Assembly (NCBI GenBank): GCA_965219575.1 | Contig: OZ244779.1 | Span: 1,800,352 to 1,864,351 of the forward strand | Direction of reading: 5' to 3' | From: Candidatus Oxydemutatoraceae bacterium | GTDB lineage: Bacteria; Pseudomonadota; Gammaproteobacteria; Poriferisulfidales; Oxydemutatoraceae | Length of the DNA: 64,000 nt | Shown here: positions 1-64,000 of the stretch, piece after piece | Position numbering within the stretch: position 1 is the first letter of the stretch | Layout: every line of letters starts with the position of its first letter | The notes under the pieces: model-generated | What the model was told of the DNA's origin: nothing | The model's input: only the letters and a program-made list of their open reading frames with translations | Database searches by the model: none | Made by a program: the position numbers and the translations under genes

Positions 1-284
1 ACCCCCCATAAGAGCACCTTCTAGGAAAACTTTGGCTCGCACCTTTACATTAGTTGTCGACATATCTATTTGTGCATTTGCCGATAGAGAATACACGCTA
101 GCCGTTATAGCTATAACGCTTAAAAACGACATCCTAATAATCCCCCTGACGTTCTCCTTCTTTTTAGTGTCCATATCCAAAGTTAGTTTTCATGCTATTA
201 CTCTCGCAGATATACTAGGAATTGATACTCTAATGCGATAGTTTACCATGCAATGGTTGTCGCACCGGCATATGAACATAGGTT

Positions 285-3200
285 CTACTGGAGCGGACCC
301 TCTAAAAATACTTTGGCGCGTATCCTAATAGCTGAAGCAGTGACATCCACCGACACAGTCTCACTATCGCTTAACCCGCCGCTATCGGTGGCGGTGAAGG
401 TAATCGTTGCTTCTCCTTCTTGCTCGGCACTAATCACAAAGGTTGTAATCGTATCCGTGGTTATATCGGCAGCTTGCACCGGTGTTACCGAAACAATCGT
501 TCGGCTCGACGACATCGCCTCCAATGTAACAATATCGTCCAAATTGAAATTATCATCCGCTACCAAGACAGCGATTTGAGCCGCACTATTGACCGGTAGC
601 GTTTGCGCCGATGACGGTGTAATCATAATCGTCGGTGTAGTATTCGCCTCCACTCGTACTTCAAATTGTGCCGAGACCTCCGAGTTTGCTACACCTCTGT
701 CGTCGTTCACCGTCACCGTAATCACCGCACGACCGGCACCGACACCGCTAACCTCAAGCGTACGGGTGGCATCGTCGGTTGCGATAATCGTTGCGGTTGC
801 AATCATACTATCGCCGGTATTAATTCTTACACTGAGGCTATCGTCGGCATCGGCATCGTTTATCGCAACATCAAACTCGGTACTCAAACCTTCCAACAAC
901 CTAATCGGTTGCTCGGGAATACCGCTCAGCGTCGGTGCCGTATTGACACGCACCACTAGCTCTACACTATCGCTTAACCCACCGCGGTCGGTTGCGGTGA
1001 AGGTAATCGTCGCTTCTCCGCCTTGCTCGGCACTAATCCTAAAGGTTGTAATCGTATCCGTGGTTATATCGGTAACTTGCGCCGGTGTCACCGATATAAT
1101 CGTTTGGCTTGACGACATTGCCGCCAGTGCGACAATATCATTCAAATCGAAATTGCTATCCGTAACCGAGACGATGGTATCGGTCGTGGTATTGACCGGT
1201 AGCGTTTGCGCCGATGACGGTGTAATCATAATCGTCGGTGTAGTGTTCGCTTCGACTTGTACTTCAAACTCTGCCGAGACCTCCGAGTTTGCTACACTTC
1301 TGCCGTCATTTACCGTCACCGTAATCGTTGCTTCGCCCTCACCGACACCGCTAACCTCAAGCGTACGGGTGGCATCGTCGGTTGCGATAATCGTTGCGGT
1401 TGCAATCATGCTATCGCTGGTATCAATTCGTACATTGAGGCTATCGTCGGCATCGGCATCGTTTACCGCAACAGAAAGCTCGGTACTCAAACCTTCCAAC
1501 AACCTGATGGGTTGCTCGGGAATACCGCTCAGCGTCGGTGCCGTGTTGACACGCACCGCTAGTTCTATACTATCGCTTAACCCGCCGATGTCGGTTGCGG
1601 TGAATGTAATCGTCGCTTCTCCGCCTTGCTCGGCACTAATCCTAAAGGTTCTACTCGTATCCGTCGTTATATTAGCAACTTGCACCGGTGTCACCGAAAC
1701 AATCGTTCGGCTTGACGACATTGCCGCTAATGTGACAATATCATTCAAATCGAAATTGCTATCCGTAACCGAGACGATGGTATCGGTCGTGCTATTGACC
1801 GGTAGCGTTTGCGCTGATGACGGTGTAATCATAATCGTCGGTGTAGTATTCGCCTCCACTCGTACTTCAAATTGTGCCGAGACCTCAGAGTTTGCTACAC
1901 CTCTGTCGTCATTCACCGTCACCGTAATCACCGCACGACCGGCACCGACACCGCTAACCTCAAGCGTACGGGTGGCATCGTTGGTTGCGATAATCGTTGC
2001 GCTCGCAATCATGCTATCGCCGGTATCAATTCTTATACTGGGGCTGTCATCGGCATCGGCATCGTTTACCGCAACAGAAAGCTCGGTACTCAAACCTTCC
2101 AACAACCTGATGGGTTGTTCGGGAATACCGCTCAGCGTCGGTGCCGTATTGACACGCACCGCTAGTTCTACACTATCGCTTAACCCGCCGATGTCGGTTG
2201 CGGTGAATGTAATCGTCGCTTCTCCGCCTTGCTCGGCACTAATCCTAAAGGTTCTACTCGTATCCGTCGTTATACCGCCAGTTTGCGTTGATGTCACCGA
2301 AACAATCGTTCGGCTTGACGACATTGCCTCCAGTGTGACGATATCGTCCAGATTGAAATTATCATCCGCCACCGAGACAACGATAGCCGCCGTGCTATTG
2401 ATTGGTAGCGTTTGCGCTGTTGATGGTGTAATCATAATCGTCGGTGTAGTATTCGCTTCCACTTGCACTTCAAATTGTTCCGAGATCCTTGAATTTGCTA
2501 CACCTCTGCCGTCATCCACCGTCACCTTAATCGTTGCCTCACCCTCACCGACACCGACAACCTCAAGTGTGCGGGTGGCATCGTCGGTTGCGATAATCGT
2601 TGCGGTTGCAATCATGCTATCGCTGGTATCAATTCTTACATTGAGGTTATCGTCTGCATCGGCATCGTTTATCGCAACATCAAACTCAGTACTCAAACCT
2701 TCCAATAATCTGATGGGTTGCTCGGGAATACCGCTCAGCGTCGGTGCCGTATTCACACGCACCGCTAGCTCGGCATGAGCACTCAAGCTGTTTCGGTCGG
2801 TTGCGGTGAATCTAATCGTCGCTTCTCCGCCTTGCTCGGCATTCAGCACGAAGCGCACACTCGTATCGGTCGTTATGTCGGCAATGCGCGCCGGCATCAC
2901 CGAGACCACCGATGGGGTTGACGATACCGCCGTCAATGTAACAACATCGTCCAAATCGAAATTGCTGTCCGCAACCGAGACGATGGTATCGGTCGTGCTA
3001 TTGACTGGTAGCGTTAGTGCCGATGACGGTGCAAGCAATAACGTTGGAACGGTATTCTCTTCCACCGTCACATCAAACACCAAAGAAGCCGTTGCATTGG
3101 CTTCGCCGGTGCCGTCATCCACCGTTGCGGTAATCATCGTCTCACCGGCACGCTCTCCGCTAATCGTAAGCATGCGGGTGGTTCCGTCCCCGCTAATCAT

Positions 3201-6200
3201 TGCGCTTGCAATCGTATCGTCGGTGGAGGTGACTTCTACATTCAATGTACTGCCGTCCCTATCGTCCACCGACACCGGCACCATGATTAGCTCTCCCTCC
3301 AACAATGTGATATTGGTGTCTTGGGAGTCATCAACCCTAATCGTCGGTGTCGTGTTTTGTCCCAGCCTCGCACCTAGATTCGACGAGTATACACTCCTCG
3401 TATAGTCTTGCAAGTCGGTATACGCTATCCGCACACGGAACCTGTCGCCTGGGCTTACTTCATGGTCTTGAGGTGCCGATAACGTGGTCGGAACATCGTA
3501 GGAAATCTCAATATCGCCTAAAGTGCCACTCTGCCCGGCAATGTCTTCCCAACCCGAACCGTCACCCTCATCTATCAGACAATTCCTGTTGAGACTTCCT
3601 AGACACTGTTGCCAGTGATAGGTCATAGTTCCGCTCACGCCACCGTCGGTCTCACCCGTCGCATCTATGCCGGTAAAGATTAATATTGTCTCGGTCGTAG
3701 ATCTGGTGAGGTCATTTATCGACACCACGCCATTATCTTCCTTGTTCACCACTATCGCGTACACTCCTGTCGTAGTAGTCGCCCCGTCGCTCACTTCCAC
3801 CACAAAGCTCGCCGTCGCCGTAGTAGCAGTTGCGTCGGTCACAAAGTAGTCGCGAATAGTTAACGGTGCCGTCTCTCCCGACACATCGGCTTCGTCGGCA
3901 TTGATGCTACTCACACGCCAACGATAGCTTAAGTTGTCGAAGTTCTCGTCGGAAGCCTCGGCAGTCATCCTCACCATGCCACCTTCGCTCACCGGTGAAG
4001 GTGCGACATTAACCAGCGTAATCGTCGGTGCAATGTTCGGTACCGTATACACATCGGATTGCGTCGTCACCAATTGTCCGATGTTATCTACAACCGTTGC
4101 CTCCAGCCTATAGCGTGTGCCGGCGGTTCGCGACGGTCTATCGTAGGGGATGCGATATTCATTCTCGGTTGCACCGTCTATCAAAGTGTTGTTAATGAAC
4201 CACCGATAGCTCGTCGACGTAATCCCGTTGGCATCGGCGAGCGTTGAAGTCGTACTCAGCTGCCATCTATCGTCGCTGTCCGGTTCTATGCGTACAGCAC
4301 CGGTCAGCGGGGCATCTACCACTAGTGTGAAGCTCGCCTGCACGCGACCACCTCTGCCGTCATCCGCCGAGACTCTCACGATGGATCCTGCCGCGGTTTG
4401 GCTGGCATCGGCATTGGTTGCCGTGAAGGTCCATACACCGGTCATGGTGCTGAAGTTGCCTATCAAGCCACTCATCGGTTCTATTGCAATATCGTGTGTC
4501 AATGTGTCGCCGTCGGCATCGCTGAAGAAGTCGCTGATATCTCGTTCAAACGGCTCGCCGACCGTTGCGATAATAGCTCGAATCGGCACCCGAGGTGTCG
4601 GTGGAGTATTGACAGCTACCTCCAAAGTACGACTACTGCTTAAATCTGTGCCATCTGTTGCGGTCACTTTGATTTCCGCTATACCCGCTTTGTTCGCTCT
4701 CAGTGCCAAGGTTACACGGGTATCCGACCCGATATCGCCAATCCGCTCCGGCATCACCGATACGATCGTTCGGCTCGACGATGCTGCCGTCAATGTGATA
4801 CGATCGCCGAAGCTAAAATTACCATCCGATACACTAATCACTAGGTGTGCGGTGCTGCCCAGTTGTATCGGCTGTTCAGGTGTGGCAACAATCTCAAGTG
4901 CCGGGGCCACGGTGCCCCCCACCTGCACCGTAAATTGTGCCGAGACCTCCGAGTTCGCTACACCTCTGCCGTCGTTCACCGTCACGGTAATCGTCGTATT
5001 GCCGGCACCGACACCGACAATCTCAAGCGTGCGGACATTACCGGTGGTTGCGATAATCGTTGCGGTTGCAATCATGCTGTCGCTACTATCAATTCTTACA
5101 CTGAGACTATCTTCGGCATCGGCATCGTTTATCGCAATATCAAATTCGGTACTCAAACCTTCCAACAACCTGATGGGTTGCTCGGGAATACCGCTCAGCG
5201 TCGGTGCCGTATTGACACGCACTGGTATTTCTACACTATCGCTTAACCCACCGCGGTCGGTTGCGGTAAATGTGATTGTCGCTTCTCCGCTTCGCTCGGC
5301 ACTAATTATAAAGGTTGTAATCGTATCCGTGGTTATATCGGCAACTTGTGTCGGTGTCACCGAAACAATCGTTCGGCTTGACGACATCGCCTCCAGTGCG
5401 ACGATATCGTCCAAATTGAAGTTATCATCCGCCACCGAGACGAATATATGAGCCGTACTATTGATTGGTAGCGTTTGAGCCGATGACTGTGTAATCATAA
5501 TCGTCGGTGTAGTGTTCGCTTCCCGGGGGCTAATCATATAAATAGTAACCTCGCGATCGGCTTCGGTGACCGTGATGACTAATGCGGTGTTTGCATCTAT
5601 AGGAATAGGCTCGCTTCGCCCGTCGCCACCTTGGTTTGCAAAATAATCGGTATCCTCGCCTTGTCTAACTATTTTGATCGTCGCATCGGTATTATAGGCT
5701 TTTAATCGCAGGGTGATGTCACTAGTCCTAAAAGCAAAAAAACTTACAACATAATGGGCGGTTGTAGCCCCGAAAATTGGGGTCAATCTTGCACCGTGTG
5801 TCAATACTTCTAAATCTCTTAGACCTACGCCTTGACCCGACAACAAAATATCGCTATCCGCAGATTTGAGGATCGGATATTGGATGCTAGTACCGAAATC
5901 CCAGTCGCCGGTACTCCAGCCACTATATATCCCGGTTGCCGTTGTCGGTGATTGCAGTTCCACTAGGGTTTGCGTTGAACTGTTTGTGATAGTAGGAGAA
6001 CCAGAAGAAGAACCGACTAAGGTGTTAAAACCCGTCGCATAGCTATTCGTGATGGAACCACTAAAATACCAACCAACTAATCCGCCTACCCTGCGACCCC
6101 CTGATAAAACAGAACCCGTGGCATAGCTGTTCATGATGGAACCAACAGAATTTAAACCGACTAAACCACCTACATTATTATTTGCTTCAACAGAACCCAT

Positions 6201-9200
6201 CGCATAGCTATTCGTGATAGCACCCTGAGAATTATAACCGACTAAACCGCCTACCTCACTACTCCCTGAAACAGAACTCGTCGCATAGCTGTTCGTGATA
6301 GTGCCTCTATTAAAACCGACTAAACCGCCCACACTACTCCCTGAAACAGAACCCGTCGCATAGCTGTTCGTGATAGTACTACCAATATTCTCACCGACTA
6401 AACTACCTACATTAGAACCCCCAATAATGTCTACATTTAGCAAACCAACATTAGCGATTTCAGCATCACTGTTCGTATAACCAAACAAGCCTATGTTCCT
6501 CGTACCACTTCTGTCAATCCTAAGATTAGAAATCGTAAAACCATTGCCTTCAAACCTGCTTCTGAAAGCATTAGAAGAAGAATCCCCAAGCGGCTGCCAA
6601 CCTGCTCTCGTAGTCCATGTAATCCTATTGACTGTTGAGCTATAGCTGTCATCGTCGTTAAAATCTAAATCTCTCATCAATTCATAGCCCATGCATATAT
6701 CATTAGGACAACCCTCGGTGCTTCCCGTCGCCGTCTCGGCGGTTGCCCTATAGCTCGTGCCGTCCAGTTGAAAGCGGATTGCATTTAAGGTTTCTAAATC
6801 GTTGATATCTATCAGCCCGTTGCCATCGGCATCTACGGCGGTACTCGCTTCCATTGGTGCCGTATTGACCCGCACCAATAATTCTACACTATCGCTTAAC
6901 CCGCCGCTGTCGGTGGCGGTGAATGTGATCGTCGCTTCTCCACCTTTCTCGGCACTAATCATAAAGGTCGTACTCGTATTCGTGGTTATATTAGTAACTT
7001 GCACTGGTGTCACCGAAACAATCGTTCGGCTTGACGACATCGCTTCCAATGCAACTATATCGTCCAAATTGAAGTTATCATCCGCCACCGAGACAACGAT
7101 ATGAGCTGTACTATTGACCGATAGCGTTTGAGCCGATGACGGTGTAATCATAATCGCCGGTGCAATGTTCGCTCCTACTTGAGGGCTAACCATATGAATA
7201 CTAATCATATAAATAGTGGTTCCGGCATCGGCTTCGGTGACCGTAATGACTAATGTAGTGTTTGCGTTTATAGGAATAGGCTCGCTTCGCCCATCACTGC
7301 CCTTGTTTTCAAAATAATCGGTATCCTCGCCTTGTTTAACTACCTTAATCACCGCACCAGCATTATAGGCTTTCAATCGAAGGCTGATGTCGCTCGTCCC
7401 GGAAGCAAGAAAACTTATAACATAATGGGTCGTTGTCGCCCCGAAAATCGGGCTCAATCTTGTACCGGATGTCAATACTTCTAAATCTCTTAGACCTACG
7501 CCTTGACTCGACAACAGAATATCGCTATCTGCAAATTTGAGGATTGGATATTGGATACTAGTACCGAAATCCCAGTCATCGGTACTCCAGTTATAGTATA
7601 TATCACTGGAGGTACTGCTCGTGTCGGTCGCTACTTGCAATTGCTGTGTAGTTGCACCCCTACCACCGGAACTTGTCTGTATTCCGCTGGTACTTATATC
7701 CCAGTAGCTGTTTGTGATTGTGCCGTCATTATCACCAACTAAACCGCCTACACGACCACCTCCTGAAACAGAACCCGTCGCATAGCTGTTCATGATGGTG
7801 CCTCCATTATAACCAACTAAACCGCCGACGGAGAAATTACCACTCGCTGAAACAGAACCCGTCGCATAACTGTTCGTGATTATGCCTTGATTTCGACCGA
7901 CTAAACCGCCTACAATGAAATCTCCAGGAACAGAACCCGTTGCATAGCTGTTCATGATGGTGCCGTCATTCCAACCGACTAAACCGCCTGCATTGCCATC
8001 CCCTGGAACAGAACCCGTCGCATAGCTGTTCATGATGGTGCCATTCAAATTATAACCGACTAAACCGCCTGCATTGCCGTCCCCTGAAACAGAACCCGTC
8101 GCATAGCTATTCGTGATGGTACCGTCATTCCAACCGACTAAACCGCCAGCACTCGCACTATCACTCTCTAAAACAAAACTCGCCGCATAGCTGTTCGTGA
8201 TTGTGCCACCACTATTCCGACCGACTAAACCGCCTGCAGTGCGGGTCCCTGAAACAGAACCCGTCGCATAGCTGTTCGTGATAATACCGTCATTCCAACC
8301 GACTAAACCGCCTACATTGGAAGCACCCATGATATCTACATTTAACAAACCAACATTAGCAATTTCGGCACTACCTCCCGTAGAACCGAACAAACCTATG
8401 TTGCTTGTGCCACTTCTGTCAATCATAAGATTAGAAATCGTGAAACCGTTGCCTTCAAACTGACCGCTGAAAGCATTAGAGAGAGAATTCCCAATCGGCT
8501 GCCAACCGGCTCCCGTAGTCCATATAATTCTGTTGGCTATTGAACTATAGCTGCCATCTTCGTTAAAGTCTAAATCTCTCGTCAATTCATAGCCTCTGCA
8601 TCCGTTATTAGGGCAACCCATCGAAACCTTAGGCACCGTCTCACTCTCTCTATAGCCCGTCCCGTCCAGTTGATAACGCATCGCATTCAGTCTCTCTAAG
8701 TTATCAACCTCTATCAAACCATCGTCATCCCTATCGACATCTCCGTTAAACTCATAATAATTAAGGTAGAGAGTATAAGTAATAGTCTGTGTTGTTTCAC
8801 CACCATTCTCAACCTCAATGGTGATTGTAGTTATCCCGTCTGTGTTTAACGAAATCATACCACTTTCATCACCACTAGCTATGGCTGGACTTCTAGTTTC
8901 TTCATCAGCCGTAATATAAACCTTGGCACCGGGATTTAATGTTATCGGTCTGAATTGTATTGTGCTGGCACTACTAACTACCGTCCCTCTGTAGTTCGGC
9001 ACTACCACATCAAAATCAGGCGACAGATTACCCTCCACTAATTGCAATTCACTCAAACCATATCTAAGTGCAGGCGACAACAAGCTACCGCAGACAGGTA
9101 AATCTGTTGTAGTATCGCCCACACGACGACATTCGCTAATATCTGTGTTAGGATTATCCGTATATTTGAGCACCGGGTATTGGACGCTAGTGCCGAAATC

Positions 9201-10178
9201 CCAGTCATCGGTACTCCAGTTATAGTATATCTCGGCAGAGGTGCTGCCCGGACCAGTTGCTGCTTGCAGTTCTACCGTGGTTTGACTCGTGCCACCGGCA
9301 CTTGTCTCTATTCCACTGCTATTTATATCCCAATAGCTGTTTGTAGTAGTTCCGAAATTACGACCAACTAAACCGCCTACATTATCACCGCTCCCTGAAA
9401 CAGAACTCGTTGCATAGCTGTTCGTGATGATGCCACCATTCTCGCCGACTAAACCGCCTACACCGAAATCTCCTGAAACAGAACCCGTCGCATAGCTGTT
9501 CGTGATGATGCCACCATTCTCGCCGACTAAACCGCCTACACCGAAATCTCCTGAAACAGAACCCGTCGCATAGCTGTTCGTGATGGTGCCTCTATTCTCA
9601 CCGACTAAACCGCCTACACTATTATTTCCTGAAACAGAACCCGTCGCATAGCTGTTCGTGATGGTGCCTCTATTCTCACCAACTAAACCACCTATCTGAT
9701 TTCTCCCTTCAACAGAACCCGTCGCATAGCTGTTCGTGATGGTGCCTCTATTCTCACCGACTAAACCGCCTACCCTATCGCTAAAACCTCCTATTATATT
9801 TACATTTAATAAACCCAGATTAGCAATTTCAGCACTACTTCCCGTATGACCAAACAAGCCTATTTCACTCGTGTCACTTCTGTCAATCCTAAGATTAGAA
9901 ATCGTAAAAACGTTGCCTTCAAACTTGCCTCTGAAAGCATTAGAAGAATCCCCAATCGGCTGCCAACCTGCTCCCGTAGTCCATGTAATCCTATTAGCTA
10001 TAGAACCATAACTGCCAGCGTCGTTAAAGTCTAAATCTCTCGTCAGTTCATAGCCTCTGCATCCGTCATTAGGGCAACCTGTCACAACTTTAGGTGCCGC
10101 CTCGCTCTCTCTATAGCCCGTCCCGTCCGGTTGATAACGTATCGCATTCAGTCCCTCTAAATCATCAATCTCTATCAA
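285..10178 (-). CDS. Giant repetitive surface/adhesin protein, 3' (C-terminal) portion. It was cut off from its 5' portion by an IS insertion. It contains dockerin-like Ca-binding segments, GLUG-type GGLVG Gly-rich repeats, cadherin-like beta-sandwich domains and about 12 tandem Ig-like domains. This fragment has no signal peptide of its own.
   Basis: 3297-aa ORF. It has repeated DxDGNGLIDINDLExLNAIRYQxDG segments and many VGGLVGxNxGTITNSYATGSVSG units. LSPALRYGL...TYTLYL domains match the cadherin-like beta-sandwich pattern. A ~202-aa module at the C-terminus is repeated five times nearly identically. The upstream frame continues without interruption into the IS target duplication at 10219-10226. 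Confidence 0.85.
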   Translation of the reverse strand: MIEIDDLEGLNAIRYQPDGTGYRESEAAPKVVTGCPNDGCRGYELTRDLDFNDAGSYGSIANRITWTTGAGWQPIGDSSNAFRGKFEGNVFTISNLRIDRSDTSEIGLFGHTGSSAEIANLGLLNVNIIGGFSDRVGGLVGENRGTITNSYATGSVEGRNQIGGLVGENRGTITNSYATGSVSGNNSVGGLVGENRGTITNSYATGSVSGDFGVGGLVGENGGIITNSYATGSVSGDFGVGGLVGENGGIITNSYATSSVSGSGDNVGGLVGRNFGTTTNSYWDINSSGIETSAGGTSQTTVELQAATGPGSTSAEIYYNWSTDDWDFGTSVQYPVLKYTDNPNTDISECRRVGDTTTDLPVCGSLLSPALRYGLSELQLVEGNLSPDFDVVVPNYRGTVVSSASTIQFRPITLNPGAKVYITADEETRSPAIASGDESGMISLNTDGITTITIEVENGGETTQTITYTLYLNYYEFNGDVDRDDDGLIEVDNLERLNAMRYQLDGTGYRESETVPKVSMGCPNNGCRGYELTRDLDFNEDGSYSSIANRIIWTTGAGWQPIGNSLSNAFSGQFEGNGFTISNLMIDRSGTSNIGLFGSTGGSAEIANVGLLNVDIMGASNVGGLVGWNDGIITNSYATGSVSGTRTAGGLVGRNSGGTITNSYAASFVLESDSASAGGLVGWNDGTITNSYATGSVSGDGNAGGLVGYNLNGTIMNSYATGSVPGDGNAGGLVGWNDGTIMNSYATGSVPGDFIVGGLVGRNQGIITNSYATGSVSASGNFSVGGLVGYNGGTIMNSYATGSVSGGGRVGGLVGDNDGTITNSYWDISTSGIQTSSGGRGATTQQLQVATDTSSTSSDIYYNWSTDDWDFGTSIQYPILKFADSDILLSSQGVGLRDLEVLTSGTRLSPIFGATTTHYVISFLASGTSDISLRLKAYNAGAVIKVVKQGEDTDYFENKGSDGRSEPIPINANTTLVITVTEADAGTTIYMISIHMVSPQVGANIAPAIMITPSSAQTLSVNSTAHIVVSVADDNFNLDDIVALEAMSSSRTIVSVTPVQVTNITTNTSTTFMISAEKGGEATITFTATDSGGLSDSVELLVRVNTAPMEASTAVDADGNGLIDINDLETLNAIRFQLDGTSYRATAETATGSTEGCPNDICMGYELMRDLDFNDDDSYSSTVNRITWTTRAGWQPLGDSSSNAFRSRFEGNGFTISNLRIDRSGTRNIGLFGYTNSDAEIANVGLLNVDIIGGSNVGSLVGENIGSTITNSYATGSVSGSSVGGLVGFNRGTITNSYATSSVSGSSEVGGLVGYNSQGAITNSYAMGSVEANNNVGGLVGLNSVGSIMNSYATGSVLSGGRRVGGLVGWYFSGSITNSYATGFNTLVGSSSGSPTITNSSTQTLVELQSPTTATGIYSGWSTGDWDFGTSIQYPILKSADSDILLSGQGVGLRDLEVLTHGARLTPIFGATTAHYVVSFFAFRTSDITLRLKAYNTDATIKIVRQGEDTDYFANQGGDGRSEPIPIDANTALVITVTEADREVTIYMISPREANTTPTIMITQSSAQTLPINSTAHIFVSVADDNFNLDDIVALEAMSSSRTIVSVTPTQVADITTDTITTFIISAERSGEATITFTATDRGGLSDSVEIPVRVNTAPTLSGIPEQPIRLLEGLSTEFDIAINDADAEDSLSVRIDSSDSMIATATIIATTGNVRTLEIVGVGAGNTTITVTVNDGRGVANSEVSAQFTVQVGGTVAPALEIVATPEQPIQLGSTAHLVISVSDGNFSFGDRITLTAASSSRTIVSVMPERIGDIGSDTRVTLALRANKAGIAEIKVTATDGTDLSSSRTLEVAVNTPPTPRVPIRAIIATVGEPFERDISDFFSDADGDTLTHDIAIEPMSGLIGNFSTMTGVWTFTATNADASQTAAGSIVRVSADDGRGGRVQASFTLVVDAPLTGAVRIEPDSDDRWQLSTTSTLADANGITSTSYRWFINNTLIDGATENEYRIPYDRPSRTAGTRYRLEATVVDNIGQLVTTQSDVYTVPNIAPTITLVNVAPSPVSEGGMVRMTAEASDENFDNLSYRWRVSSINADEADVSGETAPLTIRDYFVTDATATTATASFVVEVSDGATTTTGVYAIVVNKEDNGVVSINDLTRSTTETILIFTGIDATGETDGGVSGTMTYHWQQCLGSLNRNCLIDEGDGSGWEDIAGQSGTLGDIEISYDVPTTLSAPQDHEVSPGDRFRVRIAYTDLQDYTRSVYSSNLGARLGQNTTPTIRVDDSQDTNITLLEGELIMVPVSVDDRDGSTLNVEVTSTDDTIASAMISGDGTTRMLTISGERAGETMITATVDDGTGEANATASLVFDVTVEENTVPTLLLAPSSALTLPVNSTTDTIVSVADSNFDLDDVVTLTAVSSTPSVVSVMPARIADITTDTSVRFVLNAEQGGEATIRFTATDRNSLSAHAELAVRVNTAPTLSGIPEQPIRLLEGLSTEFDVAINDADADDNLNVRIDTSDSMIATATIIATDDATRTLEVVGVGEGEATIKVTVDDGRGVANSRISEQFEVQVEANTTPTIMITPSTAQTLPINSTAAIVVSVADDNFNLDDIVTLEAMSSSRTIVSVTSTQTGGITTDTSRTFRISAEQGGEATITFTATDIGGLSDSVELAVRVNTAPTLSGIPEQPIRLLEGLSTELSVAVNDADADDSPSIRIDTGDSMIASATIIATNDATRTLEVSGVGAGRAVITVTVNDDRGVANSEVSAQFEVRVEANTTPTIMITPSSAQTLPVNSTTDTIVSVTDSNFDLNDIVTLAAMSSSRTIVSVTPVQVANITTDTSRTFRISAEQGGEATITFTATDIGGLSDSIELAVRVNTAPTLSGIPEQPIRLLEGLSTELSVAVNDADADDSLNVRIDTSDSMIATATIIATDDATRTLEVSGVGEGEATITVTVNDGRSVANSEVSAEFEVQVEANTTPTIMITPSSAQTLPVNTTTDTIVSVTDSNFDLNDIVALAAMSSSQTIISVTPAQVTDITTDTITTFRISAEQGGEATITFTATDRGGLSDSVELVVRVNTAPTLSGIPEQPIRLLEGLSTEFDVAINDADADDSLSVRINTGDSMIATATIIATDDATRTLEVSGVGAGRAVITVTVNDDRGVANSEVSAQFEVRVEANTTPTIMITPSSAQTLPVNSAAQIAVLVADDNFNLDDIVTLEAMSSSRTIVSVTPVQAADITTDTITTFVISAEQEGEATITFTATDSGGLSDSETVSVDVTASAIRIRAKVFLEGPLQ
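290..3400. repeat. Near-identical tandem DNA repeats, period about 606 bp and about 5 copies, inside the giant adhesin gene. More diverged copies continue to about 5500.
   Basis: Antisense ORFs at 666-959, 1257-1562 and 1872-2165 are near-identical and spaced about 606 bp apart. The protein shows 5 copies of a 202-aa unit. Confidence 0.8.
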
Positions 10179-10226
10179 ACCATCATCATCCCTATCAACA
10201 TCACCGTTAAACTCATAATAATTAAG

Positions 10227-10979
10227 GGTACTTGACTAGTTTAGGGACAAAATCCCACTCAAATATCCCTTACCATCTTCATTAGCATATCATACTTTTG
10301 GGAGGCTGAAAGGTGCCTGTGATTGAATCGCCACTCGCATTCTTTTAGATGAAGATGGAAATGTTTTCTCGACACGCCGCAGAACTTTGTTAATCTCCTT
10401 TTTGCCCATCCCCAAAAGTTTTCAATGCCATTGATATGTCTAGTACCACTGCCCAGTGTCTTTGAATGATTGATGCGGTAGTGTTTGTATCCATTCAACA
10501 CCAACCCGCCATAAGCTCTCCATTTGTCTGTGTATATAGTACTCTGATGTCCCACTAAACGCTTGATAATAGGTCGTATCCCGCTCTTTGAAGCATTTCG
10601 TATCACCTGCGTATAGACCTTCCCATCTCTTTTTAATATGCCGAATACCGGTACTTTGTTCGGTGCACCTCTACCTCTTTTGTCTCCCTTTTTGCGACCA
10701 CCGAAGTAGGACTCATCCAACTCTACCTCGCCGGAGAATACGCTCGTCTTCTCGCAGTGTTGTGCAATTCTTTCTCGGATTATATTGACATATCTATTCA
10801 CTGTATTTCTATTGACCCCGGCTGCTTGTGCGATTTGGGTTGCACTCAAATCAAGGGCAAAATACCTTACAATTTGCCTTATTTTCCTGTTTGAAATATG
10901 TGCCCCTCTAAAATGCCTGTTAGGTGTTGTCATTACTAGTTATTTTATCAAATCGTACTCCCTAAACTAGTCAAGTACC
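10227..10979 (-). mobile_element. IS1595-family insertion sequence, 753 bp. It has perfect 21-bp terminal inverted repeats GGTACTTGACTAGTTTAGGGA. An 8-bp target-site duplication TAATTAAG lies at 10219-10226 and 10980-10987.
   Basis: The inverted repeats were read directly at 10227-10247 and 10959-10979. The flanking 8-mer is identical on both sides. The single internal ORF is an IS1595-type transposase. Confidence 0.9.
10259..10933 (-). CDS. IS1595-family (ISXO2-like) transposase
   Basis: 224-aa protein with an N-terminal HTH region (ATQIAQAAGVNRNTVNRY). It carries the characteristic YTDKWRAYGGL and INGIENFWGWAKRRL motifs of IS1595 transposases. Confidence 0.85.
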   Translation of the reverse strand: MTTPNRHFRGAHISNRKIRQIVRYFALDLSATQIAQAAGVNRNTVNRYVNIIRERIAQHCEKTSVFSGEVELDESYFGGRKKGDKRGRGAPNKVPVFGILKRDGKVYTQVIRNASKSGIRPIIKRLVGHQSTIYTDKWRAYGGLVLNGYKHYRINHSKTLGSGTRHINGIENFWGWAKRRLTKFCGVSRKHFHLHLKECEWRFNHRHLSASQKYDMLMKMVRDI

Positions 10980-13264
10980 TAATTAAGATACAAAGTATAA
11001 ATAACAATCTGTGTTGTTTCACCACCATTCTCAACCTCAATGGTGATTGCAGTTATCCCGTCGGTGTTTAACGAAATCATACTACTCTCATCACCACTAT
11101 CTATAGCTATACCTCTAGCTTCTTCATCAGCCCTAATATAAACCTTGGCATCGGGATTTACTGTTATTGGTCTGAACCGGATTGTGCTTGTACTATGAAC
11201 TACCGTTCCTCTGTAGCTCGGCAATATCACATCAAAATCAGGCAATAAATCGCCTTCCACTAATTGCAATTCACCCAAACCATACCTCAGTGCAGGCGAC
11301 AACAAACTACCACAGACAGGTAAATCTGTTGCAGTATCACTTACACTACGACATTCGCTAATATCCGTGTTAGGATTATCCGTATATTTGAGCACCGGGT
11401 ACTGGCTATCAGTGCCGAAATCCCAATTCGTGTTACTCCATTCGTAATAGGGTTTGCCGGGGTCTGTGCCTTGTGCACTTTCTGCTTTCAATTCCACCGT
11501 GGTTTTACTCGTGCCACCGTCACTTATCTTTATTCCGCTGGTATTTATATCCCAGTAGCTACTCGTGATAGTACCATCATTATTCCGACCGATTAAACCG
11601 CCTACACCATTACTCCCTTCAACAGAACCCGTCGCATAGCTGTTTGCGATGGCACCACTAAAATAATTCTGACCGACTAAACCGCCTGCATTGCCGTCCC
11701 CTGAAACAGAACCCATCGCATAGCTGTTCGTGATGGTACCGCCGTTCTCACCGACTAAACCGCCTACATTAAAACGATCCCCAATAACAGAACCCGTCGC
11801 ATAGCTGTTCGTGATATTGCCGCCCCTATTACCACCGACCAAACCGCCTACATAGTCATCTCCTGAAACAAAACCCGTCGCATAGCTGTTCGTGATATTG
11901 CCGGCACTATTATCACCGACTAAACCGCCTACACGACCACTCCCTGAAACAGAACTCGTCGCATAGCTGTTCACGATGGTGCCGCCGTTCTCACCGACTA
12001 AACCGCCGAAACCGAAGATATCGAAGAAACCGCGAAGATCACTACTCCCTGAAACAGAACCTGTCGCATAGCTGTTTGTGATGGTGGCACCAAAACGATT
12101 CCGGCCGACTAAACCGCCAAAACCGGCTAAACGACCGAAACCGCCGAAATCGAAGAAATCGCGAAGATCACCACTCCCTGAAACAGAACCCGTCGCATAG
12201 CTGTTCACGATGGTGCCGCCGTTCTCACCGACTAAACCGCCGAAACCGACTAAACCGCCGAAACCGACTAAACCGCCGAAATCGCGAAGATTACCACTCC
12301 CTGAAACAGAACCCGTCGCATAGCTGTTCGTGATAGTGCCACCGTCATTCCTACCGACTAAACCGCCGAAACCGACTAAACCGCCGAAATCGAAGAAATC
12401 GCGAAGATTACCACTCCCTGAAACAGAACCCGTCGCATAGCTGTTCGTGATAGTGCCACCGTCATTCCTACCGACTAAACCGCCTACACTGCTACTCCCT
12501 AAAACAGAACCCGCCGCATAGCTGTTCGTGATTGTGCCACCGTCATTCCTACCGACTAAACCGCCTACACTGCTACTCCCTAAAACAGAACCCGTCGCAT
12601 AGCTGTTCGTGATTGTGCCGCCATTCTCACCGACTAAACCGCCTACCCCATTGCTAAAACCTCCGATTATATTTACATTTAGTAAGCCCAAATTAGCGAT
12701 TTCAGCACCACCGTCCGTACGACCAAACAAGCCTATTTGACCTGTGCCACCTCTGGCAATCGTAAGATTAGAAATCGTAAAATCGTTGCCTTCAAACCAA
12801 CCGCTGAAAGCATTAGAAAAGTCCCCGATCGGCTGCCAACCTGCTCCCGTAGTCCATATAACCTTGTTAGCTGTTGAACTATAGCTGTCATCGTCGTTAA
12901 AATCTAAGTTTCTTTTCAATTCATAGCCTCTGCAGATATCATTAGGGCAGCCTTCAGTAATCCCCGTCGCCCCGGCGGTTGCTTTATAGCTGGTGCCGTC
13001 CGGTTGAAAGCGGATTGCATTTAAGGTTTCCAAATCGTTGATATCTATCAGCCCGTTGCCATCGGCATCTACGACGGTATTAGTTTGAGCAACTATGTTC
13101 GTGCTGAATAGTGCGAGTAGAATAATCAACAAGAGGGTTTTCATGGAAATTATATATATTGTAAATACTGGGATTGTACAGCCAATATGCACACATGGGA
13201 CTGTTGAAAAAGTACCGCTCTGCACGAATTCAACCGCTTTTCGCCACATAATTATCCAACCCAC
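10979..13264 (-). CDS. Giant adhesin, 5' (N-terminal) portion. It has a Sec signal peptide, a dockerin-like segment, GLUG-type repeats and a cadherin-like beta-sandwich domain. It is terminated by a stop codon created at the IS junction.
   Basis: The N-terminus MKTLLLIILLALFSTNIVAQT looks like a signal peptide. Its architecture matches the modules of the 285-10178 fragment. The stop codon TAG spans the target duplication and the first base of the IS inverted repeat. Confidence 0.85.
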   Translation of the reverse strand: MGWIIMWRKAVEFVQSGTFSTVPCVHIGCTIPVFTIYIISMKTLLLIILLALFSTNIVAQTNTVVDADGNGLIDINDLETLNAIRFQPDGTSYKATAGATGITEGCPNDICRGYELKRNLDFNDDDSYSSTANKVIWTTGAGWQPIGDFSNAFSGWFEGNDFTISNLTIARGGTGQIGLFGRTDGGAEIANLGLLNVNIIGGFSNGVGGLVGENGGTITNSYATGSVLGSSSVGGLVGRNDGGTITNSYAAGSVLGSSSVGGLVGRNDGGTITNSYATGSVSGSGNLRDFFDFGGLVGFGGLVGRNDGGTITNSYATGSVSGSGNLRDFGGLVGFGGLVGFGGLVGENGGTIVNSYATGSVSGSGDLRDFFDFGGFGRLAGFGGLVGRNRFGATITNSYATGSVSGSSDLRGFFDIFGFGGLVGENGGTIVNSYATSSVSGSGRVGGLVGDNSAGNITNSYATGFVSGDDYVGGLVGGNRGGNITNSYATGSVIGDRFNVGGLVGENGGTITNSYAMGSVSGDGNAGGLVGQNYFSGAIANSYATGSVEGSNGVGGLIGRNNDGTITSSYWDINTSGIKISDGGTSKTTVELKAESAQGTDPGKPYYEWSNTNWDFGTDSQYPVLKYTDNPNTDISECRSVSDTATDLPVCGSLLSPALRYGLGELQLVEGDLLPDFDVILPSYRGTVVHSTSTIRFRPITVNPDAKVYIRADEEARGIAIDSGDESSMISLNTDGITAITIEVENGGETTQIVIYTLYLN
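12229..12282. repeat. In-frame 18-bp microsatellite, unit accgactaaaccgccgaa, three copies here encoding (GGLVGF)n. Shorter tracts of one or two copies lie nearby.
   Basis: Direct tandem copies are seen in the DNA. The protein reads DFGGLVGFGGLVGFGGLVGENGG. Confidence 0.75.
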
Positions 13265-13269
13265 CTGTA

Positions 13270-13560
13270 GGGGCAGTATAAAGCCGCCGATTGAGCCGGT
13301 AGGTCAATCGGCAACTCTGATGTCTGCCCTTAAGTACCGTCCAGAATAACCGTAACCGCTTGTGCCATTTGGTTTTGGTTTCCATAAATCGGGTGGATGA
13401 ATGTATAAATCGTGCCGACCAACGCGTTGCGGGCGGACATGTCGTAGGGGCGGACTTACATGTCCGCCTGCCCCTACAGTCCATAAAATACTTTTTCAAC
13501 AGCCCCACATACCATAATAGAAAATATCTTACGGCTTTAATACTAGTTATTGTTTCTGAG
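13270..13560. repeat. Mosaic intergenic repeat array made of modules A (CCGATTGAGCCAGTAGGTCAATCGG palindrome), B (GTAGGGGCGGAC...GTCCGCCC palindrome), C (catccaatttatggaaaccaaaacc...gcgcaagcggtt) and D (ggctgttgaaaaagt).
   Basis: The same modules recur at nine or more other loci in the window. Confidence 0.8.
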
Positions 13561-13849
13561 CTCATTTTTCTCTATATCGTTTATCGGCACCCAACCCGAC
13601 ATGGTGTCAGGCGATTGCTACAAATAACCAAACTTAGGATACTCCCGTTTATTTCCTTATCGGGTGTTATATTCACGGGTCGCCCGACATGGGCAAAGTT
13701 TGGTTTTTGTAGCATGAGATATAATAGCATAGTTATAGAAAATTATTGTACATTTGCATGATGTTGTATTATGCCATGACATATTGAACAAATGTTGTAT
13801 AATTGCTATCCAATATGGACAATGACCCCAACTAATAGAAATAAATCGA

Positions 13850-15121
13850 ATGAAGACTTTTGACAATGCAACCTGTCCGTTTTGTGCTTTGACATGCGAT
13901 GACTTAAGCGTTAAAAGCAACAACGGTAAACTCATCGTAGACGAAGACTTGCCGACATTTTGCCGTGCGAGCTATGAAAACGCATCTCAAATCTCTACGA
14001 CCAAACCTCGCTATAAAGGCAAAGAGATTACGCAAACCGAGGCTGTTGCCGAGGCGAGTAAAATGCTCAAACAAGCTAAACGCCCTTTGTTCGGCGGGCT
14101 GATTACCGACATACAAACGATGCGTGCGTTGGTGCCTCTGGCTAGGCAGTGCAATGCAACCTTAGATCACTTAGACAGCGATAAAACTTTACGCAATCTT
14201 AGAATAATGCATGGTTTCGGCATCGTCGGTGCCACACTCTCGGAAATACATCGCCGTGCCGATTTGCTTATCTTTGTAGGCAGTCGTTTATTCGACGATT
14301 ATCCACGATTACTTCAAAGAGTTTATAAGAATAAAACTCAAAAAAAATCGGTTTTAATCGGTCCTTGGCAACGCGAGAACATACCGGATATTTTGAAGGC
14401 GGATTGCGATATCGTGAATACCCCACCCGAAGCATTCCCCGATGTGATACAAAAGCTCGGGATGTATATCGATAGACAATTCGAGCAACACGAGCAACAC
14501 TCGAAAGCCGAGCCTCAAAACGATAAAGACGACGGCACGCTCTATGCAAAACTCGCAGCCGATATAGAACGCGCCGAGTATCCGGCTTTTGTTTGGTCGG
14601 CCAAAGATATGGATTACTCGCATGCCGATCTAGGCATCCTGCTACTCGCCCGAGTAATCAAAAAAATAAACTTAAGAAAACGTTGCGTCAGCTTGGTATT
14701 GAGCGGTAATCGCGGTGCGGGTAACACGCAGAGCGTTTGTTTATGGCAGAGCGGTTATCCCGGGTGTCTATCGTTTAATTCGGAACAGGCATACTACAAC
14801 CCGCTACATAACCGCACGCCCGAAATACTAAAAAACCGCCGTGCCGATCTACTCGTTTGGATTGCTTCCATCCATCCCGAACCGCCGCCGCCGAGTGACT
14901 TGCCGACGATCGTTTTTGCACATCCTAAGATTGCCGAAGGATTAACAAACGATTTAGTCGTGCCGTGCGGTGTCCCCGGCGTAGACCATACCGGCTATAG
15001 TTATCGCACCGACGGTGTTATAATACTGCCGCTACGCAAACTGCGAGACAGCGCACTTCCGGCATTGCACGAAATGCTACAAGACATACAACTTCAACTG
15101 GGTCAACAAAATGATGATTAA
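13850..15121 (+). CDS. fhcB: Formyltransferase/hydrolase complex subunit B (homolog of formylmethanofuran dehydrogenase subunit B)
   Basis: N-terminal CPFCALTCDDL and WQSGYPGCLSFN...YYNP match the FwdB/FhcB family. Confidence 0.85.
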   Translation: MKTFDNATCPFCALTCDDLSVKSNNGKLIVDEDLPTFCRASYENASQISTTKPRYKGKEITQTEAVAEASKMLKQAKRPLFGGLITDIQTMRALVPLARQCNATLDHLDSDKTLRNLRIMHGFGIVGATLSEIHRRADLLIFVGSRLFDDYPRLLQRVYKNKTQKKSVLIGPWQRENIPDILKADCDIVNTPPEAFPDVIQKLGMYIDRQFEQHEQHSKAEPQNDKDDGTLYAKLAADIERAEYPAFVWSAKDMDYSHADLGILLLARVIKKINLRKRCVSLVLSGNRGAGNTQSVCLWQSGYPGCLSFNSEQAYYNPLHNRTPEILKNRRADLLVWIASIHPEPPPPSDLPTIVFAHPKIAEGLTNDLVVPCGVPGVDHTGYSYRTDGVIILPLRKLRDSALPALHEMLQDIQLQLGQQNDD

Positions 15122-16736
15122 ATTAACCGGCGGCAAGATTTACGATCCGCTCAACGGGGTCGACGGTACGGTTGCCGATCTTTATATAAAAGATGGAAGA
15201 ATTATTCCGCCTCCGAACGACACCGACAAATATACCGTATACGATATCGCCGGCAGCGTAGTGATGCCGGGGGCAATCGATATACATACGCATATCGGCG
15301 GCGGCAAAGTCAATATCGCCCGCTGTATGATGAACGATGTACACGGAGCAGGCTGCGAAGGCGATGCGCTCGACACTCACAATGCCGGTATCCGCTATGC
15401 CGAGATGGGATACACCGCCGGTTTCGAGCCGGCAATGCTCGCTTGCAATGCGCGGCAAGCGCACTTGGAGATGGCCGATACACCCTGCGTCGATACCGGT
15501 GCTTATATCATGGTCGGAAATACCGATTTGTTTTTGAAATTGCTGGCAACCAAAGCCGATCCCAAAACCATACGCGACTATGTCGCTTGGATGATAGACA
15601 AAACCCAAGCGATAGCGGTTAAAATAGTCAACCCCGGCGGCATCAACGCGTTCAAGTTCAATCAGCGCAAGCTCGATATAGACGAAGCCTCGGTTCCTTA
15701 CGGTGTAACACCGCGTCAAATCGTGGAATGTCTGACGCGAACACTCAACGAACTCAATACACCGCACCCTTTGCATGTCCATGCCAGCAACTTGGGGGTG
15801 CCGGGAAATTATAGAACGACGCTTGATACGATCAAGGCTGCCGACGGTTATCCGATGCATCTGACGCATATACAATTTCATAGCTACGGCACCGAGGGTG
15901 ACAAACGCTTTTCGTCCGCTGCCGCCGAGATCTCCGAAGCTATCAACAACAATCCACATCTGACCACCGATGTAGGGCAGATTATGTTCGGTCAGACTGT
16001 CTCTACATCGGGAGATAATATGATGCAATACGCACACCATCCGCATGCCTCACCGGATAAATGGACGGTGATGGATATAGAAGCCGAAGCCGGTTGTGGG
16101 GTGGTGCCGTTTCATTACCAAGATAAAAAATTCGTCAATGCGCTACAATGGGCTATCGGCTTGGAAATTTTCCTATTAATCAAAGATCCGTGGCGTGTTT
16201 TCTTGACCACCGACCATCCGAACGGTGCACCTTTCACGAGTTACCCGCACTTGATACGCTTACTGATGGATCGCAGTTATCGCATCGATATGTTCTCGAG
16301 ATTACACCCCGAAGCCAGAAAAATGTCAACTTTAGACAGTATCAAAAGAGAATATTCTCTGTACGAAATTGCCGTAATGACCCGCGCAGCACCGGCGCGT
16401 AGTTTGGGGCTTCGCAATAAAGGACATTTAGGGGTCGGTGCCGATGCCGATGTCGTCGTCTACATACCCTCGCAAAATGTAGAGCAGATGTTTGCACACC
16501 CGCGTTATGTATTCAAAAACGGGGAATTGATGGTCAAAGACGGCAAGGTAATAAAAATACCGCCTTCTTACACCCATGTCGTTAAACCCGAATACGACTC
16601 CGGAATTGAGAAAATTATCAAGGCGCACTATGAAGACTATCGCACCGTCGGTTTCGAGAACAGTCAAATTAGTAATACCGAGATGGCCGAACAAATAGGC
16701 AGCCCTGTTGTCGAACACCCATGTCGAACCCCATAG
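15111..16736 (+). CDS. fhcA: Formyltransferase/hydrolase complex subunit A (FwdA-like amidohydrolase)
   Basis: PGAIDIHTHIGGGKVN metal-binding amidohydrolase motif. 541 aa. Its stop overlaps the start of the next gene. Confidence 0.85.
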   Translation: MMIKLTGGKIYDPLNGVDGTVADLYIKDGRIIPPPNDTDKYTVYDIAGSVVMPGAIDIHTHIGGGKVNIARCMMNDVHGAGCEGDALDTHNAGIRYAEMGYTAGFEPAMLACNARQAHLEMADTPCVDTGAYIMVGNTDLFLKLLATKADPKTIRDYVAWMIDKTQAIAVKIVNPGGINAFKFNQRKLDIDEASVPYGVTPRQIVECLTRTLNELNTPHPLHVHASNLGVPGNYRTTLDTIKAADGYPMHLTHIQFHSYGTEGDKRFSSAAAEISEAINNNPHLTTDVGQIMFGQTVSTSGDNMMQYAHHPHASPDKWTVMDIEAEAGCGVVPFHYQDKKFVNALQWAIGLEIFLLIKDPWRVFLTTDHPNGAPFTSYPHLIRLLMDRSYRIDMFSRLHPEARKMSTLDSIKREYSLYEIAVMTRAAPARSLGLRNKGHLGVGADADVVVYIPSQNVEQMFAHPRYVFKNGELMVKDGKVIKIPPSYTHVVKPEYDSGIEKIIKAHYEDYRTVGFENSQISNTEMAEQIGSPVVEHPCRTP

Positions 16737-17641
16737 AAGGTATCACTATCAACGGCGTAGAAATAGAGAATACCTACGCCGAGGCTTTCGGCATGAGAGC
16801 GACCCGCATCATTATCACTGCGATCAACTACAAATGGGCGCATTATGCGGCAAGCACGACGGTCGGTTTTGCAACTTCGGTGATAGGTTGCAATGTAGAA
16901 GCCGGTATAGAACGCCGCTATAAATCCTCCGAGACACCCGACAGCAGACCGGGCTATTCGGTTTTGCTGTTTGCGACTTCCACCGAAAGTCTAAGCGATC
17001 AACTGACGCGACGAGTCGCTCAATGCGTGCTGACCTGCCCTACCAGTGCGGTATTCTCCGGCATGGCCGGCGAGCGCAGAATTGCACTCGGACGTTATGT
17101 TCGTTATTTCGGAGACGGTTATCAGTCTTCCAAAGTGATAGGGGGAACACGCTATTGGCGGGTGCCGGTGATGGACGGCGAGTTTATCTGCGAGGACGAT
17201 ACCGGCGTGGCATCGGGAATCGGCGGCGGTAATTTTTTGATCTTTGCTCGCTCGTCGTCGCAAGCCCTACAGGCATGCGAAGCCGCAATCGATAGCATCT
17301 CGGACTTGCCGAATCTTGTTCTGCCGTTTCCCGGCGGCGGTGTGCGCTCGGGATCCAAGGTCGGCTCTCGCTATAAGTTCCTCGGCGCATCTACAAACGA
17401 ACAGTATTGTCCTACCTTAAAAGGCATTGTTGATAGCAAACTGCGCGCCAATACCGGGGCGGTGATGGAAATCGTGATAGACGGGCTCAATGTGCAAGAC
17501 ATCATAGATGCGATGCGAGTCGGCATTACCGCAGTCTGCGAGTTGGGATTATCCGAGGGAATAACGACAATCTCGGCGGGCAATTACGGTGGAAATCTAG
17601 GAAAATATCAATTTCATTTGTGGGAGATTATAGGCGCATGA
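16721..17641 (+). CDS. fhcD: Formylmethanofuran--tetrahydromethanopterin N-formyltransferase
   Basis: The N-terminus MSNPIEGITINGVEIENTYAEAFGMRATRIIITA is the typical Ftr start (INGVEIEDTFAEAF). Confidence 0.85.
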   Translation: MSNPIEGITINGVEIENTYAEAFGMRATRIIITAINYKWAHYAASTTVGFATSVIGCNVEAGIERRYKSSETPDSRPGYSVLLFATSTESLSDQLTRRVAQCVLTCPTSAVFSGMAGERRIALGRYVRYFGDGYQSSKVIGGTRYWRVPVMDGEFICEDDTGVASGIGGGNFLIFARSSSQALQACEAAIDSISDLPNLVLPFPGGGVRSGSKVGSRYKFLGASTNEQYCPTLKGIVDSKLRANTGAVMEIVIDGLNVQDIIDAMRVGITAVCELGLSEGITTISAGNYGGNLGKYQFHLWEIIGA

Positions 17642-18453
17642 GACTCACATTAACATCTTCTCCGACAATGCGCATCAATGCCGAGACGCTCACACCCGAT
17701 TATTGCAATAGCCTCTCCGCCGAGCAACTGGCGAAGCAAACACTACCGAGTTCGGAAGGCGATATTGCAGTAGGCGACTTATTCAACATAGAAGAGGACT
17801 CAAGCAGAAGTTTATTGATTAGCGGTGACTGCACCCAGTTCGATTATGTGGGTGCAAAAATGAAAGCAAACCAGATCAAAGTGGAAGGTTCGGTAGGCGA
17901 TTATGCGGCAGCCGCTTTGGACGGCGGACAGTTGGAAATTACCGGTGATGTCGGTCACTATACCGCATGTGGCATGTCCGGCGGCACCGTCATCGTCGAG
18001 GGCAATGCCGGCGATGCAACCGGCGGTGCTTCTATAGGTGCGGTGCAGGGAATGTCCGGTGGCACCGTACTAATCATGGGTGATGCCGGTGATCGTACCG
18101 CCAATTTGATGCGTCGCGGTCTGATCGTCGTGCGCGGCAACAACGGAGACTACGGTGCGACACACATGAAAGCCGGCAACCTCGTCGTGCTCAAACAAAA
18201 CGGCAGTCGCTGTGCTTACGGTATGCATCGCGGCACCGTGCTACTCGGCGATGCGAGTTCCGCCGAGAAGCTCGGCGATACCTTCATCGGTCAACCCTCT
18301 AATTACAATATGGATTTTTTGATACTACTTTACAAGCATATCGGTCAACTGGTGCCGGCGTTTCAAAACCTCCCCCGCAAGAAGTTAATCCGAAGATACA
18401 TCGGCGATTTCGCCGTCGGTGGTAAGGGTGAGGTGTTGGTGCCTTATGCTTAG
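17638..18453 (+). CDS. fhcC: Formyltransferase/hydrolase complex subunit C (FwdC-like beta-helix protein)
   Basis: Repeated GxAGDxxGxxMxGGxIxVxGNAGD units. The start ATG overlaps the fhcD stop in an ATGA arrangement. The ORF track instead proposes an earlier start at 17620. Confidence 0.8.
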   Translation: MRLTLTSSPTMRINAETLTPDYCNSLSAEQLAKQTLPSSEGDIAVGDLFNIEEDSSRSLLISGDCTQFDYVGAKMKANQIKVEGSVGDYAAAALDGGQLEITGDVGHYTACGMSGGTVIVEGNAGDATGGASIGAVQGMSGGTVLIMGDAGDRTANLMRRGLIVVRGNNGDYGATHMKAGNLVVLKQNGSRCAYGMHRGTVLLGDASSAEKLGDTFIGQPSNYNMDFLILLYKHIGQLVPAFQNLPRKKLIRRYIGDFAVGGKGEVLVPYA

Positions 18454-18459
18454 TAGAAC

Positions 18460-18800
18460 GGCTGTGCAGACATGCCGGGGCTGTTGAAAAATACCGTTTG
18501 GCACGGATAATGTTTTTATACGCAGTTTATACACAAAATTTAAGTTTACCTACCGTAGGGGCAGACTAACATGTCTGCCCGTAACGAATTGCTCCTGCAT
18601 GATTTATACATTTATTCATCCAATTTATGGAAACCAAAACCAAATGGCGCAAGCGGTTGAGGCTGTGCAGAACGGCAATTTAGGGCGGACATACAAGTCC
18701 GCCCTACAGTTGGTTTGCGTAATTAGATGGCGCAAGCGGTTGCAGTTGTGCAAAAACAGTACTTTTTCAACAGTCCCACGCTACAACTACCTCGTCGGGG
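18460..18800. repeat. Mosaic intergenic repeat array (modules D, B, C, B-like, C, D)
   Basis: ctgttgaaaaatacc, gtaggggcagactaacatgtctgccc and catccaatttatggaaaccaaaaccaaatggcgcaagcggtt were read directly. Confidence 0.75.
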
Positions 18801-18812
18801 GAATGGTTCGTG

Positions 18813-19508
18813 TTACTCTTTCTCACTCTTGAGTTCCATCACGACATCTACCAGCACCGCAATAATCAAATTTAAGATAGTAACAGAACCGATTGCAATA
18901 AAGCTATAAAGGTATATCCACGCCCACCAGTGCACCGCTTGCAACGGCAGAAATACCTGTTCCCAACTCGATAGTGTGAGTACTTGGGTTAGTGTGAATA
19001 AAGCGGTTGCAATATCCTTCCAGCGTTCCGGGTCGGTGAACTCGAACAGCAACGAACCCGCCGCTGCGTAGATATACATAATGATGAACAGCAACAGACT
19101 CGTATAAAGTATACGCGGCAAAGATTTGAGCAAACATTCAATGAGTACTTTTAATTCCGGCATCACCGAGATAATACGCAGTACTCTAAAGATACGCAGT
19201 AAGCGTGCGATTAATACCGAAGGACCCGGGCCTATGGGAACCAAAGAAACCGCAACGACAACCGTATCGAATACATTCCAGCCGTCTCGGAAAAAAGTTT
19301 TTTTATGCGGTTCACCGACAAAACGGATTATGATTTCAATCAAAAAGAAAATTGTCACGCTTTGGCTCAATGCCGAAATAATAACTTTGTATCTATCCTC
19401 CAGATTAAAAGTGTCGGCACCGATCAACAAAGCCGAGGCAATGATTAGTGCCACGACGATTATTTGAAAAGTTTTGCTCTCTCGGATGCTGTTAAATAAA
19501 ACGACCAT
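18813..19508 (-). CDS. Six-TM voltage-gated ion channel of the Ion_trans family, resembling bacterial NaChBac/BacNaV channels
   Basis: S4 segment LLRIFRVLRIISVM has Arg at every third position. The pore segment FTLTQVLTLSSWEQ resembles the TLESW filter of BacNaV channels. There are six hydrophobic segments. Confidence 0.6.
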   Translation of the reverse strand: MVVLFNSIRESKTFQIIVVALIIASALLIGADTFNLEDRYKVIISALSQSVTIFFLIEIIIRFVGEPHKKTFFRDGWNVFDTVVVAVSLVPIGPGPSVLIARLLRIFRVLRIISVMPELKVLIECLLKSLPRILYTSLLLFIIMYIYAAAGSLLFEFTDPERWKDIATALFTLTQVLTLSSWEQVFLPLQAVHWWAWIYLYSFIAIGSVTILNLIIAVLVDVVMELKSEKE

Positions 19509-19582
19509 TTTTTCTGTTTAAGGTGATTAGCGGTATAATATCGCAAATTAGTTAAATTTCAAATATAACAACGGAGGAAATT

Positions 19583-19855
19583 ATGCCCAAATACATTATA
19601 GAAAGAGATATCCCCGGTGCGGGTAATTTATCGGCAGATGAACTACAGGGCATCTCACAGAAATCATGCGGTATTCTAAAAAGCATGGGACCACAAATTC
19701 AGTGGGTTGAAAGCCAAGTAACCGCCGACAAAGTCTATTGCACCTATATCGCACCCGATATAGAAAGCATCAAGAAGCACGCCGAAGAGGGTGGCTTTCC
19801 TGCAAATAAAATTTCCGAGATCAAAACAACCATAGATCCGACTACTGCGGAATAG
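19583..19855 (+). CDS. DUF4242-like small protein
   Basis: A 90-aa protein beginning MPKYIIERDIPGAGNLSADEL resembles the DUF4242 family. I cannot verify this without a search. Confidence 0.45.
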   Translation: MPKYIIERDIPGAGNLSADELQGISQKSCGILKSMGPQIQWVESQVTADKVYCTYIAPDIESIKKHAEEGGFPANKISEIKTTIDPTTAE

Positions 19856-19870
19856 CCGGCGATTTCGCCT

Positions 19871-20146
19871 TCATCTAAAAATACAACCGCTATTCGTAAC
19901 GGTGACAGTAAAACCTTCCATGTCGCGCATCACATCCGCGACTTGGAAGGTTTCTATTTGGCTTGCTGATTGCTCGTCGTCTAATCCTTCAAAAGCCTCA
20001 TCAAGTACCAACAAATTGAATTGTCCCTCCTCGCACGATACTTTATAACCCCAACCGTGCTCCTCGGGTACTTCGGTAGTGTATATTTCGGCACCTACAA
20101 AGTGCCGCTCTAAATACGCTTTCACTATTTCTGTTTGCTTAGTCAT
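19871..20146 (-). CDS. Hypothetical protein, 91 aa
   Basis: A clean ORF convergent with the previous gene. No domain recognised. Confidence 0.4.
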   Translation of the reverse strand: MTKQTEIVKAYLERHFVGAEIYTTEVPEEHGWGYKVSCEEGQFNLLVLDEAFEGLDDEQSASQIETFQVADVMRDMEGFTVTVTNSGCIFR

Positions 20147-20228
20147 TTTATTGCCCCGACTTGTCTGCCGATTGCAGAATGTTAAATCTGCCGCTACAGA
20201 TACCTAGTATACACACCCGCTATAACCA

Positions 20229-20253
20229 TTCGTCGGATATTTGCTACCGCTCA
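20229..20253 (+). promoter_or_regulatory. Conserved 25-nt motif TTCGTCGGAWATTTGCTACCGYTCA, copy 1 of 2. It lies 94 nt upstream of the 20348 start codon.
   Basis: Identical apart from two positions to 21259-21283. That copy lies 96 nt upstream of the 21380 start. Confidence 0.5.
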
Positions 20254-20347
20254 TTGAATTTAGTAAAGCCACATATTTCGAAAAAGGATACCCTGTGACT
20301 GATTTGCTATAAGGCATCAATTTACATATAATTCAGAGGAGAAGACA

Positions 20348-20575
20348 ATGAACACAGTAATATCGTTATTAGAAAAAATCCCCGGTGCCTCTAATGAGGA
20401 AGTTTTAGAGGTTGCTACCAAATTGCGCAGAACCGATGATTTGGTAGCTCATAAAGATTTAGAAACGATCATAGCGAAACTAGAAGCACGACTGATCAAG
20501 CAGATGTATGCTGTGGGCGGAGTAACCGTTGCAATAACGCTCACAGGTGTCGGATTGATGATCCAGTTTTTATGA
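20348..20575 (+). CDS. DUF1640-like small membrane protein with a coiled-coil region and a C-terminal TM helix
   Basis: 75 aa. The C-terminus is hydrophobic (AVGGVTVAITLTGVGLMIQFL). It resembles the neighbouring DUF1640 paralogs. Confidence 0.5.
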   Translation: MNTVISLLEKIPGASNEEVLEVATKLRRTDDLVAHKDLETIIAKLEARLIKQMYAVGGVTVAITLTGVGLMIQFL

Positions 20576-20585
20576 TGAAGCAATA

Positions 20586-20745
20586 CCATAGAACCGCCGA
20601 TTGAGCCAGTAGGTCAATCGGCAATACAAAGCCGCCGATTGAGCCAGTAGGTCAATCGGCAATACAAAGCCGCCGATTGAGCCAGTAGGTCAATCGGCAA
20701 TTATGATGTGCGCCCGATAGGTTGATCGGCGTTACATTGTTCAGG
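20586..20745. repeat. Tandem array of three perfect 38-bp module-A palindromic units plus one degenerate unit (REP-like)
   Basis: acaaagccgccgattgagccagtaggtcaatcggcaat appears three times, then gcgcccgataggttgatcggcg. Confidence 0.85.
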
Positions 20746-20759
20746 ACTACGATAATAAT

Positions 20760-21074
20760 TTAACCCATGCGTAACAACGCGATGATGACACCGGTAAAAC
20801 CGGCACCTATAACACATATAGCCACAATGCTTTCTACATATAGCCACGATAATCTTCTCTCAACTATACCGATATGCTTTTCAACTATACCTATACGCCT
20901 CTCAACGGCATCAAAACGAGCGTCTATTTTATCAAGGACTTCTTGCATTGACATCGATACTTGTCGGTCAATCGCACGCGCCGTTATCTCCGCTTGCGTT
21001 CTCGACATTCCTGCTTGTTCCAATTCGTGCATCGTGTTAAAAGTCTCCGTGCTTCGGTTGATCGTTGTATTCAT
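20760..21074 (-). CDS. DUF1640 family protein
   Basis: 104 aa. The FNTMHELEQAGMSRTQAE motif is shared with the 53231-53491 paralog. It has a C-terminal TM helix. Confidence 0.65.
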   Translation of the reverse strand: MNTTINRSTETFNTMHELEQAGMSRTQAEITARAIDRQVSMSMQEVLDKIDARFDAVERRIGIVEKHIGIVERRLSWLYVESIVAICVIGAGFTGVIIALLRMG

Positions 21075-21076
21075 TT

Positions 21077-21215
21077 TTACTCCTTTGAATTATATGTTAA
21101 TCAATGCCCTAGAGCAAACTAAGGGATAGCCTATCTCACCCTGTAGCACGATTTTCCTAATTTTGATGAACAGCCCTAAATACCCGACGAACGGTTTTAT
21201 ATAAAGGGAATGTAG
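21077..21215 (-). promoter_or_regulatory. Diverged copy of the ~145-nt upstream element E (see 53495-53640)
   Basis: ctcctttgaatta...cccgacgaacggttttatataaaggg aligns with the 5' and 3' parts of the other two copies. Confidence 0.45.
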
Positions 21216-21258
21216 GACATAGGGGTTACTTTACGGTTTTAACAACCTAAAAGTAGCT

Positions 21259-21283
21259 TTCGTCGGAAATTTGCTACCGTTCA
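21259..21283 (+). promoter_or_regulatory. Conserved 25-nt motif, copy 2 of 2
   Basis: Same motif as at 20229-20253, at the same distance from the start codon. Confidence 0.5.
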
Positions 21284-21379
21284 CCGGAAATATAACAAAG
21301 TACTTCTTTTATAGGTCAAAATCGGACTAATCTTTGTTATTCAAGTTTATAAGTCAAACGATTAGGAGGAATTATTAAC

Positions 21380-23485
21380 ATGATGGAAACTTTCAGATCT
21401 AAAACAGATACTATCATCGAGGTACCGCAAGATTGGGTTGCTTTGTATGTAAAAGAGAATCCCGAAGCTATGGAGATATTAAACACGCATAAAATCTATA
21501 ACGATGTTTCATATCTCAATGCCGAGCGTGGATTAGATCCGATTACTCGACAAAAACTGAGCATATTTAGGATACGCCATTTAGCCGATAAAAACCGCAG
21601 AAACCCGTGTGCGATTGCCCGCGCCGCATCGCCGTGGTGGGCGAAACAAAGACTGACCAGCACAAATACCACGCTTAGAATCTATAAAGTTTTGCAAACA
21701 AAGAATATACAAACAGTTGAAGATCTAGCCGCTTGGACAACCGAAAAATTGCACGAGCAAACACCTTTCGGCTACAAAACTTTATACAACCTCTGCATTT
21801 TCTTAAATAAAATCATCGGCGATAATCCGATAGCCGACAAAAAACAAACTCGGGATGGTGATATTGACGACGCGCTTATACGCGACGCAATAGCCGAACC
21901 GGACAAACTCAAACAGCTGATGAAAATACTGCACTACACAGATAACTGCAAAGATCCGTGTAAGTTGGCGCGTTTGGCTCTACCGTGGTTGGGCAAATGG
22001 AAGCTGATAGACACAAACTTTCCCAAAGCACCTATAGAAGTTATGAGGAGAGACGGTATCGAAACAATCTCGGATCTTGCAACATGCTCCCCGGAAAGAT
22101 TACTCGGCAAGAGAATGTTCGGGCGTAAGTCTCTGCACATTATTCTAAATTGCTTAAATACCGCACTGCTCGGAAAGCTAATATCCGATATAGATTATCC
22201 GGCAAATGTCGATTTGATACCGAACTCGAAGGTCTCTATACACCTTAGGCTCGGCTTCATTGAAAATCTAAGATGTTTTTTGTCTTCGCTCTATCCCGTT
22301 GATCTCTATATTTTTACGCGTCGGACGGCATTTGAAGCTACATTTCAAACTATACAAAAAATTTCGGATACCTGCGGCAAGTCGATCGTATATGTCACTT
22401 TAAGCCAAGCTGCGATGATAAAGAATTTTAGGAATTCTCTCTTAGGGCATATCTTCAGGCAAAAAATCATACGGCTATCGGAGGAGGCCGATTTTCCATT
22501 GTCTTTAGATCAAATAGAAACTATGGATCTATGGTTCAGCGGCATCCACTCGCATCGAACATTTTTCGGAAATCTAATCGGCGCAGTGAATGAGCGCGGT
22601 ATACGCGTCGTTAAAATCGGCAACAAATATTATCTCGGTTCGATTGAGCAGTTGGTTTGGAAGCGTACCGTAGAGGCGGCGAAAGCATTATTATCTTCGT
22701 CCGTAGACAAAGGGTGGAGTGAGACCGAAGCCTTTTTACGGGTGCAAAGATTGTTGCCCGACGGTGCCAAGCAATTCAAAAATCTATTGTGGGATTATGC
22801 CTCCGATTTATGCTACTTTAAAATTAATCCCGACGGTACGCGCACATTGATAGACTACGGGAAAGGACTGCACAAAACTATCAAAGTAATCCTTTCCGAA
22901 TCCGATTCGCCGATGCACTACGATGAAATCATCAAGGCGATAAAACTTAAGCTGGGGCTAAATCTGACTATGCTACAAGTATGTCCGGCGGCAAATAGTG
23001 TCGGTCTTGCCTTTAGAAAGGGGCTGTACGGTCTTGACAAACATATACCTTTCTCCGACAAACAGATTGCTCGTATCTGTCGTGCAGCCGAATCTATCGT
23101 CTACGCCGATAGGGCAAAAAAGCAGTGGCATTGTTTTGAAATACTCTCTAAATTGCCGGAACAAGCCGATGAGACCTTCGACAAGTTAGATATCCGTTTG
23201 CTAAACATCGTGCTTTCTAAATCCCGGAGATTGAGCTATCTTAACAGAATGGTCTGGACAACGACCGAAGGTTACAACAAAGGAGAAAAACGTCTGAACA
23301 AAACTCAAGCAATCATCGCTATGATCAAAAATGCCGGACATCCGTTGACGGGAAGCGAAATCAAAGCGCGATTACAAAAAGTAACCGGTGTCAATAAAAT
23401 TTTGCATATACCGAAGCATCCGTCTTTAATTCGCATCGCACCCGGTGTTTGGGATGTTAAGGACAAGGATGTACCGAATAGTTAG
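21380..23485 (+). CDS. Hypothetical 701-aa protein with two tandem RpoA alphaCTD-like helix-hairpin-helix modules and two or three HARE-HTH-like winged-helix modules
   Basis: Two ~80-aa modules (CAIARAASPWWAKQRL...NIQTVEDLAAWTTEKL...FGYKTLYNL and CKLARLALPWLGKWKL...GIETISDLATCSPERLL...FGRKSLHIIL) follow the alphaCTD pattern of RpoA. The C-terminal segments ...GHPLTGSEIKARLQKV...LIRIAPGVWDV and ...MHYDEIIKAI...AFRKGLYGL follow the HARE-HTH pattern. Confidence 0.7.
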   Translation: MMETFRSKTDTIIEVPQDWVALYVKENPEAMEILNTHKIYNDVSYLNAERGLDPITRQKLSIFRIRHLADKNRRNPCAIARAASPWWAKQRLTSTNTTLRIYKVLQTKNIQTVEDLAAWTTEKLHEQTPFGYKTLYNLCIFLNKIIGDNPIADKKQTRDGDIDDALIRDAIAEPDKLKQLMKILHYTDNCKDPCKLARLALPWLGKWKLIDTNFPKAPIEVMRRDGIETISDLATCSPERLLGKRMFGRKSLHIILNCLNTALLGKLISDIDYPANVDLIPNSKVSIHLRLGFIENLRCFLSSLYPVDLYIFTRRTAFEATFQTIQKISDTCGKSIVYVTLSQAAMIKNFRNSLLGHIFRQKIIRLSEEADFPLSLDQIETMDLWFSGIHSHRTFFGNLIGAVNERGIRVVKIGNKYYLGSIEQLVWKRTVEAAKALLSSSVDKGWSETEAFLRVQRLLPDGAKQFKNLLWDYASDLCYFKINPDGTRTLIDYGKGLHKTIKVILSESDSPMHYDEIIKAIKLKLGLNLTMLQVCPAANSVGLAFRKGLYGLDKHIPFSDKQIARICRAAESIVYADRAKKQWHCFEILSKLPEQADETFDKLDIRLLNIVLSKSRRLSYLNRMVWTTTEGYNKGEKRLNKTQAIIAMIKNAGHPLTGSEIKARLQKVTGVNKILHIPKHPSLIRIAPGVWDVKDKDVPNS

Positions 23486-23595
23486 CTTTTCCTCGGTAGC
23501 GTATTCATATTTTGATTACCGCCGTATCGCGGGATTGTGGTTTCCATCGATTAAAGCGATTCTATTTTGCTCGCACAAGGTATAATTTACCTACG

Positions 23596-25401
23596 ATGTG
23601 TGGTATTGCCGGTGAATTTTGTTTCGGGGGGCGGGCGACGAGTGCCGAAAATCTGCAACGGATGCTGGAACACATTGATTTTCGCGGTCCCGATAGTCGG
23701 CAGACTTGGTTGGACGGGCAGATAGGTTTTGCGCATGCACGGCTCGCAATCATAGATTTATCGGCTACCGGATCCCAACCTATGGTGGATCGTGATTTGG
23801 ATTTAGTGCTGGTGTTCAACGGGGTCATCTATAACTATCGCACGCTACGCGCTCGCCTGGAATCCTACGGCTACCGCTTCTTCGGCACCAGCGACAGCGA
23901 GGTTATCCTAAAAGCCTATCATCGTTGGCGGGAAGCCTGTGTTGAAAAACTCGACGGTATCTTTGCATTCGCAATTTGGGATCGCCGGTGCGAGTCTCTT
24001 TTCCTTGCTCGCGATCGTCTGGGAATCAAACCGCTTTATTATGCACGCACCGCAAATTGTTTTCGTTTTGCCTCGAACCCGCAGGCGTTGCTGGCAACCG
24101 ACGAGATTAATACCGAGATCGATGCGGTTGCATTACATCGTCATCTGAGTTTACATGCGGTCATCCCCGCGCCTCGTACCTTATTACGCGGCATACGCAA
24201 GCTCGAACCTGCACACACGATGTCGGTTGATTATAACGGTACTTTTGCCAAGCATCGTTATTGGTCCTTATCCGAGCAGGCACAATGTTTAGACATGCAA
24301 GAAGACGAATGGATAGAATTAATCGAATACGAATTGTCGAAGGCTGTTAAAAAACGTTTTGAAATAGCCGATGTAGAGGTCGGTGTCTTATTGTCGGGTG
24401 GATTGGACTCCAGTCTATTGGTGGCACTGCTCGCCAAGCTCAATGTCGCAAACATCAAGACTTATACGATCGGCTTCGAAAGCAAAGGCAAAGAGATCGG
24501 CGACGAGTTCGCCTACTCCGATGCAGTCGTAGAACACTTCAATACGGATCATCATCGCTTTAGCGTATCCGACACACAATTATACGAGCGGCTGCCCGAG
24601 GCGATTGCAAAGATGGCCGAACCTATGCCGGCGCAAGACTGTATCGCTTTTTATCTGCTTGCCGAGCAAGTCGGCGCAGACATTAAAGTTGTGCAGAGCG
24701 GACAAGGTGCCGACGAAGTGTTCGGCGGTTATTTTTGGTATCCCGAAATGCACCGTGCATCGGGTACGCCGTTGCAACGATTTAGTCGACATTATTTCGA
24801 TCGTAGCCACGACGAATACTCGGCAACCGTCGCACCATCTTTGCATATAACCGACAGCACTTCGCCTTTGGTCGCAGATCGTCTCGGACAAATCAAACTA
24901 TCCGATTATATAAACACCGTTTTATGCTTCGATGTAGAAACTTTGATCGTCGACGACCCGGTCAAGCGCGTGGACAATATGATGATGGCGTGGGGTGTAG
25001 AGGCAAGAGTGCCGTTTCTGGATCGTCATCTGGTAGAAACTGTCTGCGCGATGCCGCCCGAACTTAAACTCGGCGACGGCGGCAAATATAGCCTCAAAAA
25101 AATCGCTCGCCGCTATCTGCCAACCGAGGTGATAGACCGCAAAAAGGGCTATTTTCCCGTTCCTGCTCTAAAATATGTGCAGGGAATGTTTTATGAAATG
25201 ATGTGCGATGCCCTAAACTCGAATGCTTGCCGCGAACGCGAACTATTTCAACGCAGCTACATAACACACTTGCTAAACTCGGAGAAAGATCAGCTGACAC
25301 CGATACAAGGTAACAAACTCTGGCATTGTGCATTGCTCGAAATGTGGCTACAAACGCATGTAGACCGACACGGCACCGTACCGACACAGGTAATGAGATA
25401 A
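23596..25401 (+). CDS. asnB: Asparagine synthase (glutamine-hydrolysing)
   Basis: MCGIAGEF is a class-II amidotransferase N-terminus. SGGLDSS PP-loop. The ORF-track start at 23512 is probably an upstream extension. Confidence 0.85.
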   Translation: MCGIAGEFCFGGRATSAENLQRMLEHIDFRGPDSRQTWLDGQIGFAHARLAIIDLSATGSQPMVDRDLDLVLVFNGVIYNYRTLRARLESYGYRFFGTSDSEVILKAYHRWREACVEKLDGIFAFAIWDRRCESLFLARDRLGIKPLYYARTANCFRFASNPQALLATDEINTEIDAVALHRHLSLHAVIPAPRTLLRGIRKLEPAHTMSVDYNGTFAKHRYWSLSEQAQCLDMQEDEWIELIEYELSKAVKKRFEIADVEVGVLLSGGLDSSLLVALLAKLNVANIKTYTIGFESKGKEIGDEFAYSDAVVEHFNTDHHRFSVSDTQLYERLPEAIAKMAEPMPAQDCIAFYLLAEQVGADIKVVQSGQGADEVFGGYFWYPEMHRASGTPLQRFSRHYFDRSHDEYSATVAPSLHITDSTSPLVADRLGQIKLSDYINTVLCFDVETLIVDDPVKRVDNMMMAWGVEARVPFLDRHLVETVCAMPPELKLGDGGKYSLKKIARRYLPTEVIDRKKGYFPVPALKYVQGMFYEMMCDALNSNACRERELFQRSYITHLLNSEKDQLTPIQGNKLWHCALLEMWLQTHVDRHGTVPTQVMR

Positions 25402-26861
25402 TGCGCCCACTCTACACCGCCGAACAAAGCCGCGACATAGACCGAATGATTATCGCACAAACGCCTATCGCCGGATACGAACTGATGCAACGTGCCGGAC
25501 GGGCGTGCTTTAGTCATTTAATCGGACACCGGCCGCAAGCACGCAGTATCGTCGTTTACGCCGGTATCGGCAACAACGGCGGCGACGGCTATATCGTCGC
25601 CGATCTGCTTCGCCGAGCAGGACGGCAAGTCAAAGTGTGCCAACTCGGCGATACCGGCACTATCGAAGGCGATGCGTTGCAAGCGTGCAATGACTATCTT
25701 GCCGCCGGTGGTGAGAGAATCGGTGCCGACCAAACTATCGAAGCCGACTTAATCGTCGATGCGGTGTTCGGTAGCGGCTTAAACCGAGATTTATCGGAAC
25801 AGTCACTGGCTTGGATAGAACGAATCAACCGACTACAATTGCCGGTGCTTTCGGTGGACATTCCCTCGGGACTCGATGCAGACCGGGGATGCGCACGACC
25901 TATCGCAGTGAACGCCGATATTACCGTTAGCTTTATTACTCGCAAGCGCGGCATGTACACCGCCGACGGTAAAAATCACTGCGGGCAAATTATCTTTGAA
26001 GACCTGCAAAGCCGGGAGGATATCGTTGCACAAATTGAACCCGACTGCCGACTGCTCAACCACGACGAGGCAATCGAATGGCTACCACCTCGCCGCCGGG
26101 ATACGCATAAAAAAGCCTGCGGTCATGTTTTGATAATCGGCGGCAATCACGGCATGGCGGGGGCTGTTTGTCTTGCCGGCAAAGCTGCTCTGTATAGCGG
26201 TGCCGGCTTGGTCGGCGTACTCAGCCACGCACAACATAGCACTGCGGTCACTACGGTATGTCCGTCGTTGATGGCACACGACGCAGCGTGTGCGGAGACG
26301 ACAAAAAGACTGATAAATCGCTGCGACATCGTTGTTATCGGTCCCGGATTAGGCACCGATGCTTGGGCACTCGCTTTGATGGCCGATGTCTTGGACAGCG
26401 ACAAACCGTTGGTCGTCGATGCCGATGCCCTACACCTATTGGCAGAAGATCCGCTTAAGTCGGAACGTTGGATACTCACCCCACACCCGGGCGAAGCGGC
26501 ACATTTATTGCATACGACAACGCATGAGGTACAGAGAGATCGCTTTGCCGCTGCGCAAAACATACAGACTCGCTACGGCGGTGTGTGCGTACTCAAAGGA
26601 GCCGGCACCGTCGTTGCAAGCGATGAACACACCATCGTATGCGAAGGCGGCAACCCGGGCATGTCGAGTGCCGGCATGGGCGATGTATTAAGCGGTGTTA
26701 TTGCATCGCTACAAGGACAAGGACTCACTCGAGTAAAAGCTGCCCTGCTCGGCACCTGCGCCCATGCCCGCGCCGGCGACCTTGCAGCGGCTAAGTCGCC
26801 GCGGGGTTTGAGCTCCGAAGTTGTGATAGGGCATTTGCGGACGGCGGTTGCGAGCAGATGA
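25401..26861 (+). CDS. nnr: Bifunctional NAD(P)H-hydrate repair enzyme (epimerase plus dehydratase; YjeF)
   Basis: N-terminal YjeF-N domain (GIGNNGGDG). The C-terminal carbohydrate-kinase-like domain carries GDVLSG. The start overlaps the asnB stop (TAATG). Confidence 0.85.
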   Translation: MRPLYTAEQSRDIDRMIIAQTPIAGYELMQRAGRACFSHLIGHRPQARSIVVYAGIGNNGGDGYIVADLLRRAGRQVKVCQLGDTGTIEGDALQACNDYLAAGGERIGADQTIEADLIVDAVFGSGLNRDLSEQSLAWIERINRLQLPVLSVDIPSGLDADRGCARPIAVNADITVSFITRKRGMYTADGKNHCGQIIFEDLQSREDIVAQIEPDCRLLNHDEAIEWLPPRRRDTHKKACGHVLIIGGNHGMAGAVCLAGKAALYSGAGLVGVLSHAQHSTAVTTVCPSLMAHDAACAETTKRLINRCDIVVIGPGLGTDAWALALMADVLDSDKPLVVDADALHLLAEDPLKSERWILTPHPGEAAHLLHTTTHEVQRDRFAAAQNIQTRYGGVCVLKGAGTVVASDEHTIVCEGGNPGMSSAGMGDVLSGVIASLQGQGLTRVKAALLGTCAHARAGDLAAAKSPRGLSSEVVIGHLRTAVASR

Positions 26862-26862
26862 G

Positions 26863-27324
26863 ATGACTTATGTGCTACATATCGAAGATGCCTCGGCAAT
26901 GAAACATTTAGGTGTTTGCCTGGCAAAATATGTGCGCCCGGCGACCTCGCTGTGGCTACAAGGTCCGCTGGGGGCAGGTAAAACAACCTTGTGTCAGGGA
27001 TTAATTCGAGGACTCGGCTATGAGCAGGCGGTAAAAAGTCCGACTTTTACTTTGGTAAATAGTTATACTATAGGACAGTTGCTCGTGCATCACTTTGATT
27101 TTTATAGGGTCTGCGACGCTTATGAATTTGATTTAATCGGAGGTCGTGATTACTTTGCAAACAATGCCTTTTGTGTTATCGAATGGCCGGAACGCGCCGA
27201 AGCAATGCTGCCTCGGCCTACGCTATCGATTAACTTGGCAATAGAAAAACACTCGCGACAGCTTAAAATAGCGAGTCATTCGGAATACTCCGTGAAAAAA
27301 ATAGTTGAGGATTTTAAGTCTTGA
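26863..27324 (+). CDS. tsaE: tRNA threonylcarbamoyladenosine biosynthesis protein TsaE
   Basis: GPLGAGKTT P-loop. KSPTFTLVNSY and HFDFYR motifs match YjeE. Confidence 0.85.
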   Translation: MTYVLHIEDASAMKHLGVCLAKYVRPATSLWLQGPLGAGKTTLCQGLIRGLGYEQAVKSPTFTLVNSYTIGQLLVHHFDFYRVCDAYEFDLIGGRDYFANNAFCVIEWPERAEAMLPRPTLSINLAIEKHSRQLKIASHSEYSVKKIVEDFKS

Positions 27325-28661
27325 ATAGACATACGAGATATCTGAGTTTTTTATATCTCTGCACGGTGTTGTGCATGATTTCAAGCGGCGCACACGCAGC
27401 AACGCTGCTTGGTCTGCAAATCAGTGAAGTAGATCAAAGCACACACATCGTCTTAAACTTTGACAACAGTCCGCAATACAAAACTATCATTCTTGCAGAC
27501 CCACCTCGTTTCGTAGTCGACCTGTTTGACACGGTACCCGCCGACCCGGACCTTGCATCGGGCATCAGTAATGCTTTCGTCAAAAACATACGCACCGCCT
27601 CCAAAGAGGGCGGAAACTATAGAGTTGTTTTTGATTTGGTTGCCGGCATACGACAATCGTCGGTACAGATGCTCTCTTTGGATGGCAAACAGATCTCTTT
27701 CAAATTGAATTACCCGACATGGTTTAGCATTCAACCTCGAACTCCCGAACAAATCGGCAAACCGTTGACTAAACCGACCACCGTAAAACAAATAGACAAA
27801 GCGCGGTTGCGCAACGCATTGGTCATGATAGATCCTGGACACGGCGGAAAAGACCCCGGTGCAATCGGAGTGTCCGGAACTCGAGAAAAAAATATCGTAA
27901 TGTCAACCGCGCGTATTTTAGAAAGCATGCTCAACAGCGAATACGGCATCGAGGCAATGTTGACACGCAGCGACGATCGGTTCATGGATTTGCGCAAAAG
28001 ACTGGAGGCGGCGCGCACCCATCAAGCCGACCTGTTCATCTCGCTACACGCCGACGCCTTCCATCACAGTAATGTAAGGGGCGCATCGGTTTATGTGTTA
28101 TCCGATAAAGGTGCGTCGAGCGAAGCCGCACGCATCCTCGCACAGCGCGAGAACGAGGCGGTTATCGGTGGGATCAATATCGACGACAAAGATAACGCCC
28201 TCGCCTCCATACTCGTGGATTTATCGCAAACCGCTTCGATGGGACGAGCCAACGTGCTCGGCAACTATATCCTTGCCGCCTTCGGGAAGAATGTAAGAAG
28301 TAGAAATATAGAATCGGCAGGCTTCCTCGTTCTAAAATCCCCCGATGTGCCGTCGGTACTGGTAGAACTCGGCTACCTCACCAATCCCGAAGAGGAAAAA
28401 CTACTTAAACAACCCGGTTATCAAACACAACTGGCGAGAAATATCATGGCCGGCATCAAACGTTACTTAAACGACTACGCTACCGCCGATATGATCCTTG
28501 CCCATACCGCAATACGCGACTACACCGTCGCCCGAGGCGATACCCTCTACGGCATCGCCGAACGTTTCAACAGCTCGGTCAATCGCATCAAACAACTCTC
28601 GGGCCTCGGCACCGACACCATTCGCATCGGACAGACGCTGAAAGTACCGGTGGGCAGATAG
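27321..28661 (+). CDS. amiC: N-acetylmuramoyl-L-alanine amidase of the AmiB/AmiC family, with an N-terminal AMIN domain and a C-terminal LysM domain
   Basis: Amidase_3 core (IDPGHGGKDPGA, LHADA). The C-terminal LysM reads YTVARGDTLYGIAERF. A signal peptide is present. The start is probably TTG. Confidence 0.8.
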   Translation: MNRHTRYLSFLYLCTVLCMISSGAHAATLLGLQISEVDQSTHIVLNFDNSPQYKTIILADPPRFVVDLFDTVPADPDLASGISNAFVKNIRTASKEGGNYRVVFDLVAGIRQSSVQMLSLDGKQISFKLNYPTWFSIQPRTPEQIGKPLTKPTTVKQIDKARLRNALVMIDPGHGGKDPGAIGVSGTREKNIVMSTARILESMLNSEYGIEAMLTRSDDRFMDLRKRLEAARTHQADLFISLHADAFHHSNVRGASVYVLSDKGASSEAARILAQRENEAVIGGINIDDKDNALASILVDLSQTASMGRANVLGNYILAAFGKNVRSRNIESAGFLVLKSPDVPSVLVELGYLTNPEEEKLLKQPGYQTQLARNIMAGIKRYLNDYATADMILAHTAIRDYTVARGDTLYGIAERFNSSVNRIKQLSGLGTDTIRIGQTLKVPVGR

Positions 28662-28827
28662 CGGACTATCGTACCCACCTACAGTACCGTACAAGTCGGA
28701 CAAACTATGGATATAAAGGCGTTGCATTCGTATCGGTCACCGACAGACTTAAGGTGATGTATAATATCTATTCTCTCTAATAAGTAATACTATCAGGATT
28801 TCTAAAAACTCTATAAAATAAGGCACG

Positions 28828-30135
28828 ATGAAAGATAAGAACGTTGACTTAAAAGACCACCGATCGAATAAAGAAATAGAACTTCCTATTATGGATGCGA
28901 CGAGTGGTGCGGATATTATCGATATCCGTTCTATCTATCAGCAGTTGGGCTATTTCACTTTTGACCCGGGTTTCGTTTCAACCGCAAGTTGTGAGAGCAA
29001 GATCACTTATATAGACGGCGATGCCGGGCTACTCTATTATCGCGGTTATCCGATAGAACAGCTGGCGGAAAAAAGTAATTATTCCGAGGTGTGTTATTTA
29101 CTTTTATACGGTGAATTGCCGAGTACCGATCGGTTGCGAAGTTTTAACGCAAGTCTGACCGAACACGCAAACTTGGACATGGAAAAAATAACCGCACTAC
29201 TCGACGGTTTTGACAGGCACGGACATCCGATGGCGATGTTGATGGCAGCACTCTGCCACCTCGCTGCGATGTATCACGACGAATTAGCGATTCATGACGA
29301 AACATACCGAGAGCAATCCGCTCACCGTTTAATTGCCAAAGTGCCGGCGATTGCTGCGTGCATACTTCGTTATAAACAAGGCAAGACATTCAAAAAACCG
29401 AATAAAGATTTAGCTTATATCGAAAGATTCTTGGATATGGTGTTCGACGATTTCAATCTACAATCGCCGTTATATCAAAAATACGCAGCGGCGATGGACC
29501 TGATATTATTGCTACATGCAGACCACGAGCAAAATGCTTCTACTTCGACGGTACGCTTGAGCGGTAGTACGGAAACAAATCCTTATGCAGCCTTGGTGGC
29601 AGGCATCGCTTCGTTGTGGGGACCGGCACACGGCGGGGCCAACGAGGCGGTGATAGACATGCTGGAGAATATAGTCGAATCGGGACAGCCGTTGCAATCT
29701 TATATCGATAGAGCCAAAGATAAAAACAGTCATTTTCGGCTAATGGGCTTCGGGCATCGTATCTATAAAAATTACGACCCGCGTGCAAAAATTATAAGTA
29801 CTATCTGTCACGAGTTGCTATCCGAACTCAACAATGACTATACCGACAAACCGCTGCTAGACACCGCCAAAGAACTAGAAAACATCGCACTAAAAGACGA
29901 CTATTTCATCTCGCGCAAACTTTATCCGAATGTAGATTTTTATTCCGGAATCATCCTCAATGCGATGGGCTTGCCGCGCGATATGTACACCGTCATCTTC
30001 GCCCTCGCCCGCACTATCGGTTGGGTTAGCCACTGGAATGAAATGCTCGGCGATCCGCTGACTCGCATCGGCAGACCGAGACAGCTTTATACCGGCCATA
30101 CGCGCAGAGATTATATCGCTGTATCCGACAGATAA
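28828..30135 (+). CDS. gltA: Citrate synthase (type II)
   Basis: FDPGFVSTASCESKITYIDGD and GFGHRIYKNYDPRA are signature motifs. Confidence 0.9.
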   Translation: MKDKNVDLKDHRSNKEIELPIMDATSGADIIDIRSIYQQLGYFTFDPGFVSTASCESKITYIDGDAGLLYYRGYPIEQLAEKSNYSEVCYLLLYGELPSTDRLRSFNASLTEHANLDMEKITALLDGFDRHGHPMAMLMAALCHLAAMYHDELAIHDETYREQSAHRLIAKVPAIAACILRYKQGKTFKKPNKDLAYIERFLDMVFDDFNLQSPLYQKYAAAMDLILLLHADHEQNASTSTVRLSGSTETNPYAALVAGIASLWGPAHGGANEAVIDMLENIVESGQPLQSYIDRAKDKNSHFRLMGFGHRIYKNYDPRAKIISTICHELLSELNNDYTDKPLLDTAKELENIALKDDYFISRKLYPNVDFYSGIILNAMGLPRDMYTVIFALARTIGWVSHWNEMLGDPLTRIGRPRQLYTGHTRRDYIAVSDR

Positions 30136-30139
30136 CGAC

Positions 30140-30850
30140 AACCACCGATTGAGCTTGTAGGGGCGGACTTATATGTCCGCCCGAACACGCGTCGTGTTAG
30201 CATAAATAAAATCGTACGCCATCCAATTCATGAAACCAAAACCATCCCGGCGTAAGCGGTTGAGCTTGTGCAGAACGGTATCGTTTTGGGCAGACACACA
30301 GGTCTGCCCCTACGACTCGGTGGTTATCGTAAATTCAATGGCGCAAGCGGTTGGATTTTTGCGATGCCAATACTTTTTCAACAGCCCCACATAAGACTGT
30401 TGAAAAAGTATTTTCATAGAGTGGTAGGGGCGGACTTATATGTCCGCCCGAAACGTATCATGTTTGCGCGATTAACGCGTTCACCCATTAATATTATGGA
30501 AACCATTATTTGTTGGCGCAGGTGGTTGGTGTCGTGCAGAACAGCACTTAAGGGCAGACATCAGAGTTGCCGATTGACCTACCGGCTCAATCGGCGGCTT
30601 TATACTGCCCCTACAACTCAGTGGTTATCGTAAATTTAATGGCGCAAGCGGTTGGATTTTTGCGATGCCAATACTTTTTCAACAGCACCATCGTATCTGC
30701 GCTGTTTTATACATTCATCCATCCAATTTATGGAAACCATAATCGGGTGGCGCAAAGCAGCTGGTGTTGCGCGTAACAGTACTTAAGGGTAGACATCAGA
30801 ATTGCCGATTGACCTACCGACTCAATCGGCGGTTTTATCCTGCCTCTACG
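30140..30850. repeat. Large mosaic intergenic repeat array. It holds multiple copies of modules A, B, C and D.
   Basis: gtaggggcggacttatatgtccgccc occurs twice. The ccgattgacctaccggctcaatcgg palindrome occurs twice. The catccaat...gcgcaagcggtt module occurs about four times. The tactttttcaacagcccc / ctgttgaaaaagta inverted pair is also present. Confidence 0.8.
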
Positions 30851-31936
30851 CTAGGTAAACACATTATTCTTGCAAAGATATTCGCTCATTCTCGCTTGAC
30901 ATTCTGCTAACCGCTTTCTTGAGAGCTCACAGTAAGTGGAATCTATATCAATACCTAGATAATGGCAATCCTCTTCCATAGCGGCAATAGCCGTTGTGCC
31001 GCTCCCGCTATACGGGTCCAGAACGATGCCGTTCTTCGGTGAAAGCAGTTTTATAATTTCTTTGATAATTGAAAGAGGAAATATAGCACTGTGTTTATTT
31101 CCGGGAATTGATTCAACCGACGAAATAATCACATCCTTTTTCATTTTCTTTCCATGTATTTTAATAATAGTGTAACCGTTCTTCTCGATCTGGCTTTTAC
31201 GCCCCCCTTCTTGCCCTCCGAAAGCCTCTGCGTGTATTCCGCGAATCTTCATACGAAATCCCTCTATTTTAGATTCTTTTACTTCTTCAGTAACCTCGTC
31301 GAGAGATTTATGCGCTTTTCTTTTCAGCTCCGAAGATAAATCCGAATTTTCAATCAATGTCCTATATCTTTCTCCTAATCTATTTGAAGGCTTATGCCGT
31401 TTTCTTTCGTCTACCTCGTTAAAAAATTTATCGGGGTTGTAATAATATTTTGTACCTTTTACAAAATGAAAAAATGGTTCCGTGCTACTTACCAGACGCC
31501 GCCCGAATTGCCTCGGTGTGGGGTTTCTCTTTACCCAAGTTATTTCATTGACAAGCTTCACACTATGGTCATTAGTTGCTTTTATGGCAAATCTATACGG
31601 CACAAGTAAAAGCGAACCATTCAGATATTTATCACCGATGTTATAAACGATATTTCCCGAAGGTTTTACTACTCTGACAATTTCCGAAAATACTTCAAGT
31701 AGAGAGTCAATATAAGACTCAACCGTTTTTTCGTGACCGGTCCCGATTCCCATTCCGTTATAATTTCGTTGCATATAGTACGGTGGGGATGTCACCACTA
31801 AATCAATACTATTATCCGGTAACTGCTTCAGCAAAAAAGCGGCATCTCCACACTGTATTGAATCTATTAGGCAATTCATCCGGCTTTTATGTGAAAGACC
31901 CTTTTGGGATTTTTCTAATTCTATAAAAGAACTCAT
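30851..31936 (-). CDS. Beta-class amino-DNA methyltransferase (N6-adenine or N4-cytosine). It appears to be an orphan.
   Basis: Motif IV VTSPPYY lies near the N-terminus. Motif I VLDPYSGSGTT lies near the C-terminus. GC content is low. No restriction endonuclease ORF is adjacent. Confidence 0.8.
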   Translation of the reverse strand: MSSFIELEKSQKGLSHKSRMNCLIDSIQCGDAAFLLKQLPDNSIDLVVTSPPYYMQRNYNGMGIGTGHEKTVESYIDSLLEVFSEIVRVVKPSGNIVYNIGDKYLNGSLLLVPYRFAIKATNDHSVKLVNEITWVKRNPTPRQFGRRLVSSTEPFFHFVKGTKYYYNPDKFFNEVDERKRHKPSNRLGERYRTLIENSDLSSELKRKAHKSLDEVTEEVKESKIEGFRMKIRGIHAEAFGGQEGGRKSQIEKNGYTIIKIHGKKMKKDVIISSVESIPGNKHSAIFPLSIIKEIIKLLSPKNGIVLDPYSGSGTTAIAAMEEDCHYLGIDIDSTYCELSRKRLAECQARMSEYLCKNNVFT

Positions 31937-32004
31937 GTCTCACCCTTGTTGGATATATTTATCCATCGTTTCTTTACCATGTTTATAAGTTTCAATAATT
32001 TAGA

Positions 32005-32160
32005 CACCATTTTCTCCCATTGATTAAAAATTGTAAATAGTTCTTGTGCACACAATCTCGCAATATTAGCCGATATCAAAGCCCAAGAATTCATTATCCG
32101 ATGAACGGTTGTATTTGAGTATATAAAAGGTGCTCGACGGTTGGATTATGCAGTAATACG
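32005..32160 (-). promoter_or_regulatory. Upstream element E, copy A. It lies 5' of the methyltransferase gene.
   Basis: About 85% identical over about 145 nt to 53495-53640. It contains a gtgcac-centred palindrome. Confidence 0.5.
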
Positions 32161-32164
32161 CTAT

Positions 32165-32235
32165 GCGACTGTTGAACCACAAAACCGCCGATTGAGCCAG
32201 TAGGTCAATCGGTGTCACATTGTGCAGAACCTTAG
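32165..32235. repeat. Module-A REP-like palindrome plus the cattgtgcagaacc tail
   Basis: aaaaccgccgattgagccagtaggtcaatcggtgtcacattgtgcagaacc. Confidence 0.75.
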
Positions 32236-32408
32236 TACCAATGTGTGGGACGGACAAGCTAGGGCTTGTCCTCACAGGTATAGAGCGGTAGAGGTTTGCA
32301 TATCCGACACTGTACATGACGCAATGATTGTTTAATTTATCGTTGCACTTAATTTTAAGTTAAAGTATATAATTGCATGCACACAAAGAGAGCTAAAAAT
32401 CTGTTCAA

Positions 32409-35240
32409 ATGAGAAAGCAACTGAAAATAACAATCTCGGCACTATGTTTAGTCATTTTTACAATAGCAGAAACCAATGCTTTTATGATGACAAACTCTTA
32501 TCCATCTAGCAAAACATTAGCTGCGCAGTCGGTAAATAATACCGGAATGAATACCTACGAGGCTATAATGCTTCAACAGGTACAGCAAAATTTCAATCCT
32601 GTAGGGATTTGGCAACTTACAGCAGCCGAAGCTACAGGATTTCAATGTTCCGTTGATGTTGATATCGATATTAATGATCTTCTTGACTTTTCTCAAGTAA
32701 ACACAGAGCTTGATGCTGTGGTGACATCTAATAGATTAAGTATTGTAAATAGACAAACATCAGCAGTATATACGGAAATCCGCAGACATCCGCCCAATCG
32801 ATATATACTCGAAAACAGGGGAAGCTTCTCTCAATTTGTGAATGGCCTCTTAGTTCGAGTGGTAGGAAGGGATGCAGTAGACCTTACTCTTATCTCTGAT
32901 GAGGAAGTAGTAGGAACAGGTGTTGTAACCGCAACCGTAACTGCAGAAGCGATAAACTTTGAAGTTCGTTGCTCTGCTACTTACACGATAGCGGCAAAAA
33001 AAATTAGTTCCCCCCGTTTATCTAAGCTTTCTTTATCTACGGGAACACTGCATCCGAACTTTGACGGCACAGTCTTTAGGTATTTTGCAGCCGTTCCCAA
33101 TAATACTCGACAAATTACGCTGAGATTGAATGCCGAGGAGAGTAACAACACGATCACCGTCAACGGCAATCGGATAACCGGAACTGCAACTATTCCCCTA
33201 GGTTCTAATACCGATACGATTACCGTAGGTATACGGACGGCAGACGGTAATAGAACAAATACTTACATCGTTGATATCATACGGCTTGCACAACGAAATT
33301 TTAATCCCGTAGGAACTTGGGAAACCACTGCGAGAGAAAATATAAACCTTCAATGTCCCTTGCTTCCCAATTTAAGTTTAAGCCGTGACGATTTTGACCC
33401 GATAGGCAGAGAGTACGATATAGTCATGACATCGGGCGGGTTAAACCTCATAGATAGAGTGGATTCGGAAACGTCTACCGAAATTGGCAGAAATATACCG
33501 AATCGTTATAGCTTGCAATACATTGAGAGAGAGTCTATATCCGAACAAGGTGTCACATTGACAATAGAAGGAACGAGCACTCTAGATTTTATCCTGATCT
33601 CCGATGAGGAAGCGATAGTTGCGGTTGTCAGGGACATAAAAGTGACGAGCCTCGAAAATATTCCCTGCCTTACATCGTATACGGTAAGCGCAAAAAAAGC
33701 CGCAATATCTACTGCTATCCTAAAAGATATTTCATTATCGGCAAGCACGCTTAACTCAATCTTCACCGGCTTAGTCAGGAATTATTCTGCAACCGTTGAC
33801 AGTGGTGTCGGCCAACTTGGGATAACGATTGAAACTTCCCATATAAATCAATCGGTCACGATAAACGGTACCACACTATCCAGAGGCTTAAATCGTAGTC
33901 AATTGATAAGTAGTACGGTACCGCTAAGCGTGGGTAACAATACGATCGTTATAGGAGTGACATCGGCGGACGGCATATTGACATCAAGCTACACTTTGCA
34001 AGTTATCCGTCGAAGCCCTGCTTTGATCGGATTGTCTTTATCTCCCGGAACGCTCAACCCCGGCTTTAGTAGAGAGAGATTAAGATATGCAGCAACCGTA
34101 GAGAGTGATATAGAACGAATTACACTAACTCCTACAGCCGATAGTGCCGGACATAGGGTCATCATTACCGCCAACGGAAGATCTATAAACGGAAATTCAG
34201 TTCCTTTGAATGTAGGAGACAATACCATAGCTATCTCGGTCACTACGCGAGACAGTCAAGCAACGACAAGATACACCTTAACTGTAAGGCGATTAGAACC
34301 CTGCTTGACCGACCTCTTCTTATCATCGGGATCACTCAGCCCAACCTTCGGTAATCCCAGTCAATGCAGTAATGCAGCGATACGATATGCGGCAACCGTA
34401 GAGAGTGATATAGAACGAATCACATTAACCCCTACAGCCAATAGTGCCACACATACAATCGCCATTACTGCCAACGGAAATTCTATAACCGGAAATACAG
34501 TTCCTCTGAATGTGGGAGACAATACTATAGCTATTTCAGTCACTACGCGAGACAGTCGAGCAACGACAAGATATGTCGTAACTGTAAGGCGATTAGAGCC
34601 CTGCTTGACCGACCTCTCTCTATCGTCGGGATCACTCAGCCCGACCTTCATAACATGCTCGGATGAAACGGTAAATTACCGAGCAATCGTGAGAAACAAT
34701 GTAAGCCAAATTGAAATAACGGCTACGGCAAATAGTATCGCACATACGATTACTTTCAACAGTAATCAAAATAGTACGGTACCGCTAAGCGTAGGCGACA
34801 ATACGATTACCGTATCGGTAACAACGGCAGACGGTATGGCTAGAAAAGATTACAACTTAGTTATAAGACGTTTAAGTACGGCAACTTTAACCGGACTAAC
34901 AGTGGAAGTAAATTCGCAAATGCTAGAACTAAACCCTAACTTCAGCCTTATCAACTTAGACTACAGAATAAATGTAGAAAATACTATGACCCTTGTTACT
35001 ATACAACCTACGGCCTCGGCCGGTCGCATCATCAGGGTACGCTATACACCGGACGATGGCACCGCAATTGACCGTCTCGTCTCGAGTGGCGATACGGTTA
35101 CCATAACGCCATTGTTCTATGGTAAGAATAATGTCTACATCGATGTTATGCACAACGGTGCTATGGAGAGATATTCACTAGCCGTGATTATAGGTGTTAT
35201 TCTGCGTATAAAATTATTTTTAGAAGGTGCCTTGCAATAA
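32409..35240 (+). CDS. Secreted 943-aa protein with a signal peptide. It has a duplicated N-terminal module and six or more cadherin-like beta-sandwich domains. It ends with the C-terminal motif RIKLFLEGALQ.
   Basis: MRKQLKITISALCLVIFTIAETNA is a signal peptide. Repeated units of the form LSxLSLSxGTLxPxF...RYxA.V...I.VGDNTI.I.VT..DG...YTL.V.R are present. Two of the units are near-identical. Confidence 0.8.
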   Translation: MRKQLKITISALCLVIFTIAETNAFMMTNSYPSSKTLAAQSVNNTGMNTYEAIMLQQVQQNFNPVGIWQLTAAEATGFQCSVDVDIDINDLLDFSQVNTELDAVVTSNRLSIVNRQTSAVYTEIRRHPPNRYILENRGSFSQFVNGLLVRVVGRDAVDLTLISDEEVVGTGVVTATVTAEAINFEVRCSATYTIAAKKISSPRLSKLSLSTGTLHPNFDGTVFRYFAAVPNNTRQITLRLNAEESNNTITVNGNRITGTATIPLGSNTDTITVGIRTADGNRTNTYIVDIIRLAQRNFNPVGTWETTARENINLQCPLLPNLSLSRDDFDPIGREYDIVMTSGGLNLIDRVDSETSTEIGRNIPNRYSLQYIERESISEQGVTLTIEGTSTLDFILISDEEAIVAVVRDIKVTSLENIPCLTSYTVSAKKAAISTAILKDISLSASTLNSIFTGLVRNYSATVDSGVGQLGITIETSHINQSVTINGTTLSRGLNRSQLISSTVPLSVGNNTIVIGVTSADGILTSSYTLQVIRRSPALIGLSLSPGTLNPGFSRERLRYAATVESDIERITLTPTADSAGHRVIITANGRSINGNSVPLNVGDNTIAISVTTRDSQATTRYTLTVRRLEPCLTDLFLSSGSLSPTFGNPSQCSNAAIRYAATVESDIERITLTPTANSATHTIAITANGNSITGNTVPLNVGDNTIAISVTTRDSRATTRYVVTVRRLEPCLTDLSLSSGSLSPTFITCSDETVNYRAIVRNNVSQIEITATANSIAHTITFNSNQNSTVPLSVGDNTITVSVTTADGMARKDYNLVIRRLSTATLTGLTVEVNSQMLELNPNFSLINLDYRINVENTMTLVTIQPTASAGRIIRVRYTPDDGTAIDRLVSSGDTVTITPLFYGKNNVYIDVMHNGAMERYSLAVIIGVILRIKLFLEGALQ

Positions 35241-35351
35241 TTCGGGTTGACACTTTTCACGATCAGCACAAACATATGAACAGTTTTCCTTAACAATATC
35301 CAAATATAGAATCAGATTGCATATTTGTCCAAAATCGGATAGGATAAAAGT

Positions 35352-36515
35352 ATGAAGTATATTCCTCGAATCCTCTTAAAATCCCTTAAATCAATGTCTA
35401 AACAGTACCCTGTTGTAGCTGTGCTAGGTCCCAGACAGTCCGGAAAAACAACAATAACCCAAAAAGCCTTTCCTTCAAAACATTATATTTCTTTAGAGGA
35501 CTTAGACAACAGACAGTTTGCGCAACAAGATCCTAGAGGTTTCTTGGATAGCTATAAAAAAGGAGCTATTATTGATGAAGCCCAAAGATGCCCCGATTTG
35601 CTCTCCTATATTCAAACACATGTTGATCAAAACAAAAAAAAAGGACAATTTATTATCACCGGCTCTAATCAATTCTTACTAGAAGAAAAAATCACTCAAT
35701 CTCTAGCCGGACGGGTTTCCTTATTAAGGCTTCTTCCCTTATCCCTTCAGGAGCTAAAACAAGCTAAAAAAACAACTCCCTTAAACAAAATGATTTTTAA
35801 GGGATTTTACCCTCAACTCCATGTAGAAAATATTGAAATCGGTTCATTTTTTAATAATTACATAGAAACCTATGTAAGCAAGGATGTCCGCTTGATAAAA
35901 AATATAAGCAATTTATCTTCGTTTAACACTTTTATTAAACTATGCGCTAACCGAGCCGGACAACTGCTTAACTTGCAGTCTTTAGCAAACGACTGTGGCA
36001 TCACCCAAAATACGGTCAAGTCATGGATTTCTATTCTAGAGAGTAGCTTTATCTTAAAAAGAATATACCCCTATTATAAAAACTTTAATAAAAGGCTCGT
36101 AAAATCTCCAAAGATATACTTTTATGACACCGGTTTGCTTTGCCGATTATTATCTGTCAAAAAAGCGCAGGATCTAGCTTTTCATGCTCTAAAAGGTTTT
36201 ATTTTTGAAAACTTGATTTTCTCGGAGATAGAAAAATATTTTTTTAATCAAGGACAGAAAGCTCCACTTTATTTTTGGAGAGATAAAACAGGTCATGAAA
36301 TTGATTTTTTAATTGACAGTGACCATTTAAAGATAATAGAGGTTAAATCCGCTCAAACTTTTTCAACGGATTTCTTAAAGAACATCACTTATTTTTCTAA
36401 AATCAATCCAACTAAAAAAAGAAACTACTTAATTTATGCCGGAAAAGAAAAGCAAATTAGAGGCGATTGCTCTATTTTGCCTTGCTGGGACATCGATAAA
36501 ATTTTAGGTACTTAA
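35352..36515 (+). CDS. AAA-family ATPase with a C-terminal DUF4143 domain
   Basis: The Walker A reads VLGPRQSGKTT and the Walker B reads IIDEAQ. The C-terminal region is DUF4143-like. The gene is AT-rich. Confidence 0.75.
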   Translation: MKYIPRILLKSLKSMSKQYPVVAVLGPRQSGKTTITQKAFPSKHYISLEDLDNRQFAQQDPRGFLDSYKKGAIIDEAQRCPDLLSYIQTHVDQNKKKGQFIITGSNQFLLEEKITQSLAGRVSLLRLLPLSLQELKQAKKTTPLNKMIFKGFYPQLHVENIEIGSFFNNYIETYVSKDVRLIKNISNLSSFNTFIKLCANRAGQLLNLQSLANDCGITQNTVKSWISILESSFILKRIYPYYKNFNKRLVKSPKIYFYDTGLLCRLLSVKKAQDLAFHALKGFIFENLIFSEIEKYFFNQGQKAPLYFWRDKTGHEIDFLIDSDHLKIIEVKSAQTFSTDFLKNITYFSKINPTKKRNYLIYAGKEKQIRGDCSILPCWDIDKILGT

Positions 36516-36519
36516 GGCT

Positions 36520-36800
36520 GTTGAAAAAGTGCGGGCATCGCACATTAGAACCGCCGATTGAGCCGGTAGGTCAACCGGCAATTCTGATGTCTATCCTTAA
36601 GTACCGTCATGCGCAATACCAGCCGCCCTGTGCCAACAAATTATGGTTTCCATAGATTAAATGGATGAATGTGTAAATCGTGCAGGCGCAACGCGTTACG
36701 GGCAGAACAGAGCCGCCGATTGAGCCAGTAGGTCAATCGGCAATTTTGATGTCCGCCCCTACCACTCTATGAAATACTTTTTCAACAGCCCCGCGACACG
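36520..36800. repeat. Mosaic intergenic repeat array (modules D, A, C, A, B, D)
   Basis: ggctgttgaaaaagtgcgggcatcgcac. ccgccgattgagccggtaggtcaaccggcaat occurs twice. A C module is present. Confidence 0.8.
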
Positions 36801-36913
36801 ACCACCCCGTCAGGCTGCACCGACATTATATTGGGGGAGGATCAATTTCGTAGTTTATATCGTGGTTTTTGCATGTTTAGAAAAGCATGTCAGCCCTCTT
36901 TACAGGATTACGA

Positions 36914-38053
36914 TTATAGTTTGATGCCGTCGAAAAAGTCTTTGATTACCGGCGCAAATTGATCAGCATCCACGAGAAAAGAATCGTGCCCGTAGTTTGA
37001 ATCCAATTCAACCAAGTCTACCGACTTACCGGCTTTTTGAAGTCCTTCGGCGATTTCACGCTGCTGTTCGAAAGGAAATAATATATCGGTGTCGACACCG
37101 ATAACCAAAGAATGCTTGGCGTGTACGTGTGCAAGTCCGGCATTGACCGAACCGCCGTGCTCGGCAACATCGAATAAGTCCATTGCGCGCGATAAATAGA
37201 GGTAGCAGTTTGCGTCAAACTGGGAAACAAATTTTCGGGCGTTGTAATCCAAATAAGATTCTATTTCAAACTCTAGACCGAATGGCTCAAGCGAACGTCG
37301 CTTGGCCGAGACTCTGGCTCGGTTAAAACGGTAGCGCCATTCGGAAGCCGAACGATACGACATTAAGCCTAGTTTCCTCGCCAGTACCATCCCGCAACTA
37401 GGTTCGTCATCGATAGGATAATGTCCATCGTTCCAGTTCGGGTCGCAGCGTATGATTTCTCGCTGCAAAGAACGCACCGCAATGGTAAAAGGCAATGCCC
37501 TGGTTGCAGCAGAAATGCAAACAAAGTAGTCCAACTCTTGCGGATACTGCAACGCATAAGCCAAGGCACTCATCCCACCCATAGAAGCACCGACTACTGC
37601 GAGCAAATGATCTATGCCCAGATCGTTCAGCGCATGGTGCGCGGATTTCGCAATATCCTCTATACTCAGTTCGGGAAAATCGATACCGTATGCTTTACCG
37701 GTTCGTGGATCGACCGATCGGGGTGATGTGGAACCGTAACAACTCCCTAATGAATTGACGCAAATTACATAAAAATGATCGGTATCTATGGGTTTGTTCG
37801 AACCTACCATATACTCCCACCACCCGACGGATGTATCTTCGGGCGACGAACAGGCGTGCGCAGTAGGCGATAAACCGGTGAACAGCAATACGACATTGTC
37901 GTGGTTGGGTGACAATTGACCCCATGCTTCGTACGCGATTTGTACCTCGGGCAATCGTCCGCCTCGGTACATTAAAAAGTCGCTGGTTCCGTAATCGCCG
38001 GACAATTTGATACACTTCGTCGCCGGAGGAATGTAGACTGCATTTTCTTCCAT
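36914..38053 (-). CDS. metX: Homoserine O-acyltransferase (MetX family alpha/beta hydrolase)
   Basis: GASMGGM nucleophile elbow. The overall pattern and the 379-aa length fit MetX. Confidence 0.85.
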   Translation of the reverse strand: MEENAVYIPPATKCIKLSGDYGTSDFLMYRGGRLPEVQIAYEAWGQLSPNHDNVVLLFTGLSPTAHACSSPEDTSVGWWEYMVGSNKPIDTDHFYVICVNSLGSCYGSTSPRSVDPRTGKAYGIDFPELSIEDIAKSAHHALNDLGIDHLLAVVGASMGGMSALAYALQYPQELDYFVCISAATRALPFTIAVRSLQREIIRCDPNWNDGHYPIDDEPSCGMVLARKLGLMSYRSASEWRYRFNRARVSAKRRSLEPFGLEFEIESYLDYNARKFVSQFDANCYLYLSRAMDLFDVAEHGGSVNAGLAHVHAKHSLVIGVDTDILFPFEQQREIAEGLQKAGKSVDLVELDSNYGHDSFLVDADQFAPVIKDFFDGIKL

Positions 38054-38102
38054 CGCTATTTACCCTTTACCTTAGCTTAAACGAGGTTTTTTAATATCGT
38101 CG

Positions 38103-38507
38103 CTAATTCCGCTTGCATGTTTTTATGGAGCTCACATAAACGATCGCAATCAAACCGACGCCTAGCATGGTCAACCTGCCGAGTTGTGTTTCCATAAATA
38201 GAAATGCAGATGTAGAGAATGCTATCGCCAATGTCAGGACAAACAAAATCTTATGCTTGAGCTCCAAGCATCTATCACGCTCCCATTTGAGTATCGCCGG
38301 CCCGACATGGCGATTCTCCACGAGCAGTTTGCGGAATCTAGGCGAAGTGCGCGCATAGCAAGCCGCTGCGACCACCAAAAAAGGAGAGGTCGGAACCACC
38401 GGTAGTATTAATGCGATCAATCCGAATAACAAAGAGAGATGCCCGACGAGCAAGATGAACCAACTTTTGAGCGAACGACTCTCCATCGTGGTTTGTAATT
38501 CGTTCAT
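38103..38507 (-). CDS. YbaN-like inner membrane protein (DUF454)
   Basis: LPVVPTSPFLVVAAACYARTSPRFRKLL is the typical DUF454 core. The ORF-track N-terminal extension overlaps cbiX, so the real start is probably at 38507 in an ATGA overlap. Confidence 0.7.
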   Translation of the reverse strand: MNELQTTMESRSLKSWFILLVGHLSLLFGLIALILPVVPTSPFLVVAAACYARTSPRFRKLLVENRHVGPAILKWERDRCLELKHKILFVLTLAIAFSTSAFLFMETQLGRLTMLGVGLIAIVYVSSIKTCKRN

Positions 38508-38869
38508 CGTTGTAGTGCGATGCGCTTCAGTAAATCTTCCATTTCGGGCTGCTTGCCGACGTAGTCGCATATCCGCATATCGATATGCGGATAGCGATTG
38601 CGTTGTTCCGCTACTATCCCGGGAATGTCGTCGGCGATATGTTTGCCTGCCGCTAAAAAATAAGGCAACAGAATTATCTCGTCGATGCCGTCGTCGGCAC
38701 ATCGTTGTATGCCGTCGGCTATCGAAGGCTCGGTAAGTTCTAAAAACACACAATCTATAAGATCGAAGTGCGCTCGTATCTTGCCTCTCAATCTATCGGT
38801 TAAATTGCGGATCTCGTCGTTTGAATATTGTCGGTTGCTACCGTGTGCAATAAGTAAAAGTGCTTTCAT
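38504..38869 (-). CDS. cbiX: Sirohydrochlorin chelatase of the CbiX family (short form)
   Basis: MKALLLIAHGS...LLPYFLAAGKHIADDIP. Length 121 aa. Confidence 0.8.
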   Translation of the reverse strand: MKALLLIAHGSNRQYSNDEIRNLTDRLRGKIRAHFDLIDCVFLELTEPSIADGIQRCADDGIDEIILLPYFLAAGKHIADDIPGIVAEQRNRYPHIDMRICDYVGKQPEMEDLLKRIALQR

Positions 38870-38921
38870 GGTTCTTAGGATAATGATAAAATTGTTTTAT
38901 TATATTATACTCCTACAAACA

Positions 38922-39587
38922 ATGGCATACCGAAAAAGATACACTTGTTTATTTATCTTGATAGCCACGATTGCATTTACCGGGTGCAGCGGGGGTAAAG
39001 TCAAAAACCTCGCTAAAACCGATATAGACATCGTTGCCGACACCATAGTCAACAACCTAGACGATTATATCTTGCGATTGGCACACGAGCTATATAGAAC
39101 AAACCCCGAAGAATTAGCCAAATCTCGCAACTTTAGCTTAGAGCAGCGTCTCAACCAAATCGTTGATTACCCCGTTGAAGTCGCCTACCGAGAAATCGAC
39201 AACAAACGGCAAGTCAAGGCGATCGAGCTTGCGTTGGACGATTCTTACGACGGCGATAGAGTCTTTGCGTTGATGATCGGCATCAGTAGCATGATTCGAA
39301 TTTCATACGATAACCAACGGGAATTCTTCATCTTTGATTCTATAGACCCTCAAAAGCTATACGACAGTAGCTACAACCTGCAACTGTTAAAACAAAAACT
39401 TTTGAATATGTCGCCCAAGCTATTTCGTATAGATACAAATTACGGTGATACCAATAACGCCTATGCCCTAATAGAAAAAATCGGCACGACCCAAGATCTT
39501 ATGTCGCACATTATTTCCGATAAAACCAGCCGAGTGATCAACAAAACCATAATCGGTACCGCAACCGCTTTCGTTCCTATCATATAA
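38922..39587 (+). CDS. Hypothetical lipoprotein
   Basis: MAYRKRYTCLFILIATIAFTGCSGG carries a lipobox. The ORF-track start at 38685 is an artefactual extension. Confidence 0.6.
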   Translation: MAYRKRYTCLFILIATIAFTGCSGGKVKNLAKTDIDIVADTIVNNLDDYILRLAHELYRTNPEELAKSRNFSLEQRLNQIVDYPVEVAYREIDNKRQVKAIELALDDSYDGDRVFALMIGISSMIRISYDNQREFFIFDSIDPQKLYDSSYNLQLLKQKLLNMSPKLFRIDTNYGDTNNAYALIEKIGTTQDLMSHIISDKTSRVINKTIIGTATAFVPII

Positions 39588-40129
39588 CTTTGTACTCGTG
39601 CAGATGTGCAGGGGCTGTTGAAAAAGTATCCACGAACTGTAGGAACGGTACATTCCTCTCCTTCGGAGGGGTGGCAGGTGCAGCCTAACGGGGTGGTCTT
39701 AAAAATGAGGGTGTAATCTTCTTCAACGCCACATCTGTAAGGCACCCGGAAACCTACAAATTTACAAAAAAAATGAAATGGTTAGCCGAGGATAAGTATA
39801 ATATCCCGTTTTTCTGGATTGAGCATCAAACCTATGAGGATACGGGCAGATATGGATGGAAGCTATATTCTTTTAGATCATAAACAGACTAGTTAGGCGC
39901 AGATACGTCAGAACCCTGTTCAAGGCTTGATCTAATGAGGAGATTCTCAATCGGTAAACGCAGGATAAAATGCTACACAATGACAAGTTTAGGTTGGACT
40001 CCGGCTGGAGTGTCATGGTGAGTTCAGAGCGGGAGATTTCCTGCCTCTTGAATAAACTGACGACCGAATCTATGACAGCTTTTTGGTAATCCAGAATCGT
40101 CTTCAAAATGGAGTTTCATGTTATGCACT

Positions 40130-41680
40130 TTATGCACTCAGCCTCCAGTTTTCATGCAAGACTTTAAGCAATTCACTTTGATAACTTTGCAGGTGTTCCG
40201 GTGTCCACTGCTTAGCACCCAACGCTTTTAATGTTAATGCGTAGGCTGGTACTTTGTCCGTACCAGAGGAGTAGGCCTCCTTTTTCTTCTCAAATCCCCA
40301 ATTCTTCGCCGATGCGTTACGGTTTTGGCCGAGAGGAATCAGATTCGCGAGGCGATGTACCCACTCTTTGTGATTTTCATCAGACCATGAGTTTGCCCAC
40401 TCGGTATTATTTATCGTTTGCGGTAGAACATGCTCAATAGTCAGCTTTCTACCATCGTATGAGGTAGCACCATCCGAAATAAAAGAATCAAGGCGAAGGA
40501 TCAGGTAGTTTCTTCGTTTTGCAGTGAGTTTATCATAGATATTTTCGTTCAACGCCTCACGCATTTTTTCTTTTTCCATCTCGGTCAATTCAACGGCTTG
40601 GACGGGAGAGTTAAGTGAATTTTCGCCCTCCAATGCTTCTATAACATCGCTGTAGCACTTGATCCTGTGGTTAACGCTCAGGCCGCATATATGCATATAG
40701 GCTGCCAAACGCTCAAGACTATTGAAAAACTGCGCAACGTATTTTGGATTTTCATTTCCAGAAAGAAACAGTATCGCCACCGGTATCCAGTCCGAGTTAT
40801 CAATACGGTTAAGCCAATAAAGGTATGTATTTACTTCTTCAGCGTAGGATTTGGCTTTGTAGTTGTTAGAGTAAACCGTTGCCAAAGCACTTGCATAAGG
40901 TTCTAATTCTTCAATAAGTGCTTTAGGCTCGACTTTACTAAGCACATAGTTTCTAAACTCATCTAGAAGGGGCTTCCTCGCCTTCTCTTTGGCATAAATC
41001 ATTCGAACATAGGTGAACAGGTTGTTGAAGCCATCACGACCTAATTCGTGCTCCATATTTTGCCATCGCTCGTTGTGTTCATCTTGCTCTTCGTCCGTAG
41101 CGAACTCGCCGATAATGTCTGCCTTAATGATGTCTGTCGGCTTAAGATCAAGTCCACGATCATTTAGGACTGAAAACACACGGAAAGCTGAATCCTTACT
41201 TGACGCAATTACGACAACAAGATAGCAGTTATTAACCAAAAAAGTCACAAAATCAAAGATGCTATTAGCATCGTTACCAAAATTTTCCTTGATTTTCAGG
41301 AGAAGTGATTGGCTGTTTTTTTTGATGTTTCTTTGAGATTCGGTTTTAAACTCTTCTTCGTTAAGACCTTTTAGCTTATCAAAATCTAGTTTTTGTATGT
41401 GATCCAAGAAAAATTGATTGTCATTTTTTTCCCCTAACGTCAGGCGGGGTTTAGACTCTAATTTTTGGGTTTCTTTTCCGGGTTCGATAATATACTCATT
41501 AACAATTTCCTCCTGCTTGGGCTCTTACTCAGACTTGTAGAAATCAAAAAGATCATCGAAAAGTGCTTCAGTATGCTCTTGCTCCCACGCATAAGGCCTT
41601 TGATAGGGCGGAACGACGAAAAAGTGAGATCCGAATATTTCTAACAAGGGCTGTTCCTCAGCACTGATTGTCTCGCTCAT
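40130..41680 (-). pseudogene. GmrSD-like (DUF262/DUF1524) type-IV-restriction-type gene, disrupted. An in-frame TAA lies at codon 52 (41525-41527). The canonical DGQQR motif is not recognisable.
   Basis: The N-terminal fragment FVVPPYQRPYAWEQEH is the DUF262 YQRxYxW motif. Downstream are FSVLNDRGLDLKPTDIIKA (second half of DUF262) and EHVLPQ...N...W (DUF1524 HxxP). The two pieces are in one frame separated only by a stop. Confidence 0.7.
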
Positions 41681-41864
41681 GACATTACCTCATTTTTAGG
41701 GCTATCTAAGTCACTTGGCTCATCGCTAGTACCGTCAAAGCTAAAAAGTATGGTTTTAGAGTTTGCCATTTTATCATCTCCTCAAAAAGTTAATGTTTTA
41801 CCTATTTACAAAGCCTGTCTATTATTTGAAAACATATTATCACTAGCAACATGCTCGCTAGGTA

Positions 41865-42060
41865 TTATATATCGGGCTGTTGAAAAAGTGCGGCATCGTA
41901 CGAATCCAATCACTTGCGCCATTTGGTTTTGGTTTCCATAAATTGGATGGATGAATGTATAAATCGTGTAGGCACAACGCGTTACGGGCGGACATGTTAG
42001 TCCGCCCCTACAGGTGGGTTGGATAATTATGCGGCGCAAGCGGTTACGGTTTTGCAGAAC
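41865..42060. repeat. Repeat modules D, C, B and C, located immediately 5' of the IS3-family transposase fragment
   Basis: ggctgttgaaaaagtgcggcatcgtacgaatc...ggtttccataaattggatggatgaatgtataaatcgtg...gggcggacatgttagtccgcccctac. Confidence 0.75.
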
Positions 42061-42098
42061 AGTATTTTTTCAACAGTCCCATATTAATTCACTTAAAA

Positions 42099-42290
42099 AT
42101 GAGATTGTTGAAAAAGTATCTACGAACCGTAAAAGCAGGCTTCAACGGTTGCCTGAACCAATTCTGGTTTCGTTCAATAAAAGAGGCAAGAGAGATTATA
42201 GAAAACTGGCGCACAGATTATAATGAAGTCCGTCCGCACAGCGCACTAAGGTATCAACCCCCGAGTGTACTTGCGGAGGCAACAGCATGA
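42099..42290 (+). pseudogene. C-terminal fragment of an IS3-family (rve integrase core) transposase
   Basis: FNGCLNQFWFRSIKEAREIIENWRTDYNEVRPHSALRYQPP is the classic C-terminus of IS3 OrfB. Confidence 0.75.
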
Positions 42291-42395
42291 AAACTGGCTT
42301 TGCAGGTAATCCTAAAAATGGAAGAACGTCACGATTATGGTTTCCATGGATTAAATGGGTAAATGTATCAATCGTTCACAAAATGCAAAATCGGA
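42290..42395. repeat. Module-C-like repeat abutting the 3' end of the transposase fragment
   Basis: gattatggtttccatggattaaatgggtaaatgtatcaatcgttcac resembles the C modules elsewhere in the window. Confidence 0.55.
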
Positions 42396-42396
42396 T

Positions 42397-42705
42397 TTAA
42401 CTGCCGTTCTGCAATACGACATACTCTTTCTTAATGTTTTTCTTAAAACTATCGGGGATATTTTCCCAATCCATAATATCTACCGAAACTAGAATATCGC
42501 TCTTTGAAAAATTCTCTCTTAGTTCATAAATCTCATCGGAACTACAGTCAAAAACGACCAAATCTAAGTCGGATGTCTCCCGAGCTTCCTGTGTGATGCG
42601 AGATCCGTAGACCCAAACTTTTTTATTCGGAATATACCGGTTGATGATTTCCTTGACCATTCGGAGTTGATCCGCGTCCAAATCTATAAGTCGCTCATCG
42701 GTCAT
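42397..42705 (-). CDS. Nucleotidyltransferase (MNT/MntA-like, HI0073 family). Putative antitoxin.
   Basis: VWVYGSRITQEARETSDLDLVVF is the GS...DxD minimal nucleotidyltransferase motif. Confidence 0.75.
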   Translation of the reverse strand: MTDERLIDLDADQLRMVKEIINRYIPNKKVWVYGSRITQEARETSDLDLVVFDCSSDEIYELRENFSKSDILVSVDIMDWENIPDSFKKNIKKEYVVLQNGS

Positions 42706-43120
42706 TTCTATTTGCCATTTTCTTGTAGATTGCCTCGCAATCTTCAATGAAGCCTCCTATCTTATCCAGTGCCTGCATCGCTTTTTCTATGCTGTAGTCA
42801 TGTGCGGCATTTCCTCTGATTTTGTTATATTCAACTAGCCGCCGATGCGTTTCTTTATTTATTAGAAGATCCTCGTGTGCGCGGCGAAAAATGGGAATCG
42901 GTGAGTTTTCTAACTCCACCAAACCGTTTTCTTTCAAGTATTTCTTTATGTGTTTCCATAAAGTGTCATAACAAATCTCAAAACATTTAATAACCGAATT
43001 TTTGACGGCACGTCGGTTGACCTCGGATAAGTTTTGTTCGTCCAAAGTCAAAAAACTTCCGTATTGTGCTTTCAATTCGCCAAGCGATTTATCTAATTTC
43101 TCATAATTGGTTTCGTTCAT
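42695..43120 (-). CDS. HEPN-domain protein (HI0074-family nucleotidyltransferase substrate-binding protein). Putative toxin.
   Basis: The IRGNAAHDY segment is an Rx4H HEPN motif. 141 aa. It sits immediately upstream of the MNT gene with a 5-nt gap. Confidence 0.7.
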   Translation of the reverse strand: MNETNYEKLDKSLGELKAQYGSFLTLDEQNLSEVNRRAVKNSVIKCFEICYDTLWKHIKKYLKENGLVELENSPIPIFRRAHEDLLINKETHRRLVEYNKIRGNAAHDYSIEKAMQALDKIGGFIEDCEAIYKKMANRNDR

Positions 43121-43179
43121 TTAGTTTTCCTCTGGTGCAGGGTGGGCATTTAAGTTTACCCTTAAAAATGCAAACATTA

Positions 43180-43450
43180 TGCCACAGTAAACTGCCGATT
43201 GAGCCAGTAGGTCAATAGGCGTGACATTGTGCAGAACCTTAGCGTGCTAGGTAGCTCATACATTACAAAATACAATATCCGCCGGTTGAGCCAGTAGGTC
43301 AATCGGCGTGACATTGTGCAGAACTTTAGGGGCTGCTGAAAAAGTGCGGACATCGCACAAATCCAACCGCTATGCGCCATTTGATTTTGGTTTCCATAAA
43401 TTGGATGAATGAATAAAATAGTGCAGATACGCAGCGACCACCCCGTCAGG
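43180..43450. repeat. Mosaic repeat array (A, A, D, C)
   Basis: aactgccgattgagccagtaggtcaataggcgtgacattgtgcagaacc occurs twice. ggggctgctgaaaaagtgcggacatcgcac...ggtttccataaattggatgaatg follows. Confidence 0.8.
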
Positions 43451-43511
43451 CTAATGCCTGCCACTCGTCCGGTGGTGGGGAATGGGCCGACACCCTACTT
43501 GTAATGTCGGG

Positions 43512-44267
43512 CTATACCGGGTTGTCTATCTCTATGTAGCGGTGATCAATCCGAAAATGTTCGGCTAAATGTTTGCCTAAGGCTTGTACTCCGTAGCGTT
43601 CGGTAGCGTGATGGCCGGCAGCGTAGTAGTGTATGCCCTCTTCCCTGGCAATATGCACCGTTCTCTCGGAAATCTCGCCGCTAATATAAGCATCCAAACC
43701 CAAGCGCGCCGCATCTTCTATGCAATCTTGTGCGGCACCGGTGCAGAGTCCCACGGTTTCAATTTGTGAACCACCGCCGGCTATCAGTTGCGGCGGTCTG
43801 GACAAAACCTGCTCTATTTTTTTCGCTAAGGCATCGGCACTGCACGGTGATACGGTACCGTGCCTCGCCAACTCGATGCCACCTAAATCACCGAAGGTGC
43901 CTTTGAGGGAAATGCCTAATCGCTTTGCCAGCTGCACATTGTTTCCGACTTCGTCGTGGGCATCCAGAGGAATATGGTAAGCGAGCAATCCGATATCGTT
44001 CTTTAACAAAGTGCGCAGTCGCTTTGCTTTCATCCCGAGTATCGCAGGATTTTCGTTGCGCCAAAAATAACCGTGATGCACCAGCAACACATCACCGTCA
44101 TTCTCTATCGTAGCGTCTATTAAGGCTTGCGCAGCGGTAACCCCCGATACGATGCAACGAATAACACGCGTGCTGCCAACCTGTAAACCATTAGGAGCAT
44201 AATCGTTGAAGCGTCCTACCTGCAGATATCGATCGGCATAACTTGCGATATCGTTCAACGATGTCAT
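43512..44267 (-). CDS. Nif3-family dinuclear metal centre protein (YbgI/YqfO-like)
   Basis: 251 aa. HHGYFW and IAAGHHATERYG are Nif3/NGG1p-interacting-factor motifs. Confidence 0.8.
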   Translation of the reverse strand: MTSLNDIASYADRYLQVGRFNDYAPNGLQVGSTRVIRCIVSGVTAAQALIDATIENDGDVLLVHHGYFWRNENPAILGMKAKRLRTLLKNDIGLLAYHIPLDAHDEVGNNVQLAKRLGISLKGTFGDLGGIELARHGTVSPCSADALAKKIEQVLSRPPQLIAGGGSQIETVGLCTGAAQDCIEDAARLGLDAYISGEISERTVHIAREEGIHYYAAGHHATERYGVQALGKHLAEHFRIDHRYIEIDNPV

Positions 44268-45571
44268 GGTTCTACTATGCGGCTTCGTGCGGCAGCGGCG
44301 TGCGCATACAAACCTTCGGCGGTGGCGAGTGTTTCGGCTATCTCTGCCAGATGTGCTGCGGCCTTTGCATTACACTGCACGATACTCGTGCGTTTTTGAA
44401 AATCATAGACACCCAACGGAGAAGAGAAGCGCGCACTGCCGCCGGTGGGCAACACATGGTTTGAACCCGCACAATAATCCCCCAATACCTCGCAGCTATA
44501 GGAACCTATAAAAACGGCTCCGGCATTTTTTATATAGTCTATCCATTGCTCGGCATCGTCCACCGCAAGCTCTAAATGTTCGGGCGCAATTGCATTGGCT
44601 ATTCGTATTGCGTGTTGCAAATCGGCAACCTTGACCAACAAGCCGTTATTATTGAGCGCAGCTTCTATTACTGTATTGCGTGCCATCGTCGGTAGCAAGC
44701 GATCTATTTCGGAACGCACCTGAGCCAAATAATCCGCATCGGGGCATAACAATATCGCACGCGCACGCTCGTCGTGTTCGGCTTGTGAAAATAAATCGAG
44801 TGCAAGCCACGACGCTTGCGTAGTACCGTCGGCGACGATTAAAATCTCGGAAGGTCCGGCAACCATGTCTATACCCACTCTGCCGAACACTTGACGTTTG
44901 GCTTCGTTGACATAAGCGTTTCCGGGTCCGACAATTTTAGAGACCGGAGTAATCGTTCGGGTGCCGTAAGCAAGGGCGGCAATCGCCTGCGCACCACCGA
45001 TGGTATATGCTTCGTCTATTTGCATCAATTCCAGCGCACACATCAATAACGGATTGAGGTGGCCACCGGGCGCAGGCAACATCGCAACGATACGCTCTAC
45101 GCCGGCAACTTGGGCAGGGATTGCATTCATTAAAAGCGACGACGGATATGCAGCTTTGCCACCCGGTATATAAAGCCCGACCGCATCTATCGCTCCGATT
45201 TTCTGCCCTAAGCGCACGCCGATCTCGTCTACGAATTGCCAATCTCGGCCGAGTTGTTTTTCGGCATAGCGGCGGATACGATCGGCTGCTTTGCCGAGTG
45301 CCTCCGACCATTCGGGCGATACGCTTGCGGCAAGTTGCGACCTTCGCTTCGCCGAAATGCGTAAAGCCGATACCGAGTCGGCTTTGATCTGATCGAATTG
45401 CTCGGTATAGTCCAGTATCGCCTCGTCGTCGCGATCGCGTACATCGTCGATGATAGAGCGTACCGAATTTTCAATATCGGCACCGACAATCTGCGCGTGT
45501 GCTATGTATTTTTTTATCTGTTCATCGAAGTCTGCGTCGGAAGCATCGAGCTGTTGCAAGGCCAGTGTCAT
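44264..45571 (-). CDS. hisD: Histidinol dehydrogenase
   Basis: QAEHDERARAILL, GPGNAYV and SGGxARF-type motifs. The start MTLALQQLD overlaps the aro stop (TAATG). Confidence 0.9.
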   Translation of the reverse strand: MTLALQQLDASDADFDEQIKKYIAHAQIVGADIENSVRSIIDDVRDRDDEAILDYTEQFDQIKADSVSALRISAKRRSQLAASVSPEWSEALGKAADRIRRYAEKQLGRDWQFVDEIGVRLGQKIGAIDAVGLYIPGGKAAYPSSLLMNAIPAQVAGVERIVAMLPAPGGHLNPLLMCALELMQIDEAYTIGGAQAIAALAYGTRTITPVSKIVGPGNAYVNEAKRQVFGRVGIDMVAGPSEILIVADGTTQASWLALDLFSQAEHDERARAILLCPDADYLAQVRSEIDRLLPTMARNTVIEAALNNNGLLVKVADLQHAIRIANAIAPEHLELAVDDAEQWIDYIKNAGAVFIGSYSCEVLGDYCAGSNHVLPTGGSARFSSPLGVYDFQKRTSIVQCNAKAAAHLAEIAETLATAEGLYAHAAAARSRIVEP

Positions 45572-46647
45572 TAAGCCTTTCCTGCTTGTACCGCCGAGGC
45601 AAGTATCTCCAGTACTTCGGTGGTGTCGTTCCAACCCATGCACGCATCGGTAATACTCTGCCCGTATACCAATCCTTGTTTGTCGAGCGTGCCGTCCGAA
45701 TTGAATTTGAGGTCTTGCCGACCTTCTACCAAATGGCTCTCTATCATCACACCCATAATGCGTCGCTCGCCGGCTCGTAATTGCCGTGCAACATCCTCGG
45801 CAGCGATCTTCTGCCGCTCGAATTGTTTGCTACTGTTGGCATGGCTAAAATCAATCATCACTTTTTCGGCCTGTTTGCTTTCGGCGAGCAGAGTCGCTGC
45901 GTATTCGACGCTGTCGCTGTCGTAGTTGGTTTTACCGCCTCCGCCGCGCATGATGATATGGCAATCGGCATTGCCGGTTGTTGAAAAAATAGCCGAGTGT
46001 CCGCCTTTGGTCACCGATAAAAAGTGATGCGGTTGCGAGGCCGAGCGCATCGCATCTACGGCTATTTGTATGTTGCCGTGCGTGCCGTTTTTAAATCCGA
46101 CCGGACAAGATAAACCGGAAGCGAGTTCGCGGTGGGTCTGGCTCTCGGTGGTACGCGCACCTATCGCCCCCCAAGCGATCAAATCCGAAATATATTGCGG
46201 GCTAATCAAATCCAGATATTCGGTTGCCGCCGATACACCTTTGCTATTCAAATCCAACAACAGCTTGCGAGCAACTTTGACACCTTTGTTAATCCTAAAA
46301 CTATTGTCTAAATCGGGGTCGTTGATCAAGCCTTTCCAGCCCACCGTGGTACGCGGTTTTTCAAAATACACGCGCATGACTATGTGTAGCTGATCTTCGT
46401 ACTGCGCGATCAGGGGTTGCAGACGGTCGGCGTATTCAAGTGCCGCCTGCGTGTCGTGAACTGAGCAAGGACCGGCGATTACGAGCAAGCGACGATCCTC
46501 GTCGTGTAAGATATTTTTAATCGCTAGACGAGATTTATAAACACATTCCGATACCGCTTCGGTAATCGGCAAGCGGCTCGTCAAGTCCTGCGGAGCAATA
46601 AGATCTTTAATCTCGTTTATTCTTAGATCGTCTGTTTCATATTTCAT
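45571..46647 (-). CDS. aroG: 3-deoxy-7-phosphoheptulonate (DAHP) synthase, class I alpha
   Basis: LLVIAGPCSVHD, KPRTTVGWKGLINDP and IMRGG are AroG/F/H signatures. Confidence 0.85.
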   Translation of the reverse strand: MKYETDDLRINEIKDLIAPQDLTSRLPITEAVSECVYKSRLAIKNILHDEDRRLLVIAGPCSVHDTQAALEYADRLQPLIAQYEDQLHIVMRVYFEKPRTTVGWKGLINDPDLDNSFRINKGVKVARKLLLDLNSKGVSAATEYLDLISPQYISDLIAWGAIGARTTESQTHRELASGLSCPVGFKNGTHGNIQIAVDAMRSASQPHHFLSVTKGGHSAIFSTTGNADCHIIMRGGGGKTNYDSDSVEYAATLLAESKQAEKVMIDFSHANSSKQFERQKIAAEDVARQLRAGERRIMGVMIESHLVEGRQDLKFNSDGTLDKQGLVYGQSITDACMGWNDTTEVLEILASAVQAGKA

Positions 46648-46649
46648 TT

Positions 46650-47045
46650 GTGTTATTGTAGCTTATATGGGGCTGTTGAAAAAGTGCCGGCATTGCACAA
46701 AACTTGTGCAGACACGACGGGGCTGTTGAAAAAGTATCGTCAGCGTGCAACCGTGTAACCGCTTGCGTCGTGAATTTATAATAACCACCAAGCCGTAGGG
46801 GCAGACCTGTGTGTCTGCCCTTAAGTGCCGTTCTGCACGACACCAACCGCTTGCGCCAACAAATAATGGTTTCCATAAATTGGGTGGATGAATGTATAAA
46901 TCATGCAGGCGCAACGCGTTACGGGTAGAACAGAGCCGCCGATTGAGCCAGTAGGTCAATCGGCAATTTAATTTTAGTCCGCCCCTACCACTCTGTAAAA
47001 TACTTTTTCAACAGCCCCACGCCACAACCACCGATTGCGCTTGCG
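46650..47045. repeat. Mosaic repeat array (D, D, B, C, A, B, D)
   Basis: ggggctgttgaaaaagtgccggcattgcac appears twice. Also present are gtaggggcagacctgtgtgtctgccc, ggtttccataaattgggtggatgaatgtataaatc and ccgccgattgagccagtaggtcaatcggcaat. Confidence 0.8.
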
Positions 47046-47051
47046 CCCTTT

Positions 47052-48290
47052 CTACAAACAAGTAACAGGAATTTGAATAATCCTCTCGGCAAGAAGTTTT
47101 ATTTCTCTAGCATTGTTGACCACAACGCCGTAAGGAAGCCGATGATCTTTGATAAATTTCCGTAAAGAAGAAAGCTGCTTCAAGGTGGTGGTCGTGCCTA
47201 ATTTGATCTCAACGGGTAAAACACCGAAAGTACCCTCTAGTACAAGGTCTATTTCTACCCCACCTCTAGTACGATAGTAGTAGTAATCGAAGTGTAAAGG
47301 TCCTAGAGCTTGAATACCTTTCAATACCTCCTCGATAACAAAACTTTCAAAGTTTAGACCGACCGAGGGATGTTTCAACAATCTATCTTTTGTTTCAATA
47401 CCCAATAGATAGTGAACTAGGCCTAAGTCTCTAAAAATTCCTTTGGGCATTTTCACGACCGATTTGGATTTGGATTTTTCGTAAGACGGCACCTTGCGCC
47501 ATAGGAAAGTTTTATCGATGATTTCGAGGTAATCTCTCACGCTCACTTCGGAACAGTCAATCGCACGTCCTAACTGCGCTTTGTTGATAATCGTCCCCGA
47601 CAAGCTGCTTAACATTTCAATAAAACGTCTGTACTTTAGCGTATCAATTTTGGGGAAAAGTTTTTTAATGTCCCTGTTGATGTACGTTTGATAATAGTTT
47701 TCCATCCACGCTCGATGAAATTCCATATTATCGGACCTAACAATTTCCGGGTAGCCGCCCTTTAATAGTCCTTTCCAAATATCGGTTCTAGAAAACACCC
47801 CATCGCTTAAAAAAGCAAGGTCATCCTCGTGATCGAGCGGCTTCGTGAATATCCGGTAAAAGTCGGGCAACGGCTTATGAAGAATCTCATTGGTTTTTAG
47901 GGTTCCCAACTCTACGATCCCTACTCTGCCGGCTAAGGTGTCGGAAACACTTTTAAGGAGATCCGGAGAACTTGAGCCGGTGAGCAGAAAACGTCCTTTC
48001 TTTTGTCTATCGCTATCTACAACAGATCTAAGTTCCTTGAATAGTTGCGGATACTCTTGTACTTCATCGATGATTAAATGGTCTTTGTGCTCTTGAAAGA
48101 AAAAGTCTATATCTCTGGTTATATAATCAAAATCTTTACCCTTTTCAAGATCAAAGTATTTCCAGCCGGGCGCACATTTTTTAGCCAGCGTGGTTTTACC
48201 TACCTGCCTAGACCCTACGATTAGGACTACGGGAAAAAACGATAATAGCTTATCGATATTCTGTTCTACATTCCTTTTTATATATGTCAT
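47052..48290 (-). CDS. AAA-family ATPase with a C-terminal DUF4143 domain (second paralog)
   Basis: The Walker A reads IVGSRQVGKTT and the Walker B reads IIDEVQ. The gene is AT-rich. Confidence 0.75.
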   Translation of the reverse strand: MTYIKRNVEQNIDKLLSFFPVVLIVGSRQVGKTTLAKKCAPGWKYFDLEKGKDFDYITRDIDFFFQEHKDHLIIDEVQEYPQLFKELRSVVDSDRQKKGRFLLTGSSSPDLLKSVSDTLAGRVGIVELGTLKTNEILHKPLPDFYRIFTKPLDHEDDLAFLSDGVFSRTDIWKGLLKGGYPEIVRSDNMEFHRAWMENYYQTYINRDIKKLFPKIDTLKYRRFIEMLSSLSGTIINKAQLGRAIDCSEVSVRDYLEIIDKTFLWRKVPSYEKSKSKSVVKMPKGIFRDLGLVHYLLGIETKDRLLKHPSVGLNFESFVIEEVLKGIQALGPLHFDYYYYRTRGGVEIDLVLEGTFGVLPVEIKLGTTTTLKQLSSLRKFIKDHRLPYGVVVNNAREIKLLAERIIQIPVTCL

Positions 48291-48335
48291 ATCCTAATTG
48301 TACACTAGGATTTTACATATCAAATAATGGTGAGT

Positions 48336-49313
48336 CTAACGGCAATCTATTAAGATACGCCCCTGCACTCGCCTGCTCAGCAGTCGTTCAAAGCACATCG
48401 GCAATTCTTCCGGCTTGACAAGGTCGCAAAGCATCGCTTGTGCTAAAGTGGGCAGATATTTATCGCCTAGACTTTGCCAAATTTTCCGTTTCAGCGGCAT
48501 CGGACAATTCGCCGAAGTTACGCCGAGTAGGTTGATGCCGCGGATAATCAGCGGCATCACGTTGAGATTCACTTCCGACGATTCGGCCAAACCCACACTC
48601 ACTACATTGCCGCCGTTTCGGATGGCCTTTAGCAAGTTTGCCAGCGTGTTGCCACCTAGATTGTCTATCGCACCGCCCCATGTCGCTTTGGCCAATGCGC
48701 CGTCCACCGGACTAATCGCGCCGATGATTTTGGCGGCACCCAAACTCTTTAAGTACTCGTCGGCTTGCCGTTTATGGGTTGCCGCAACCGCTTCAAAGCC
48801 TAGTCGGTTGAGAAAATGCACGGCAAAACTTCCGACACCACCGCTCGCGCCGGTCACGACAACCGCGCCCAACTCGGGTGATTGGTCGTTTTGTAGCATG
48901 CGCTCCAAACTCAGTGCTGCGGTAAAACCGGCGGTGCCTATAATCATCGCAGTGCGCAAATCCAATCGTGACGGTACGGGAATGAGTATGTCGGCAGGCA
49001 CGATTGCATAAGGCGCATAACCACCGTCGTATATCTCTCCTAAACCACTGCCGGTTGCCAACACTTCGTCGCCCTTTTTGAATTCCGACACTGTGCTCTG
49101 CTCAACCACACCTGCCAAATCTATGCCCCCCGTCAATACTTCTTTTTTAATAATCGGTGCGCGACCGGTGGCGGCTATGGCATCCTTATAATTAACCCCC
49201 GAATAATGAACTTTAACTAAAACTTGACCTGCTTGAGGTTCGCCTATCTGCACGGTCTCGAAGCCGGCACGAAACGGTTTTTTATGGATACGAAAGGCTC
49301 GGCAACTTATCAT
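48336..49313 (-). CDS. yhdH: YhdH/AcuI-family NADPH-dependent oxidoreductase (MDR superfamily; putative acrylyl-CoA reductase)
   Basis: AMIIGTAGFTAALS and VVTGASGGVGS match E. coli YhdH. The probable start MISCRAF is in an ATGA overlap with the purK stop. Confidence 0.75.
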   Translation of the reverse strand: MISCRAFRIHKKPFRAGFETVQIGEPQAGQVLVKVHYSGVNYKDAIAATGRAPIIKKEVLTGGIDLAGVVEQSTVSEFKKGDEVLATGSGLGEIYDGGYAPYAIVPADILIPVPSRLDLRTAMIIGTAGFTAALSLERMLQNDQSPELGAVVVTGASGGVGSFAVHFLNRLGFEAVAATHKRQADEYLKSLGAAKIIGAISPVDGALAKATWGGAIDNLGGNTLANLLKAIRNGGNVVSVGLAESSEVNLNVMPLIIRGINLLGVTSANCPMPLKRKIWQSLGDKYLPTLAQAMLCDLVKPEELPMCFERLLSRRVQGRILIDCR

Positions 49314-50479
49314 CGCAACGCACCCTCTTGCAATGCTCGGTGATATTGCTCGGCACAATCCTGTAATGCGTTGGGATCGGTATCGAAGTCCTCACCCAAC
49401 AAACAAAAATGTCCCATTTTTCTACCACTACGCGAGTGCCGCTTACCGTATAAGTGTAACCGTAATCTCGGGTCTTTTAATAAAATATCCCACTGCGGCT
49501 CTCCGTTTTTCCATAAATCACCGAGTAGGTTGACCATCACCACCGGCACTAACAGTTGCGTGTCGGATGCCGGCAAGTCACACATCATTCTCACTTGCTG
49601 ATCAAACTGCGAACTTAGGCAAGCATCCAGAGTGTAATGTCCGGTATTGTGCGGACGCGGCGCAATTTCATTGACGAACAATTCTCCGCCCTGCTCGGTA
49701 TCTGTAACGAAAAACTCAACGGCTAAGATACCTTGATATTGCAGTGCGTCGGCTATGCGCCGAGCATCGTTGCGGGCTTGTGCCTGCAGAGCCTCATCTA
49801 CACTCGCCGGCACTCGGGATAGATGCAATATACCGTTTCTATGTATGTTCTCGGCAACCGGGAAAAATGTGCATATCCCCTGTTGCGAGCGTGCCAGCAC
49901 CACCGAAATCTCGCTCGCAAGCCGCAAACGGCTTTCGGCAACGCACGGCACTCGCTTCATCTCGTCGAATGCCGAATTAGCCTGCGCAACGCTATCAACC
50001 ACGCTTTGACCTTTGCCGTCATAACCCAGACGCGCGGTCTTTAATACCAGCGGAGACGACAAATGCTCGAACGCCTCGCCTATATCGGTAGCGCAATGCA
50101 CCGGATAGAAGGGCGTGGTTGCGACACCGGCATCTGTGATAAAGGTTTTTTCGGTGATACGGTCTTGGGCGATGTCTAAGGCATGTGCGGAAGGTCTGGT
50201 CGGCAGATCGTGTTTTTCCAAATGTTCGATAAGTTGCACCGGAACATTCTCGAACTCCAGAGTCGCAGCGTCGCATTCTCGCGCAAACCGTGAACATGCC
50301 GTATCGTCGGAAAATGGTTGCTTGATGTGTAGGTCGGCACTACGCCCGGCGGGACTATCGTCGGACGGATCCCAAACAACACAACGATAGCCCATCGTAT
50401 GTGCGCTGTTGACGAACATCAGACCTAATTGTCCACCGCCCAGTACTCCTAAGGTTGCGCCGGGGGCTAAGCTATTCAT
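49310..50479 (-). CDS. purK: N5-carboxyaminoimidazole ribonucleotide synthase
   Basis: ATP-grasp. N-terminal LGVLGGGQLG. 389 aa. Lies directly downstream of purE. Confidence 0.9.
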   Translation of the reverse strand: MNSLAPGATLGVLGGGQLGLMFVNSAHTMGYRCVVWDPSDDSPAGRSADLHIKQPFSDDTACSRFARECDAATLEFENVPVQLIEHLEKHDLPTRPSAHALDIAQDRITEKTFITDAGVATTPFYPVHCATDIGEAFEHLSSPLVLKTARLGYDGKGQSVVDSVAQANSAFDEMKRVPCVAESRLRLASEISVVLARSQQGICTFFPVAENIHRNGILHLSRVPASVDEALQAQARNDARRIADALQYQGILAVEFFVTDTEQGGELFVNEIAPRPHNTGHYTLDACLSSQFDQQVRMMCDLPASDTQLLVPVVMVNLLGDLWKNGEPQWDILLKDPRLRLHLYGKRHSRSGRKMGHFCLLGEDFDTDPNALQDCAEQYHRALQEGALR

Positions 50480-50486
50480 CTCGAAC

Positions 50487-50996
50487 TTAAGGTTCTAGGG
50501 TGCTGTTATGCACAGCCTGTTGCTGCGCTTGTCCGAAATCTTCTAGGGCTTTTTGTAGCGACCGAGAATGTGTTGCGAGCATCCGACAAGCAAATAAAGC
50601 GGCATTTGCCGCACCCGCTTCACCGATCGCAAAAGTTGCAACCGGCACGCCTTTGGGCATCTGCACGATGGATAGCAAGGAATCTTGTCCTTTCAAATGC
50701 GCAGTGGGTATAGGCACGCCCAATACCGGTAGCGTGGTTAACGACGCAATCATTCCCGGTAAGTGGGCAGCTCCGCCGGCACCGGCAATAATGCACTGCA
50801 ATCCACGCGACTCGGCACTTTGTGCGTATCGATACATCAGCTCCGGTGTGCGGTGCGCCGATACGACTTTCTTTTCGAAATGCACAGCGAAGCGTGCCAA
50901 CATCTCGGCAGCACACCGCATTACCGGCCAGTCGCTTTGGCTACCCATCACGATGCCCACGAGTGTATCATCGGCAGATATATTTTCAGCTGACAT
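50487..50996 (-). CDS. purE: N5-carboxyaminoimidazole ribonucleotide mutase
   Basis: [11 protein letters not shown] and [10 protein letters not shown] are PurE signatures. Confidence 0.9.
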
Positions 50997-51026
50997 GGTA
51001 TTGATAATCCGATAAAGATTTGTATT

Positions 51027-53129
51027 CTAACTGCTTTTGCCGAAACTTTTCAATACGAATGCGTACTTGAACGCAATTTCTTTTAGATAATCGAAACGTC
51101 CGGCAGCACCGGCGTGTCCCTTGCCCATATCCACCTTTAACAACAAACAACGATTGTCTTTCTTATACGCACGCAGTTTTGCGACCCATTTGGCAGGCTC
51201 CCAATAGCCGACGCGCGGGTCGCTCAATCCCGCCGTCACCAACATGTCGGGGTAAGATTGGCGTTTAACCTGATCGTAGGGGGAATACGATTTTATATAG
51301 CGGTAGAGTTCGTAATCGTCTATGGGGTTGCCCCATTCTTGCCATTCCGGAGGAGTCAGCGGCAAGTTGGCATCGCACATCGTATTCAGCACATCGACGA
51401 AAGGCACTTCGGCAAGTGCCGTATTGAACAGTTCGGGGGCGGTATTGATTGCATTGCCGATCGTCATACCGCCTGCCGAGCCGCCGTGTATCGCAATGCC
51501 ACCGCGATAACCGAGCTTCTGCTCTATCAAATAATCGGCACACGCGATGAAATCGTTGAAAGTATTCTTCTTTTGCTTGAATTTTGCGGTTTTATACCAC
51601 GCGTAGCCTTTCTCCGTACCGCCGCGGATATGGGCAATCGCATAAATAAACCCTCTGTCAATCAAAGACAAACGATGTGTAGAAAAAGCTGCCGGCATCG
51701 GGTATCCGTATGCACCGTAAGCATAAAGCAACAACGGCGCGCTACCGTCGAGCGGGGTGCTGTTGAGATAGACTATGCTGATCGGAATATCCACACCGTC
51801 GTCGCCACGTGCATGAAGCTGTCGTGTGCTATAACGGCTTGCGTCATAACCACTCGGTAGTCGTTGCGCTTTGCGCAGTGTGCGTCGGTGACTTTGCATA
51901 TCGTAATCGTAGATGCAACGCGGTGTCTTCGGCGAACTATACTTAAGACGAAGTATCCGACTATCGTATTCAAAAATATCTACCAAATCGGCTTCGTAGC
52001 ACGGTTCGTCAAAGTGGATATATTGCGTTTGCACCTGCGAAAATTGATTGACTATCGAGGTGGGTATCAGTGCAATATGCGTTGCGGCATCGCATCGTTC
52101 CAGACACACCAAGTAATCCTTGAACACCATAAAACCTTCCAATAGTACGCCGAGTTCGGGAATGTAGATGTCGTGCCAAACAGCCGGCTTGTCTATATCG
52201 GCAACCGAGAGCTTGAAGTTTTCGGCACCCGCAGCGTTGTTATAAATAAGCAATTTTCCGCAACACTCCTCGGTCTTATATTCGGTATTCAATTCGCGCC
52301 GGCGTACCAACTCGGGTGCTTGCCCGGGTGCATCGGCGGGAATTATCCAATCCTCCGATGTCGTATGGTCGTAGCTATGTATCACGATAAAACGGCGAGA
52401 GCGGGTATGATACAAATCGATGAAAAAACCCGGATCTTTTTCTTTGTATACCGACACGGTTTTATCGGGTGCATCGTCTATGCAGTAACAAAACACCGAA
52501 TCGGGACGGTGGACATCGTTCAGCTTGACATAAAACAGATGACGGCTATCGGCAGACCAAACCAAGTCGCCGTGCAAGCGGTCGAATAATCGCCGCACCG
52601 GCATATCGCCATGCGTGTTGCGTAGATACAGCGTATAACATTCGGATCCGTTATCGTCTACGCAATAGGCTATATAGCGATGGTCGGGACTATGACTAAA
52701 ACCGACGACTTGGAAATAGTCCGACCCTTCGGCTGCGCGATTGACATCCAGCAACACCTCTTCGGTTTGATCGGCAAGCAGGCGACGGTTATAAATCGGA
52801 TACTGTTTGCCTTCGTGATAGCGTAAATAATACTCGTAATTCCCGTCTTTATCGGGTACCGATCGGTCTTCTTCCTGAATACGCCCTCGCAACTCCTCAT
52901 AAAGGTTTTGCTGCAAATCTTCGCTGTCTTTCATCATCGCTTCGGTATAAGCGTTCTCGGCTTCCAGATAACGACGTATTTCGGGTTCCAGTTTAGTCGA
53001 GTCGGTCAACATTTGTTGCCAATGCCGGCTACGCAACCAGGCATATTCATCGACCCGAACATCGTCGTGATTACAAAACTCGGTAGGAATACGATCGGCG
53101 ACGGGCGCAATAAGAGGTTCTTCGTGCAT
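51027..53129 (-). CDS. ptrB: Oligopeptidase B / S9 prolyl oligopeptidase family protease
   Basis: 700 aa. The C-terminal peptidase S9 domain carries GGSAGG. The N-terminus is propeller-like. Confidence 0.85.
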   Translation of the reverse strand: MHEEPLIAPVADRIPTEFCNHDDVRVDEYAWLRSRHWQQMLTDSTKLEPEIRRYLEAENAYTEAMMKDSEDLQQNLYEELRGRIQEEDRSVPDKDGNYEYYLRYHEGKQYPIYNRRLLADQTEEVLLDVNRAAEGSDYFQVVGFSHSPDHRYIAYCVDDNGSECYTLYLRNTHGDMPVRRLFDRLHGDLVWSADSRHLFYVKLNDVHRPDSVFCYCIDDAPDKTVSVYKEKDPGFFIDLYHTRSRRFIVIHSYDHTTSEDWIIPADAPGQAPELVRRRELNTEYKTEECCGKLLIYNNAAGAENFKLSVADIDKPAVWHDIYIPELGVLLEGFMVFKDYLVCLERCDAATHIALIPTSIVNQFSQVQTQYIHFDEPCYEADLVDIFEYDSRILRLKYSSPKTPRCIYDYDMQSHRRTLRKAQRLPSGYDASRYSTRQLHARGDDGVDIPISIVYLNSTPLDGSAPLLLYAYGAYGYPMPAAFSTHRLSLIDRGFIYAIAHIRGGTEKGYAWYKTAKFKQKKNTFNDFIACADYLIEQKLGYRGGIAIHGGSAGGMTIGNAINTAPELFNTALAEVPFVDVLNTMCDANLPLTPPEWQEWGNPIDDYELYRYIKSYSPYDQVKRQSYPDMLVTAGLSDPRVGYWEPAKWVAKLRAYKKDNRCLLLKVDMGKGHAGAAGRFDYLKEIAFKYAFVLKSFGKSS

Positions 53130-53230
53130 GTTTTTGATTTACGGTATTAACCGATATAGATAGAGTGGCTGCCTGTTGGTTTTGATATATAAAATATTTT
53201 TAATGGCCTTATGCAATCGCAATAGACCAC

Positions 53231-53491
53231 TTATTTTATCGATAACAATGCAAACATAATGCCGACCAGACTAACAATGATGCCGGCAAAACCAATGCCG
53301 ATAATGGTGTTTGCAATGATATTATCTTTTTTAATTTGGTCCAATTTTTCGAGTACCAACTGAATACCATTCGATACTTGGCTATCAACCGCACGCGCAG
53401 TGGTCTCGGCTTGAACTCGTGACATGCCTGCTTGTTCCAGTTTATGCATAGTATTGAACACCTCTTCGCTTGAATTAAATGGCTTAGACAT
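53231..53491 (-). CDS. DUF1640 family protein (paralog of 20760-21074)
   Basis: FNTMHKLEQAGMSRVQAE plus a C-terminal TM helix. Confidence 0.65.
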   Translation of the reverse strand: MSKPFNSSEEVFNTMHKLEQAGMSRVQAETTARAVDSQVSNGIQLVLEKLDQIKKDNIIANTIIGIGFAGIIVSLVGIMFALLSIK

Positions 53492-53494
53492 TAT

Positions 53495-53640
53495 TATCTC
53501 CTATTGCTTAAAAATTGTAAATAGTGCGTGCGCACGCGACCTTATTCGCAATATTAGCCGATATGAAAACCCGAGAATTCGTTATCCGACGAACGGTCGT
53601 ATTTTGGTATATAAAAGGTATCCGACGGTTGGGTTGTACT
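53495..53640 (-). promoter_or_regulatory. Upstream element E, copy B. It starts 4 nt from the DUF1640 start codon, and its first bases supply the RBS (aggaga). It contains a perfect 12-bp palindrome GCGTGCGCACGC.
   Basis: Aligned by eye with 32005-32160 (about 85% identity) and with 21077-21215. Confidence 0.55.
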
Positions 53641-54154
53641 AAAAAGGTTGTTCTTTGAGGGTCGTATAGTGTGCGCTTTCCGAACTCAGTTCCGAGCGTT
53701 CTACATGAAGCGAGCGAACATGCCATTGCACGGTGGTATCGAGAGGTTCACAAAACGGTGGTGTGGCTACTCCTCTGTAGAGGGTGACATGAGGCTTGAA
53801 GGTGCGCGGGGTTTTGAATCGGCACGGTGATAGTGCTTTGCATAGTTGTTTGTGCAGAGATAATAATTCTATCGGTATGATGTTCGGTGCTATATAAAAA
53901 ATGCGGTGGCGTTCGAAGTATCCGAATTCTCCGAGCGTCATATCGAATGCACCGATATCGATGTTCGTAATTTTATCCAGTACGCATTGTTTGCGTTCGG
54001 AGTCGCAATCACCGAGAAAAGCCAAAGTCAGATGTAGGCTCCGGGGTGGCATCATCCTACCGCTCACAAGCACTTTTCGTTGTATCCTAATTAAGTTTTT
54101 GCAAGTTTCTGCGTCGGGGCACAAAGCAATGAAGATACGCTCTTTACTCGCCAT
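53639..54154 (-). CDS. thpR: RNA 2',3'-cyclic phosphodiesterase (2H phosphoesterase, ThpR/LigT)
   Basis: Two HxTx motifs, HLTLAFLG and HVTLYRG. Confidence 0.8.
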   Translation of the reverse strand: MASKERIFIALCPDAETCKNLIRIQRKVLVSGRMMPPRSLHLTLAFLGDCDSERKQCVLDKITNIDIGAFDMTLGEFGYFERHRIFYIAPNIIPIELLSLHKQLCKALSPCRFKTPRTFKPHVTLYRGVATPPFCEPLDTTVQWHVRSLHVERSELSSESAHYTTLKEQPF

Positions 54155-54163
54155 ACGATACGC

Positions 54164-55144
54164 TCACGAAAACCGATCAAAAATATGGTCGGCTAAGGCA
54201 CCGTGTTCGAGCAAAGCGGATTTCATAGAATCCGAAAGTTCGGAGGGTAGGCATAAATAAAAATCGGTATCCAAAAGTTGCGGGTGGTCGCCGGTAATCT
54301 GTTGTATCCAGTCGGCAACGCACGATGGGTCATCGCTTGCATCGGTCAATATCGAATATTCTAGTTGGTCTAAGGCATCGCGCCATGCGAAACATAAGTT
54401 TTCCATATAAATCGGTAGCTCAAAACTTGTTCTATACAGATGTATCGGCACTTCGCTTTCTTGCGCGACGATATGCTCTATCAGGCTTTTGGTTTCGGCA
54501 AAACCTGTGTCGCAGGCTATCAAAACCATCGGTCTTTCTAGATCCTCGCTGAAACTAAAGCATCCATAAGGTCCCTCTACATCGAACCATTCTCCGAGAC
54601 GGTATTGTTCGCATAAGTTACGCGGTGCCTCATTATCGCCGCACTGTATATGAAATTCCAGTTCGGTCGCATCGCAAGGGCAACTGGCGATAGACAGATA
54701 CCGATTACCGTAATCCCGATGTTTTAAGACAACCGACTGCCCGGCCATAAATCTAAGACGGTGGCTACGCGCAACCCGCATACGCACCACTACGAGTTGT
54801 TCGGTTATTTTATCTACCTTGGATAACTTGGCGCGGAAACTTTGAAACGGTATGTGTATGCTACTATCGGCAATCTCGGCTTCTACGGTGATATCGCTTA
54901 TCGGTGTATGCGAACACATCAAAAAATAATTTTGCGCTTTCAGGTTCTCGGCAAATACATAATCGGAGTCCTTGATTCTATCTATTTCACCTTTGATCAG
55001 GCGCGCCGAACACAAACCGCAATTGCCGTTATTGCAACCGTAAGCAACATTCAAACCCGCTTTGAGTGCGGCCTCGAGTATTGCTTCGCCGTGTTCTAAG
55101 ACAAATCGTTTGCCGTCGGCTTCCAGTAAAACTTCAAAAGACAT
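54164..55144 (-). CDS. Ferredoxin-NAD(P) reductase-family oxidoreductase with an N-terminal plant-type 2Fe-2S ferredoxin domain
   Basis: CNNGNCGLC...C cluster. RYLSIAS is the RxYS FAD motif. A NAD-binding GxG region follows. Confidence 0.75.
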   Translation of the reverse strand: MSFEVLLEADGKRFVLEHGEAILEAALKAGLNVAYGCNNGNCGLCSARLIKGEIDRIKDSDYVFAENLKAQNYFLMCSHTPISDITVEAEIADSSIHIPFQSFRAKLSKVDKITEQLVVVRMRVARSHRLRFMAGQSVVLKHRDYGNRYLSIASCPCDATELEFHIQCGDNEAPRNLCEQYRLGEWFDVEGPYGCFSFSEDLERPMVLIACDTGFAETKSLIEHIVAQESEVPIHLYRTSFELPIYMENLCFAWRDALDQLEYSILTDASDDPSCVADWIQQITGDHPQLLDTDFYLCLPSELSDSMKSALLEHGALADHIFDRFS

Positions 55145-55180
55145 GGGAATGTGCCGATATTGTATTTGTGTAGCCCTGCA

Positions 55181-55825
55181 TCAATCGAGTATTTGCATAA
55201 TTTTCTCTTGTACCGCCGCAATGCTCAGGGTACCGTCTACCGCGTTATACACTACGCGATGCGAATCGGCTTGCCGGGAATAATACGCAACCAACGGAGC
55301 TGTCTGGCGATGATAATTTTGCAGACGTTGGCCGACAACCTCGGGTTTGTCGTCTTCTCGTTGTATTAATTCCTCGCCGCTGAGGTCGTCTTTGCCCGGT
55401 TGCATCGGGGGTTGGTATTTTATATGGTATGTACGCCCCGACGCTCGATGTATACGACGACCGCCGATGCGCTCTATGATAACTTCGTCGGCAACCGCTA
55501 TTTCGATCACATACTCTACGGCGATGCCGTGTGCATCCAGTGCTTGTGCTTGAGCGAAGGTGCGCGGAAAGCCGTCGAATAAAAATCCCGCTTCGCAATC
55601 GGGACCGGCAACCCGTGTCTTGACCAAATCTATAATCAGACTATCCGGCACCAAATCACCGGCGGTCATATAGGCTTCGGCTTGCAGTCCTAATTCGGTA
55701 CGACCGCTCACCGCTTCGCGCAACATATCTCCGGTAGAAATTTGTGGTATCCTATACCGCTTACATATAAATTGCGCTTGTGTGCCTTTGCCGGCACCCG
55801 GCGCACCTAATAAAATGACTCTCAT
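55181..55825 (-). CDS. adk: Adenylate kinase
   Basis: [18 protein letters not shown]-loop. 214 aa. Confidence 0.9.
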
Positions 55826-55875
55826 AATAAGTTTAACCGAAAATAAAAATTAAAAGATAGCATTATAATAGAACA

Positions 55876-57138
55876 ATGAGTAAAGCAAACATTCTTTACG
55901 CACAGTCCGGAGGGGCAACAGCCGTTATCAACGCGACCGCCTGCGGATTAATAGAAACCGCCCGAAGCTACTCCGATAAGATAGACAAAGTATATGCTGC
56001 GCACAACGGTATACTCGGCGTTCTCAACGAAGAGTTGATCAACACCGGTAATGAAAGCGATAAAAGCATTATGGCTTTGAAACATACACCGGGAAGTGCC
56101 TTCGGTACTTGCCGCTATAAACTTAAAGGAATAGAGGAGGATAAAGCACAATATCAAAGATTGATTGAAGTGTTCAAAGCGCATGATATCCGCTATTTCT
56201 TTTATAACGGTGGGGGAGATTCGCAAGATACCAGTCTTAAAATCTCTCAAATCGGGCAATCTTTCGGCTATCCTATAAACTGTATCGGTATACCCAAGAC
56301 CATAGATAACGATTTACCGCTCACCGATTGCTGTCCGGGATTCGGAAGTGTTGCAAAATATATCGCAACCTCGGTACGAGAAACTGCGCTCGATGTCGCC
56401 GGGATGGCTTCTACTTCAACCAAGGTGTTCGTTTTGGAAGTAATGGGCAGACACGCCGGTTGGATTGCAGCGGCATCCGGACTTGCACGCTCCTCCCAGC
56501 GAGATGCGCCACACTTGATTTTACTCCCCGAAGTGCCGTGGCACGAATCAAGAGCTCTGGCAAAAATTAAGCGACAAGTTGAATACAGAGGTTATTGCGT
56601 GGTTGTCGCATCGGAAGGATTAAGAGATAGAGAAGGTAGATTCCTCTCCGAAAGTGGTACGCACGATGCTTTCGGACATGCACAGTTAGGTGGCGTAGCA
56701 CCTTTGATTGCAAAAATCGTCAAAAATAAGCTGGGGTACAAATGCCATTGGGCGGTATCCGACTATCTGCAACGCTCGGCGCGTCATATTGCGTCTCGTA
56801 CCGATGTGGAACAGGCTTATACATTGGGACGGCAAGCGATAGAATTCGCACTTGCCGGGCATAATGCGGTGATGTTGACCATCGTTAGGTTGTCGGACAA
56901 ACCGTACCTATGGAAAGTCGGTTCGGTCGATCTGAGTAAAGTTGCCAACCGTGAATACACTCTGCCCAGAGAATACATAAGCAAAGACGGCCTTAGTACT
57001 ACGGCTGCTTGCGATAACTACATACGCCCGTTGATAGACGGCGAGGATTATCCTCCTTATGAAAAAGGCCTGCCGAAGTATGTAAAAATGAAAAAAGGCA
57101 TGATCACCAAACGTTTGGAAAAATTTGAGATTACTTAA
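55876..57138 (+). CDS. pfp: Pyrophosphate-dependent 6-phosphofructokinase (PPi-PFK)
   Basis: ILYAQSGGATAVINA, PKTIDNDL and MGRHAGW are PFK-A family motifs of the PPi-dependent subgroup known from methanotrophs. Confidence 0.8.
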   Translation: MSKANILYAQSGGATAVINATACGLIETARSYSDKIDKVYAAHNGILGVLNEELINTGNESDKSIMALKHTPGSAFGTCRYKLKGIEEDKAQYQRLIEVFKAHDIRYFFYNGGGDSQDTSLKISQIGQSFGYPINCIGIPKTIDNDLPLTDCCPGFGSVAKYIATSVRETALDVAGMASTSTKVFVLEVMGRHAGWIAAASGLARSSQRDAPHLILLPEVPWHESRALAKIKRQVEYRGYCVVVASEGLRDREGRFLSESGTHDAFGHAQLGGVAPLIAKIVKNKLGYKCHWAVSDYLQRSARHIASRTDVEQAYTLGRQAIEFALAGHNAVMLTIVRLSDKPYLWKVGSVDLSKVANREYTLPREYISKDGLSTTAACDNYIRPLIDGEDYPPYEKGLPKYVKMKKGMITKRLEKFEIT

Positions 57139-57141
57139 ACT

Positions 57142-57939
57142 ATGGAGGTACAAGAGTATTCAATAGATAAGGAACCACTCTATCTGAGTAGTGCCGACGA
57201 AATAGAGGTCTACACCAAAGCCTCTGCCAATAAATTGCCGGTATTGCTCAAAGGACCTACCGGTTGCGGTAAAACACGCTTTATAGAATATATGGCATGG
57301 CGACTTGAAAAACCTCTGATTACCGTCTCGTGTCACGACGATCTGAGCACATCCGATTTAGTCGGTCGCTATCTACTCAAAGACAACGAAACAACTTGGA
57401 TAGACGGCCCGCTTACTCGCGCAGTGCGCTACGGCTGTATTTGCTACTTGGACGAAATCGTAGAAGCACGCAAGGATACCACCGTCGTAATCCATCCTTT
57501 GTGCGACGACAGGCGCCTGTTGGCTATAGAAAAGCGCGGCGAACTGATCTCCGCCGACGATAATTTCTGTATGACGGTCTCTTACAACCCCGGCTATCAG
57601 AGTGTACTGAAAAATCTTAAACAAAGTACGCGGCAACGGTTTGTGGCAATAGAATTCAATTATCCGAACTCCGAAATAGAGCAGGAAATTTTATGCAAGG
57701 AAACCGGCATAGATGGCGAAACGGCAAAAAATTTAGTCCGATTCGCAGAGATGACACGTAATCTGAAAGGCAACGGCTTAGACGAAGGTGCCAGCACTCG
57801 CCTTTTGGTGCATACCGCAAAACTCATTGTGGCGGGCATCGCTGCACCTTCGGCGGTGCAACACTGCATCAGTTATGCCTTAAGCGACGACCCCCATATC
57901 TTAAGATCCATAGAGGAACTAAGCTCCTCGGTTTTCTGA
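57142..57939 (+). CDS. CbbQ/NirQ/NorQ/GvpN-family MoxR-type AAA+ ATPase
   Basis: LLKGPTGCGKTRF Walker A. Walker B reads CYLDEI. About 265 aa, typical of CbbQ/NorQ. Confidence 0.8.
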   Translation: MEVQEYSIDKEPLYLSSADEIEVYTKASANKLPVLLKGPTGCGKTRFIEYMAWRLEKPLITVSCHDDLSTSDLVGRYLLKDNETTWIDGPLTRAVRYGCICYLDEIVEARKDTTVVIHPLCDDRRLLAIEKRGELISADDNFCMTVSYNPGYQSVLKNLKQSTRQRFVAIEFNYPNSEIEQEILCKETGIDGETAKNLVRFAEMTRNLKGNGLDEGASTRLLVHTAKLIVAGIAAPSAVQHCISYALSDDPHILRSIEELSSSVF

Positions 57940-57965
57940 ATCGGCGGTAGCGAAGGTTTCGGTAA

Positions 57966-59192
57966 TTATCGGATAGTGCTTAAAATTCCGTTGCACACCG
58001 TCTCGGCGGTTGCCATTGCCGCAGTCCAGCCTAAAGTGCCGTGCCCGGTATTCAACCATAAACGTCGATGATATGGATTCCCCACATAGGGCAAGTTAGA
58101 GGGAGTCGCCGGACGCAACCCCGCCCATTCGGTATATCGATTTAACGAAATCTCGGGCATATGGGTGTTCACCCATTGTTTGAGATATGCGACACGGTTC
58201 GGATTGATATCGGCATCGTAGCCGTCAAGTTCGGCGATACCTGCGATACGCAATTTTTGTCCCAAGCGGCTGGCAACGAGTTTGTATTGATCGTCGACCA
58301 ACGAGACTTTAGGCGCATGTGATCTCGATCCGGCATCGCTTAAATCGATGGTGATCGAATAACCTTTGAGTGGATAAATGTTCAGAGATATACCTACTTT
58401 TTTTAATAGCATCGGCGAATGAGCACCCAAACAACACACGGTATGATCGGTAGCAAAGTCGCCTCGATCGCTCTGCACGATAACTTCTCCGGACTTCAAT
58501 TTGAGGTTTCGCACGCAAGTGTTATATAAGAATTTTACCCCTTGCGCTCTGCACAGTCGTTCCAGTTCCAAGCAGAAAAGTCTAGCGTCTCCGGTTGCGT
58601 CTTCCGGGCTATAGAAACCGCCGACGATATTCTCGGAACGAGACTTCAATGCCGGTTCTATTTCTACAATCCGGTCTTTATCGACGGTCTGTCTTATATT
58701 CGGTGAAACCCGCCTCAGCAAAGCCGTTTGACGGGTGGCGATTTTATAAGCGGCGTCATCGACATAGAAATGTAATATCCCTTTTTTTGAAAAATCAAAG
58801 TTAATATCGACCTGCTCGAGTAATCGATAATATAATTCTCGGGAGCGCACACAAATCTCCGCTAAGCGACTCAGATTCGATTCGAAGACCGTGCGGCGGC
58901 AATTACGAATAAAGTGATAGATCCAACACCATTCGTCCCACGACAAATGCGCCTTAAAAAACAAACCACCTTGTTGCTTGAATAGACTTTTGAATAAATA
59001 AGTAAAAGCCGACGAATGTGCAATCGGTATTGCATTGCTGACCGACAACTGCGCACCGTTGGCATAACTTGCCCCCAGTGCAGGCTGGGCTTCTCGATCT
59101 ACGACCGACACATCGAAACCTCGAAGGCTCAAACTATAAGCAGTGGTCAGTCCGGCAACACCTGCCCCTAAAACACAAATACGCATATTCAA
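57966..59192 (-). CDS. dadA: D-amino acid dehydrogenase (FAD-dependent)
   Basis: MRICVLGAGVAGLTTAY Rossmann fold. 408 aa. DadA-like throughout. Confidence 0.8.
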   Translation of the reverse strand: MNMRICVLGAGVAGLTTAYSLSLRGFDVSVVDREAQPALGASYANGAQLSVSNAIPIAHSSAFTYLFKSLFKQQGGLFFKAHLSWDEWCWIYHFIRNCRRTVFESNLSRLAEICVRSRELYYRLLEQVDINFDFSKKGILHFYVDDAAYKIATRQTALLRRVSPNIRQTVDKDRIVEIEPALKSRSENIVGGFYSPEDATGDARLFCLELERLCRAQGVKFLYNTCVRNLKLKSGEVIVQSDRGDFATDHTVCCLGAHSPMLLKKVGISLNIYPLKGYSITIDLSDAGSRSHAPKVSLVDDQYKLVASRLGQKLRIAGIAELDGYDADINPNRVAYLKQWVNTHMPEISLNRYTEWAGLRPATPSNLPYVGNPYHRRLWLNTGHGTLGWTAAMATAETVCNGILSTIR

Positions 59193-59267
59193 TTCATCCG
59201 GTATTATGGAAATTTATATAAGTAAACCTATGAGTTCACCTTACAATCCTATTATAATTATAAGGTA

Positions 59268-60641
59268 ATGAATAAAGATAAAGTAATTTCTATCGAAGCC
59301 CTTTATCGATTGCATCTAAAAAAATATGATTATCGAGTAGATCCTGCACAGCTAAAGATCGTCGCTCATCTACAAACTATATCGGATCAACTGAATACCC
59401 CGGCACCGAAAAAAACCTGGGCAAGCCGGCTGAAGTCTAAAAATAATCGCCGTCTCTCGGAAACTCGGCCTATCCGAGGGCTTTATTTAAGGAATTATAT
59501 ACTTAAATACATAACTGATCAATGAAAGCTATATAAATCAGGGGTTATTTAAGGTTTTATTTATTTTAATTTTGTGACACAATGATACATAAATAACCTA
59601 TGGAGATAAAAAGAGGTGTTGCTAAAGCCTACCCTGATCGCACAAAGCATTAGAACAAAAACCCCACAAATAAGGAACTAAATACTCGCTTTAAGCTAGA
59701 GAAGCGAGAGTGATTTATGTATTTAAGTATATAATTCCCTTTATTTATGGGGCGGCGTCGGCAGAGGTAAGACCTATATGCTCGATTTTTTCTACGAAGT
59801 GTTGTCGGTCGATAAAAAACGACGGCTTCATTATTACCAATTCATGCAGGAGGTTCACGATTCTCTGAAAAAATTAACGAAGCAAAAAAATCCTTTGAGA
59901 ATTATTGCCGAAGACTTGGCCGGTCGAGTGCGGGTATTATTCTTGGACGAGTTTTTTGTATCCGACATCACCGATGCAATGATCCTTTATCGCTTACTTG
60001 CCGCTTTATTCGAATGTCAAATCGTGCTCCTCACTACCTCTAATTTTGCGCCCGAAGACTTATATAAAGACGGTTTGCAGCGTGCGCGTTTTTTGCCGGC
60101 CATTGCGTTGATAGAGCGTCATACCGAAGTCGTGGCAATGCAGACAGGTGTTGATTATCGCTCGCTACATATCAAAAATTCCGGTAGCTATCATGTGCCT
60201 TACAACGAACGATCGGAGGCTTTAATGAGACAGTGTTTCACTGCGCTCGATTGCGGAAATGCCGATAGCAATCGCTCTATAGAGATAAACGATCGCAACA
60301 TCAAGGTGGTGATGCGCGCACCCGATGTCGTTTGGTTCGAGTTCGAAGAGCTTTGTCAAACACCGCGCTCGGTAGCCGACTATATTATGATCGCACGCCT
60401 CTACCATACCGTTTTAATATCCGGAGTTCCGATATTCAACCACCGAGACGATGCGGCTCGCCGCTTCATACAACTGGTCGACGAGTTCTACGATAAAAAT
60501 GTAATCCTGGTGCTATCGGCACAAGCGCAGGCTCGCGAGCTATATCGAGCAGGTCGTTTGAGATTTGAGTTCGATAGAACCGTTAGCCGACTCTTGGAAA
60601 TGCAAAGTTTGAAATACTGGTCTAATGCCCGCACCCGATAG
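59268..60641 (+). pseudogene. zapE: Cell division protein ZapE (AFG1-like ATPase), interrupted by a 250-bp MITE. The insertion lies between the codons for RGLYL and WGGVGRGKT.
   Basis: 59268-59525 encodes the ZapE N-terminus up to RGLYL. 59739-60641 encodes LYLWGGVGRGKTYMLDFFY... in frame. The first ATG after the insert (59778) lies downstream of the P-loop. Confidence 0.85.
59489..59738. mobile_element. MITE of about 250 bp, AT-rich, with no ORF. It has perfect 24-bp terminal inverted repeats GGAATTATATACTTAAATACATAA. A 9-bp target-site duplication CTTTATTTA lies at 59480-59488 and 59739-59747.
   Basis: The inverted repeats were read at 59490-59513 and 59715-59738. The flanking 9-mers are identical. 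The element sits inside an otherwise contiguous zapE reading frame. Confidence 0.85.
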
Positions 60642-60652
60642 CGGTGTCGTAT

Positions 60653-61603
60653 TCATAGGCACTTGCCCAGTGATGTATCTTTGATGATTTGTTTTGCAAT
60701 GTGCTCGGGTGAAACCGTATCGACCGCATAGCGCGTGATAATCGGCAGCCTTCGCATCCAGGTTAGCTGCCGCTTGGCAAATTGGCGGCTTGCAGCCAAT
60801 GCGGTCCGCACCATCTCGGAGTAGCCGTAATTCCCGGTTAAATGTTGCCATACTTGGCGATATGCGATCGCTCGCATCGAGGCACTGTGCTCGTCTAAAT
60901 CTCCTCTTAACATCAACGCTGCGACCTCGTCGATTAAACCTCGCTCCAACATATCGTTTAGACGTTGTTCTATACGCCGGTGCATCGTTGTGCGCTCGTC
61001 GAAATCGAGTGCGATATAGTGTATTGCCCCCGTAGATGTTTCGGGCGGTTGCATTCGGTAGTGGCTCATCGTCCGTTTGCTCTCCGAATAAACACTCAGT
61101 GCTCTCAATATACGCTGCTTATCCTTGGGGTGAATACGAGTTGCGGTTGCCGGATCTATACTTTGTAATTCCTTATATAAATTCTCGGTAGTCTTATGAC
61201 GTTCTAAAAGTTCTGCTCGGGTTTCGGGACGAGTTTCGGGCATCGGCGACAAGCCGTTTGCCAATATATTGAAATAAAACATCGTACCACCGACCAGTAG
61301 CGGAATACGGCGGCGACGGCATATTCGTTTGATTGCACCGAGGGCATCTTTTCTAAATCGTGCAGCGGAATAATATTCGTCGGGTTCTATGATATCTATT
61401 AAGTGGTGAGGTATGCGGGTGCGTATCTGCGCCTCGGGCTTCGCCGTTCCTATATCCATGGTCTTATAAACCAATGCCGAATCGACGCTGACAATCTCGA
61501 CGGGAAGCCGCTTTGCAATCTCGATCGCAACCGTACTTTTACCGCCTGCGGTAGGGCCGACCAAACATATTAGCTCATCGTGTGCATCACCCGGTGCTTG
61601 CAT
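60653..61603 (-). CDS. miaA: tRNA dimethylallyltransferase
   Basis: LVGPTAGGKS P-loop. 316 aa. Lies immediately downstream of mutL as in E. coli. Confidence 0.9.
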   Translation of the reverse strand: MQAPGDAHDELICLVGPTAGGKSTVAIEIAKRLPVEIVSVDSALVYKTMDIGTAKPEAQIRTRIPHHLIDIIEPDEYYSAARFRKDALGAIKRICRRRRIPLLVGGTMFYFNILANGLSPMPETRPETRAELLERHKTTENLYKELQSIDPATATRIHPKDKQRILRALSVYSESKRTMSHYRMQPPETSTGAIHYIALDFDERTTMHRRIEQRLNDMLERGLIDEVAALMLRGDLDEHSASMRAIAYRQVWQHLTGNYGYSEMVRTALAASRQFAKRQLTWMRRLPIITRYAVDTVSPEHIAKQIIKDTSLGKCL

Positions 61604-61612
61604 CTGCGGTAT

Positions 61613-63442
61613 TTATTGCCCTCTCTTAAATAGTTTATCCAAGTGTTTTATGCTCAGTTGCAACCACGTAGGGCGACCATGGTTGCATTGACCGCTACGC
61701 TCGGTTGATTCTATATCGCGCAATATCACATTCATCTCGTCCAAGGATAATTTACGGTTGGCACGCACCGCACCACCGTGGCAAGCCATCGCAGATAATA
61801 CATCGTCGATACGATCTTCTATACGCCGAGACGAGTCGTTGTGCATAAAATCGGCCAATACATCGAGCAATAATCGGCTGAGATCAATTTCTTTTAACAA
61901 CGAAGGCACTCGCCTAATTCTCAGTCTACACAAGCCGATACGTTCTACGCTCAAACCGATTTTTTCCAATGTCTCGGTATGCAGTTCGCATAGGTCGGCT
62001 TCCCTTTCACTTACTTCCAAGGTTTCCGGAACGAGCAGAGGCTGCGAGTGTATGCCTTGCTTTTGATAGGCTTCTTTGAGACGCTCGTAGACTATACGCT
62101 CGTGTGCGGCGTGCATATCGACTATCACAAAACCGTCGGCATTTTGTGCGATGATGTAAATACCGTGCACTTGGCAAACCGCCTCACCCAGAGGTAGCAT
62201 TGCTTGATTTTCGATAGTCGGGGCGGAAGACTCGGTCTGCGTATAGCCGGTCATCGGTTGGATACGCTCGGTGACTTGCTTATAAAAATCCCGACCCGAT
62301 TGATCGCCACCTCGTCTACCCACGAATAAGTTTAGGTGCGGCTGCCCGGCCTTTTTAACCGTCGCTTTATGCAAAAAGTTATCGTTTTGCAATGTGCCTT
62401 GGTACTCGGCTAAATTCGGTACCGTCTCGGGTGATATTCGGGCAAGTGCGCGTTGGGTGGCAATACGCACAAAATCGTGTACCAATCTTTGGTCGTGAAA
62501 GCGTACTTCGTGTTTTGCAGGATGTACGTTTACGTCTACCTTAGTTGCAGCGATATCCAAATACAAAATATAACAAGGATGTCGGTCTTGATACAGTACA
62601 TCGTTATACGCTCGACGCACCGCATGGGCGAGCGTCTTATCGCGCACGACCCGTCCGTTGACATAGCAATACTGCATATCGGGCTGACTACGCGCAATGG
62701 TCGGTAATCCGAACCAACCGGAAATTGCCAGGTCTTCTATACTTTCCGAAAACCGGATATTTTGTTCGGCAAAAGCCTTACCGAGTATTTTTTTCAAACG
62801 CGAGTGTAATTCGGTCTTACTCTCGGTCTTAGGAAAATGGAATATCGTTTTACCGTTATGCTCGAGTACGAGTTCGACATCATGGCGCACAAGTGCAATG
62901 CGGTACAGAAACTGCTGTATATGAGAAAATTCGGTGCGTTCGGTTTTGAGAAACTTTCGTCTCGCCGGTATATTAAAAAACAAATCCTCGACCGTCACCG
63001 TCGTGCCCTTACTGTGTGCCGTAGGGACGACCTGGTCGGCGGTAGCGTCCCCTCCGTCGACCACGATTTGATGTCCGTGTTCTTTCTCGGATGTATTGGA
63101 ACTTAATGTCAGACGCGACACCGAGGCAATACTCGGTAAGGCTTCGCCTCTAAATCCAAACTGCTTGATCGCCATTAAATCTTCTACACCGGAAATTTTG
63201 CTGGTTGCATGGCGCGACAGTGCCAATGTCAACTGCTCGGCGGGAATACCGTCTCCGTTATCGCCGACTTCTATAGACTTAGAACCGCCGCGCTCTATTT
63301 TAACCACAATCCGATTCGCGTCGGCATCCAAACTGTTTTCTACCAATTCTTTGACAATGGATACCGGACGTTCTATTACTTCGCCGGCGGCGATTTGATT
63401 GACGAGCTGAGACGGTAAAACTTTGATAGTACTTAGAACCAT
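61613..63442 (-). CDS. mutL: DNA mismatch repair protein MutL
   Basis: N-terminal GHKL ATPase (AAGEVIERP, ELVENSLDA, GFRGEAL). 609 aa. Confidence 0.9.
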   Translation of the reverse strand: MVLSTIKVLPSQLVNQIAAGEVIERPVSIVKELVENSLDADANRIVVKIERGGSKSIEVGDNGDGIPAEQLTLALSRHATSKISGVEDLMAIKQFGFRGEALPSIASVSRLTLSSNTSEKEHGHQIVVDGGDATADQVVPTAHSKGTTVTVEDLFFNIPARRKFLKTERTEFSHIQQFLYRIALVRHDVELVLEHNGKTIFHFPKTESKTELHSRLKKILGKAFAEQNIRFSESIEDLAISGWFGLPTIARSQPDMQYCYVNGRVVRDKTLAHAVRRAYNDVLYQDRHPCYILYLDIAATKVDVNVHPAKHEVRFHDQRLVHDFVRIATQRALARISPETVPNLAEYQGTLQNDNFLHKATVKKAGQPHLNLFVGRRGGDQSGRDFYKQVTERIQPMTGYTQTESSAPTIENQAMLPLGEAVCQVHGIYIIAQNADGFVIVDMHAAHERIVYERLKEAYQKQGIHSQPLLVPETLEVSEREADLCELHTETLEKIGLSVERIGLCRLRIRRVPSLLKEIDLSRLLLDVLADFMHNDSSRRIEDRIDDVLSAMACHGGAVRANRKLSLDEMNVILRDIESTERSGQCNHGRPTWLQLSIKHLDKLFKRGQ

Positions 63443-63495
63443 AAGATTACCTTAATAGAATATAATGTAGCTCACACTAACTGCTAAATTATACA

Positions 63496-64000
63496 TGAAT
63501 ATCACCCGAATTTATCCCGAACATGAAAAATACGAATGGTCTCGAGGCATCTATTTGGACGACCCGTTCTTATCCGATAGCGATAGCCCCATCGTTTATT
63601 CCAACTTCTTGACCAGTTTGGACGGGCGTATTGCGATAGCCGAAGACAAACCGATGTTGCTACCGGAACAACTTACCAGCAATACCGATCATCGATTGTT
63701 CTTGGAATTGCAAGCACAAGCCGATTGCCTCATTACCCACGGTGGTTATCTACGCGCATTAGCGGCGGGACATCTGAACAACATCTTGCATATCGGGCAC
63801 ACCGAAGCACATGCCGATCTAGCCGACTGGCGTTCGCAACGAGGCTTATCCGAACAGCCGCTCGTCGTTGTCTGTAGCAATACGCTCGAGTTCCCCATGC
63901 CGGCCGGCCTAGCTAAAAAAAATATCTGGATTGCAACGAGCGATAACGGCAACGAACGACGAATTCGAACATGGAAAAAACAAGGTTATAAAGTCGTCGT
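63496..64000 (+). CDS. RibD C-terminal-like reductase (dihydrofolate-reductase-like fold). Partial: it runs off the window end.
   Basis: ATG at 63496. SNFLTSLDGRIA...LLPEQLTS fits the RibD_C pattern. No stop within the window. Confidence 0.5.

What the first reader, a model, noticed from the sequence alone, without database searches (positions are those of the whole stretch)
20229..21283. Identical 25-nt motif at the same distance upstream of two adjacent plus-strand genes
TTCGTCGGATATTTGCTACCGCTCA at 20229-20253 ends 94 nt before the 20348 start codon. TTCGTCGGAAATTTGCTACCGTTCA at 21259-21283 ends 96 nt before the 21380 start codon. Conserved spacing argues for a transcription-factor site or promoter element. 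It would co-regulate the small DUF1640-like protein and the 701-aa alphaCTD/HARE-HTH protein.
Basis: seen in the sequence. Interest (0 to 1): 0.5.

Follow-up and report, generated by a model that had tools for sequence, protein, structure and literature searches.

The report
Tandem AlgR-type regulator boxes upstream of genes
The repeated 25-base motif is a real, conserved regulatory DNA site: two 9-base boxes 12 bases apart, matching the known binding sites of LytTR/AlgR-type response regulators. It marks a small set of co-regulated genes in a sponge-symbiont bacterium.

Summary
They are 23/25 identical and lie 94 and 96 nt before the start codons. They are far beyond chance.

They are part of a larger set. 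A third, inverted copy precedes the minus-strand 104-aa gene. Single boxes precede an 86-aa paralogue and a DNA methyltransferase.

Each full copy parses as CCGTTCGTC-N12-CCGTTCATC. The 9-mer equals the experimentally defined Pseudomonas AlgR box. The 9+12+9 direct-repeat geometry is the hallmark of LytTR-family response regulators.

The site is conserved upstream of all fetched orthologues of the 701-aa gene, down to 49% protein identity. It also precedes many paralogous small membrane coiled-coil genes and a ComEA-like gene in related 'Ca. Porisulfidus' genomes. No RNA structure is supported.

The same box pair, with a sharp preference for the 12-nt spacer, is common in unrelated phage and metagenome contigs. 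That points to a conserved host factor, not the rare 701-aa protein.

The regulator gene was not found in any sequence I could reach. Binding and the direction of regulation are therefore inferred. This is a new member of a known kind.

The parts
20226..20255 (+). Tandem box pair, copy 1: R1 CCATTCGTC (20226-20234), 12-nt spacer GGATATTTGCTA, R2 CCGCTCATT (20247-20255).
20266..20294 (+). Candidate activator-dependent promoter P1: weak -35 AAGCCA starting 10 nt after R2, 17-nt spacer, -10-like TACCCT. Inferred only.
   Evidence: geometry as
20304..20332 (+). Near-consensus sigma-70-type promoter P2 (TTGCTA-N17-TATAAT) just before the ribosome-binding site. Its -35 overlaps a TTGC-N6-GCA(A/T) palindrome.
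20348..20575 (+). 75-aa small protein with a C-terminal membrane helix (type A; distant relative of the MATKADIKD-repeat proteins).
21165..21194 (-).
21128..21133 (-). -10-like TAGGCT, 31 nt after R2. The same hexamer sits at a nearly equal distance in distant type-B genes, where it is preceded by TTGACT-N16.
21089..21117 (-). P2 of the 104-aa gene: TTGCTC-N17-TATAAT.
   Evidence: (I2)
20760..21074 (-). 104-aa small protein (type B): N-terminal helix FNTMHELEQAGMSRTQAE, coiled coil, C-terminal membrane helix. 62 relatives found, several per genome.
21256..21285 (+). Tandem box pair, copy 3: R1 GCTTTCGTC (21256-21264), spacer GGAAATTTGCTA, R2 CCGTTCACC (21277-21285).
21292..21322 (+). Candidate P1 of the 701-aa gene: ATAACA-N19-CAAAAT. 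CAAAAT/CATAAT lies 31-32 nt after R2 in all 10 orthologous upstream regions.
21380..23485 (+). 701-aa protein (likely start 21383): two RNA-polymerase alpha-CTD-like helix-hairpin-helix domains, a helical middle, and C-terminal tandem winged-helix-like domains. The family is very rare.
53588..53596 (-). Single perfect box CCGTTCGTC, 96 nt before the ATG of the 86-aa gene. There is no recognisable second box 12 nt downstream.
53231..53491 (-). 86-aa paralogue of the 104-aa protein (65% identity over 51 aa, E 2e-22).
32100..32108 (-). Single box CCGTTCATC in a roughly 120-nt module homologous to the one at 53596. It lies upstream of a 25-aa remnant ORF (32010-31933) and the 361-aa DNA methyltransferase gene (30851-31936, minus strand).

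Best explanation
The 25-mer is the core of a 30-bp binding site for a LytTR-family response regulator of the AlgR type. It consists of two 9-bp direct repeats (consensus CCGTTCGTC / CCGTTCATC) separated by exactly 12 bp, so both boxes face the same side of the helix. A phosphorylated regulator dimer would bind the two boxes cooperatively and bend the DNA. It would then help RNA polymerase at a weak promoter that begins 6-13 bp downstream of the second box (P1). That places the transcription start about 45 nt after the 25-mer and leaves a leader of roughly 50 nt. In the small genes this leader also carries a second, near-consensus promoter (P2). The fixed promoter geometry plus the inherited leader explains the constant distance of about 94 nt to the start codon. 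The site defines a small regulon in this 'Ca. Porisulfidus'-like sponge symbiont. Its members are a multi-copy family of small membrane-anchored coiled-coil proteins, the 701-aa alpha-CTD/winged-helix protein, a ComEA-like DNA-binding protein and, via single boxes, a further paralogue and a DNA methyltransferase. Shown here: the sequence, its geometry, its conservation, its orientation, the set of downstream genes and the absence of RNA structure. Inferred: the identity of the binding protein, activation rather than repression, and use of P1.
For: (1) All 28 sites examined parse as 9 + 12 + 9 nt.
(2) The 9-mer equals the AlgR core CCGTTCGTC. That core was defined by footprints at algD, algC and rhlA and by ChIP-seq, and CCGTTCATC is the footprinted czcR site.
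(3) LytTR regulators bind two 9-bp tandem repeats with a 12-bp spacer directly upstream of the -35, 4-11 bp away and mostly 10 bp.
(4) In an unbiased scan of phage contigs for ACCGTTCGTC-N{4,24}-ACCGTTCRTC, 68 of 95 distinct occurrences have the 11-nt gap, which equals a 12-nt core spacer. No other gap has more than 9.
(5) Downstream of box 2 in those sites, TTG is enriched at +10..12, and the best -35 offset peaks at 9-10 nt. The same layout is seen in relatives: DR2-N10-TTGACT-N16-TAGGCT in L024 and DR2-N9-TTTACA-N16-TAATAT in L014.
(6) The site is conserved upstream of every fetched 701-aa orthologue, including those at 49-56% identity that lack the small genes.
(7) In three Porisulfidus genomes, further copies lie 95-105 nt before paralogous small genes and 72 nt before a ComEA-like gene. 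Each gene of the tandem type-B arrays also carries a copy.
(8) Second boxes of the small-gene copies (ACCGCTCA, ACCGCTTA, ACCACTCA) equal the E. coli YehT/BtsR half-sites present in the published yjiY oligonucleotide, with the same 21-bp register.
(9) The site occurs in contigs of 38-70% G+C with unrelated flanking genes, which argues for a widely conserved host factor.
Against: No LytTR or any response-regulator gene was found in the window. None was found in the Porisulfidus-clade loci or the phage and metagenome contigs examined (tblastn and HMM; Pfam tables). Whole Porisulfidus genomes could not be scanned, so the presence of the regulator is unverified. In P. aeruginosa itself, AlgR boxes are often single and far from the promoter rather than paired at 12 bp. 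The P1 promoters in the window copies have poor -35 elements, and the scoring used to find them is permissive. The strong TATAAT promoter P2 lies about 50 nt further downstream, so the boxes could instead act from about -100 on P2. R1 of the 701-aa gene copy (GCTTTCGTC) lacks the CC that is essential for AlgR binding at mucR. Two window copies have only one box.
Confidence: 0.6

Rival explanations
1. The boxes are the operator of a different DNA-binding protein specific to this lineage, most plausibly the 701-aa alpha-CTD/winged-helix protein. That protein would then autoregulate and control the small genes.
For: The site precedes the 701-aa gene in every orthologue. The protein has helix-hairpin-helix and winged-helix-like domains. 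Protein family and full motif co-occur in the same clade.
Against: The same box pair is found in Psychrobacter-type contigs, K189A/TMED92 genomes, and dozens of phage and metagenome contigs of 38-70% G+C. The 701-aa family has only 11 members among 5.8 billion proteins. The box is identical to a site already assigned to AlgR.
Confidence: 0.1
2. The boxes act as a repressor or architectural site, or as a far-upstream enhancer-like site on the strong TATAAT promoter P2 (centred near -100), rather than on a promoter immediately downstream. The protein family is the same but the mechanism differs.
For: P2 is near-consensus and conserved in all small genes. AlgR sites at algD and algC work from a distance and in either orientation, and AlgR represses rhlA. 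In phage contigs, many sites have a TTGAC on the opposite strand abutting box 1.
Against: In the 701-aa genes, the conserved -10-like hexamer keeps its distance to the boxes while the distance to the ATG varies from 81 to 132 nt. Several relatives have well-formed promoters at the canonical 9-10 nt after box 2.
Confidence: 0.15
3. The repeat is only a relic of gene duplication (paralogous upstream regions copied with their genes) and has no function of its own.
For: The 75-aa and 104-aa genes have homologous upstream regions over about 120 nt. Tandem arrays of paralogues carry near-identical upstream modules.
Against: The motif also precedes unrelated genes: the 701-aa gene, the ComEA-like gene and the methyltransferase. 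It is the most conserved block, while the DNA between it and P2 has diverged. It persists at 49% protein identity. It matches sites in unrelated organisms.
Confidence: 0.03
4. The element is a structured RNA leader, or a mobile-element, iteron or recombination site.
For: The motif lies within about 100 nt of start codons. One phage-like contig has three boxes in register next to two DnaA boxes. Copies 1 and 2 are inverted around the two small genes.
Against: RNAalifold finds no structure and no compensatory changes in 14 small-gene and 10 large-gene upstream regions. Rfam gives no match. The sites sit at conserved chromosomal positions with fixed orientation towards the downstream gene.
Confidence: 0.04

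Closest known systems
AlgR-binding sites (ABS) of Pseudomonas aeruginosa (FimS/AlgZ-AlgR two-component system)
   Same: The 9-bp core is identical. CCGTTCGTC is the core at algD RB1/RB2, algC ABS1 and rhlA and is the ChIP-seq motif. CCGTTCATC is the czcR footprint. Both are gammaproteobacterial.
   Different: In P. aeruginosa the boxes are often single, far upstream or inside genes, and in either orientation; they are 'not necessarily' direct repeats 12 bp apart. Here they are strictly paired at 12 bp and oriented towards the gene. The target genes also differ: small coiled-coil membrane proteins, an alpha-CTD protein and ComEA, rather than alginate or minor-pilin genes. No AlgR orthologue has been demonstrated in this organism.
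Canonical LytTR-family sites (AgrA, ComE, PlnC/PlnD, VirR, HdrR/BrsR)
   Same: Two imperfect 9-bp direct repeats, a 12-bp spacer, and a position a few bp (typically 10) upstream of the -35 of an activator-dependent promoter. One repeat is often weaker than the other, and the spacer is conserved within functional groups.
   Different: The box sequence differs (for example TACGTTAAT for PlnC/D). Those systems are mostly from Firmicutes and usually autoregulate an adjacent regulator operon. Here no regulator gene is adjacent.
YehT/BtsR site of the E. coli yjiY (btsT) promoter
   Same: The half-sites ACCGCTTA and ACCACTCA in the published oligonucleotide lie 21 bp apart. The same 8-mers occur as box 2 of the small-gene copies. 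YehT/BtsR is a LytTR regulator of gammaproteobacteria.
   Different: Box 1 here is AlgR-like, not BtsR-like. The target genes are unrelated to pyruvate transport. The consensus ACC[G/A]CT[C/T]A with a 13-bp spacer is recalled from memory of Kraxenberger et al. 2012 and was not read here.

Membership tests
LytTR-family response-regulator binding site | Two imperfect direct repeats of 8-13 bp | tested here: met
   All 28 sites parse as two 9-mers of the same sequence family. Definition.
LytTR-family response-regulator binding site | Spacer of about 12 bp, with exact spacing critical | tested here: met
   The spacer is 12 nt in every Porisulfidus-clade site. In phage contigs, 68 of 95 box pairs have this spacing and no other spacing has more than 9.
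LytTR-family response-regulator binding site | Repeats lie directly upstream (4-11 bp, mostly 10) of the -35 of the regulated promoter | tested here: inconclusive
   Clear in L024 (N10-TTGACT-N16-TAGGCT), in L014 (N9-TTTACA-N16-TAATAT) and as a peak at 9-10 nt in phage sites. The window copies have only weak -35 candidates. No start-site data are available.
LytTR-family response-regulator binding site | A LytTR-domain regulator is encoded in the genome | not testable with these tools
   None was found in the 64-kb window or in the fetched loci. Complete genomes could not be scanned. The AlgR query returned only Pseudomonas proteins.
LytTR-family response-regulator binding site | Sequence-specific binding by the regulator and box-dependent transcription | not testable with these tools
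   Needs EMSA or footprinting and reporter assays.
AlgR box (P. aeruginosa type) | 9-bp core CCGTTCGTC, with limited variants such as CCGTTCATC, CCGTTTGTC and CCGTTGGTC | tested here: met
   Box 1 of copy 2 and the box at 53596 are perfect. CCGTTCATC, CCGTTTGTC and CCGTTCGTC recur as box 2. Consensus.
AlgR box (P. aeruginosa type) | Regulon includes type IV pilus minor-pilin or alginate genes | not tested
   No such genes occur in the window or the fetched loci. The nearest functional link is a ComEA-like gene.
Sigma-54 promoter | GG and GC elements 12 nt apart (TGGCAC-N5-TTGC) | tested here: not met
   In the motif, GG and GC are 8 nt apart (read directly).
Structured RNA leader or riboswitch | Conserved secondary structure with compensatory changes, or a match to a known RNA family | tested here: not met
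   Consensus energies are -4.5 and -1.9 kcal/mol with no supporting covariation. No Rfam match.
DUF1640 / CCDC90-like (the small proteins) | Pfam PF07798 match above the gathering score | tested here: not met
   104-aa protein: E 0.03, 14.6 bits against a cut-off of 33.5. 75-aa protein: no match. The resemblance is in architecture and in the [aliphatic]-A-T-K-x-[DE] beta-layer motif.

The most novel reading that the evidence does not exclude
A strictly phased pair of AlgR-type boxes (9+12+9) is a portable promoter module read by a conserved proteobacterial LytTR regulator. Many phages and mobile elements have adopted it. In sponge symbionts it controls a rapidly expanding, repeat-length-variable family of membrane-anchored alpha/beta-coiled-coil proteins, together with a unique protein built from RNA-polymerase alpha-CTD-like domains. 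This would be a surface- or DNA-uptake-related programme with no described counterpart.
Probability: 0.25. Interest if true: 0.7.

Novelty: new member of a known kind. Interest (0 to 1): 0.5.

Why it matters
It gives a concrete, testable regulatory link for a set of otherwise uncharacterised genes in an uncultured sponge symbiont. These are a multi-copy family of small membrane coiled-coil proteins, a very rare protein carrying two RNA-polymerase alpha-CTD-like domains, and a ComEA-like protein. It also suggests that AlgR-type regulators use the canonical LytTR paired-box geometry outside Pseudomonas. Finally, the same module is widespread in phage genomes, which would tie phage gene expression to a host surface-sensing two-component system. 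The site can be tested directly with P. aeruginosa AlgR and existing algR mutants.

Tried and rejected
- **Sigma-54 promoter:** the GG/GC spacing is wrong (8 nt rather than 12).
- **T4 MotA-box-like TTTGCT and KorA-like TTTAGCTA in the spacer:** these bases vary among copies, so the idea was dropped.
- **ECF-sigma promoter on the reverse strand (GAAC-N16-CGAA):** its orientation is opposite to all downstream genes, including the same-direction tandem arrays.
- **RNA structure:** none found.
- **Palindromic operator reading of the 25-mer:** only CGG...CCG pairs, and this is lost in copy 2.
- **Link to the 38-nt tandem repeats at 20594-20707:** they are a separate dispersed REP-like hairpin.
- **Search for the regulator.** Pfam on 20 window ORFs, tblastn and HMM with AlgR on all fetched DNA, a protein search with AlgR (Pseudomonas only) and two further neighbourhood look-ups all found no LytTR gene.
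- **BLAST of the 34-mer against GenBank phages and PLSDB plasmids:** nothing useful.
- **BLAST of a phage-contig region to find its host:** only a radC match.
- **Structure of the 701-aa protein:** moderate confidence (pLDDT 66.7) and no significant PDB match (best E 0.012), so no function could be assigned.
- **Gene family encoded next to the boxes in phage contigs:** none recurs.

Full report
**Observation**

The two 25-mers are at the stated coordinates, 20229-20253 and 21259-21283, both on the plus strand. They are 23/25 identical. They end 94 and 96 nt before the ATGs at 20348 and 21380. No dinucleotide-preserving shuffle of the window gave a match at up to 3 mismatches.

- A third full copy lies on the minus strand (25-mer 21191-21167, 18/25 identical). 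It ends 92 nt before the ATG of the convergent 104-aa gene, 20760-21074.
- A perfect single box lies at 53596-53588 (-), 96 nt before an 86-aa ORF (53231-53491). That ORF is a clear paralogue of the 104-aa protein (65% identity, E 2e-22).
- A single box lies at 32108-32100 (-), inside a roughly 120-nt module homologous to the previous one. It is upstream of a 25-aa remnant ORF and a 361-aa DNA methyltransferase.

**Setting**

The locus lies between the fhc genes of the tetrahydromethanopterin pathway, an ion-channel gene and a conserved 91-aa gene on one side. On the other side are asnB, nnr, tsaE and amiC.

The 701-aa protein has only 11 relatives among 5.8 billion proteins. All fetched relatives sit in syntenic or related loci from sponge metagenome assemblies. 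A genome scan places the full motif in three 'Candidatus Porisulfidus' MAGs. This genus is a sponge-symbiont gammaproteobacterium and has been used as the outgroup to SUP05. The window is therefore most likely from a Porisulfidus-like symbiont; this is an inference.

**Conservation**

The motif is present upstream of every fetched 701-aa orthologue. That includes the orthologues at 49-56% protein identity, where the small genes are absent and the neighbouring genes differ. In alignments of 14 small-gene and 10 large-gene upstream regions it is the best-conserved block.

In the three Porisulfidus genomes, additional copies lie 95-105 nt before other small paralogous genes. These encode proteins of 99-193 aa with MATKADIKD nonad repeats and a C-terminal membrane helix. 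One copy lies 72 nt before a secreted ComEA-like helix-hairpin-helix protein.

In more distant relatives, every gene of tandem arrays of type-B genes carries its own copy, 95-96 nt upstream. A degenerate pair precedes a further paralogue.

A weight matrix built only from non-window sites picks out exactly the three full window copies, at 38-49 bits. The maximum in 20 shuffled windows was 16.

**Anatomy**

Extending the 25-mer by 3 nt upstream and 2 nt downstream shows two 9-nt direct repeats separated by exactly 12 nt, a 21-bp period. The consensus is CCGTTCGTC-GGATATTTGCTA-CCGTTCATC.

The window copies are:

| Copy | Box 1 | Box 2 |
|---|---|---|
| 1 | CCATTCGTC | CCGCTCATT |
| 2 | CCGTTCGTC | CTGTTCATC |
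| 3 | GCTTTCGTC | CCGTTCACC |

RNAalifold finds no conserved structure or compensatory change. Rfam finds nothing in the window. The element therefore works as DNA.

**Comparison with known sites**

CCGTTCGTC is the experimentally defined core of AlgR-binding sites in P. aeruginosa. It was established by footprints at algD RB1/RB2, algC ABS1 and rhlA and by the ChIP-seq motif. CCGTTCATC is the footprinted czcR site, and CCGTTTGTC is algD RB3.

AlgR is a LytTR-family response regulator. The family hallmark is two imperfect direct repeats about 12 bp apart, with the exact spacing critical. For PlnC/D the site is two 9-bp repeats plus a 12-bp spacer directly upstream of -35 and -10. For the LytTR systems, the repeats lie 4-11 bp, mostly 10 bp, upstream of the -35.

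Box 2 of several small-gene copies (ACCGCTCA, ACCGCTTA, ACCACTCA) is identical to the half-sites in the published E. coli YehT/BtsR oligonucleotide. Those half-sites also lie 21 bp apart.

**Independent test of the geometry**

I scanned IMG/VR for ACCGTTCGTC-N{4,24}-ACCGTTCRTC, which leaves the spacer free. This gave 102 stretches, against roughly five expected by chance on my own rough estimate from pattern complexity and an assumed collection size.

Of 95 distinct occurrences, 68 have the 11-nt gap, which equals a 12-nt spacer between 9-mer cores. The next most frequent gaps have 9 and 7 occurrences. The contigs range from 39 to 70% G+C.

After box 2, GG follows in 56-57 of 67 sites. TTG is enriched at +10..12. 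The best sigma-70-type -35 offset peaks at 9-10 nt.

A metagenome scan gave 22 stretches. Nearly all had the unforced flanks TACCG...TCGG. Contexts included the ftsX-rpoH intergenic region of a high-G+C bacterium and several phage- or ICE-like contigs.

The ORFs flanking the phage sites are unrelated to each other; the largest cluster holds 4 of 115. The binding factor is therefore not encoded next to the site. A conserved host factor is the economical explanation. This also makes the very rare 701-aa protein an unlikely binder.

**Promoters**

The small genes have a conserved near-consensus promoter, P2, next to the ribosome-binding site. It is TTGCTA-N17-TATAAT at 20304-20332 and TTGCTC-N17-TATAAT at 21117-21089. 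Its -35 overlaps a TTGC-N6-GCA(A/T) palindrome.

Between the boxes and P2 lies a second candidate promoter, P1, in the LytTR position:
- In the 701-aa genes, CAAAAT/CATAAT lies 31-32 nt after box 2 in all ten orthologues. The distance to the ATG varies from 81 to 132 nt because of insertions further downstream.
- In relatives, P1 is well formed: N10-TTGACT-N16-TAGGCT in L024 and N9-TTTACA-N16-TAATAT in L014.
- In the window copies, the -35 of P1 is poor. This is expected for an activator-dependent promoter, but it is weak evidence by itself.

The constant distance of about 94 nt to the ATG therefore reflects fixed box-promoter geometry plus an inherited leader of about 50 nt.

**What remains unproven**

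I could not show that the organism encodes a LytTR regulator. None is in the window, in the fetched Porisulfidus-clade DNA or in the phage and metagenome contigs examined. The only protein search possible with AlgR returned Pseudomonas sequences. Binding, activation versus repression, and the use of P1 versus P2 are all inferences.

In P. aeruginosa, AlgR boxes are often single and distant. The strictly paired arrangement here is thus more 'canonical LytTR' than the model organism's own sites.

**The gene products**

The 701-aa protein has two alpha-CTD-like domains (Pfam 45 bits, cut-off 23.8). The AlphaFold model (pLDDT 66.7) shows a helical middle and tandem winged-helix-like domains. PDB similarities are weak: SelB C-terminal winged helices at E 0.012, and an alpha-CTD chain with target TM-score 0.83. 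The HARE-HTH and WH_Rok matches are below threshold.

The small proteins do not reach the DUF1640 threshold. They do share its architecture. Type-A members carry 2-16 KDMATKADI nonads. This is the beta-layer motif of alpha/beta coiled coils described for Tcar0761 and DUF1640.

**Verdict**

The site can be named more precisely as a paired AlgR-type / LytTR-type response-regulator site that defines a small regulon. It is a new member of a known kind. The wide occurrence of the same strictly phased module in phage contigs is the most unexpected by-product and deserves its own follow-up.

Noticed in passing
window 20594-20707, and 13286, 30569, 30804, 32187, 36553, 36715, 43194, 43281, 46938: The 27-nt hairpin GCCGATTGAGCCAGTAGGTCAATCGGC is a dispersed REP-like repeat with 12 copies in the window. 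Three are tandem 38-nt units between the two convergent small genes. It is also present in related loci.
   Followed up: partly
L009, L010, L011, L014, L016, L019 (small genes downstream of the boxes): Type-A small proteins carry 2-16 copies of the nonad KDMATKADI, and the number differs between orthologues (99-193 aa). This is the beta-layer motif of alpha/beta coiled coils, which suggests repeat-length-variable membrane-anchored fibres.
   Followed up: partly
L024 7674-11226; L025 9147-13490: Tandem arrays of 3-5 type-B genes, each with its own box pair, carry variable ERFDVMN-type repeats. They lie directly upstream of a giant ORF (more than 9,700-11,800 aa). In L025 they are interrupted by a Dam-like methyltransferase.
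   Followed up: partly
window 20303-20316 and 21118-21105; same position in L001, L004, L010, L014, L016, L020: A TTGC-N6-GCA(A/T) palindrome overlaps the -35 of the TATAAT promoter of the small genes. It may be the operator of a second, unknown regulator. It is not conserved in the L024/L025 arrays.
   Followed up: partly
window 21380-23485: The 701-aa protein family has only 11 members in 5.8 billion proteins. It combines two RNA-polymerase alpha-CTD-like domains with tandem winged-helix-like domains. Orthologues start at the second ATG (21383).
   Followed up: partly
IMG/VR loci L054-L153 (viral contigs): 68 distinct pairs of ACCGTTCGTC boxes with exactly an 11-nt gap occur in phage contigs of 39-70% G+C with unrelated flanking genes. 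Many also have a TTGAC on the opposite strand abutting box 1.
   Followed up: partly
L052 826-3423; also L034, L036, L045, L050, L073, L096: Phage-like contigs carry 2-4 copies of a module on the strand opposite to the genes. The module is a box pair, N10, TTGGCACGCTTTTTGCC (a sigma-54 look-alike or a TGGCA-N7-TGCCA palindrome), then a roughly 90-nt conserved segment ending in a GCGGCGGCCTCCGCCGC hairpin. These may be small RNA genes.
   Followed up: no
L047, oriented positions about -45 to +30 around the match; also L054, L106, L149: In L047, three boxes in 21-nt register lie directly after two DnaA boxes (TGTGGATAA). DnaA boxes lie near box pairs in three other phage contigs.
   Followed up: no
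L017 6862-6894 (also L039, L051): Psychrobacter-type contigs have a perfect box pair between a two-component system and an ORF about 220 nt away on the other strand. That ORF's N-terminus and Gly/Ala-rich repeats look like a trimeric autotransporter adhesin (read by eye; not checked against Pfam).
   Followed up: partly
L027 and L030 (viral contigs, 58% G+C), about 10 nt downstream of the box pair: The box pairs are followed by the palindrome AAAAGTGCAATTGCACTTTT, CCCCAA-type simple repeats, a 67-aa membrane protein and a RadC-like gene. The L030 25-mer is 25/25 identical to window copy 3; the L027 25-mer differs at one base. The upstream DNA has inverted CATCGTCCGATGTCAAGGT repeats.
   Followed up: partly
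window 10259-10933 (-) and 285-10178 (-): An IS1595-type transposase gene lies next to a 3297-aa ORF. Neither was examined further.
   Followed up: no

What the first reader, a model, noticed from the sequence alone, without database searches (positions are those of the whole stretch)
21380..23485. Hypothetical 701-aa protein combining two RpoA alphaCTD-like HhH modules with HARE-HTH-like winged helices
Two tandem ~80-aa modules match the helix-hairpin-helix pattern of the RNA polymerase alpha C-terminal domain (hydrophobic-TVEDL...FGxKSL...). They have conserved Cys/Trp-containing leaders, C[AK][IL]ARxAxPWxxKxxL. The C-terminal half holds at least two segments that fit the HARE-HTH pattern. 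That pattern is known from RNAP delta subunits and restriction-system proteins (...GxPLxxxEI...hxRhxxGhaxL). Both domain types relate to RNA polymerase. No enzymatic domain is evident. The protein could be a transcription-associated or DNA-recognition protein of unknown role. It sits in a small cluster with DUF1640 genes and the shared 25-nt motif.
Basis: inference. Interest (0 to 1): 0.7.

Follow-up and report, generated by a model that had tools for sequence, protein, structure and literature searches.

The report
Orphaned DNA-binding subunit of phage-defence operons
The 701-aa gene is real and non-enzymatic, built only from DNA-binding modules (two copies of the RNA polymerase alpha C-terminal domain, a decayed sigma region-4 fold and five winged helices), and it is a cut-down, stand-alone descendant of a protein that elsewhere ends methylase-linked PbeABCD-type anti-phage operons.

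Summary
The ORF (21380..23485, +) is intact. Pfam RNA_pol_A_CTD scores 45.2 bits (cutoff 23.8) in two stretches, and the two modules are 37% identical to each other. Two of those helices are HARE-HTH-like. No enzymatic domain was found.

An exhaustive profile search found a large family (437 cluster representatives at E<=1e-30). Pfam tallies on 26 members: alphaCTD 26/26, Sigma70_r4 23/26, HARE-HTH 18/26. NCBI calls a plasmid member "sigma factor-like helix-turn-helix DNA-binding protein". In 7 of 10 sampled loci outside the window's clade, the member is the last gene of an operon: N6/N4 methylase, PbeA, PbeB, PbeC, PbeD, member.

The window's clade ('Candidatus Porisulfidus' MAGs) is nested inside this family but has no Pbe genes nearby. 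It has lost the N-terminal domain, the sigma recognition helix and the last two winged helices, and it has duplicated the alphaCTD. It is still under purifying selection (dN/dS about 0.2) and carries a conserved upstream DNA element.

Best reading: a domesticated or orphaned DNA-binding subunit. Its function is inferred, not shown.

The parts
21380..23485 (+). Intact 701-aa ORF: orphan member of the alphaCTD / sigma-r4 / multi-winged-helix family
   Evidence: dN/dS is 0.18-0.28 in all pairs among six orthologues.
21428..21595 (+). N-terminal helical segment (aa 17-72), conserved family-wide (W19, Y45, E49, L52, R57, R64 nearly invariant)
21599..21829 (+). alphaCTD-like module 1 with DPC..PW leader (aa 74-150). 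It keeps the equivalents of E. coli alpha R265 (R100), G296 (G131) and K298 (K133).
21830..21949 (+). Low-confidence linker (aa 151-190), the only segment with relaxed selection (dN/dS 0.45-0.89)
21950..22177 (+). alphaCTD-like module 2 with leader (aa 191-266), a clade-specific duplication. It has Ala at the R265 position and keeps the FGRKS hairpin.
22235..22438 (+). Sigma-70 region-4-like four-helix HTH (aa 286-353). The recognition helix is degenerate: SIVYVTLSQ where relatives have TRERVRQIE.
22439..22861 (+). Winged helices A and B (aa 354-422 and 423-494), the best-predicted and most conserved part (DPWF motif at aa 383-386)
22862..23047 (+). Winged helix C, HARE-HTH-like copy 1 (aa 495-556)
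23051..23269 (+). Winged helix D (aa 558-630; RQWH and LxRMVW motifs)
23291..23473 (+). Winged helix E, HARE-HTH-like copy 2 (aa 638-698). The protein ends here, whereas typical members carry two more copies.
21259..21335 (+). Conserved upstream DNA block. It starts with the 25-nt motif and holds a direct repeat CGGAAAT at 21-nt spacing. It travels with the gene even to a different chromosomal site (L003).
   Evidence: No Rfam hit, no conserved RNA fold and no sigma-70 consensus promoter.
20229..20253 (+). Second copy of the 25-nt motif, ~95 nt upstream of the 75-aa ORF at 20348

Best explanation
The gene encodes a non-enzymatic, multi-module DNA-binding protein. It is a reduced, stand-alone descendant of the 'sigma factor-like HTH DNA-binding protein' family.

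In typical family members (~830-890 aa), the domains run in this order: an N-terminal domain, an alphaCTD, a primary-sigma-like region 4, and about seven winged helices, four of which are HARE-HTH-like. The typical gene abuts the end of this operon: N6/N4 methylase, PbeA (HKD nuclease plus SF2 helicase), PbeB (small protein), PbeC (CxC/DndD-like ABC ATPase), PbeD (DndE-like). There it most likely serves as the DNA-recognition or sensor subunit (inferred).

In the lineage of this window, the enzymatic partners are gone from the neighbourhood. The N-terminal domain, the -35-reading helix of the sigma module and the last two winged helices were lost. The alphaCTD was duplicated. The gene became fixed upstream of asnB-nnr-tsaE-amiC.

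Every folded module is still under purifying selection. I therefore take it to work now as a chromosomal DNA-binding or regulatory protein. On this reading it binds DNA through the winged-helix array and alphaCTD copy 1. It probably acts on the conserved direct-repeat element in front of its own gene and of the small neighbouring ORFs.

Shown: the fold and domain content, the family membership, the operon context of relatives, the losses, the selection, and the conserved upstream element.
Inferred: DNA binding, autoregulation, and independence from Pbe enzymes.
For: Domains:
- Pfam alphaCTD 45.2 bits against cutoff 23.8.
- AlphaFold2 model from 111 sequences: pLDDT 90.1, pTM 0.74.
- Foldseek tandem winged-helix arrays: UFL1, SelB, Rpc5.

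Family:
- 1085 representatives at E<=1e-3 and 437 at E<=1e-30. The conserved core is profile positions 290-762.
- Pfam tally on 26 members: 26/26 alphaCTD, 23/26 Sigma70_r4, 18/26 HARE-HTH.
- NCBI name on the Aurantiacibacter plasmid.

Operon context of relatives:
- The full methylase-PbeA-PbeB-PbeC-PbeD-member operon occurs in L007, L008, L009, L092, L093, L094 and L096.
- PADLOC scores: PbeA 719-748 bits, PbeC 736-1004 bits.
- Gene roles follow PMC10853773 and PMC6459918.

Derived orphan status:
- An NJ tree nests the window clade inside operon-linked members.
- No Pbe homologue lies in the 64-kb window or in the flanks of six orthologous loci.
- Domain losses and the alphaCTD duplication.

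Still functional:
- The ORF is intact in at least six genomes, with dN/dS ~0.2 overall and 0.1-0.3 per domain. Only the linker is relaxed.

Upstream element:
- It is conserved in all six clade genomes, including the relocated copy in L003.
Against: - No experiment bears on this protein or, as far as I could find, on the family.
- Only the window and +-8-10 kb of the related chromosomes were searched, so Pbe genes elsewhere in the genome are not excluded. The PbeC search gave no hit on those chromosomes, but only the top 120 hits were visible, so that result is inconclusive.
- The protein evolves much faster than its neighbours. It is 49% identical between the window and L002, where the neighbours are 75-96%. 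That pattern is typical of conflict genes rather than housekeeping regulators.
- Binding to the upstream element is pure inference.
- HARE-HTH is below Pfam's cutoff in this sequence.
Confidence: 0.55

Rival explanations
1. It is still a defence component. It works in trans with a methylase/Pbe-type (CxC ABC ATPase) system encoded elsewhere on the chromosome, as the DNA-recognition or sensor subunit.
For: 7 of 10 sampled relatives sit in such operons. The gene evolves fast relative to its neighbours. L010 shows an intermediate state in which only the PbeD-like gene is kept next to the member.
Against: No Pbe genes lie in the 64-kb window or in the flanks of L001-L003, L005, L006 or L095. The window's only nearby methylase belongs to a different subgroup (PDLC03387, not PDLC03323 or PDLC03296). 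The N-terminal domain, the sigma recognition helix and two winged helices are lost. The operon genes of relatives abut or overlap, which suggests co-translation rather than action in trans.
Confidence: 0.15
2. It is a stand-alone decoy. The alphaCTD copies and the sigma-r4-like fold mimic the surfaces of RNA polymerase that phage proteins attack, so the protein soaks up or senses such factors without needing an effector.
For: The same alphaCTD plus sigma-r4 pair recurs, at domain level, in the defence proteins MzaA and PglW. The alphaCTD is duplicated here, and it is triplicated together with sigma r4 in P0012. Evolution is fast, but under purifying selection.
Against: Typical members keep the DNA-contact residues of both modules (LTVR..N, FGRKS, TRERVRQIE). 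That pattern argues for real DNA binding rather than mimicry. In the window protein the sigma helix is degenerate, and alphaCTD copy 2 lacks the R265 equivalent. No phage partner is known.
Confidence: 0.15
3. It is a decaying remnant of a lost defence island. It is kept only because its DNA carries signals needed by the downstream asnB-nnr-tsaE-amiC genes.
For: It lies directly upstream of asnB, on the same strand, in the window, L001, L002 and L095, with no terminator predicted between them. It has shed several domains.
Against: The ORFs are full-length and free of internal stops in six genomes that diverge to 49% identity. dN/dS is 0.1-0.3 in every folded domain and relaxed only in the linker. 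In L003 the gene is kept at another site, away from asnB, together with its own upstream element.
Confidence: 0.05
4. It is a genuine RNA polymerase accessory subunit (delta-like or alternative sigma-like) that docks on the core enzyme.
For: The domain types are those of RNAP alpha and sigma, and the HARE-HTH domain of delta.
Against: It has no alpha N-terminal domain (NCBIfam rpoA 29.6 bits against cutoff 227.8). No sigma region 2 was found in this protein. The region-4 recognition helix is degenerate. Relatives are tied to defence operons, not transcription genes.
Confidence: 0.05

Closest known systems
'Sigma factor-like helix-turn-helix DNA-binding protein' family (NCBI product name, e.g. 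WP_063612567.1 on Aurantiacibacter atlanticus plasmid NZ_CP015441). This is the terminal gene of methylase-linked PbeABCD / CxC-ABC-ATPase-DndE systems.
   Same: It is homologous over aa ~17-701, with E down to 1e-150 and below for operon-linked members. The module order is the same: alphaCTD, sigma r4, winged helices. The motifs DPWF, RQWH and LGRMVW are shared.
   Different: It has no Pbe or methylase partners nearby. It lacks the ~125-aa N-terminal domain and the last two winged helices. The sigma recognition helix is degenerate and the alphaCTD is duplicated.
PbeABCD / CxC ABC ATPase-DndE anti-phage systems (Xiong 2019, PMC6459918; Krishnan et al. 2024, PMC10853773)
   Same: Relatives of this protein are encoded immediately after PbeD in the methylase-carrying versions of these systems.
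   Different: The protein is not PbeA, B, C or D, and PADLOC has no model for it. The 2024 paper mentions an 'MTaX1 domain' gene in methylase-carrying systems. I could not check whether that is this family, because the defining papers were not available.
RNA polymerase alpha subunit C-terminal domain (PF03118)
   Same: Pfam scores above the gathering cutoff. The fold superposes at 1.1-1.8 A. Copy 1 keeps the R265, G296 and K298 equivalents.
   Different: There is no alpha N-terminal domain. An extra 'DPC..PW' leader precedes each copy. Copy 2 has Ala at the R265 position.
MzaA (MZA system sigma-like protein) and BREX PglW
   Same: Relatives align to MzaA positions ~574-726 and to PglW positions 797-958, across an alphaCTD plus sigma-r4 pair.
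   Different: The resemblance is at domain level only (scores 24-108 bits against cutoffs of 800 and 990). The window protein itself gives no hit to either.
HARE-HTH winged helix (PF05066; RNAP delta, ASXL, restriction enzymes)
   Same: 18 of 26 family members hit it, best E 4.6e-9. The two window segments are winged helices and are related to each other.
   Different: The window sequence scores 13.5 bits against a cutoff of 25.9. The above-cutoff hits seen in relatives (P0012, P0105) lie in the C-terminal copies that the window protein lacks.

Membership tests
RNA_pol_A_CTD domain (PF03118) | Profile score at or above the Pfam gathering cutoff | tested here: met
   45.2 bits against 23.8, in two stretches
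RNA_pol_A_CTD domain (PF03118) | Four-helix, double helix-hairpin-helix fold | tested here: met
RNA_pol_A_CTD domain (PF03118) | DNA-contact '265 determinant' (E. coli R265, N268, G296, K298, S299; residue numbering from established knowledge) | tested here: inconclusive
   Copy 1 has R, K, G, K, T at these positions. Copy 2 has A, E, G, K, S.
RNA polymerase alpha subunit (rpoA) | N-terminal dimerisation and assembly domain; whole-protein equivalog score | tested here: not met
   TIGR02027 scores 29.6 bits against cutoff 227.8, and only the CTD region matches
Sigma70_r4 (PF04545) | Profile score at or above the gathering cutoff | tested here: not met
   No hit at E<=10 in the window protein. 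23 of 26 relatives hit at E<=0.01, and the relatives checked individually score above the cutoff at the aligned position.
Sigma70_r4 (PF04545) | Region-4 fold (helices 4.1 plus the 4.2 HTH) | tested here: met
Sigma70_r4 (PF04545) | -35 recognition helix (TRERIRQIE-type in primary sigmas) | tested here: not met
   The window has SIVYVTLSQ. The family consensus is TRERvRQIE.
HARE-HTH (PF05066) | Profile score at or above the gathering cutoff | tested here: not met
   13.5 bits, E 0.097, against cutoff 25.9
HARE-HTH (PF05066) | Winged-helix fold and homology to segments that do match HARE-HTH | tested here: inconclusive
   The winged-helix fold is met. Relatives score 19.7-22.1 bits at the aligned copy. 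They score 27.5-32.6 bits only at the C-terminal copies absent here. 18 of 26 members hit at E<=0.01.
alphaCTD / sigma-r4 / multi-wHTH family ('sigma factor-like HTH DNA-binding protein') | Full-length homology of the conserved core | tested here: met
   Profile search, 437 representatives at E<=1e-30. Alignments. NJ tree.
alphaCTD / sigma-r4 / multi-wHTH family ('sigma factor-like HTH DNA-binding protein') | Position as terminal gene after methylase-PbeA-PbeB-PbeC-PbeD | tested here: not met
   No Pbe homologue in the window or in the flanks of clade loci. 7 of 10 non-clade loci have the operon.
PbeABCD system proteins | Match to the PADLOC PbeA-D models | tested here: not met
   No PADLOC hit
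MTaX1-domain protein of methylase-linked CxC-ABC systems (Krishnan et al.) | Presence of the MTaX1 domain as defined in NAR 2020 48:10045 | not testable with these tools
   The defining paper is not held. The window protein lacks the N-terminal domain of typical members in any case.

The most novel reading that the evidence does not exclude
A defence-system subunit that carries private copies of both promoter-reading modules of RNA polymerase (alphaCTD and sigma region 4) has been domesticated in a sponge-symbiont lineage. It has lost its nuclease, ATPase and methylase partners. It now acts on its own, either as a transcription-associated regulator that recognises the conserved CGGAAAT direct-repeat element, or as a decoy that captures phage factors aimed at RNA polymerase.
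Probability: 0.2. Interest if true: 0.7.

Novelty: new variant of a known kind. Interest (0 to 1): 0.45.

Why it matters
At family level, a large multi-HTH protein is shown to be a regular sixth gene of methylase-carrying PbeABCD / CxC-ABC systems. It has alphaCTD and primary-sigma-like region-4 modules whose DNA-contact motifs are intact. PADLOC does not model it, and I found no experimental work on it. It may explain how these poorly understood systems pick their DNA targets or sense infection.

At window level, it is a clean example of a defence component that outlives its system. It is streamlined, relocated next to housekeeping genes, still under selection, and carries its own conserved upstream element. 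That makes it a testable case of domestication in a reduced symbiont genome.

Tried and rejected
- The word-indexed homologue search found only 11 close relatives, both with the single protein and with a 26-sequence alignment. The exhaustive profile search was needed to see the family.
It left nothing for a whole-genome Pbe search.
- The metagenome scan with alignment A3 was swamped by ordinary sigma factors, through the TRERIRQI pattern. None of the 80 loci was a family member.
- Scans with the 26-sequence alignment failed for lack of a conserved stretch.
- A viral-contig scan with core motifs found nothing, and tblastn against 50,697 phage records found nothing. Only 1 of 72,556 plasmids carries a member.
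No match appeared in the visible top 120 hits, so it is inconclusive.
- A link to the nearby N6/N4 methylase (30851-31936, minus strand) is rejected. It belongs to a different PADLOC subgroup from the Pbe-linked methylases.
- The upstream block is not a structured RNA. There is no Rfam hit, and RNAalifold gives -1.4 kcal/mol.
- The upstream block is not a sigma-70 consensus promoter either. None was predicted on the + strand between 21075 and 21380.
- DUF1640 identity of the neighbouring small ORFs has no Pfam support.
- Literature searches for PbeE, MzaA and the NCBI product name gave nothing relevant. The two Aravind-lab papers that might define this protein were not available.
Full report
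**1. The observation**

The window holds an uninterrupted ORF at 21380..23485 (+), 701 aa. An AGGAGG sits 10 nt upstream of the ATG.

Pfam RNA_pol_A_CTD scores 45.2 bits against a gathering cutoff of 23.8, in two stretches. NCBIfam rpoA models hit only at their C-terminal ends and far below their cutoffs.

The two ~80-aa modules, including the Cys/Trp 'leaders', are 37% identical to each other (E 4e-16). hhalign gives probability 99.9%.

HARE-HTH is weak in the sequence alone: 13.5 bits, E 0.097, at aa 501-524. WH_Rok scores 16.7 bits at aa 643-672. The two segments do match each other as profiles (95%, E 3e-8).

PADLOC gave no match and PHROGs only two weak ones (E 0.14 and 0.3, families of unknown function). 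The sequence search of solved structures gave only marginal matches (E about 0.7-0.9), two of them alphaCTD chains.

**2. Structure**

With only the 12 close homologues, AlphaFold reached pLDDT 65.7. With a 111-sequence family alignment it reached pLDDT 90.1 and pTM 0.74.

The model shows these parts:
- a helical N-terminal segment (aa 17-72);
- a leader plus alphaCTD (aa 74-150);
- a disordered linker;
- a second leader plus alphaCTD (aa 191-266);
- a four-helix module (aa ~286-353);
- five successive three-helix, beta-hairpin winged helices (aa 354-422, 423-494, 495-556, 558-630, 638-698).

Foldseek returns tandem winged-helix arrays (UFL1 E 1.5e-3, SelB, Rpc5 tWHD2, Dcc1, STK19) and alphaCTD at TM 0.83. 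No catalytic fold appears.

**3. The family**

The word-indexed search saw only 11 homologues at 49-93% identity. The exhaustive profile search found 1085 cluster representatives at E<=1e-3 and 437 at E<=1e-30. They are mostly 830-870 aa. The conserved core corresponds to query aa ~285-701 plus a C-terminal extension.

Among 26 diverse members, Pfam finds RNA_pol_A_CTD in 26, Sigma70_r4 in 23 and HARE-HTH in 18 (best E 4.6e-9).

The family consensus keeps 'LtVR..NVF' and 'NFGRKS'. From established knowledge of E. coli alpha, these correspond to R265, N268, G296, K298 and S299. It also keeps 'TLQEIG...vTRERvRQIEaKa', which is essentially the region 4.2 of primary sigma factors. NCBIfam RpoD, RpoS and RpoH hits agree.

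Relatives also align, at domain level, to an alphaCTD plus region-4 pair in MzaA and BREX PglW.

No NCBIfam model is specific to the family. NCBI names the one plasmid member 'sigma factor-like helix-turn-helix DNA-binding protein'.

**4. Genomic context of relatives**

In 7 of 10 loci sampled outside the window's clade, the member is the last gene of one operon. The genes abut or overlap. The order is:
- an N6/N4 methylase, which is on the opposite strand in L094 and lies downstream of the member in L009;
- a ~700-aa PLD/HKD plus SF2 helicase;
- a 64-71-aa protein;
- a 620-661-aa ABC ATPase;
- a 123-128-aa protein;
- the family member.

The seven loci are L007, L008 (the Aurantiacibacter plasmid, where the member is split by an IS3), L009, L092, L093, L094 and L096.

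PADLOC identifies the helicase as PbeA (719-748 bits) and the ATPase as PbeC (736-1004 bits). NCBIfam gives dnd_restrict_1 and DndD.

According to Krishnan et al. 2024 (PMC10853773), PbeA is an HKD nuclease plus SF2 helicase. [quoted passage not shown] Xiong et al. 2019 (PMC6459918) showed that pbeB, pbeC and pbeD are indispensable for defence against the virus SNJ1 and that pbeA is partially required.

The family described here is therefore an additional, regular component of the methylase-linked version. I could not establish whether it is the 'MTaX1' protein, because the defining papers were unavailable.

The other three loci differ. L010 (P0012, with three alphaCTD-sigma-r4 repeats) keeps only the PbeD-like gene. 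L011 is solo. L095 is solo and sits upstream of asnB.

The family is absent from 50,697 phage records and from IMG/VR contigs by motif scan. It occurs on one of 72,556 plasmids.

**5. The window's lineage**

Close homologues come from 'uncultured Candidatus Porisulfidus' MAGs with 2.2-2.9 Mb chromosomes. The one genome-focused paper I found reports the genus among sponge-associated metagenome sequences.

In the window, L001, L002 and L095, the gene lies directly upstream of asnB-nnr-tsaE-amiC on the same strand. In L003 it lies elsewhere.

No PbeA, B, C or D homologue exists in the 64-kb window or in the flanks of the clade loci. The methylase at 30851-31936 belongs to another subgroup.

Aligned to typical members, the window protein differs in four ways:
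- it lacks the ~125-aa N-terminal domain;
- it has an inserted second leader plus alphaCTD;
- it has SIVYVTLSQ in place of TRERVRQIE;
- it stops after the fifth winged helix, whereas the P0007-P0011 subclade keeps a sixth.

AlphaCTD copy 1 keeps the R265, G296 and K298 equivalents. Copy 2 has Ala at the R265 position.

A neighbour-joining tree of the core places the clade, together with P0013-15 and P0024, inside the family. It is sister to a group that contains full-operon members. The solo state is therefore derived.

**6. Is it still functional?**

The protein diverges much faster than its neighbours. It is 49% identical between the window and L002, where the neighbours are 75-96%.

Even so, pairwise dN/dS is 0.18-0.28 across six genomes. 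Per folded domain it is mostly 0.1-0.3, rising to 0.4-0.5 in a few of the more divergent pairs. Only the inter-alphaCTD linker is consistently relaxed, at 0.45-0.89. This rules out a decaying pseudogene.

**7. The upstream element**

The 25-nt motif occurs twice in the window, against 0 expected. The copy at 21259 begins a ~77-nt block that is conserved upstream of the gene in all six clade genomes, including the relocated copy in L003.

The same 25-mer precedes small ORFs in the window, L001 and L006. The block contains CGGAAAT twice, 21 nt apart (read directly from the sequence).

The block has no Rfam match, no conserved RNA fold and no sigma-70 consensus promoter. It is most simply a DNA-level regulatory site. 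Binding by this protein is an inference.

**8. Interpretation**

The most economical account is an orphaned or domesticated DNA-binding subunit of a methylase-Pbe-type defence system. Rivals are listed with their tests: action in trans with a distant Pbe system, a stand-alone decoy for phage factors that target RNAP, a remnant kept for cis effects, or a true RNAP accessory factor. The first two are not excluded.

**9. Novelty and score**

The domain types and the parent family already exist in databases. The parent system is published. New here are the explicit link of this family to the methylase-Pbe operon, which may already have been noted under another name, and the reduced orphan variant with its own conserved element. 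Interest is moderate at 0.45, and the function remains untested.

Noticed in passing
window 20594-20707: Three tandem copies of a 38-nt unit. Each holds a 27-nt palindrome (GCCGATTGAGCC AGT AGGTCAATCGGC). They lie between the convergent small ORFs at 20348-20575 (+) and 20760-21074 (-). This looks REP-like or like a bidirectional terminator.
   Followed up: no
window 20303-20341 and 21080-21118: A 39-nt inverted repeat, 85% complementary. It covers the 5' leader and RBS regions of the two oppositely oriented small ORFs, so both genes share a leader. Neither ORF gives a DUF1640 hit.
   Followed up: partly
window 20860-20901 (inside the 104-aa ORF, minus strand): A 21-nt tandem repeat encodes the repeated peptide ...VERRIGIVEKHIGIVERR..., a coiled-coil-like repeat ahead of a C-terminal hydrophobic helix.
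   Followed up: no
window 30851-31936 (-) and 32409-35240 (+): A solitary N6/N4 DNA methylase (Pfam 156 bits; PADLOC subgroup PDLC03387) lies next to a 943-aa protein with five cadherin-like domains. No restriction partner was seen. L001 and L002 carry SacI-like and Mrr-like genes in their flanks downstream of amiC, so this may be a variable R-M spot.
   Followed up: partly
window 19871-20146 (-): A 91-aa ORF is conserved at the same place in L001 and L002. It gives a weak SbcC_Walker_B hit (E 4e-4, below cutoff).
   Followed up: no
L010 10001-13444: P0012 (1147 aa), a close relative outside the window's clade, carries three consecutive alphaCTD plus sigma-r4 pairs. It keeps only a PbeD/DndE-like 127-aa gene upstream. 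This may be an intermediate between the full operon and the orphan state.
   Followed up: partly
L008 11998-15641 (Aurantiacibacter atlanticus plasmid NZ_CP015441): The family member at the end of the methylase-Pbe operon is split by an IS3 transposase. The island is flanked by pairs of tyrosine recombinase genes.
   Followed up: no
L003 6113-7467 and 14639-15847: The xseA-like gene appears split into two ORFs (241 and 220 aa). An IS605 OrfB/TnpB-like gene lies nearby, in the genome where the 769-aa orthologue sits at a different chromosomal site.
   Followed up: no
window 23512-23596: The mechanical ORF for asparagine synthase starts at a TTG at 23512. The class-II amidotransferase N-terminus MCGIAGE begins about 84 nt later. 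This leaves a ~110-nt gap after the 701-aa gene, with no predicted + strand terminator.
   Followed up: no

What the first reader, a model, noticed from the sequence alone, without database searches (positions are those of the whole stretch)
30140..30850. Mosaic intergenic repeat arrays built from four recurring modules fill most intergenic gaps
Four modules recur in shuffled order and orientation. Module A is a REP-like palindrome CCGATTGAGCCAGTAGGTCAATCGG. Module B is a GC-rich palindrome GTAGGGGCGGAC-N-GTCCGCCC. Module C is about 70 nt, catccaatttatggaaaccaaaaccaaatggcgcaagcggtt...gtgcagaacgg. Module D is ggctgttgaaaaagt, often as an inverted pair. They occur at 13270-13560, 18460-18800, 20586-20745, 30140-30850, 32165-32235, 36520-36800, 39600-39660, 41865-42395, 43180-43450 and 46650-47045. 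They lie preferentially at the 3' ends of genes and around accessory genes. Module B hairpins directly follow the stop codons of fhcC and gltA, so they may act as terminators. This density of composite repeats is unusual. It is probably lineage-specific, like Correia, REP or BIME elements.
Basis: seen in the sequence. Interest (0 to 1): 0.6.

Follow-up and report, generated by a model that had tools for sequence, protein, structure and literature searches.

The report
Nested REP and MITE intergenic repeats
The intergenic "mosaic" is real: it is small parasitic DNA elements stacked inside one another (REP hairpins of the kind moved by a RAYT transposase, plus a miniature inverted-repeat element that lands in the REP hairpin loops) in an uncultured sponge-associated bacterium, Candidatus Porisulfidus, so it is a new example of known kinds of element, not a new kind of system.

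Summary
Observation confirmed. All four modules recur far above chance at every listed site. They fill about 2.9 kb, or 40% of the window's intergenic DNA.

Interpretation partly right. The repeats are lineage-specific and REP/BIME-like, but the modules are not equal, shuffled units.
- Module B (GTAG + 8-bp GC-rich hairpin) is the canonical REP. In related genomes, 4 of 4 RAYT (REP-associated tyrosine transposase) genes are flanked by inverted B plus the C/t arms.
- Module C is the spacer arm between two inverted REPs.
- Module D is the 18-nt terminal inverted repeat of a MITE family with a 4-bp duplication (ACAT/ATGT/ATAT). It inserts preferentially into REP hairpin loops. Some copies enclose REP doublets.
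- Module A is a 25-nt hairpin. It occurs inside one MITE subfamily, inside REP loops and as a 38-nt tandem array.
- A fifth module, E, was missed.

The focal 30140-30850 region is three adjacent copies of one composite unit. Empty and filled orthologous sites show the elements moved after the lineages split.

The terminator idea is not supported: B has no T-tract, and terminator-like sites occur at the shuffled rate. No transposase for D was found. An ISAzo13 candidate was tested and rejected.

Host: Candidatus Porisulfidus (sponge-associated).

The parts
30145..30154 (+). Left arm of module A (CCGATTGAGC), fused at its loop GTAG to the following REP. The right arm of A is missing.
   Evidence: The same junction, with the A right arm retained, occurs in L027 and L087.
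30157..30182 (+). REP (module B): GTAG + GGGCGGAC / TTATAT / GTCCGCCC. First REP of unit 1.
   Evidence: (-10.1 kcal/mol, z -3.9).
30183..30287 (.). Spacer between the two REPs (module C; core 30219-30261). It is made of two different REP-adjacent arm types joined at CCATCCAATTYATG.
   Evidence: The same arm with the t motif flanks RAYT genes.
30288..30313 (-). Inverted REP (GGGCAGAC/ACACAG/GTCTGCCC + CTAC). Second REP of unit 1.
30314..30388 (.). Right arm of unit 1 with the t motif (GGCGCAAGCGGTT), ending in the D right terminal inverted repeat (30371-30388, TACTTTTTCAACAGCCCC).
30389..30392 (.). ACAT 4-mer shared between the end of unit 1 and the start of unit 2. This is the preferred target/duplication of D elements.
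   Evidence: class 'abuts another D end'.
30393..30689 (+). Unit 2, a complete D-bounded composite: D left TIR 30393-30410; REP 30424-30449; module C core 30485-30527; inverted REP carrying module A in its loop 30552-30614 (A at 30570-30594, minus strand); D right TIR 30672-30689.
30691..30849 (+). Unit 3, truncated, with no D ends and no first REP: module C core 30719-30762; inverted REP with nested A 30787-30849 (A at 30805-30829). It abuts the stop of the methyltransferase gene (30851).
13193..13510 (+). D-bounded composite element (TIRs 13197-13214 and 13489-13506) with a perfect 4-bp duplication ACAT/ACAT (13193-13196, 13507-13510). Contains a REP with nested A (about 13267-13345), module C and a REP at 13444-13477.
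18477..18777 (+). D-bounded composite element downstream of fhcC, with a REP doublet (18555-18580 and 18682-18707) around module C.
20580..20745 (+). Tandem array of module A: three perfect 25-mers at 20597, 20635 and 20673 (38-nt period), then a degenerate copy with the tail CGTTACATTGTTCAGGAC.
32165..32235 (+). Solo fragment: degenerate D end (GCGACTGTTGAAC) + module A (32188-32212) + tail (..ACATTGTGCAGAACC). This matches the left part of the D-A-tail-E type MITE.
36514..36830 (+). D-bounded composite (TIRs 36514-36531 and 36775-36792) abutting the stop codon of the upstream gene. A at 36554-36578 and at 36716-36740 (inside an inverted REP). Module E fragment outside at 36801-36815.
39611..39697 (+). 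Half of a D-E MITE: D TIR 39611-39628 and module E on the minus strand 39651-39697.
   Evidence: (93-95% identical to copies in other genomes).
41869..42084 (+). 208-bp D-bounded element (TIRs 41873-41890 and 42063-42080) with duplication ATAT/ATAT. Interior is module C plus one REP (GGGCGGAC/ATGTTA/GTCCGCCCCTAC). The TIRs pair in a foldback.
42103..42375 (+). Debris: solo D end (42103-42117), C-terminal remnant of an IS3-family transposase (42141-42290, Pfam rve_3), and a module C fragment (42334-42375).
43182..43484 (+). Two A+tail units (A at 43195-43219 and 43282-43306), then a D left TIR (43329-43346) with a partial module C and module E (43437-43484).
46664..47032 (+). Solo D end (46669-46686), followed by a D-bounded composite (TIRs 46719-46736 and 47001-47018) with a REP at 46795-46820, module C, and an inverted REP with nested A (A at 46939-46963).

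Best explanation
The arrays are piles of small non-autonomous mobile elements that insert into, and recombine with, one another. The host is a lineage of Candidatus Porisulfidus.

Layer 1 is a REP/RAYT system.
- Module B is a REP: the conserved tetranucleotide GTAG followed by an 8-bp GC-rich hairpin.
- REPs usually occur as inverted pairs about 105 nt apart.
- The same REP+arm inverted repeats flank the RAYT (Y1/HUH) transposase gene in related genomes.
- No RAYT gene lies in this window. By analogy with E. coli TnpA-REP, the RAYT is inferred to act in trans on single-stranded REP DNA.

Layer 2 is a MITE family.
- Its 18-nt terminal inverted repeats are module D (GGGGCTGTTGAAAAAGTA).
- It duplicates 4 bp (ACAT/ATGT/ATAT) and lands preferentially in the 6-nt REP loop (GGGAGGGC ATGT|TA GCCCTCCC).
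- Subfamilies carry E alone, or A+tail+E, or a whole REP doublet. The last type is the one in 30140-30850.

Because each insertion brings new REP loops, insertion begets insertion and arrays grow at the same intergenic spots.

Module A is a stable 25-nt hairpin with GTAG in its loop. It is found inside one MITE subfamily, inside REP loops and as a tandem array. How it spreads is unknown.

Shown: repetition, structure, nesting, duplications, empty versus filled sites, and the RAYT-REP association.
Inferred: that the RAYT mobilises B, and that a DDE-type transposase (not found) mobilises D.
For: Repetition is far above chance.

Lineage:
- The window is 82-88% identical to three Porisulfidus MAG genomes.
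- The A 25-mer gave 83 of 84 hit blocks in those genomes, spread from 16 kb to 2.8 Mb.

B is a REP:
- 357 GTAG-GGG sites were counted over the window plus loci. Of these, 204 have an intact 8-bp hairpin with a 6-nt loop.
- Stem variants GGGCGGAT (79), GGGAGGGC (56), GGGCGGAC (47) and GGGCAGAC (12) each occur with their own complement.
- Hairpins are more stable than shuffles.
- GTAG 5' of the palindrome is the defining E. coli REP feature (PMC3333891).

RAYT:
- The L015 ORF carries HUH and Tyr motifs. It scores 58 bits on NCBIfam REP_Tyr_transpos (E 7.5e-16) and 29 bits on Pfam Y1_Tnp, above its cutoff of 23.
- Many homologues are named RayT.
- In 4 of 4 RAYT loci, in different genomic contexts, the order is GTAG-REP, t, RAYT, t(-), REP-CTAC.

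D is a MITE end:
- 49 D..D units of 133-484 bp were found.
- 17 of 49 have identical flanking 4-mers (ACAT x10, ATGT x6, ATAT x1), against 6.7 under shuffled pairing.
- Of 236 D ends, 112 abut ATGT, ACAT or ATAT, and 67 sit in recognisable REP loops.
- 52 REPs are split by a D element.
- Both relative orientations occur.
- An intact and a D-interrupted copy of the same REP lie in one tandem duplication in L006.

Mobility after speciation:
- Window 50479-50487 is empty. The orthologous site holds 294 bp in L047 and 1149 bp in L006.
- L057 is empty where L015 holds a 1519-bp composite.
- The gltA- and fhcC-downstream arrays exist in another species but are not collinear.

REP loops are landing pads, as known elsewhere. 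3 of 3 IS110-family copies sit at the same point of the REP loop. This agrees with PMC1525189.
Against: - No RAYT gene and no D-specific transposase lie in the window. No transposase bounded by D repeats was found in about 0.7 Mb of sampled related sequence.
- The RAYT scores below NCBIfam's equivalog cutoff (58 against 80) and has no sequence match in the PDB.
- The RAYT-REP link is by association only.
- The window's REP doublets have two different arms. They fold as two separate hairpins, not as one long REPIN hairpin.
- The A-in-B and some D-in-B configurations share identical junctions. Many copies may therefore descend from a few composite ancestors rather than independent insertions.
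- One empty/filled site shows an unexplained 14-nt duplication instead of 4 bp.
Confidence: 0.75

Rival explanations
1. The modules are host-selected cis-acting elements (transcription terminators, mRNA 3' stabilisers, small RNA genes or protein-binding sites). On this reading their abundance reflects function, not mobility.
For: - The hairpins are stable.
- All 4 convergent gaps of at least 100 bp carry arrays.
- B starts 22 nt after the gltA stop.
- Short modules (A+tail, E) are 91-95% identical across genomes whose genes are 82-88% identical.
- From the literature (own knowledge, not read here), REPs in E. coli affect mRNA stability.
Against: - No T-run follows B, and terminator-like sites occur at the shuffle rate with none at B.
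- No Rfam family matches at gathering score.
- Elements occur in both orientations and also in divergent (promoter-side) gaps.
- Presence differs between orthologous sites.
- Target duplications and terminal inverted repeats are signatures of transposition.
- Function as a by-product is not excluded.
Confidence: 0.1
2. There is only one mobile entity, the D-bounded MITE. On this reading B, C, A and E are merely its internal sequence, and solo copies are decay fragments. The RAYT next to B is then incidental, for example a RAYT gene that landed in such an element.
For: - Most window copies of B, C and A lie between D ends.
- In L086 the whole RAYT unit is itself bounded by D repeats.
- D-bounded REP-doublet units carry their own 4-bp duplications.
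Against: - RAYT loci L087 and L088 have REP+arm flanks and tandem REP arrays with no D nearby.
- REPs are the target of D insertion and exist intact in large numbers outside D units: 204 intact against 52 split.
- B has the canonical GTAG-hairpin anatomy recognised by RAYTs.
- 4 of 4 RAYTs share the same symmetric flanks in different contexts.
Confidence: 0.12
3. The arrays grow mainly by homologous recombination, gene conversion and tandem duplication between pre-existing repeats, with little ongoing transposition.
For: - Tandem arrays exist: A x3 at 20597-20697, REP+arm arrays with a 134-bp period in L088, and a duplicated unit in L006.
- Hybrid flanks, where one side is ACAT/ATGT and the other unrelated, are common.
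- Most composite units are only 72-85% identical between genomes.
- An array coincides with a synteny break after gltA.
Against: Recombination alone does not create precise 4-bp duplications in REP loops in both orientations. It also does not fill a 7-nt gene junction that is empty in another lineage. This process probably acts alongside transposition rather than instead of it.
Confidence: 0.2

Closest known systems
REP/BIME elements with their RAYT (TnpA-REP) transposase in E. coli (REPtron; Ton-Hoang et al. 2012, PMC3333891; Nunvar et al. 2010, PMC2817692)
   Same: - A hairpin of about 26 nt preceded by the conserved GTAG.
- REP and inverted REP in pairs separated by linkers, and tandem clusters.
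- A Y1/HUH transposase gene flanked on both sides by inverted REPs.
- Hundreds of intergenic copies are likely.
   Different: - Sequences are unrelated.
- Stems here are mostly perfect 8-bp duplexes, whereas the E. coli enzyme needs a stem mismatch.
- Linkers are long (about 105 nt) and of two arm types.
- At least two RAYT copies occur in one genome (L015, L088).
- Activity is untested.
REPINs (REP doublets forming hairpins) of Pseudomonas fluorescens (Bertels & Rainey 2011, PMC3116915)
   Same: - Two inverted REPs with a spacer form the repeated unit.
- They are associated with a RAYT.
- A symmetric doublet in L049 folds into one long hairpin (z -7.1).
   Different: - The window's doublets have non-complementary arms and fold as two separate hairpins.
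- Many doublets are enclosed by foreign terminal inverted repeats (module D), which REPINs lack.
Insertion sequences that target REP loops: IS1397/ISKpn1/ISPsy8 (IS3 family) and IS621/ISPpu9/ISPpu10/ISPa11 (IS110 family) (Tobes & Pareja 2006, PMC1525189)
   Same: - Insertion at a fixed point of the REP palindrome with a short duplication.
- Here an IS110-family IS does exactly this in 3 of 3 copies.
- The D elements do it in at least 52 cases.
   Different: - The D elements are non-autonomous (133-310 bp) with no identified transposase.
- Some carry REP doublets as cargo, so they re-create their own target.
Bacterial MITEs such as Neisseria Correia elements
   Same: - Short, intergenic, high copy number.
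- Terminal inverted repeats, target duplication and a foldback structure.
   Different: - Correia elements duplicate TA and have their own 26-bp repeats (own knowledge).
- Here the duplication is 4 bp (AYRT), the termini are GGGGCTGTTGAAAAAGTA, and the interior is heterogeneous.

Membership tests
REP (repetitive extragenic palindrome) | 30-40-nt imperfect palindrome with a conserved GTAG tetranucleotide 5' of the stem (PMC3333891) | tested here: met
   Module B is GTAG + 8-bp stem + 6-nt loop + 8-bp stem. 204 intact copies were counted in the window plus loci, 7 of them in the window. 47 of the 53 perfect palindromes found's GTAGGG register end in CTAC.
REP (repetitive extragenic palindrome) | High copy number, extragenic, lineage-specific | tested here: met
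   All window copies are intergenic. Copies are spread around three related chromosomes. The genome-wide total was not obtainable.
REP (repetitive extragenic palindrome) | Mismatch or bulge in the stem, required by E. coli TnpA-REP for binding | tested here: not met
   Most stems are perfect 8-bp duplexes. This feature is known only for the E. coli enzyme, so it may not be general.
REP-RAYT system (REPtron) | Y1/HUH transposase of the RAYT clade flanked by inverted REPs | tested here: met
   4 of 4 RAYT loci in related genomes (L015, L086, L087, L088) meet this. No RAYT gene lies in the window. The RAYT score is below the NCBIfam equivalog cutoff.
REP-RAYT system (REPtron) | The RAYT binds and cleaves its cognate REP | not testable with these tools
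   Needs biochemistry.
REPIN | Two inverted REPs that together form one long hairpin and replicate as a unit | tested here: inconclusive
   Window doublets fold as two separate hairpins. A symmetric doublet in L049 folds as one hairpin. Replication as a unit without D ends was not shown.
BIME | Mosaic of REPs in alternating orientation with defined linker motifs, often in tandem | tested here: met
   REP and inverted REP pairs with two arm types. Tandem REP+arm arrays occur in L088.
MITE | Short element with terminal inverted repeats and a target site duplication | tested here: met
   - 18-nt repeats.
- 17 of 49 units with identical 4-mers against 6.7 expected.
- Target ATGT/ACAT/ATAT at 112 of 236 ends.
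- Foldback structure.
MITE | A related autonomous element with the same termini encoding a transposase | tested here: not met
   None was found in about 0.7 Mb. The ISAzo13-family IS inside one copy has different ends and a TAA duplication.
Correia element (Neisseria) | Specific 26-bp terminal repeats and TA duplication (own knowledge) | tested here: not met
   Termini and the 4-bp AYRT duplication differ.
Intrinsic terminator | GC-rich hairpin followed directly by a T-run | tested here: not met
   B is followed by GAACACG, GAAACG, GTAACG or TTAAG. The scan found 20 sites against 20.0 expected, none at B.
Any Rfam RNA family | Match at the gathering score | tested here: not met
   0 matches in the whole window.

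The most novel reading that the evidence does not exclude
The D-bounded units that enclose REP doublets may not be mobilised by an ordinary DDE transposase, since none was found. The autonomous form might instead be the RAYT unit that is itself bounded by D repeats, as in L086. That would be a hybrid element in which a Y1/HUH enzyme, or the RAYT together with a host factor, moves a TIR-bounded element with a 4-bp duplication into REP loops. Such a transposition mode has not been described for this enzyme family.
Probability: 0.08. Interest if true: 0.7.

Novelty: new member of a known kind. Interest (0 to 1): 0.38.

Why it matters
- It gives a worked anatomy of the intergenic DNA of an uncultured sponge-associated lineage. 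About 40% of the window's intergenic DNA is mobile-element debris.
- It identifies which motif is the REP and links it to a RAYT.
- It documents a MITE family that uses REP loops as landing pads and sometimes carries REPs as cargo. This explains how mosaic arrays can grow by self-nesting.
- For annotation, it warns that small ORFs called across these arrays are spurious. Examples are the 83-aa ORF at 32066-32317 and the 48-aa ORF series in L088.
- Arrays mark sites of turnover and a synteny break.
- It does not reveal a new kind of system.

Tried and rejected
1. ISAzo13-family IS as parent of the D MITEs. In L051 the transposase (NCBIfam 576 bits) lies between a D left end and a D right end, and the MITEs align to the flanking parts. 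Four further copies (L089-L092) show the IS has its own ends (GGAGTCGTTAG.../...AAACGATTAC) and a TAA duplication. It is therefore simply inserted inside a MITE. Rejected.
2. IS3-family remnant at 42141-42290 as parent. It is adjacent to a D end and a C fragment, but the termini do not match. Rejected.
3. Long D..D intervals containing ORFs. These are ordinary genes (MetK, TsaD, a methyltransferase and others), not transposases.
4. CRISPR-like reading of the A array. The spacers are identical. Rejected.
5. Rfam. Nothing found.
6. Intrinsic terminators. Not enriched.
7. Viral origin. A is absent from viral contigs. The three hits to the D 18-mer are isolated, with no other module in those loci, so I read them as chance matches.
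8. PDB sequence match for the RAYT. None found.
9. Duplication length. Parses with a 2- or 3-bp duplication and TG..CA termini were considered. Near-matching flanks GTGT/GTAT and ATGG/AAGG favour 4 bp, but the shorter parses are not fully excluded.
Full report

Yes. The over-representation of each module in the window is as follows.
- The 25-mer module A occurs 12 times with up to 3 mismatches, against 0.00 expected.
- The 15-mer D occurs 18 times, against 0.07 expected.
- The 12-mer head of B occurs 9 times, against 0.18 expected.
- The core of C occurs 7 times.

Using a hand-made gene map, the repeats cover about 2930 bp. That is 4.6% of the window and 40% of its roughly 7.3 kb of intergenic DNA. 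They occupy 10 of the 16 gaps of at least 100 bp. Rfam finds no known RNA family anywhere in the window.

**2. Where does the window come from?**

Of these, 83 come from three "Candidatus Porisulfidus" MAG chromosomes of 2.2-2.9 Mb, at positions spread from 16 kb to 2.8 Mb. The name occurs in the paper on a carnivorous sponge genome and its associated metagenome sequences.

Coding regions of the window are 82-88% identical to those genomes. The window is therefore a further lineage of the same genus. A 99.96%-identical metagenome contig (L001) also exists.

**3. Anatomy: module B is a REP and C is its arm**

B reads GTAG + GGGCGGAC + 6-nt loop + GTCCGCCC. This is the E. coli REP layout, a palindrome with a conserved 5' GTAG (PMC3333891).

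Over the window plus loci I counted 357 GTAG-GGG sites.
- 204 carry an intact hairpin.
- 52 are split by a D element in the loop.
- 42 carry module A in the loop.
- 59 are something else.

Stem variants GGGCGGAT, GGGAGGGC, GGGCGGAC and GGGCAGAC each occur with their own complementary arm. As single-stranded DNA the hairpins are more stable than shuffles: B is -10.1 kcal/mol (z -3.9) and the GGGAGGGC variant is -9.6 kcal/mol (z -4.1).

REPs usually come as an inverted pair about 105 nt apart. One of these arm types carries the motif AACCGCTTGCGCCA, which I call 't'.

**4. The RAYT link**

A filled site in L015 contains an ORF with an HUH motif (MPNHIHFII) and a tyrosine motif (YWDSIIRNE). It matches NCBIfam "REP-associated tyrosine transposase" (E 7.5e-16, 58 bits, below the equivalog cutoff of 80). 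It also matches Pfam Y1_Tnp (29 bits, above the cutoff of 23). Many of its database homologues are named "REP element-mobilizing transposase RayT".

I fetched three further close relatives in their contigs. In all four loci, which have different neighbouring genes, the order is GTAG-REP, t, RAYT, t(-), REP-CTAC. This is the REPtron arrangement.

No RAYT gene lies in the window. That the RAYT mobilises B is an inference from association and from the E. coli biochemistry.

**5. Module D is the end of a MITE**

D occurs as inverted pairs 133-484 bp apart, 49 pairs in total.

Taking the repeat as GGGGCTGTTGAAAAAGTA, 17 of the 49 units have identical 4-mers on both sides. These are ACAT x10, ATGT x6 and ATAT x1. 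Only 6.7 are expected when left and right flanks are re-paired at random. ACAT is never paired with ATGT.

Of 236 D ends, 112 abut ATGT, ACAT or ATAT, and 67 lie in a recognisable REP loop. The typical picture is GGGAGGGC ATGT[GGGG..CCCC]ATGT TA GCCCTCCC, whereas the intact loop is ATGTTA. Both orientations of the element relative to the REP occur.

In L006, an intact and an interrupted copy of the same REP lie in adjacent duplicated units.

The interiors are heterogeneous.
- E alone (133 bp).
- A + tail + E (about 145-190 bp).
- A REP doublet with module C (200-310 bp).

The last type is what fills the window's arrays. Its units also carry duplications, for example 13193-13510 with ACAT/ACAT and 41869-42084 with ATAT/ATAT. 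The repeats pair in a foldback.

**6. The focal region 30140-30850**

It parses as three adjacent copies of one composite unit.
- Unit 1 (30157-30388): REP, module C, inverted REP, arm, D right end. It is preceded by a left arm of A fused to the REP at GTAG (30145-30154).
- A shared ACAT lies at 30389-30392.
- Unit 2 (30393-30689) is complete: D, REP, C, inverted REP with A nested in its loop, arm, D.
- Unit 3 (30691-30849) is truncated: C and an inverted REP with nested A. It ends 1 nt before the stop of the methyltransferase gene.

"Shuffled order and orientation" is therefore nesting plus juxtaposition.

**7. Module A**

A is a 9-bp-stem hairpin with GTAG in its loop (-11.5 kcal/mol, z -6.7). 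A variant with a different but still complementary stem, CCGTTTGTT..ACAAACGG, occupies the same position with the same flanks.

A occurs in four settings.
1. After the D left end, followed by the tail CGTGACATTGTGCAGAAC and E, in one MITE subfamily.
2. Inside REP loops with constant junctions (GGGCAGA-ATAAAGCCG-A-CAAT..GAT-GTCYGCCC). There are 42 such cases, so this composite probably spread as a unit.
3. As a three-copy tandem array with a 38-nt period at 20597-20697.
4. As the recipient of a REP inserted just 3' of its loop GTAG (L027, L087; a partial case at window 30145).

How A itself spreads is not resolved.

**8. Evidence of mobility and turnover**

- The 7-nt junction between two genes at window 50479-50487 is empty. 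The orthologous site holds a 294-bp composite in L047 and a 1149-bp composite in L006.
- L057 is empty where L015 has a 1519-bp composite flanked by GTGAATTG.
- Arrays downstream of gltA and fhcC exist in another species too, but they are not collinear with the window's arrays.
- The gltA array coincides with a break of synteny relative to that genome.
- Most composite units are 72-85% identical between genomes. The short A+tail and E pieces are 91-95% identical.

**9. Other elements use the same landing pads**

[quoted passage not shown] This has been described for IS621, ISPpu9/10 and ISPa11 (PMC1525189).

An ISAzo13-family IS sits inside a D-type MITE in L051.

**10. A wrong turn, corrected**

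Because that ISAzo13 transposase lies between a D left end and a D right end, I first took it for the autonomous parent of the D MITEs. Four further copies show it has its own ends and a 3-bp TAA duplication. This matches the value published for the family (PMC10045372). Its flanks are otherwise unrelated to D. The IS is a passenger inside a MITE, and the transposase that moves D remains unidentified.

**11. Function**

The terminator idea fails.
- B is followed by GAACACG, GAAACG, GTAACG or TTAAG, never a T-run.
- Terminator-like sites in 28000-47500 number 20 against 20.0 in shuffles, and none is at a B hairpin.
- B begins 22 nt after the gltA stop, but about 100 nt after the fhcC stop.

The arrays lie in 4/4 convergent, 2/3 divergent and 4/9 tandem gaps of at least 100 bp. 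The 3'-end bias is therefore partial. It is what one expects if insertions in promoters are selected against. Effects on mRNA stability cannot be tested here.

**12. Comparison and verdict**

Each layer is a new member of a known kind.
- A REP/BIME-RAYT system.
- A TIR/TSD MITE family.
- IS elements that target REP loops.

The somewhat unusual points are these.
- The REP-loop-targeting element is a MITE without a known partner.
- One of its subfamilies carries REP doublets and so regenerates its own target.
- A 25-mer hairpin is kept identical across lineages whose genes differ by 12-18%.

Limits:
- The related loci were selected for containing A.
- The genome scan was truncated.
- All mechanistic steps beyond sequence anatomy are inferred.

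Noticed in passing
window 285-10178 (-) and 10979-13264 (-): A giant 3297-aa ORF and a neighbouring 761-aa ORF have extensive internal repeats (GGLVGENxGxITNSYATGSV motifs). Relatives occur in L008, L053 and L079.
   Followed up: no
window 42141-42290 (+): C-terminal remnant (about 49 aa, Pfam rve_3, E 5e-15) of an IS3-family transposase. It lies between a solo D end and a module C fragment.
   Followed up: partly
L051 about 1528-2821; L089-L092 about 1140-2445: An ISAzo13-family IS of about 1.3 kb with ends GGAGTCGTTAG.../...AAACGATTAC and a TAA duplication. The copy in L051 is nested inside a D-type MITE.
   Followed up: yes
L004 about 5270-6610, L027 about 4900-6400, L082 about 2480-3820: An IS110-family IS inserted at the identical point of the REP loop (GGGAGGGC|..|ATGTTAGCCCTCCC) in 3 of 3 copies.
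   Followed up: yes
L088 497-2570: Tandem array of REP + arm with a 134-bp period next to a truncated RAYT. The source's gene caller annotated it as a series of 48-aa ORFs, which are probably spurious.
   Followed up: partly
window 41873-42080 versus L012 6087-6296: A D-bounded element is 99.5% identical (210 nt) between the window and a genome whose genes are only about 82-88% identical, and it lies at a different locus. This could be recent exchange between co-occurring lineages or strong constraint. Unexplained.
   Followed up: no
L006 3380-4560 and L047 2980-3420 versus window 50470-50495: The composite inserted at this gene junction is flanked by a duplication of about 14 nt (CATCTCNAAYTTAA) rather than the usual 4 bp. 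The duplication preserves the upstream stop and the downstream start. Unexplained.
   Followed up: partly
window 32000-32144 versus 53484-53632; 20954-21032 versus 53371-53449; 20303-20356 versus 21066-21118 (inverted): Another repeat family of about 150 nt (83% identical), unrelated to modules A-E, sits upstream of or between small ORFs.
   Followed up: no
window 34081-34349 versus 34381-34649: A 270-bp tandem duplication (88% identical) lies inside the cadherin-like gene 32409-35240.
   Followed up: no
L050 3980-5790: An unrelated IS of about 1.8 kb (ends ACCCTAATTCC../..AAATTAGGGT, 492-aa ORF) is present in one of two 97-98% identical duplicated regions of OZ244052.
   Followed up: no
window 32066-32317 (-): An 83-aa ORF, also called as a gene on contig L001, overlaps the D-like/A/tail fragment at 32165-32235 and is probably not a real gene.
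   Followed up: no
window 30135-53626 versus L029: In CBDAVG010000002, gltA is followed after about 600 bp of repeats by the orthologue of window 53626-54688. The window therefore differs by a 23-kb rearrangement whose edge is the gltA array. The interval holds accessory-looking genes (DNA methyltransferase, GmrSD-like, AAA_14/DUF4143).
   Followed up: partly
L060 (JAPORV010000162, 2120 bp, labelled Aestuariivita MAG): This is the only non-Porisulfidus hit to module A. Only its repeat part (about 970-1130) matches the other loci. It may be a mis-binned contig.
   Followed up: partly
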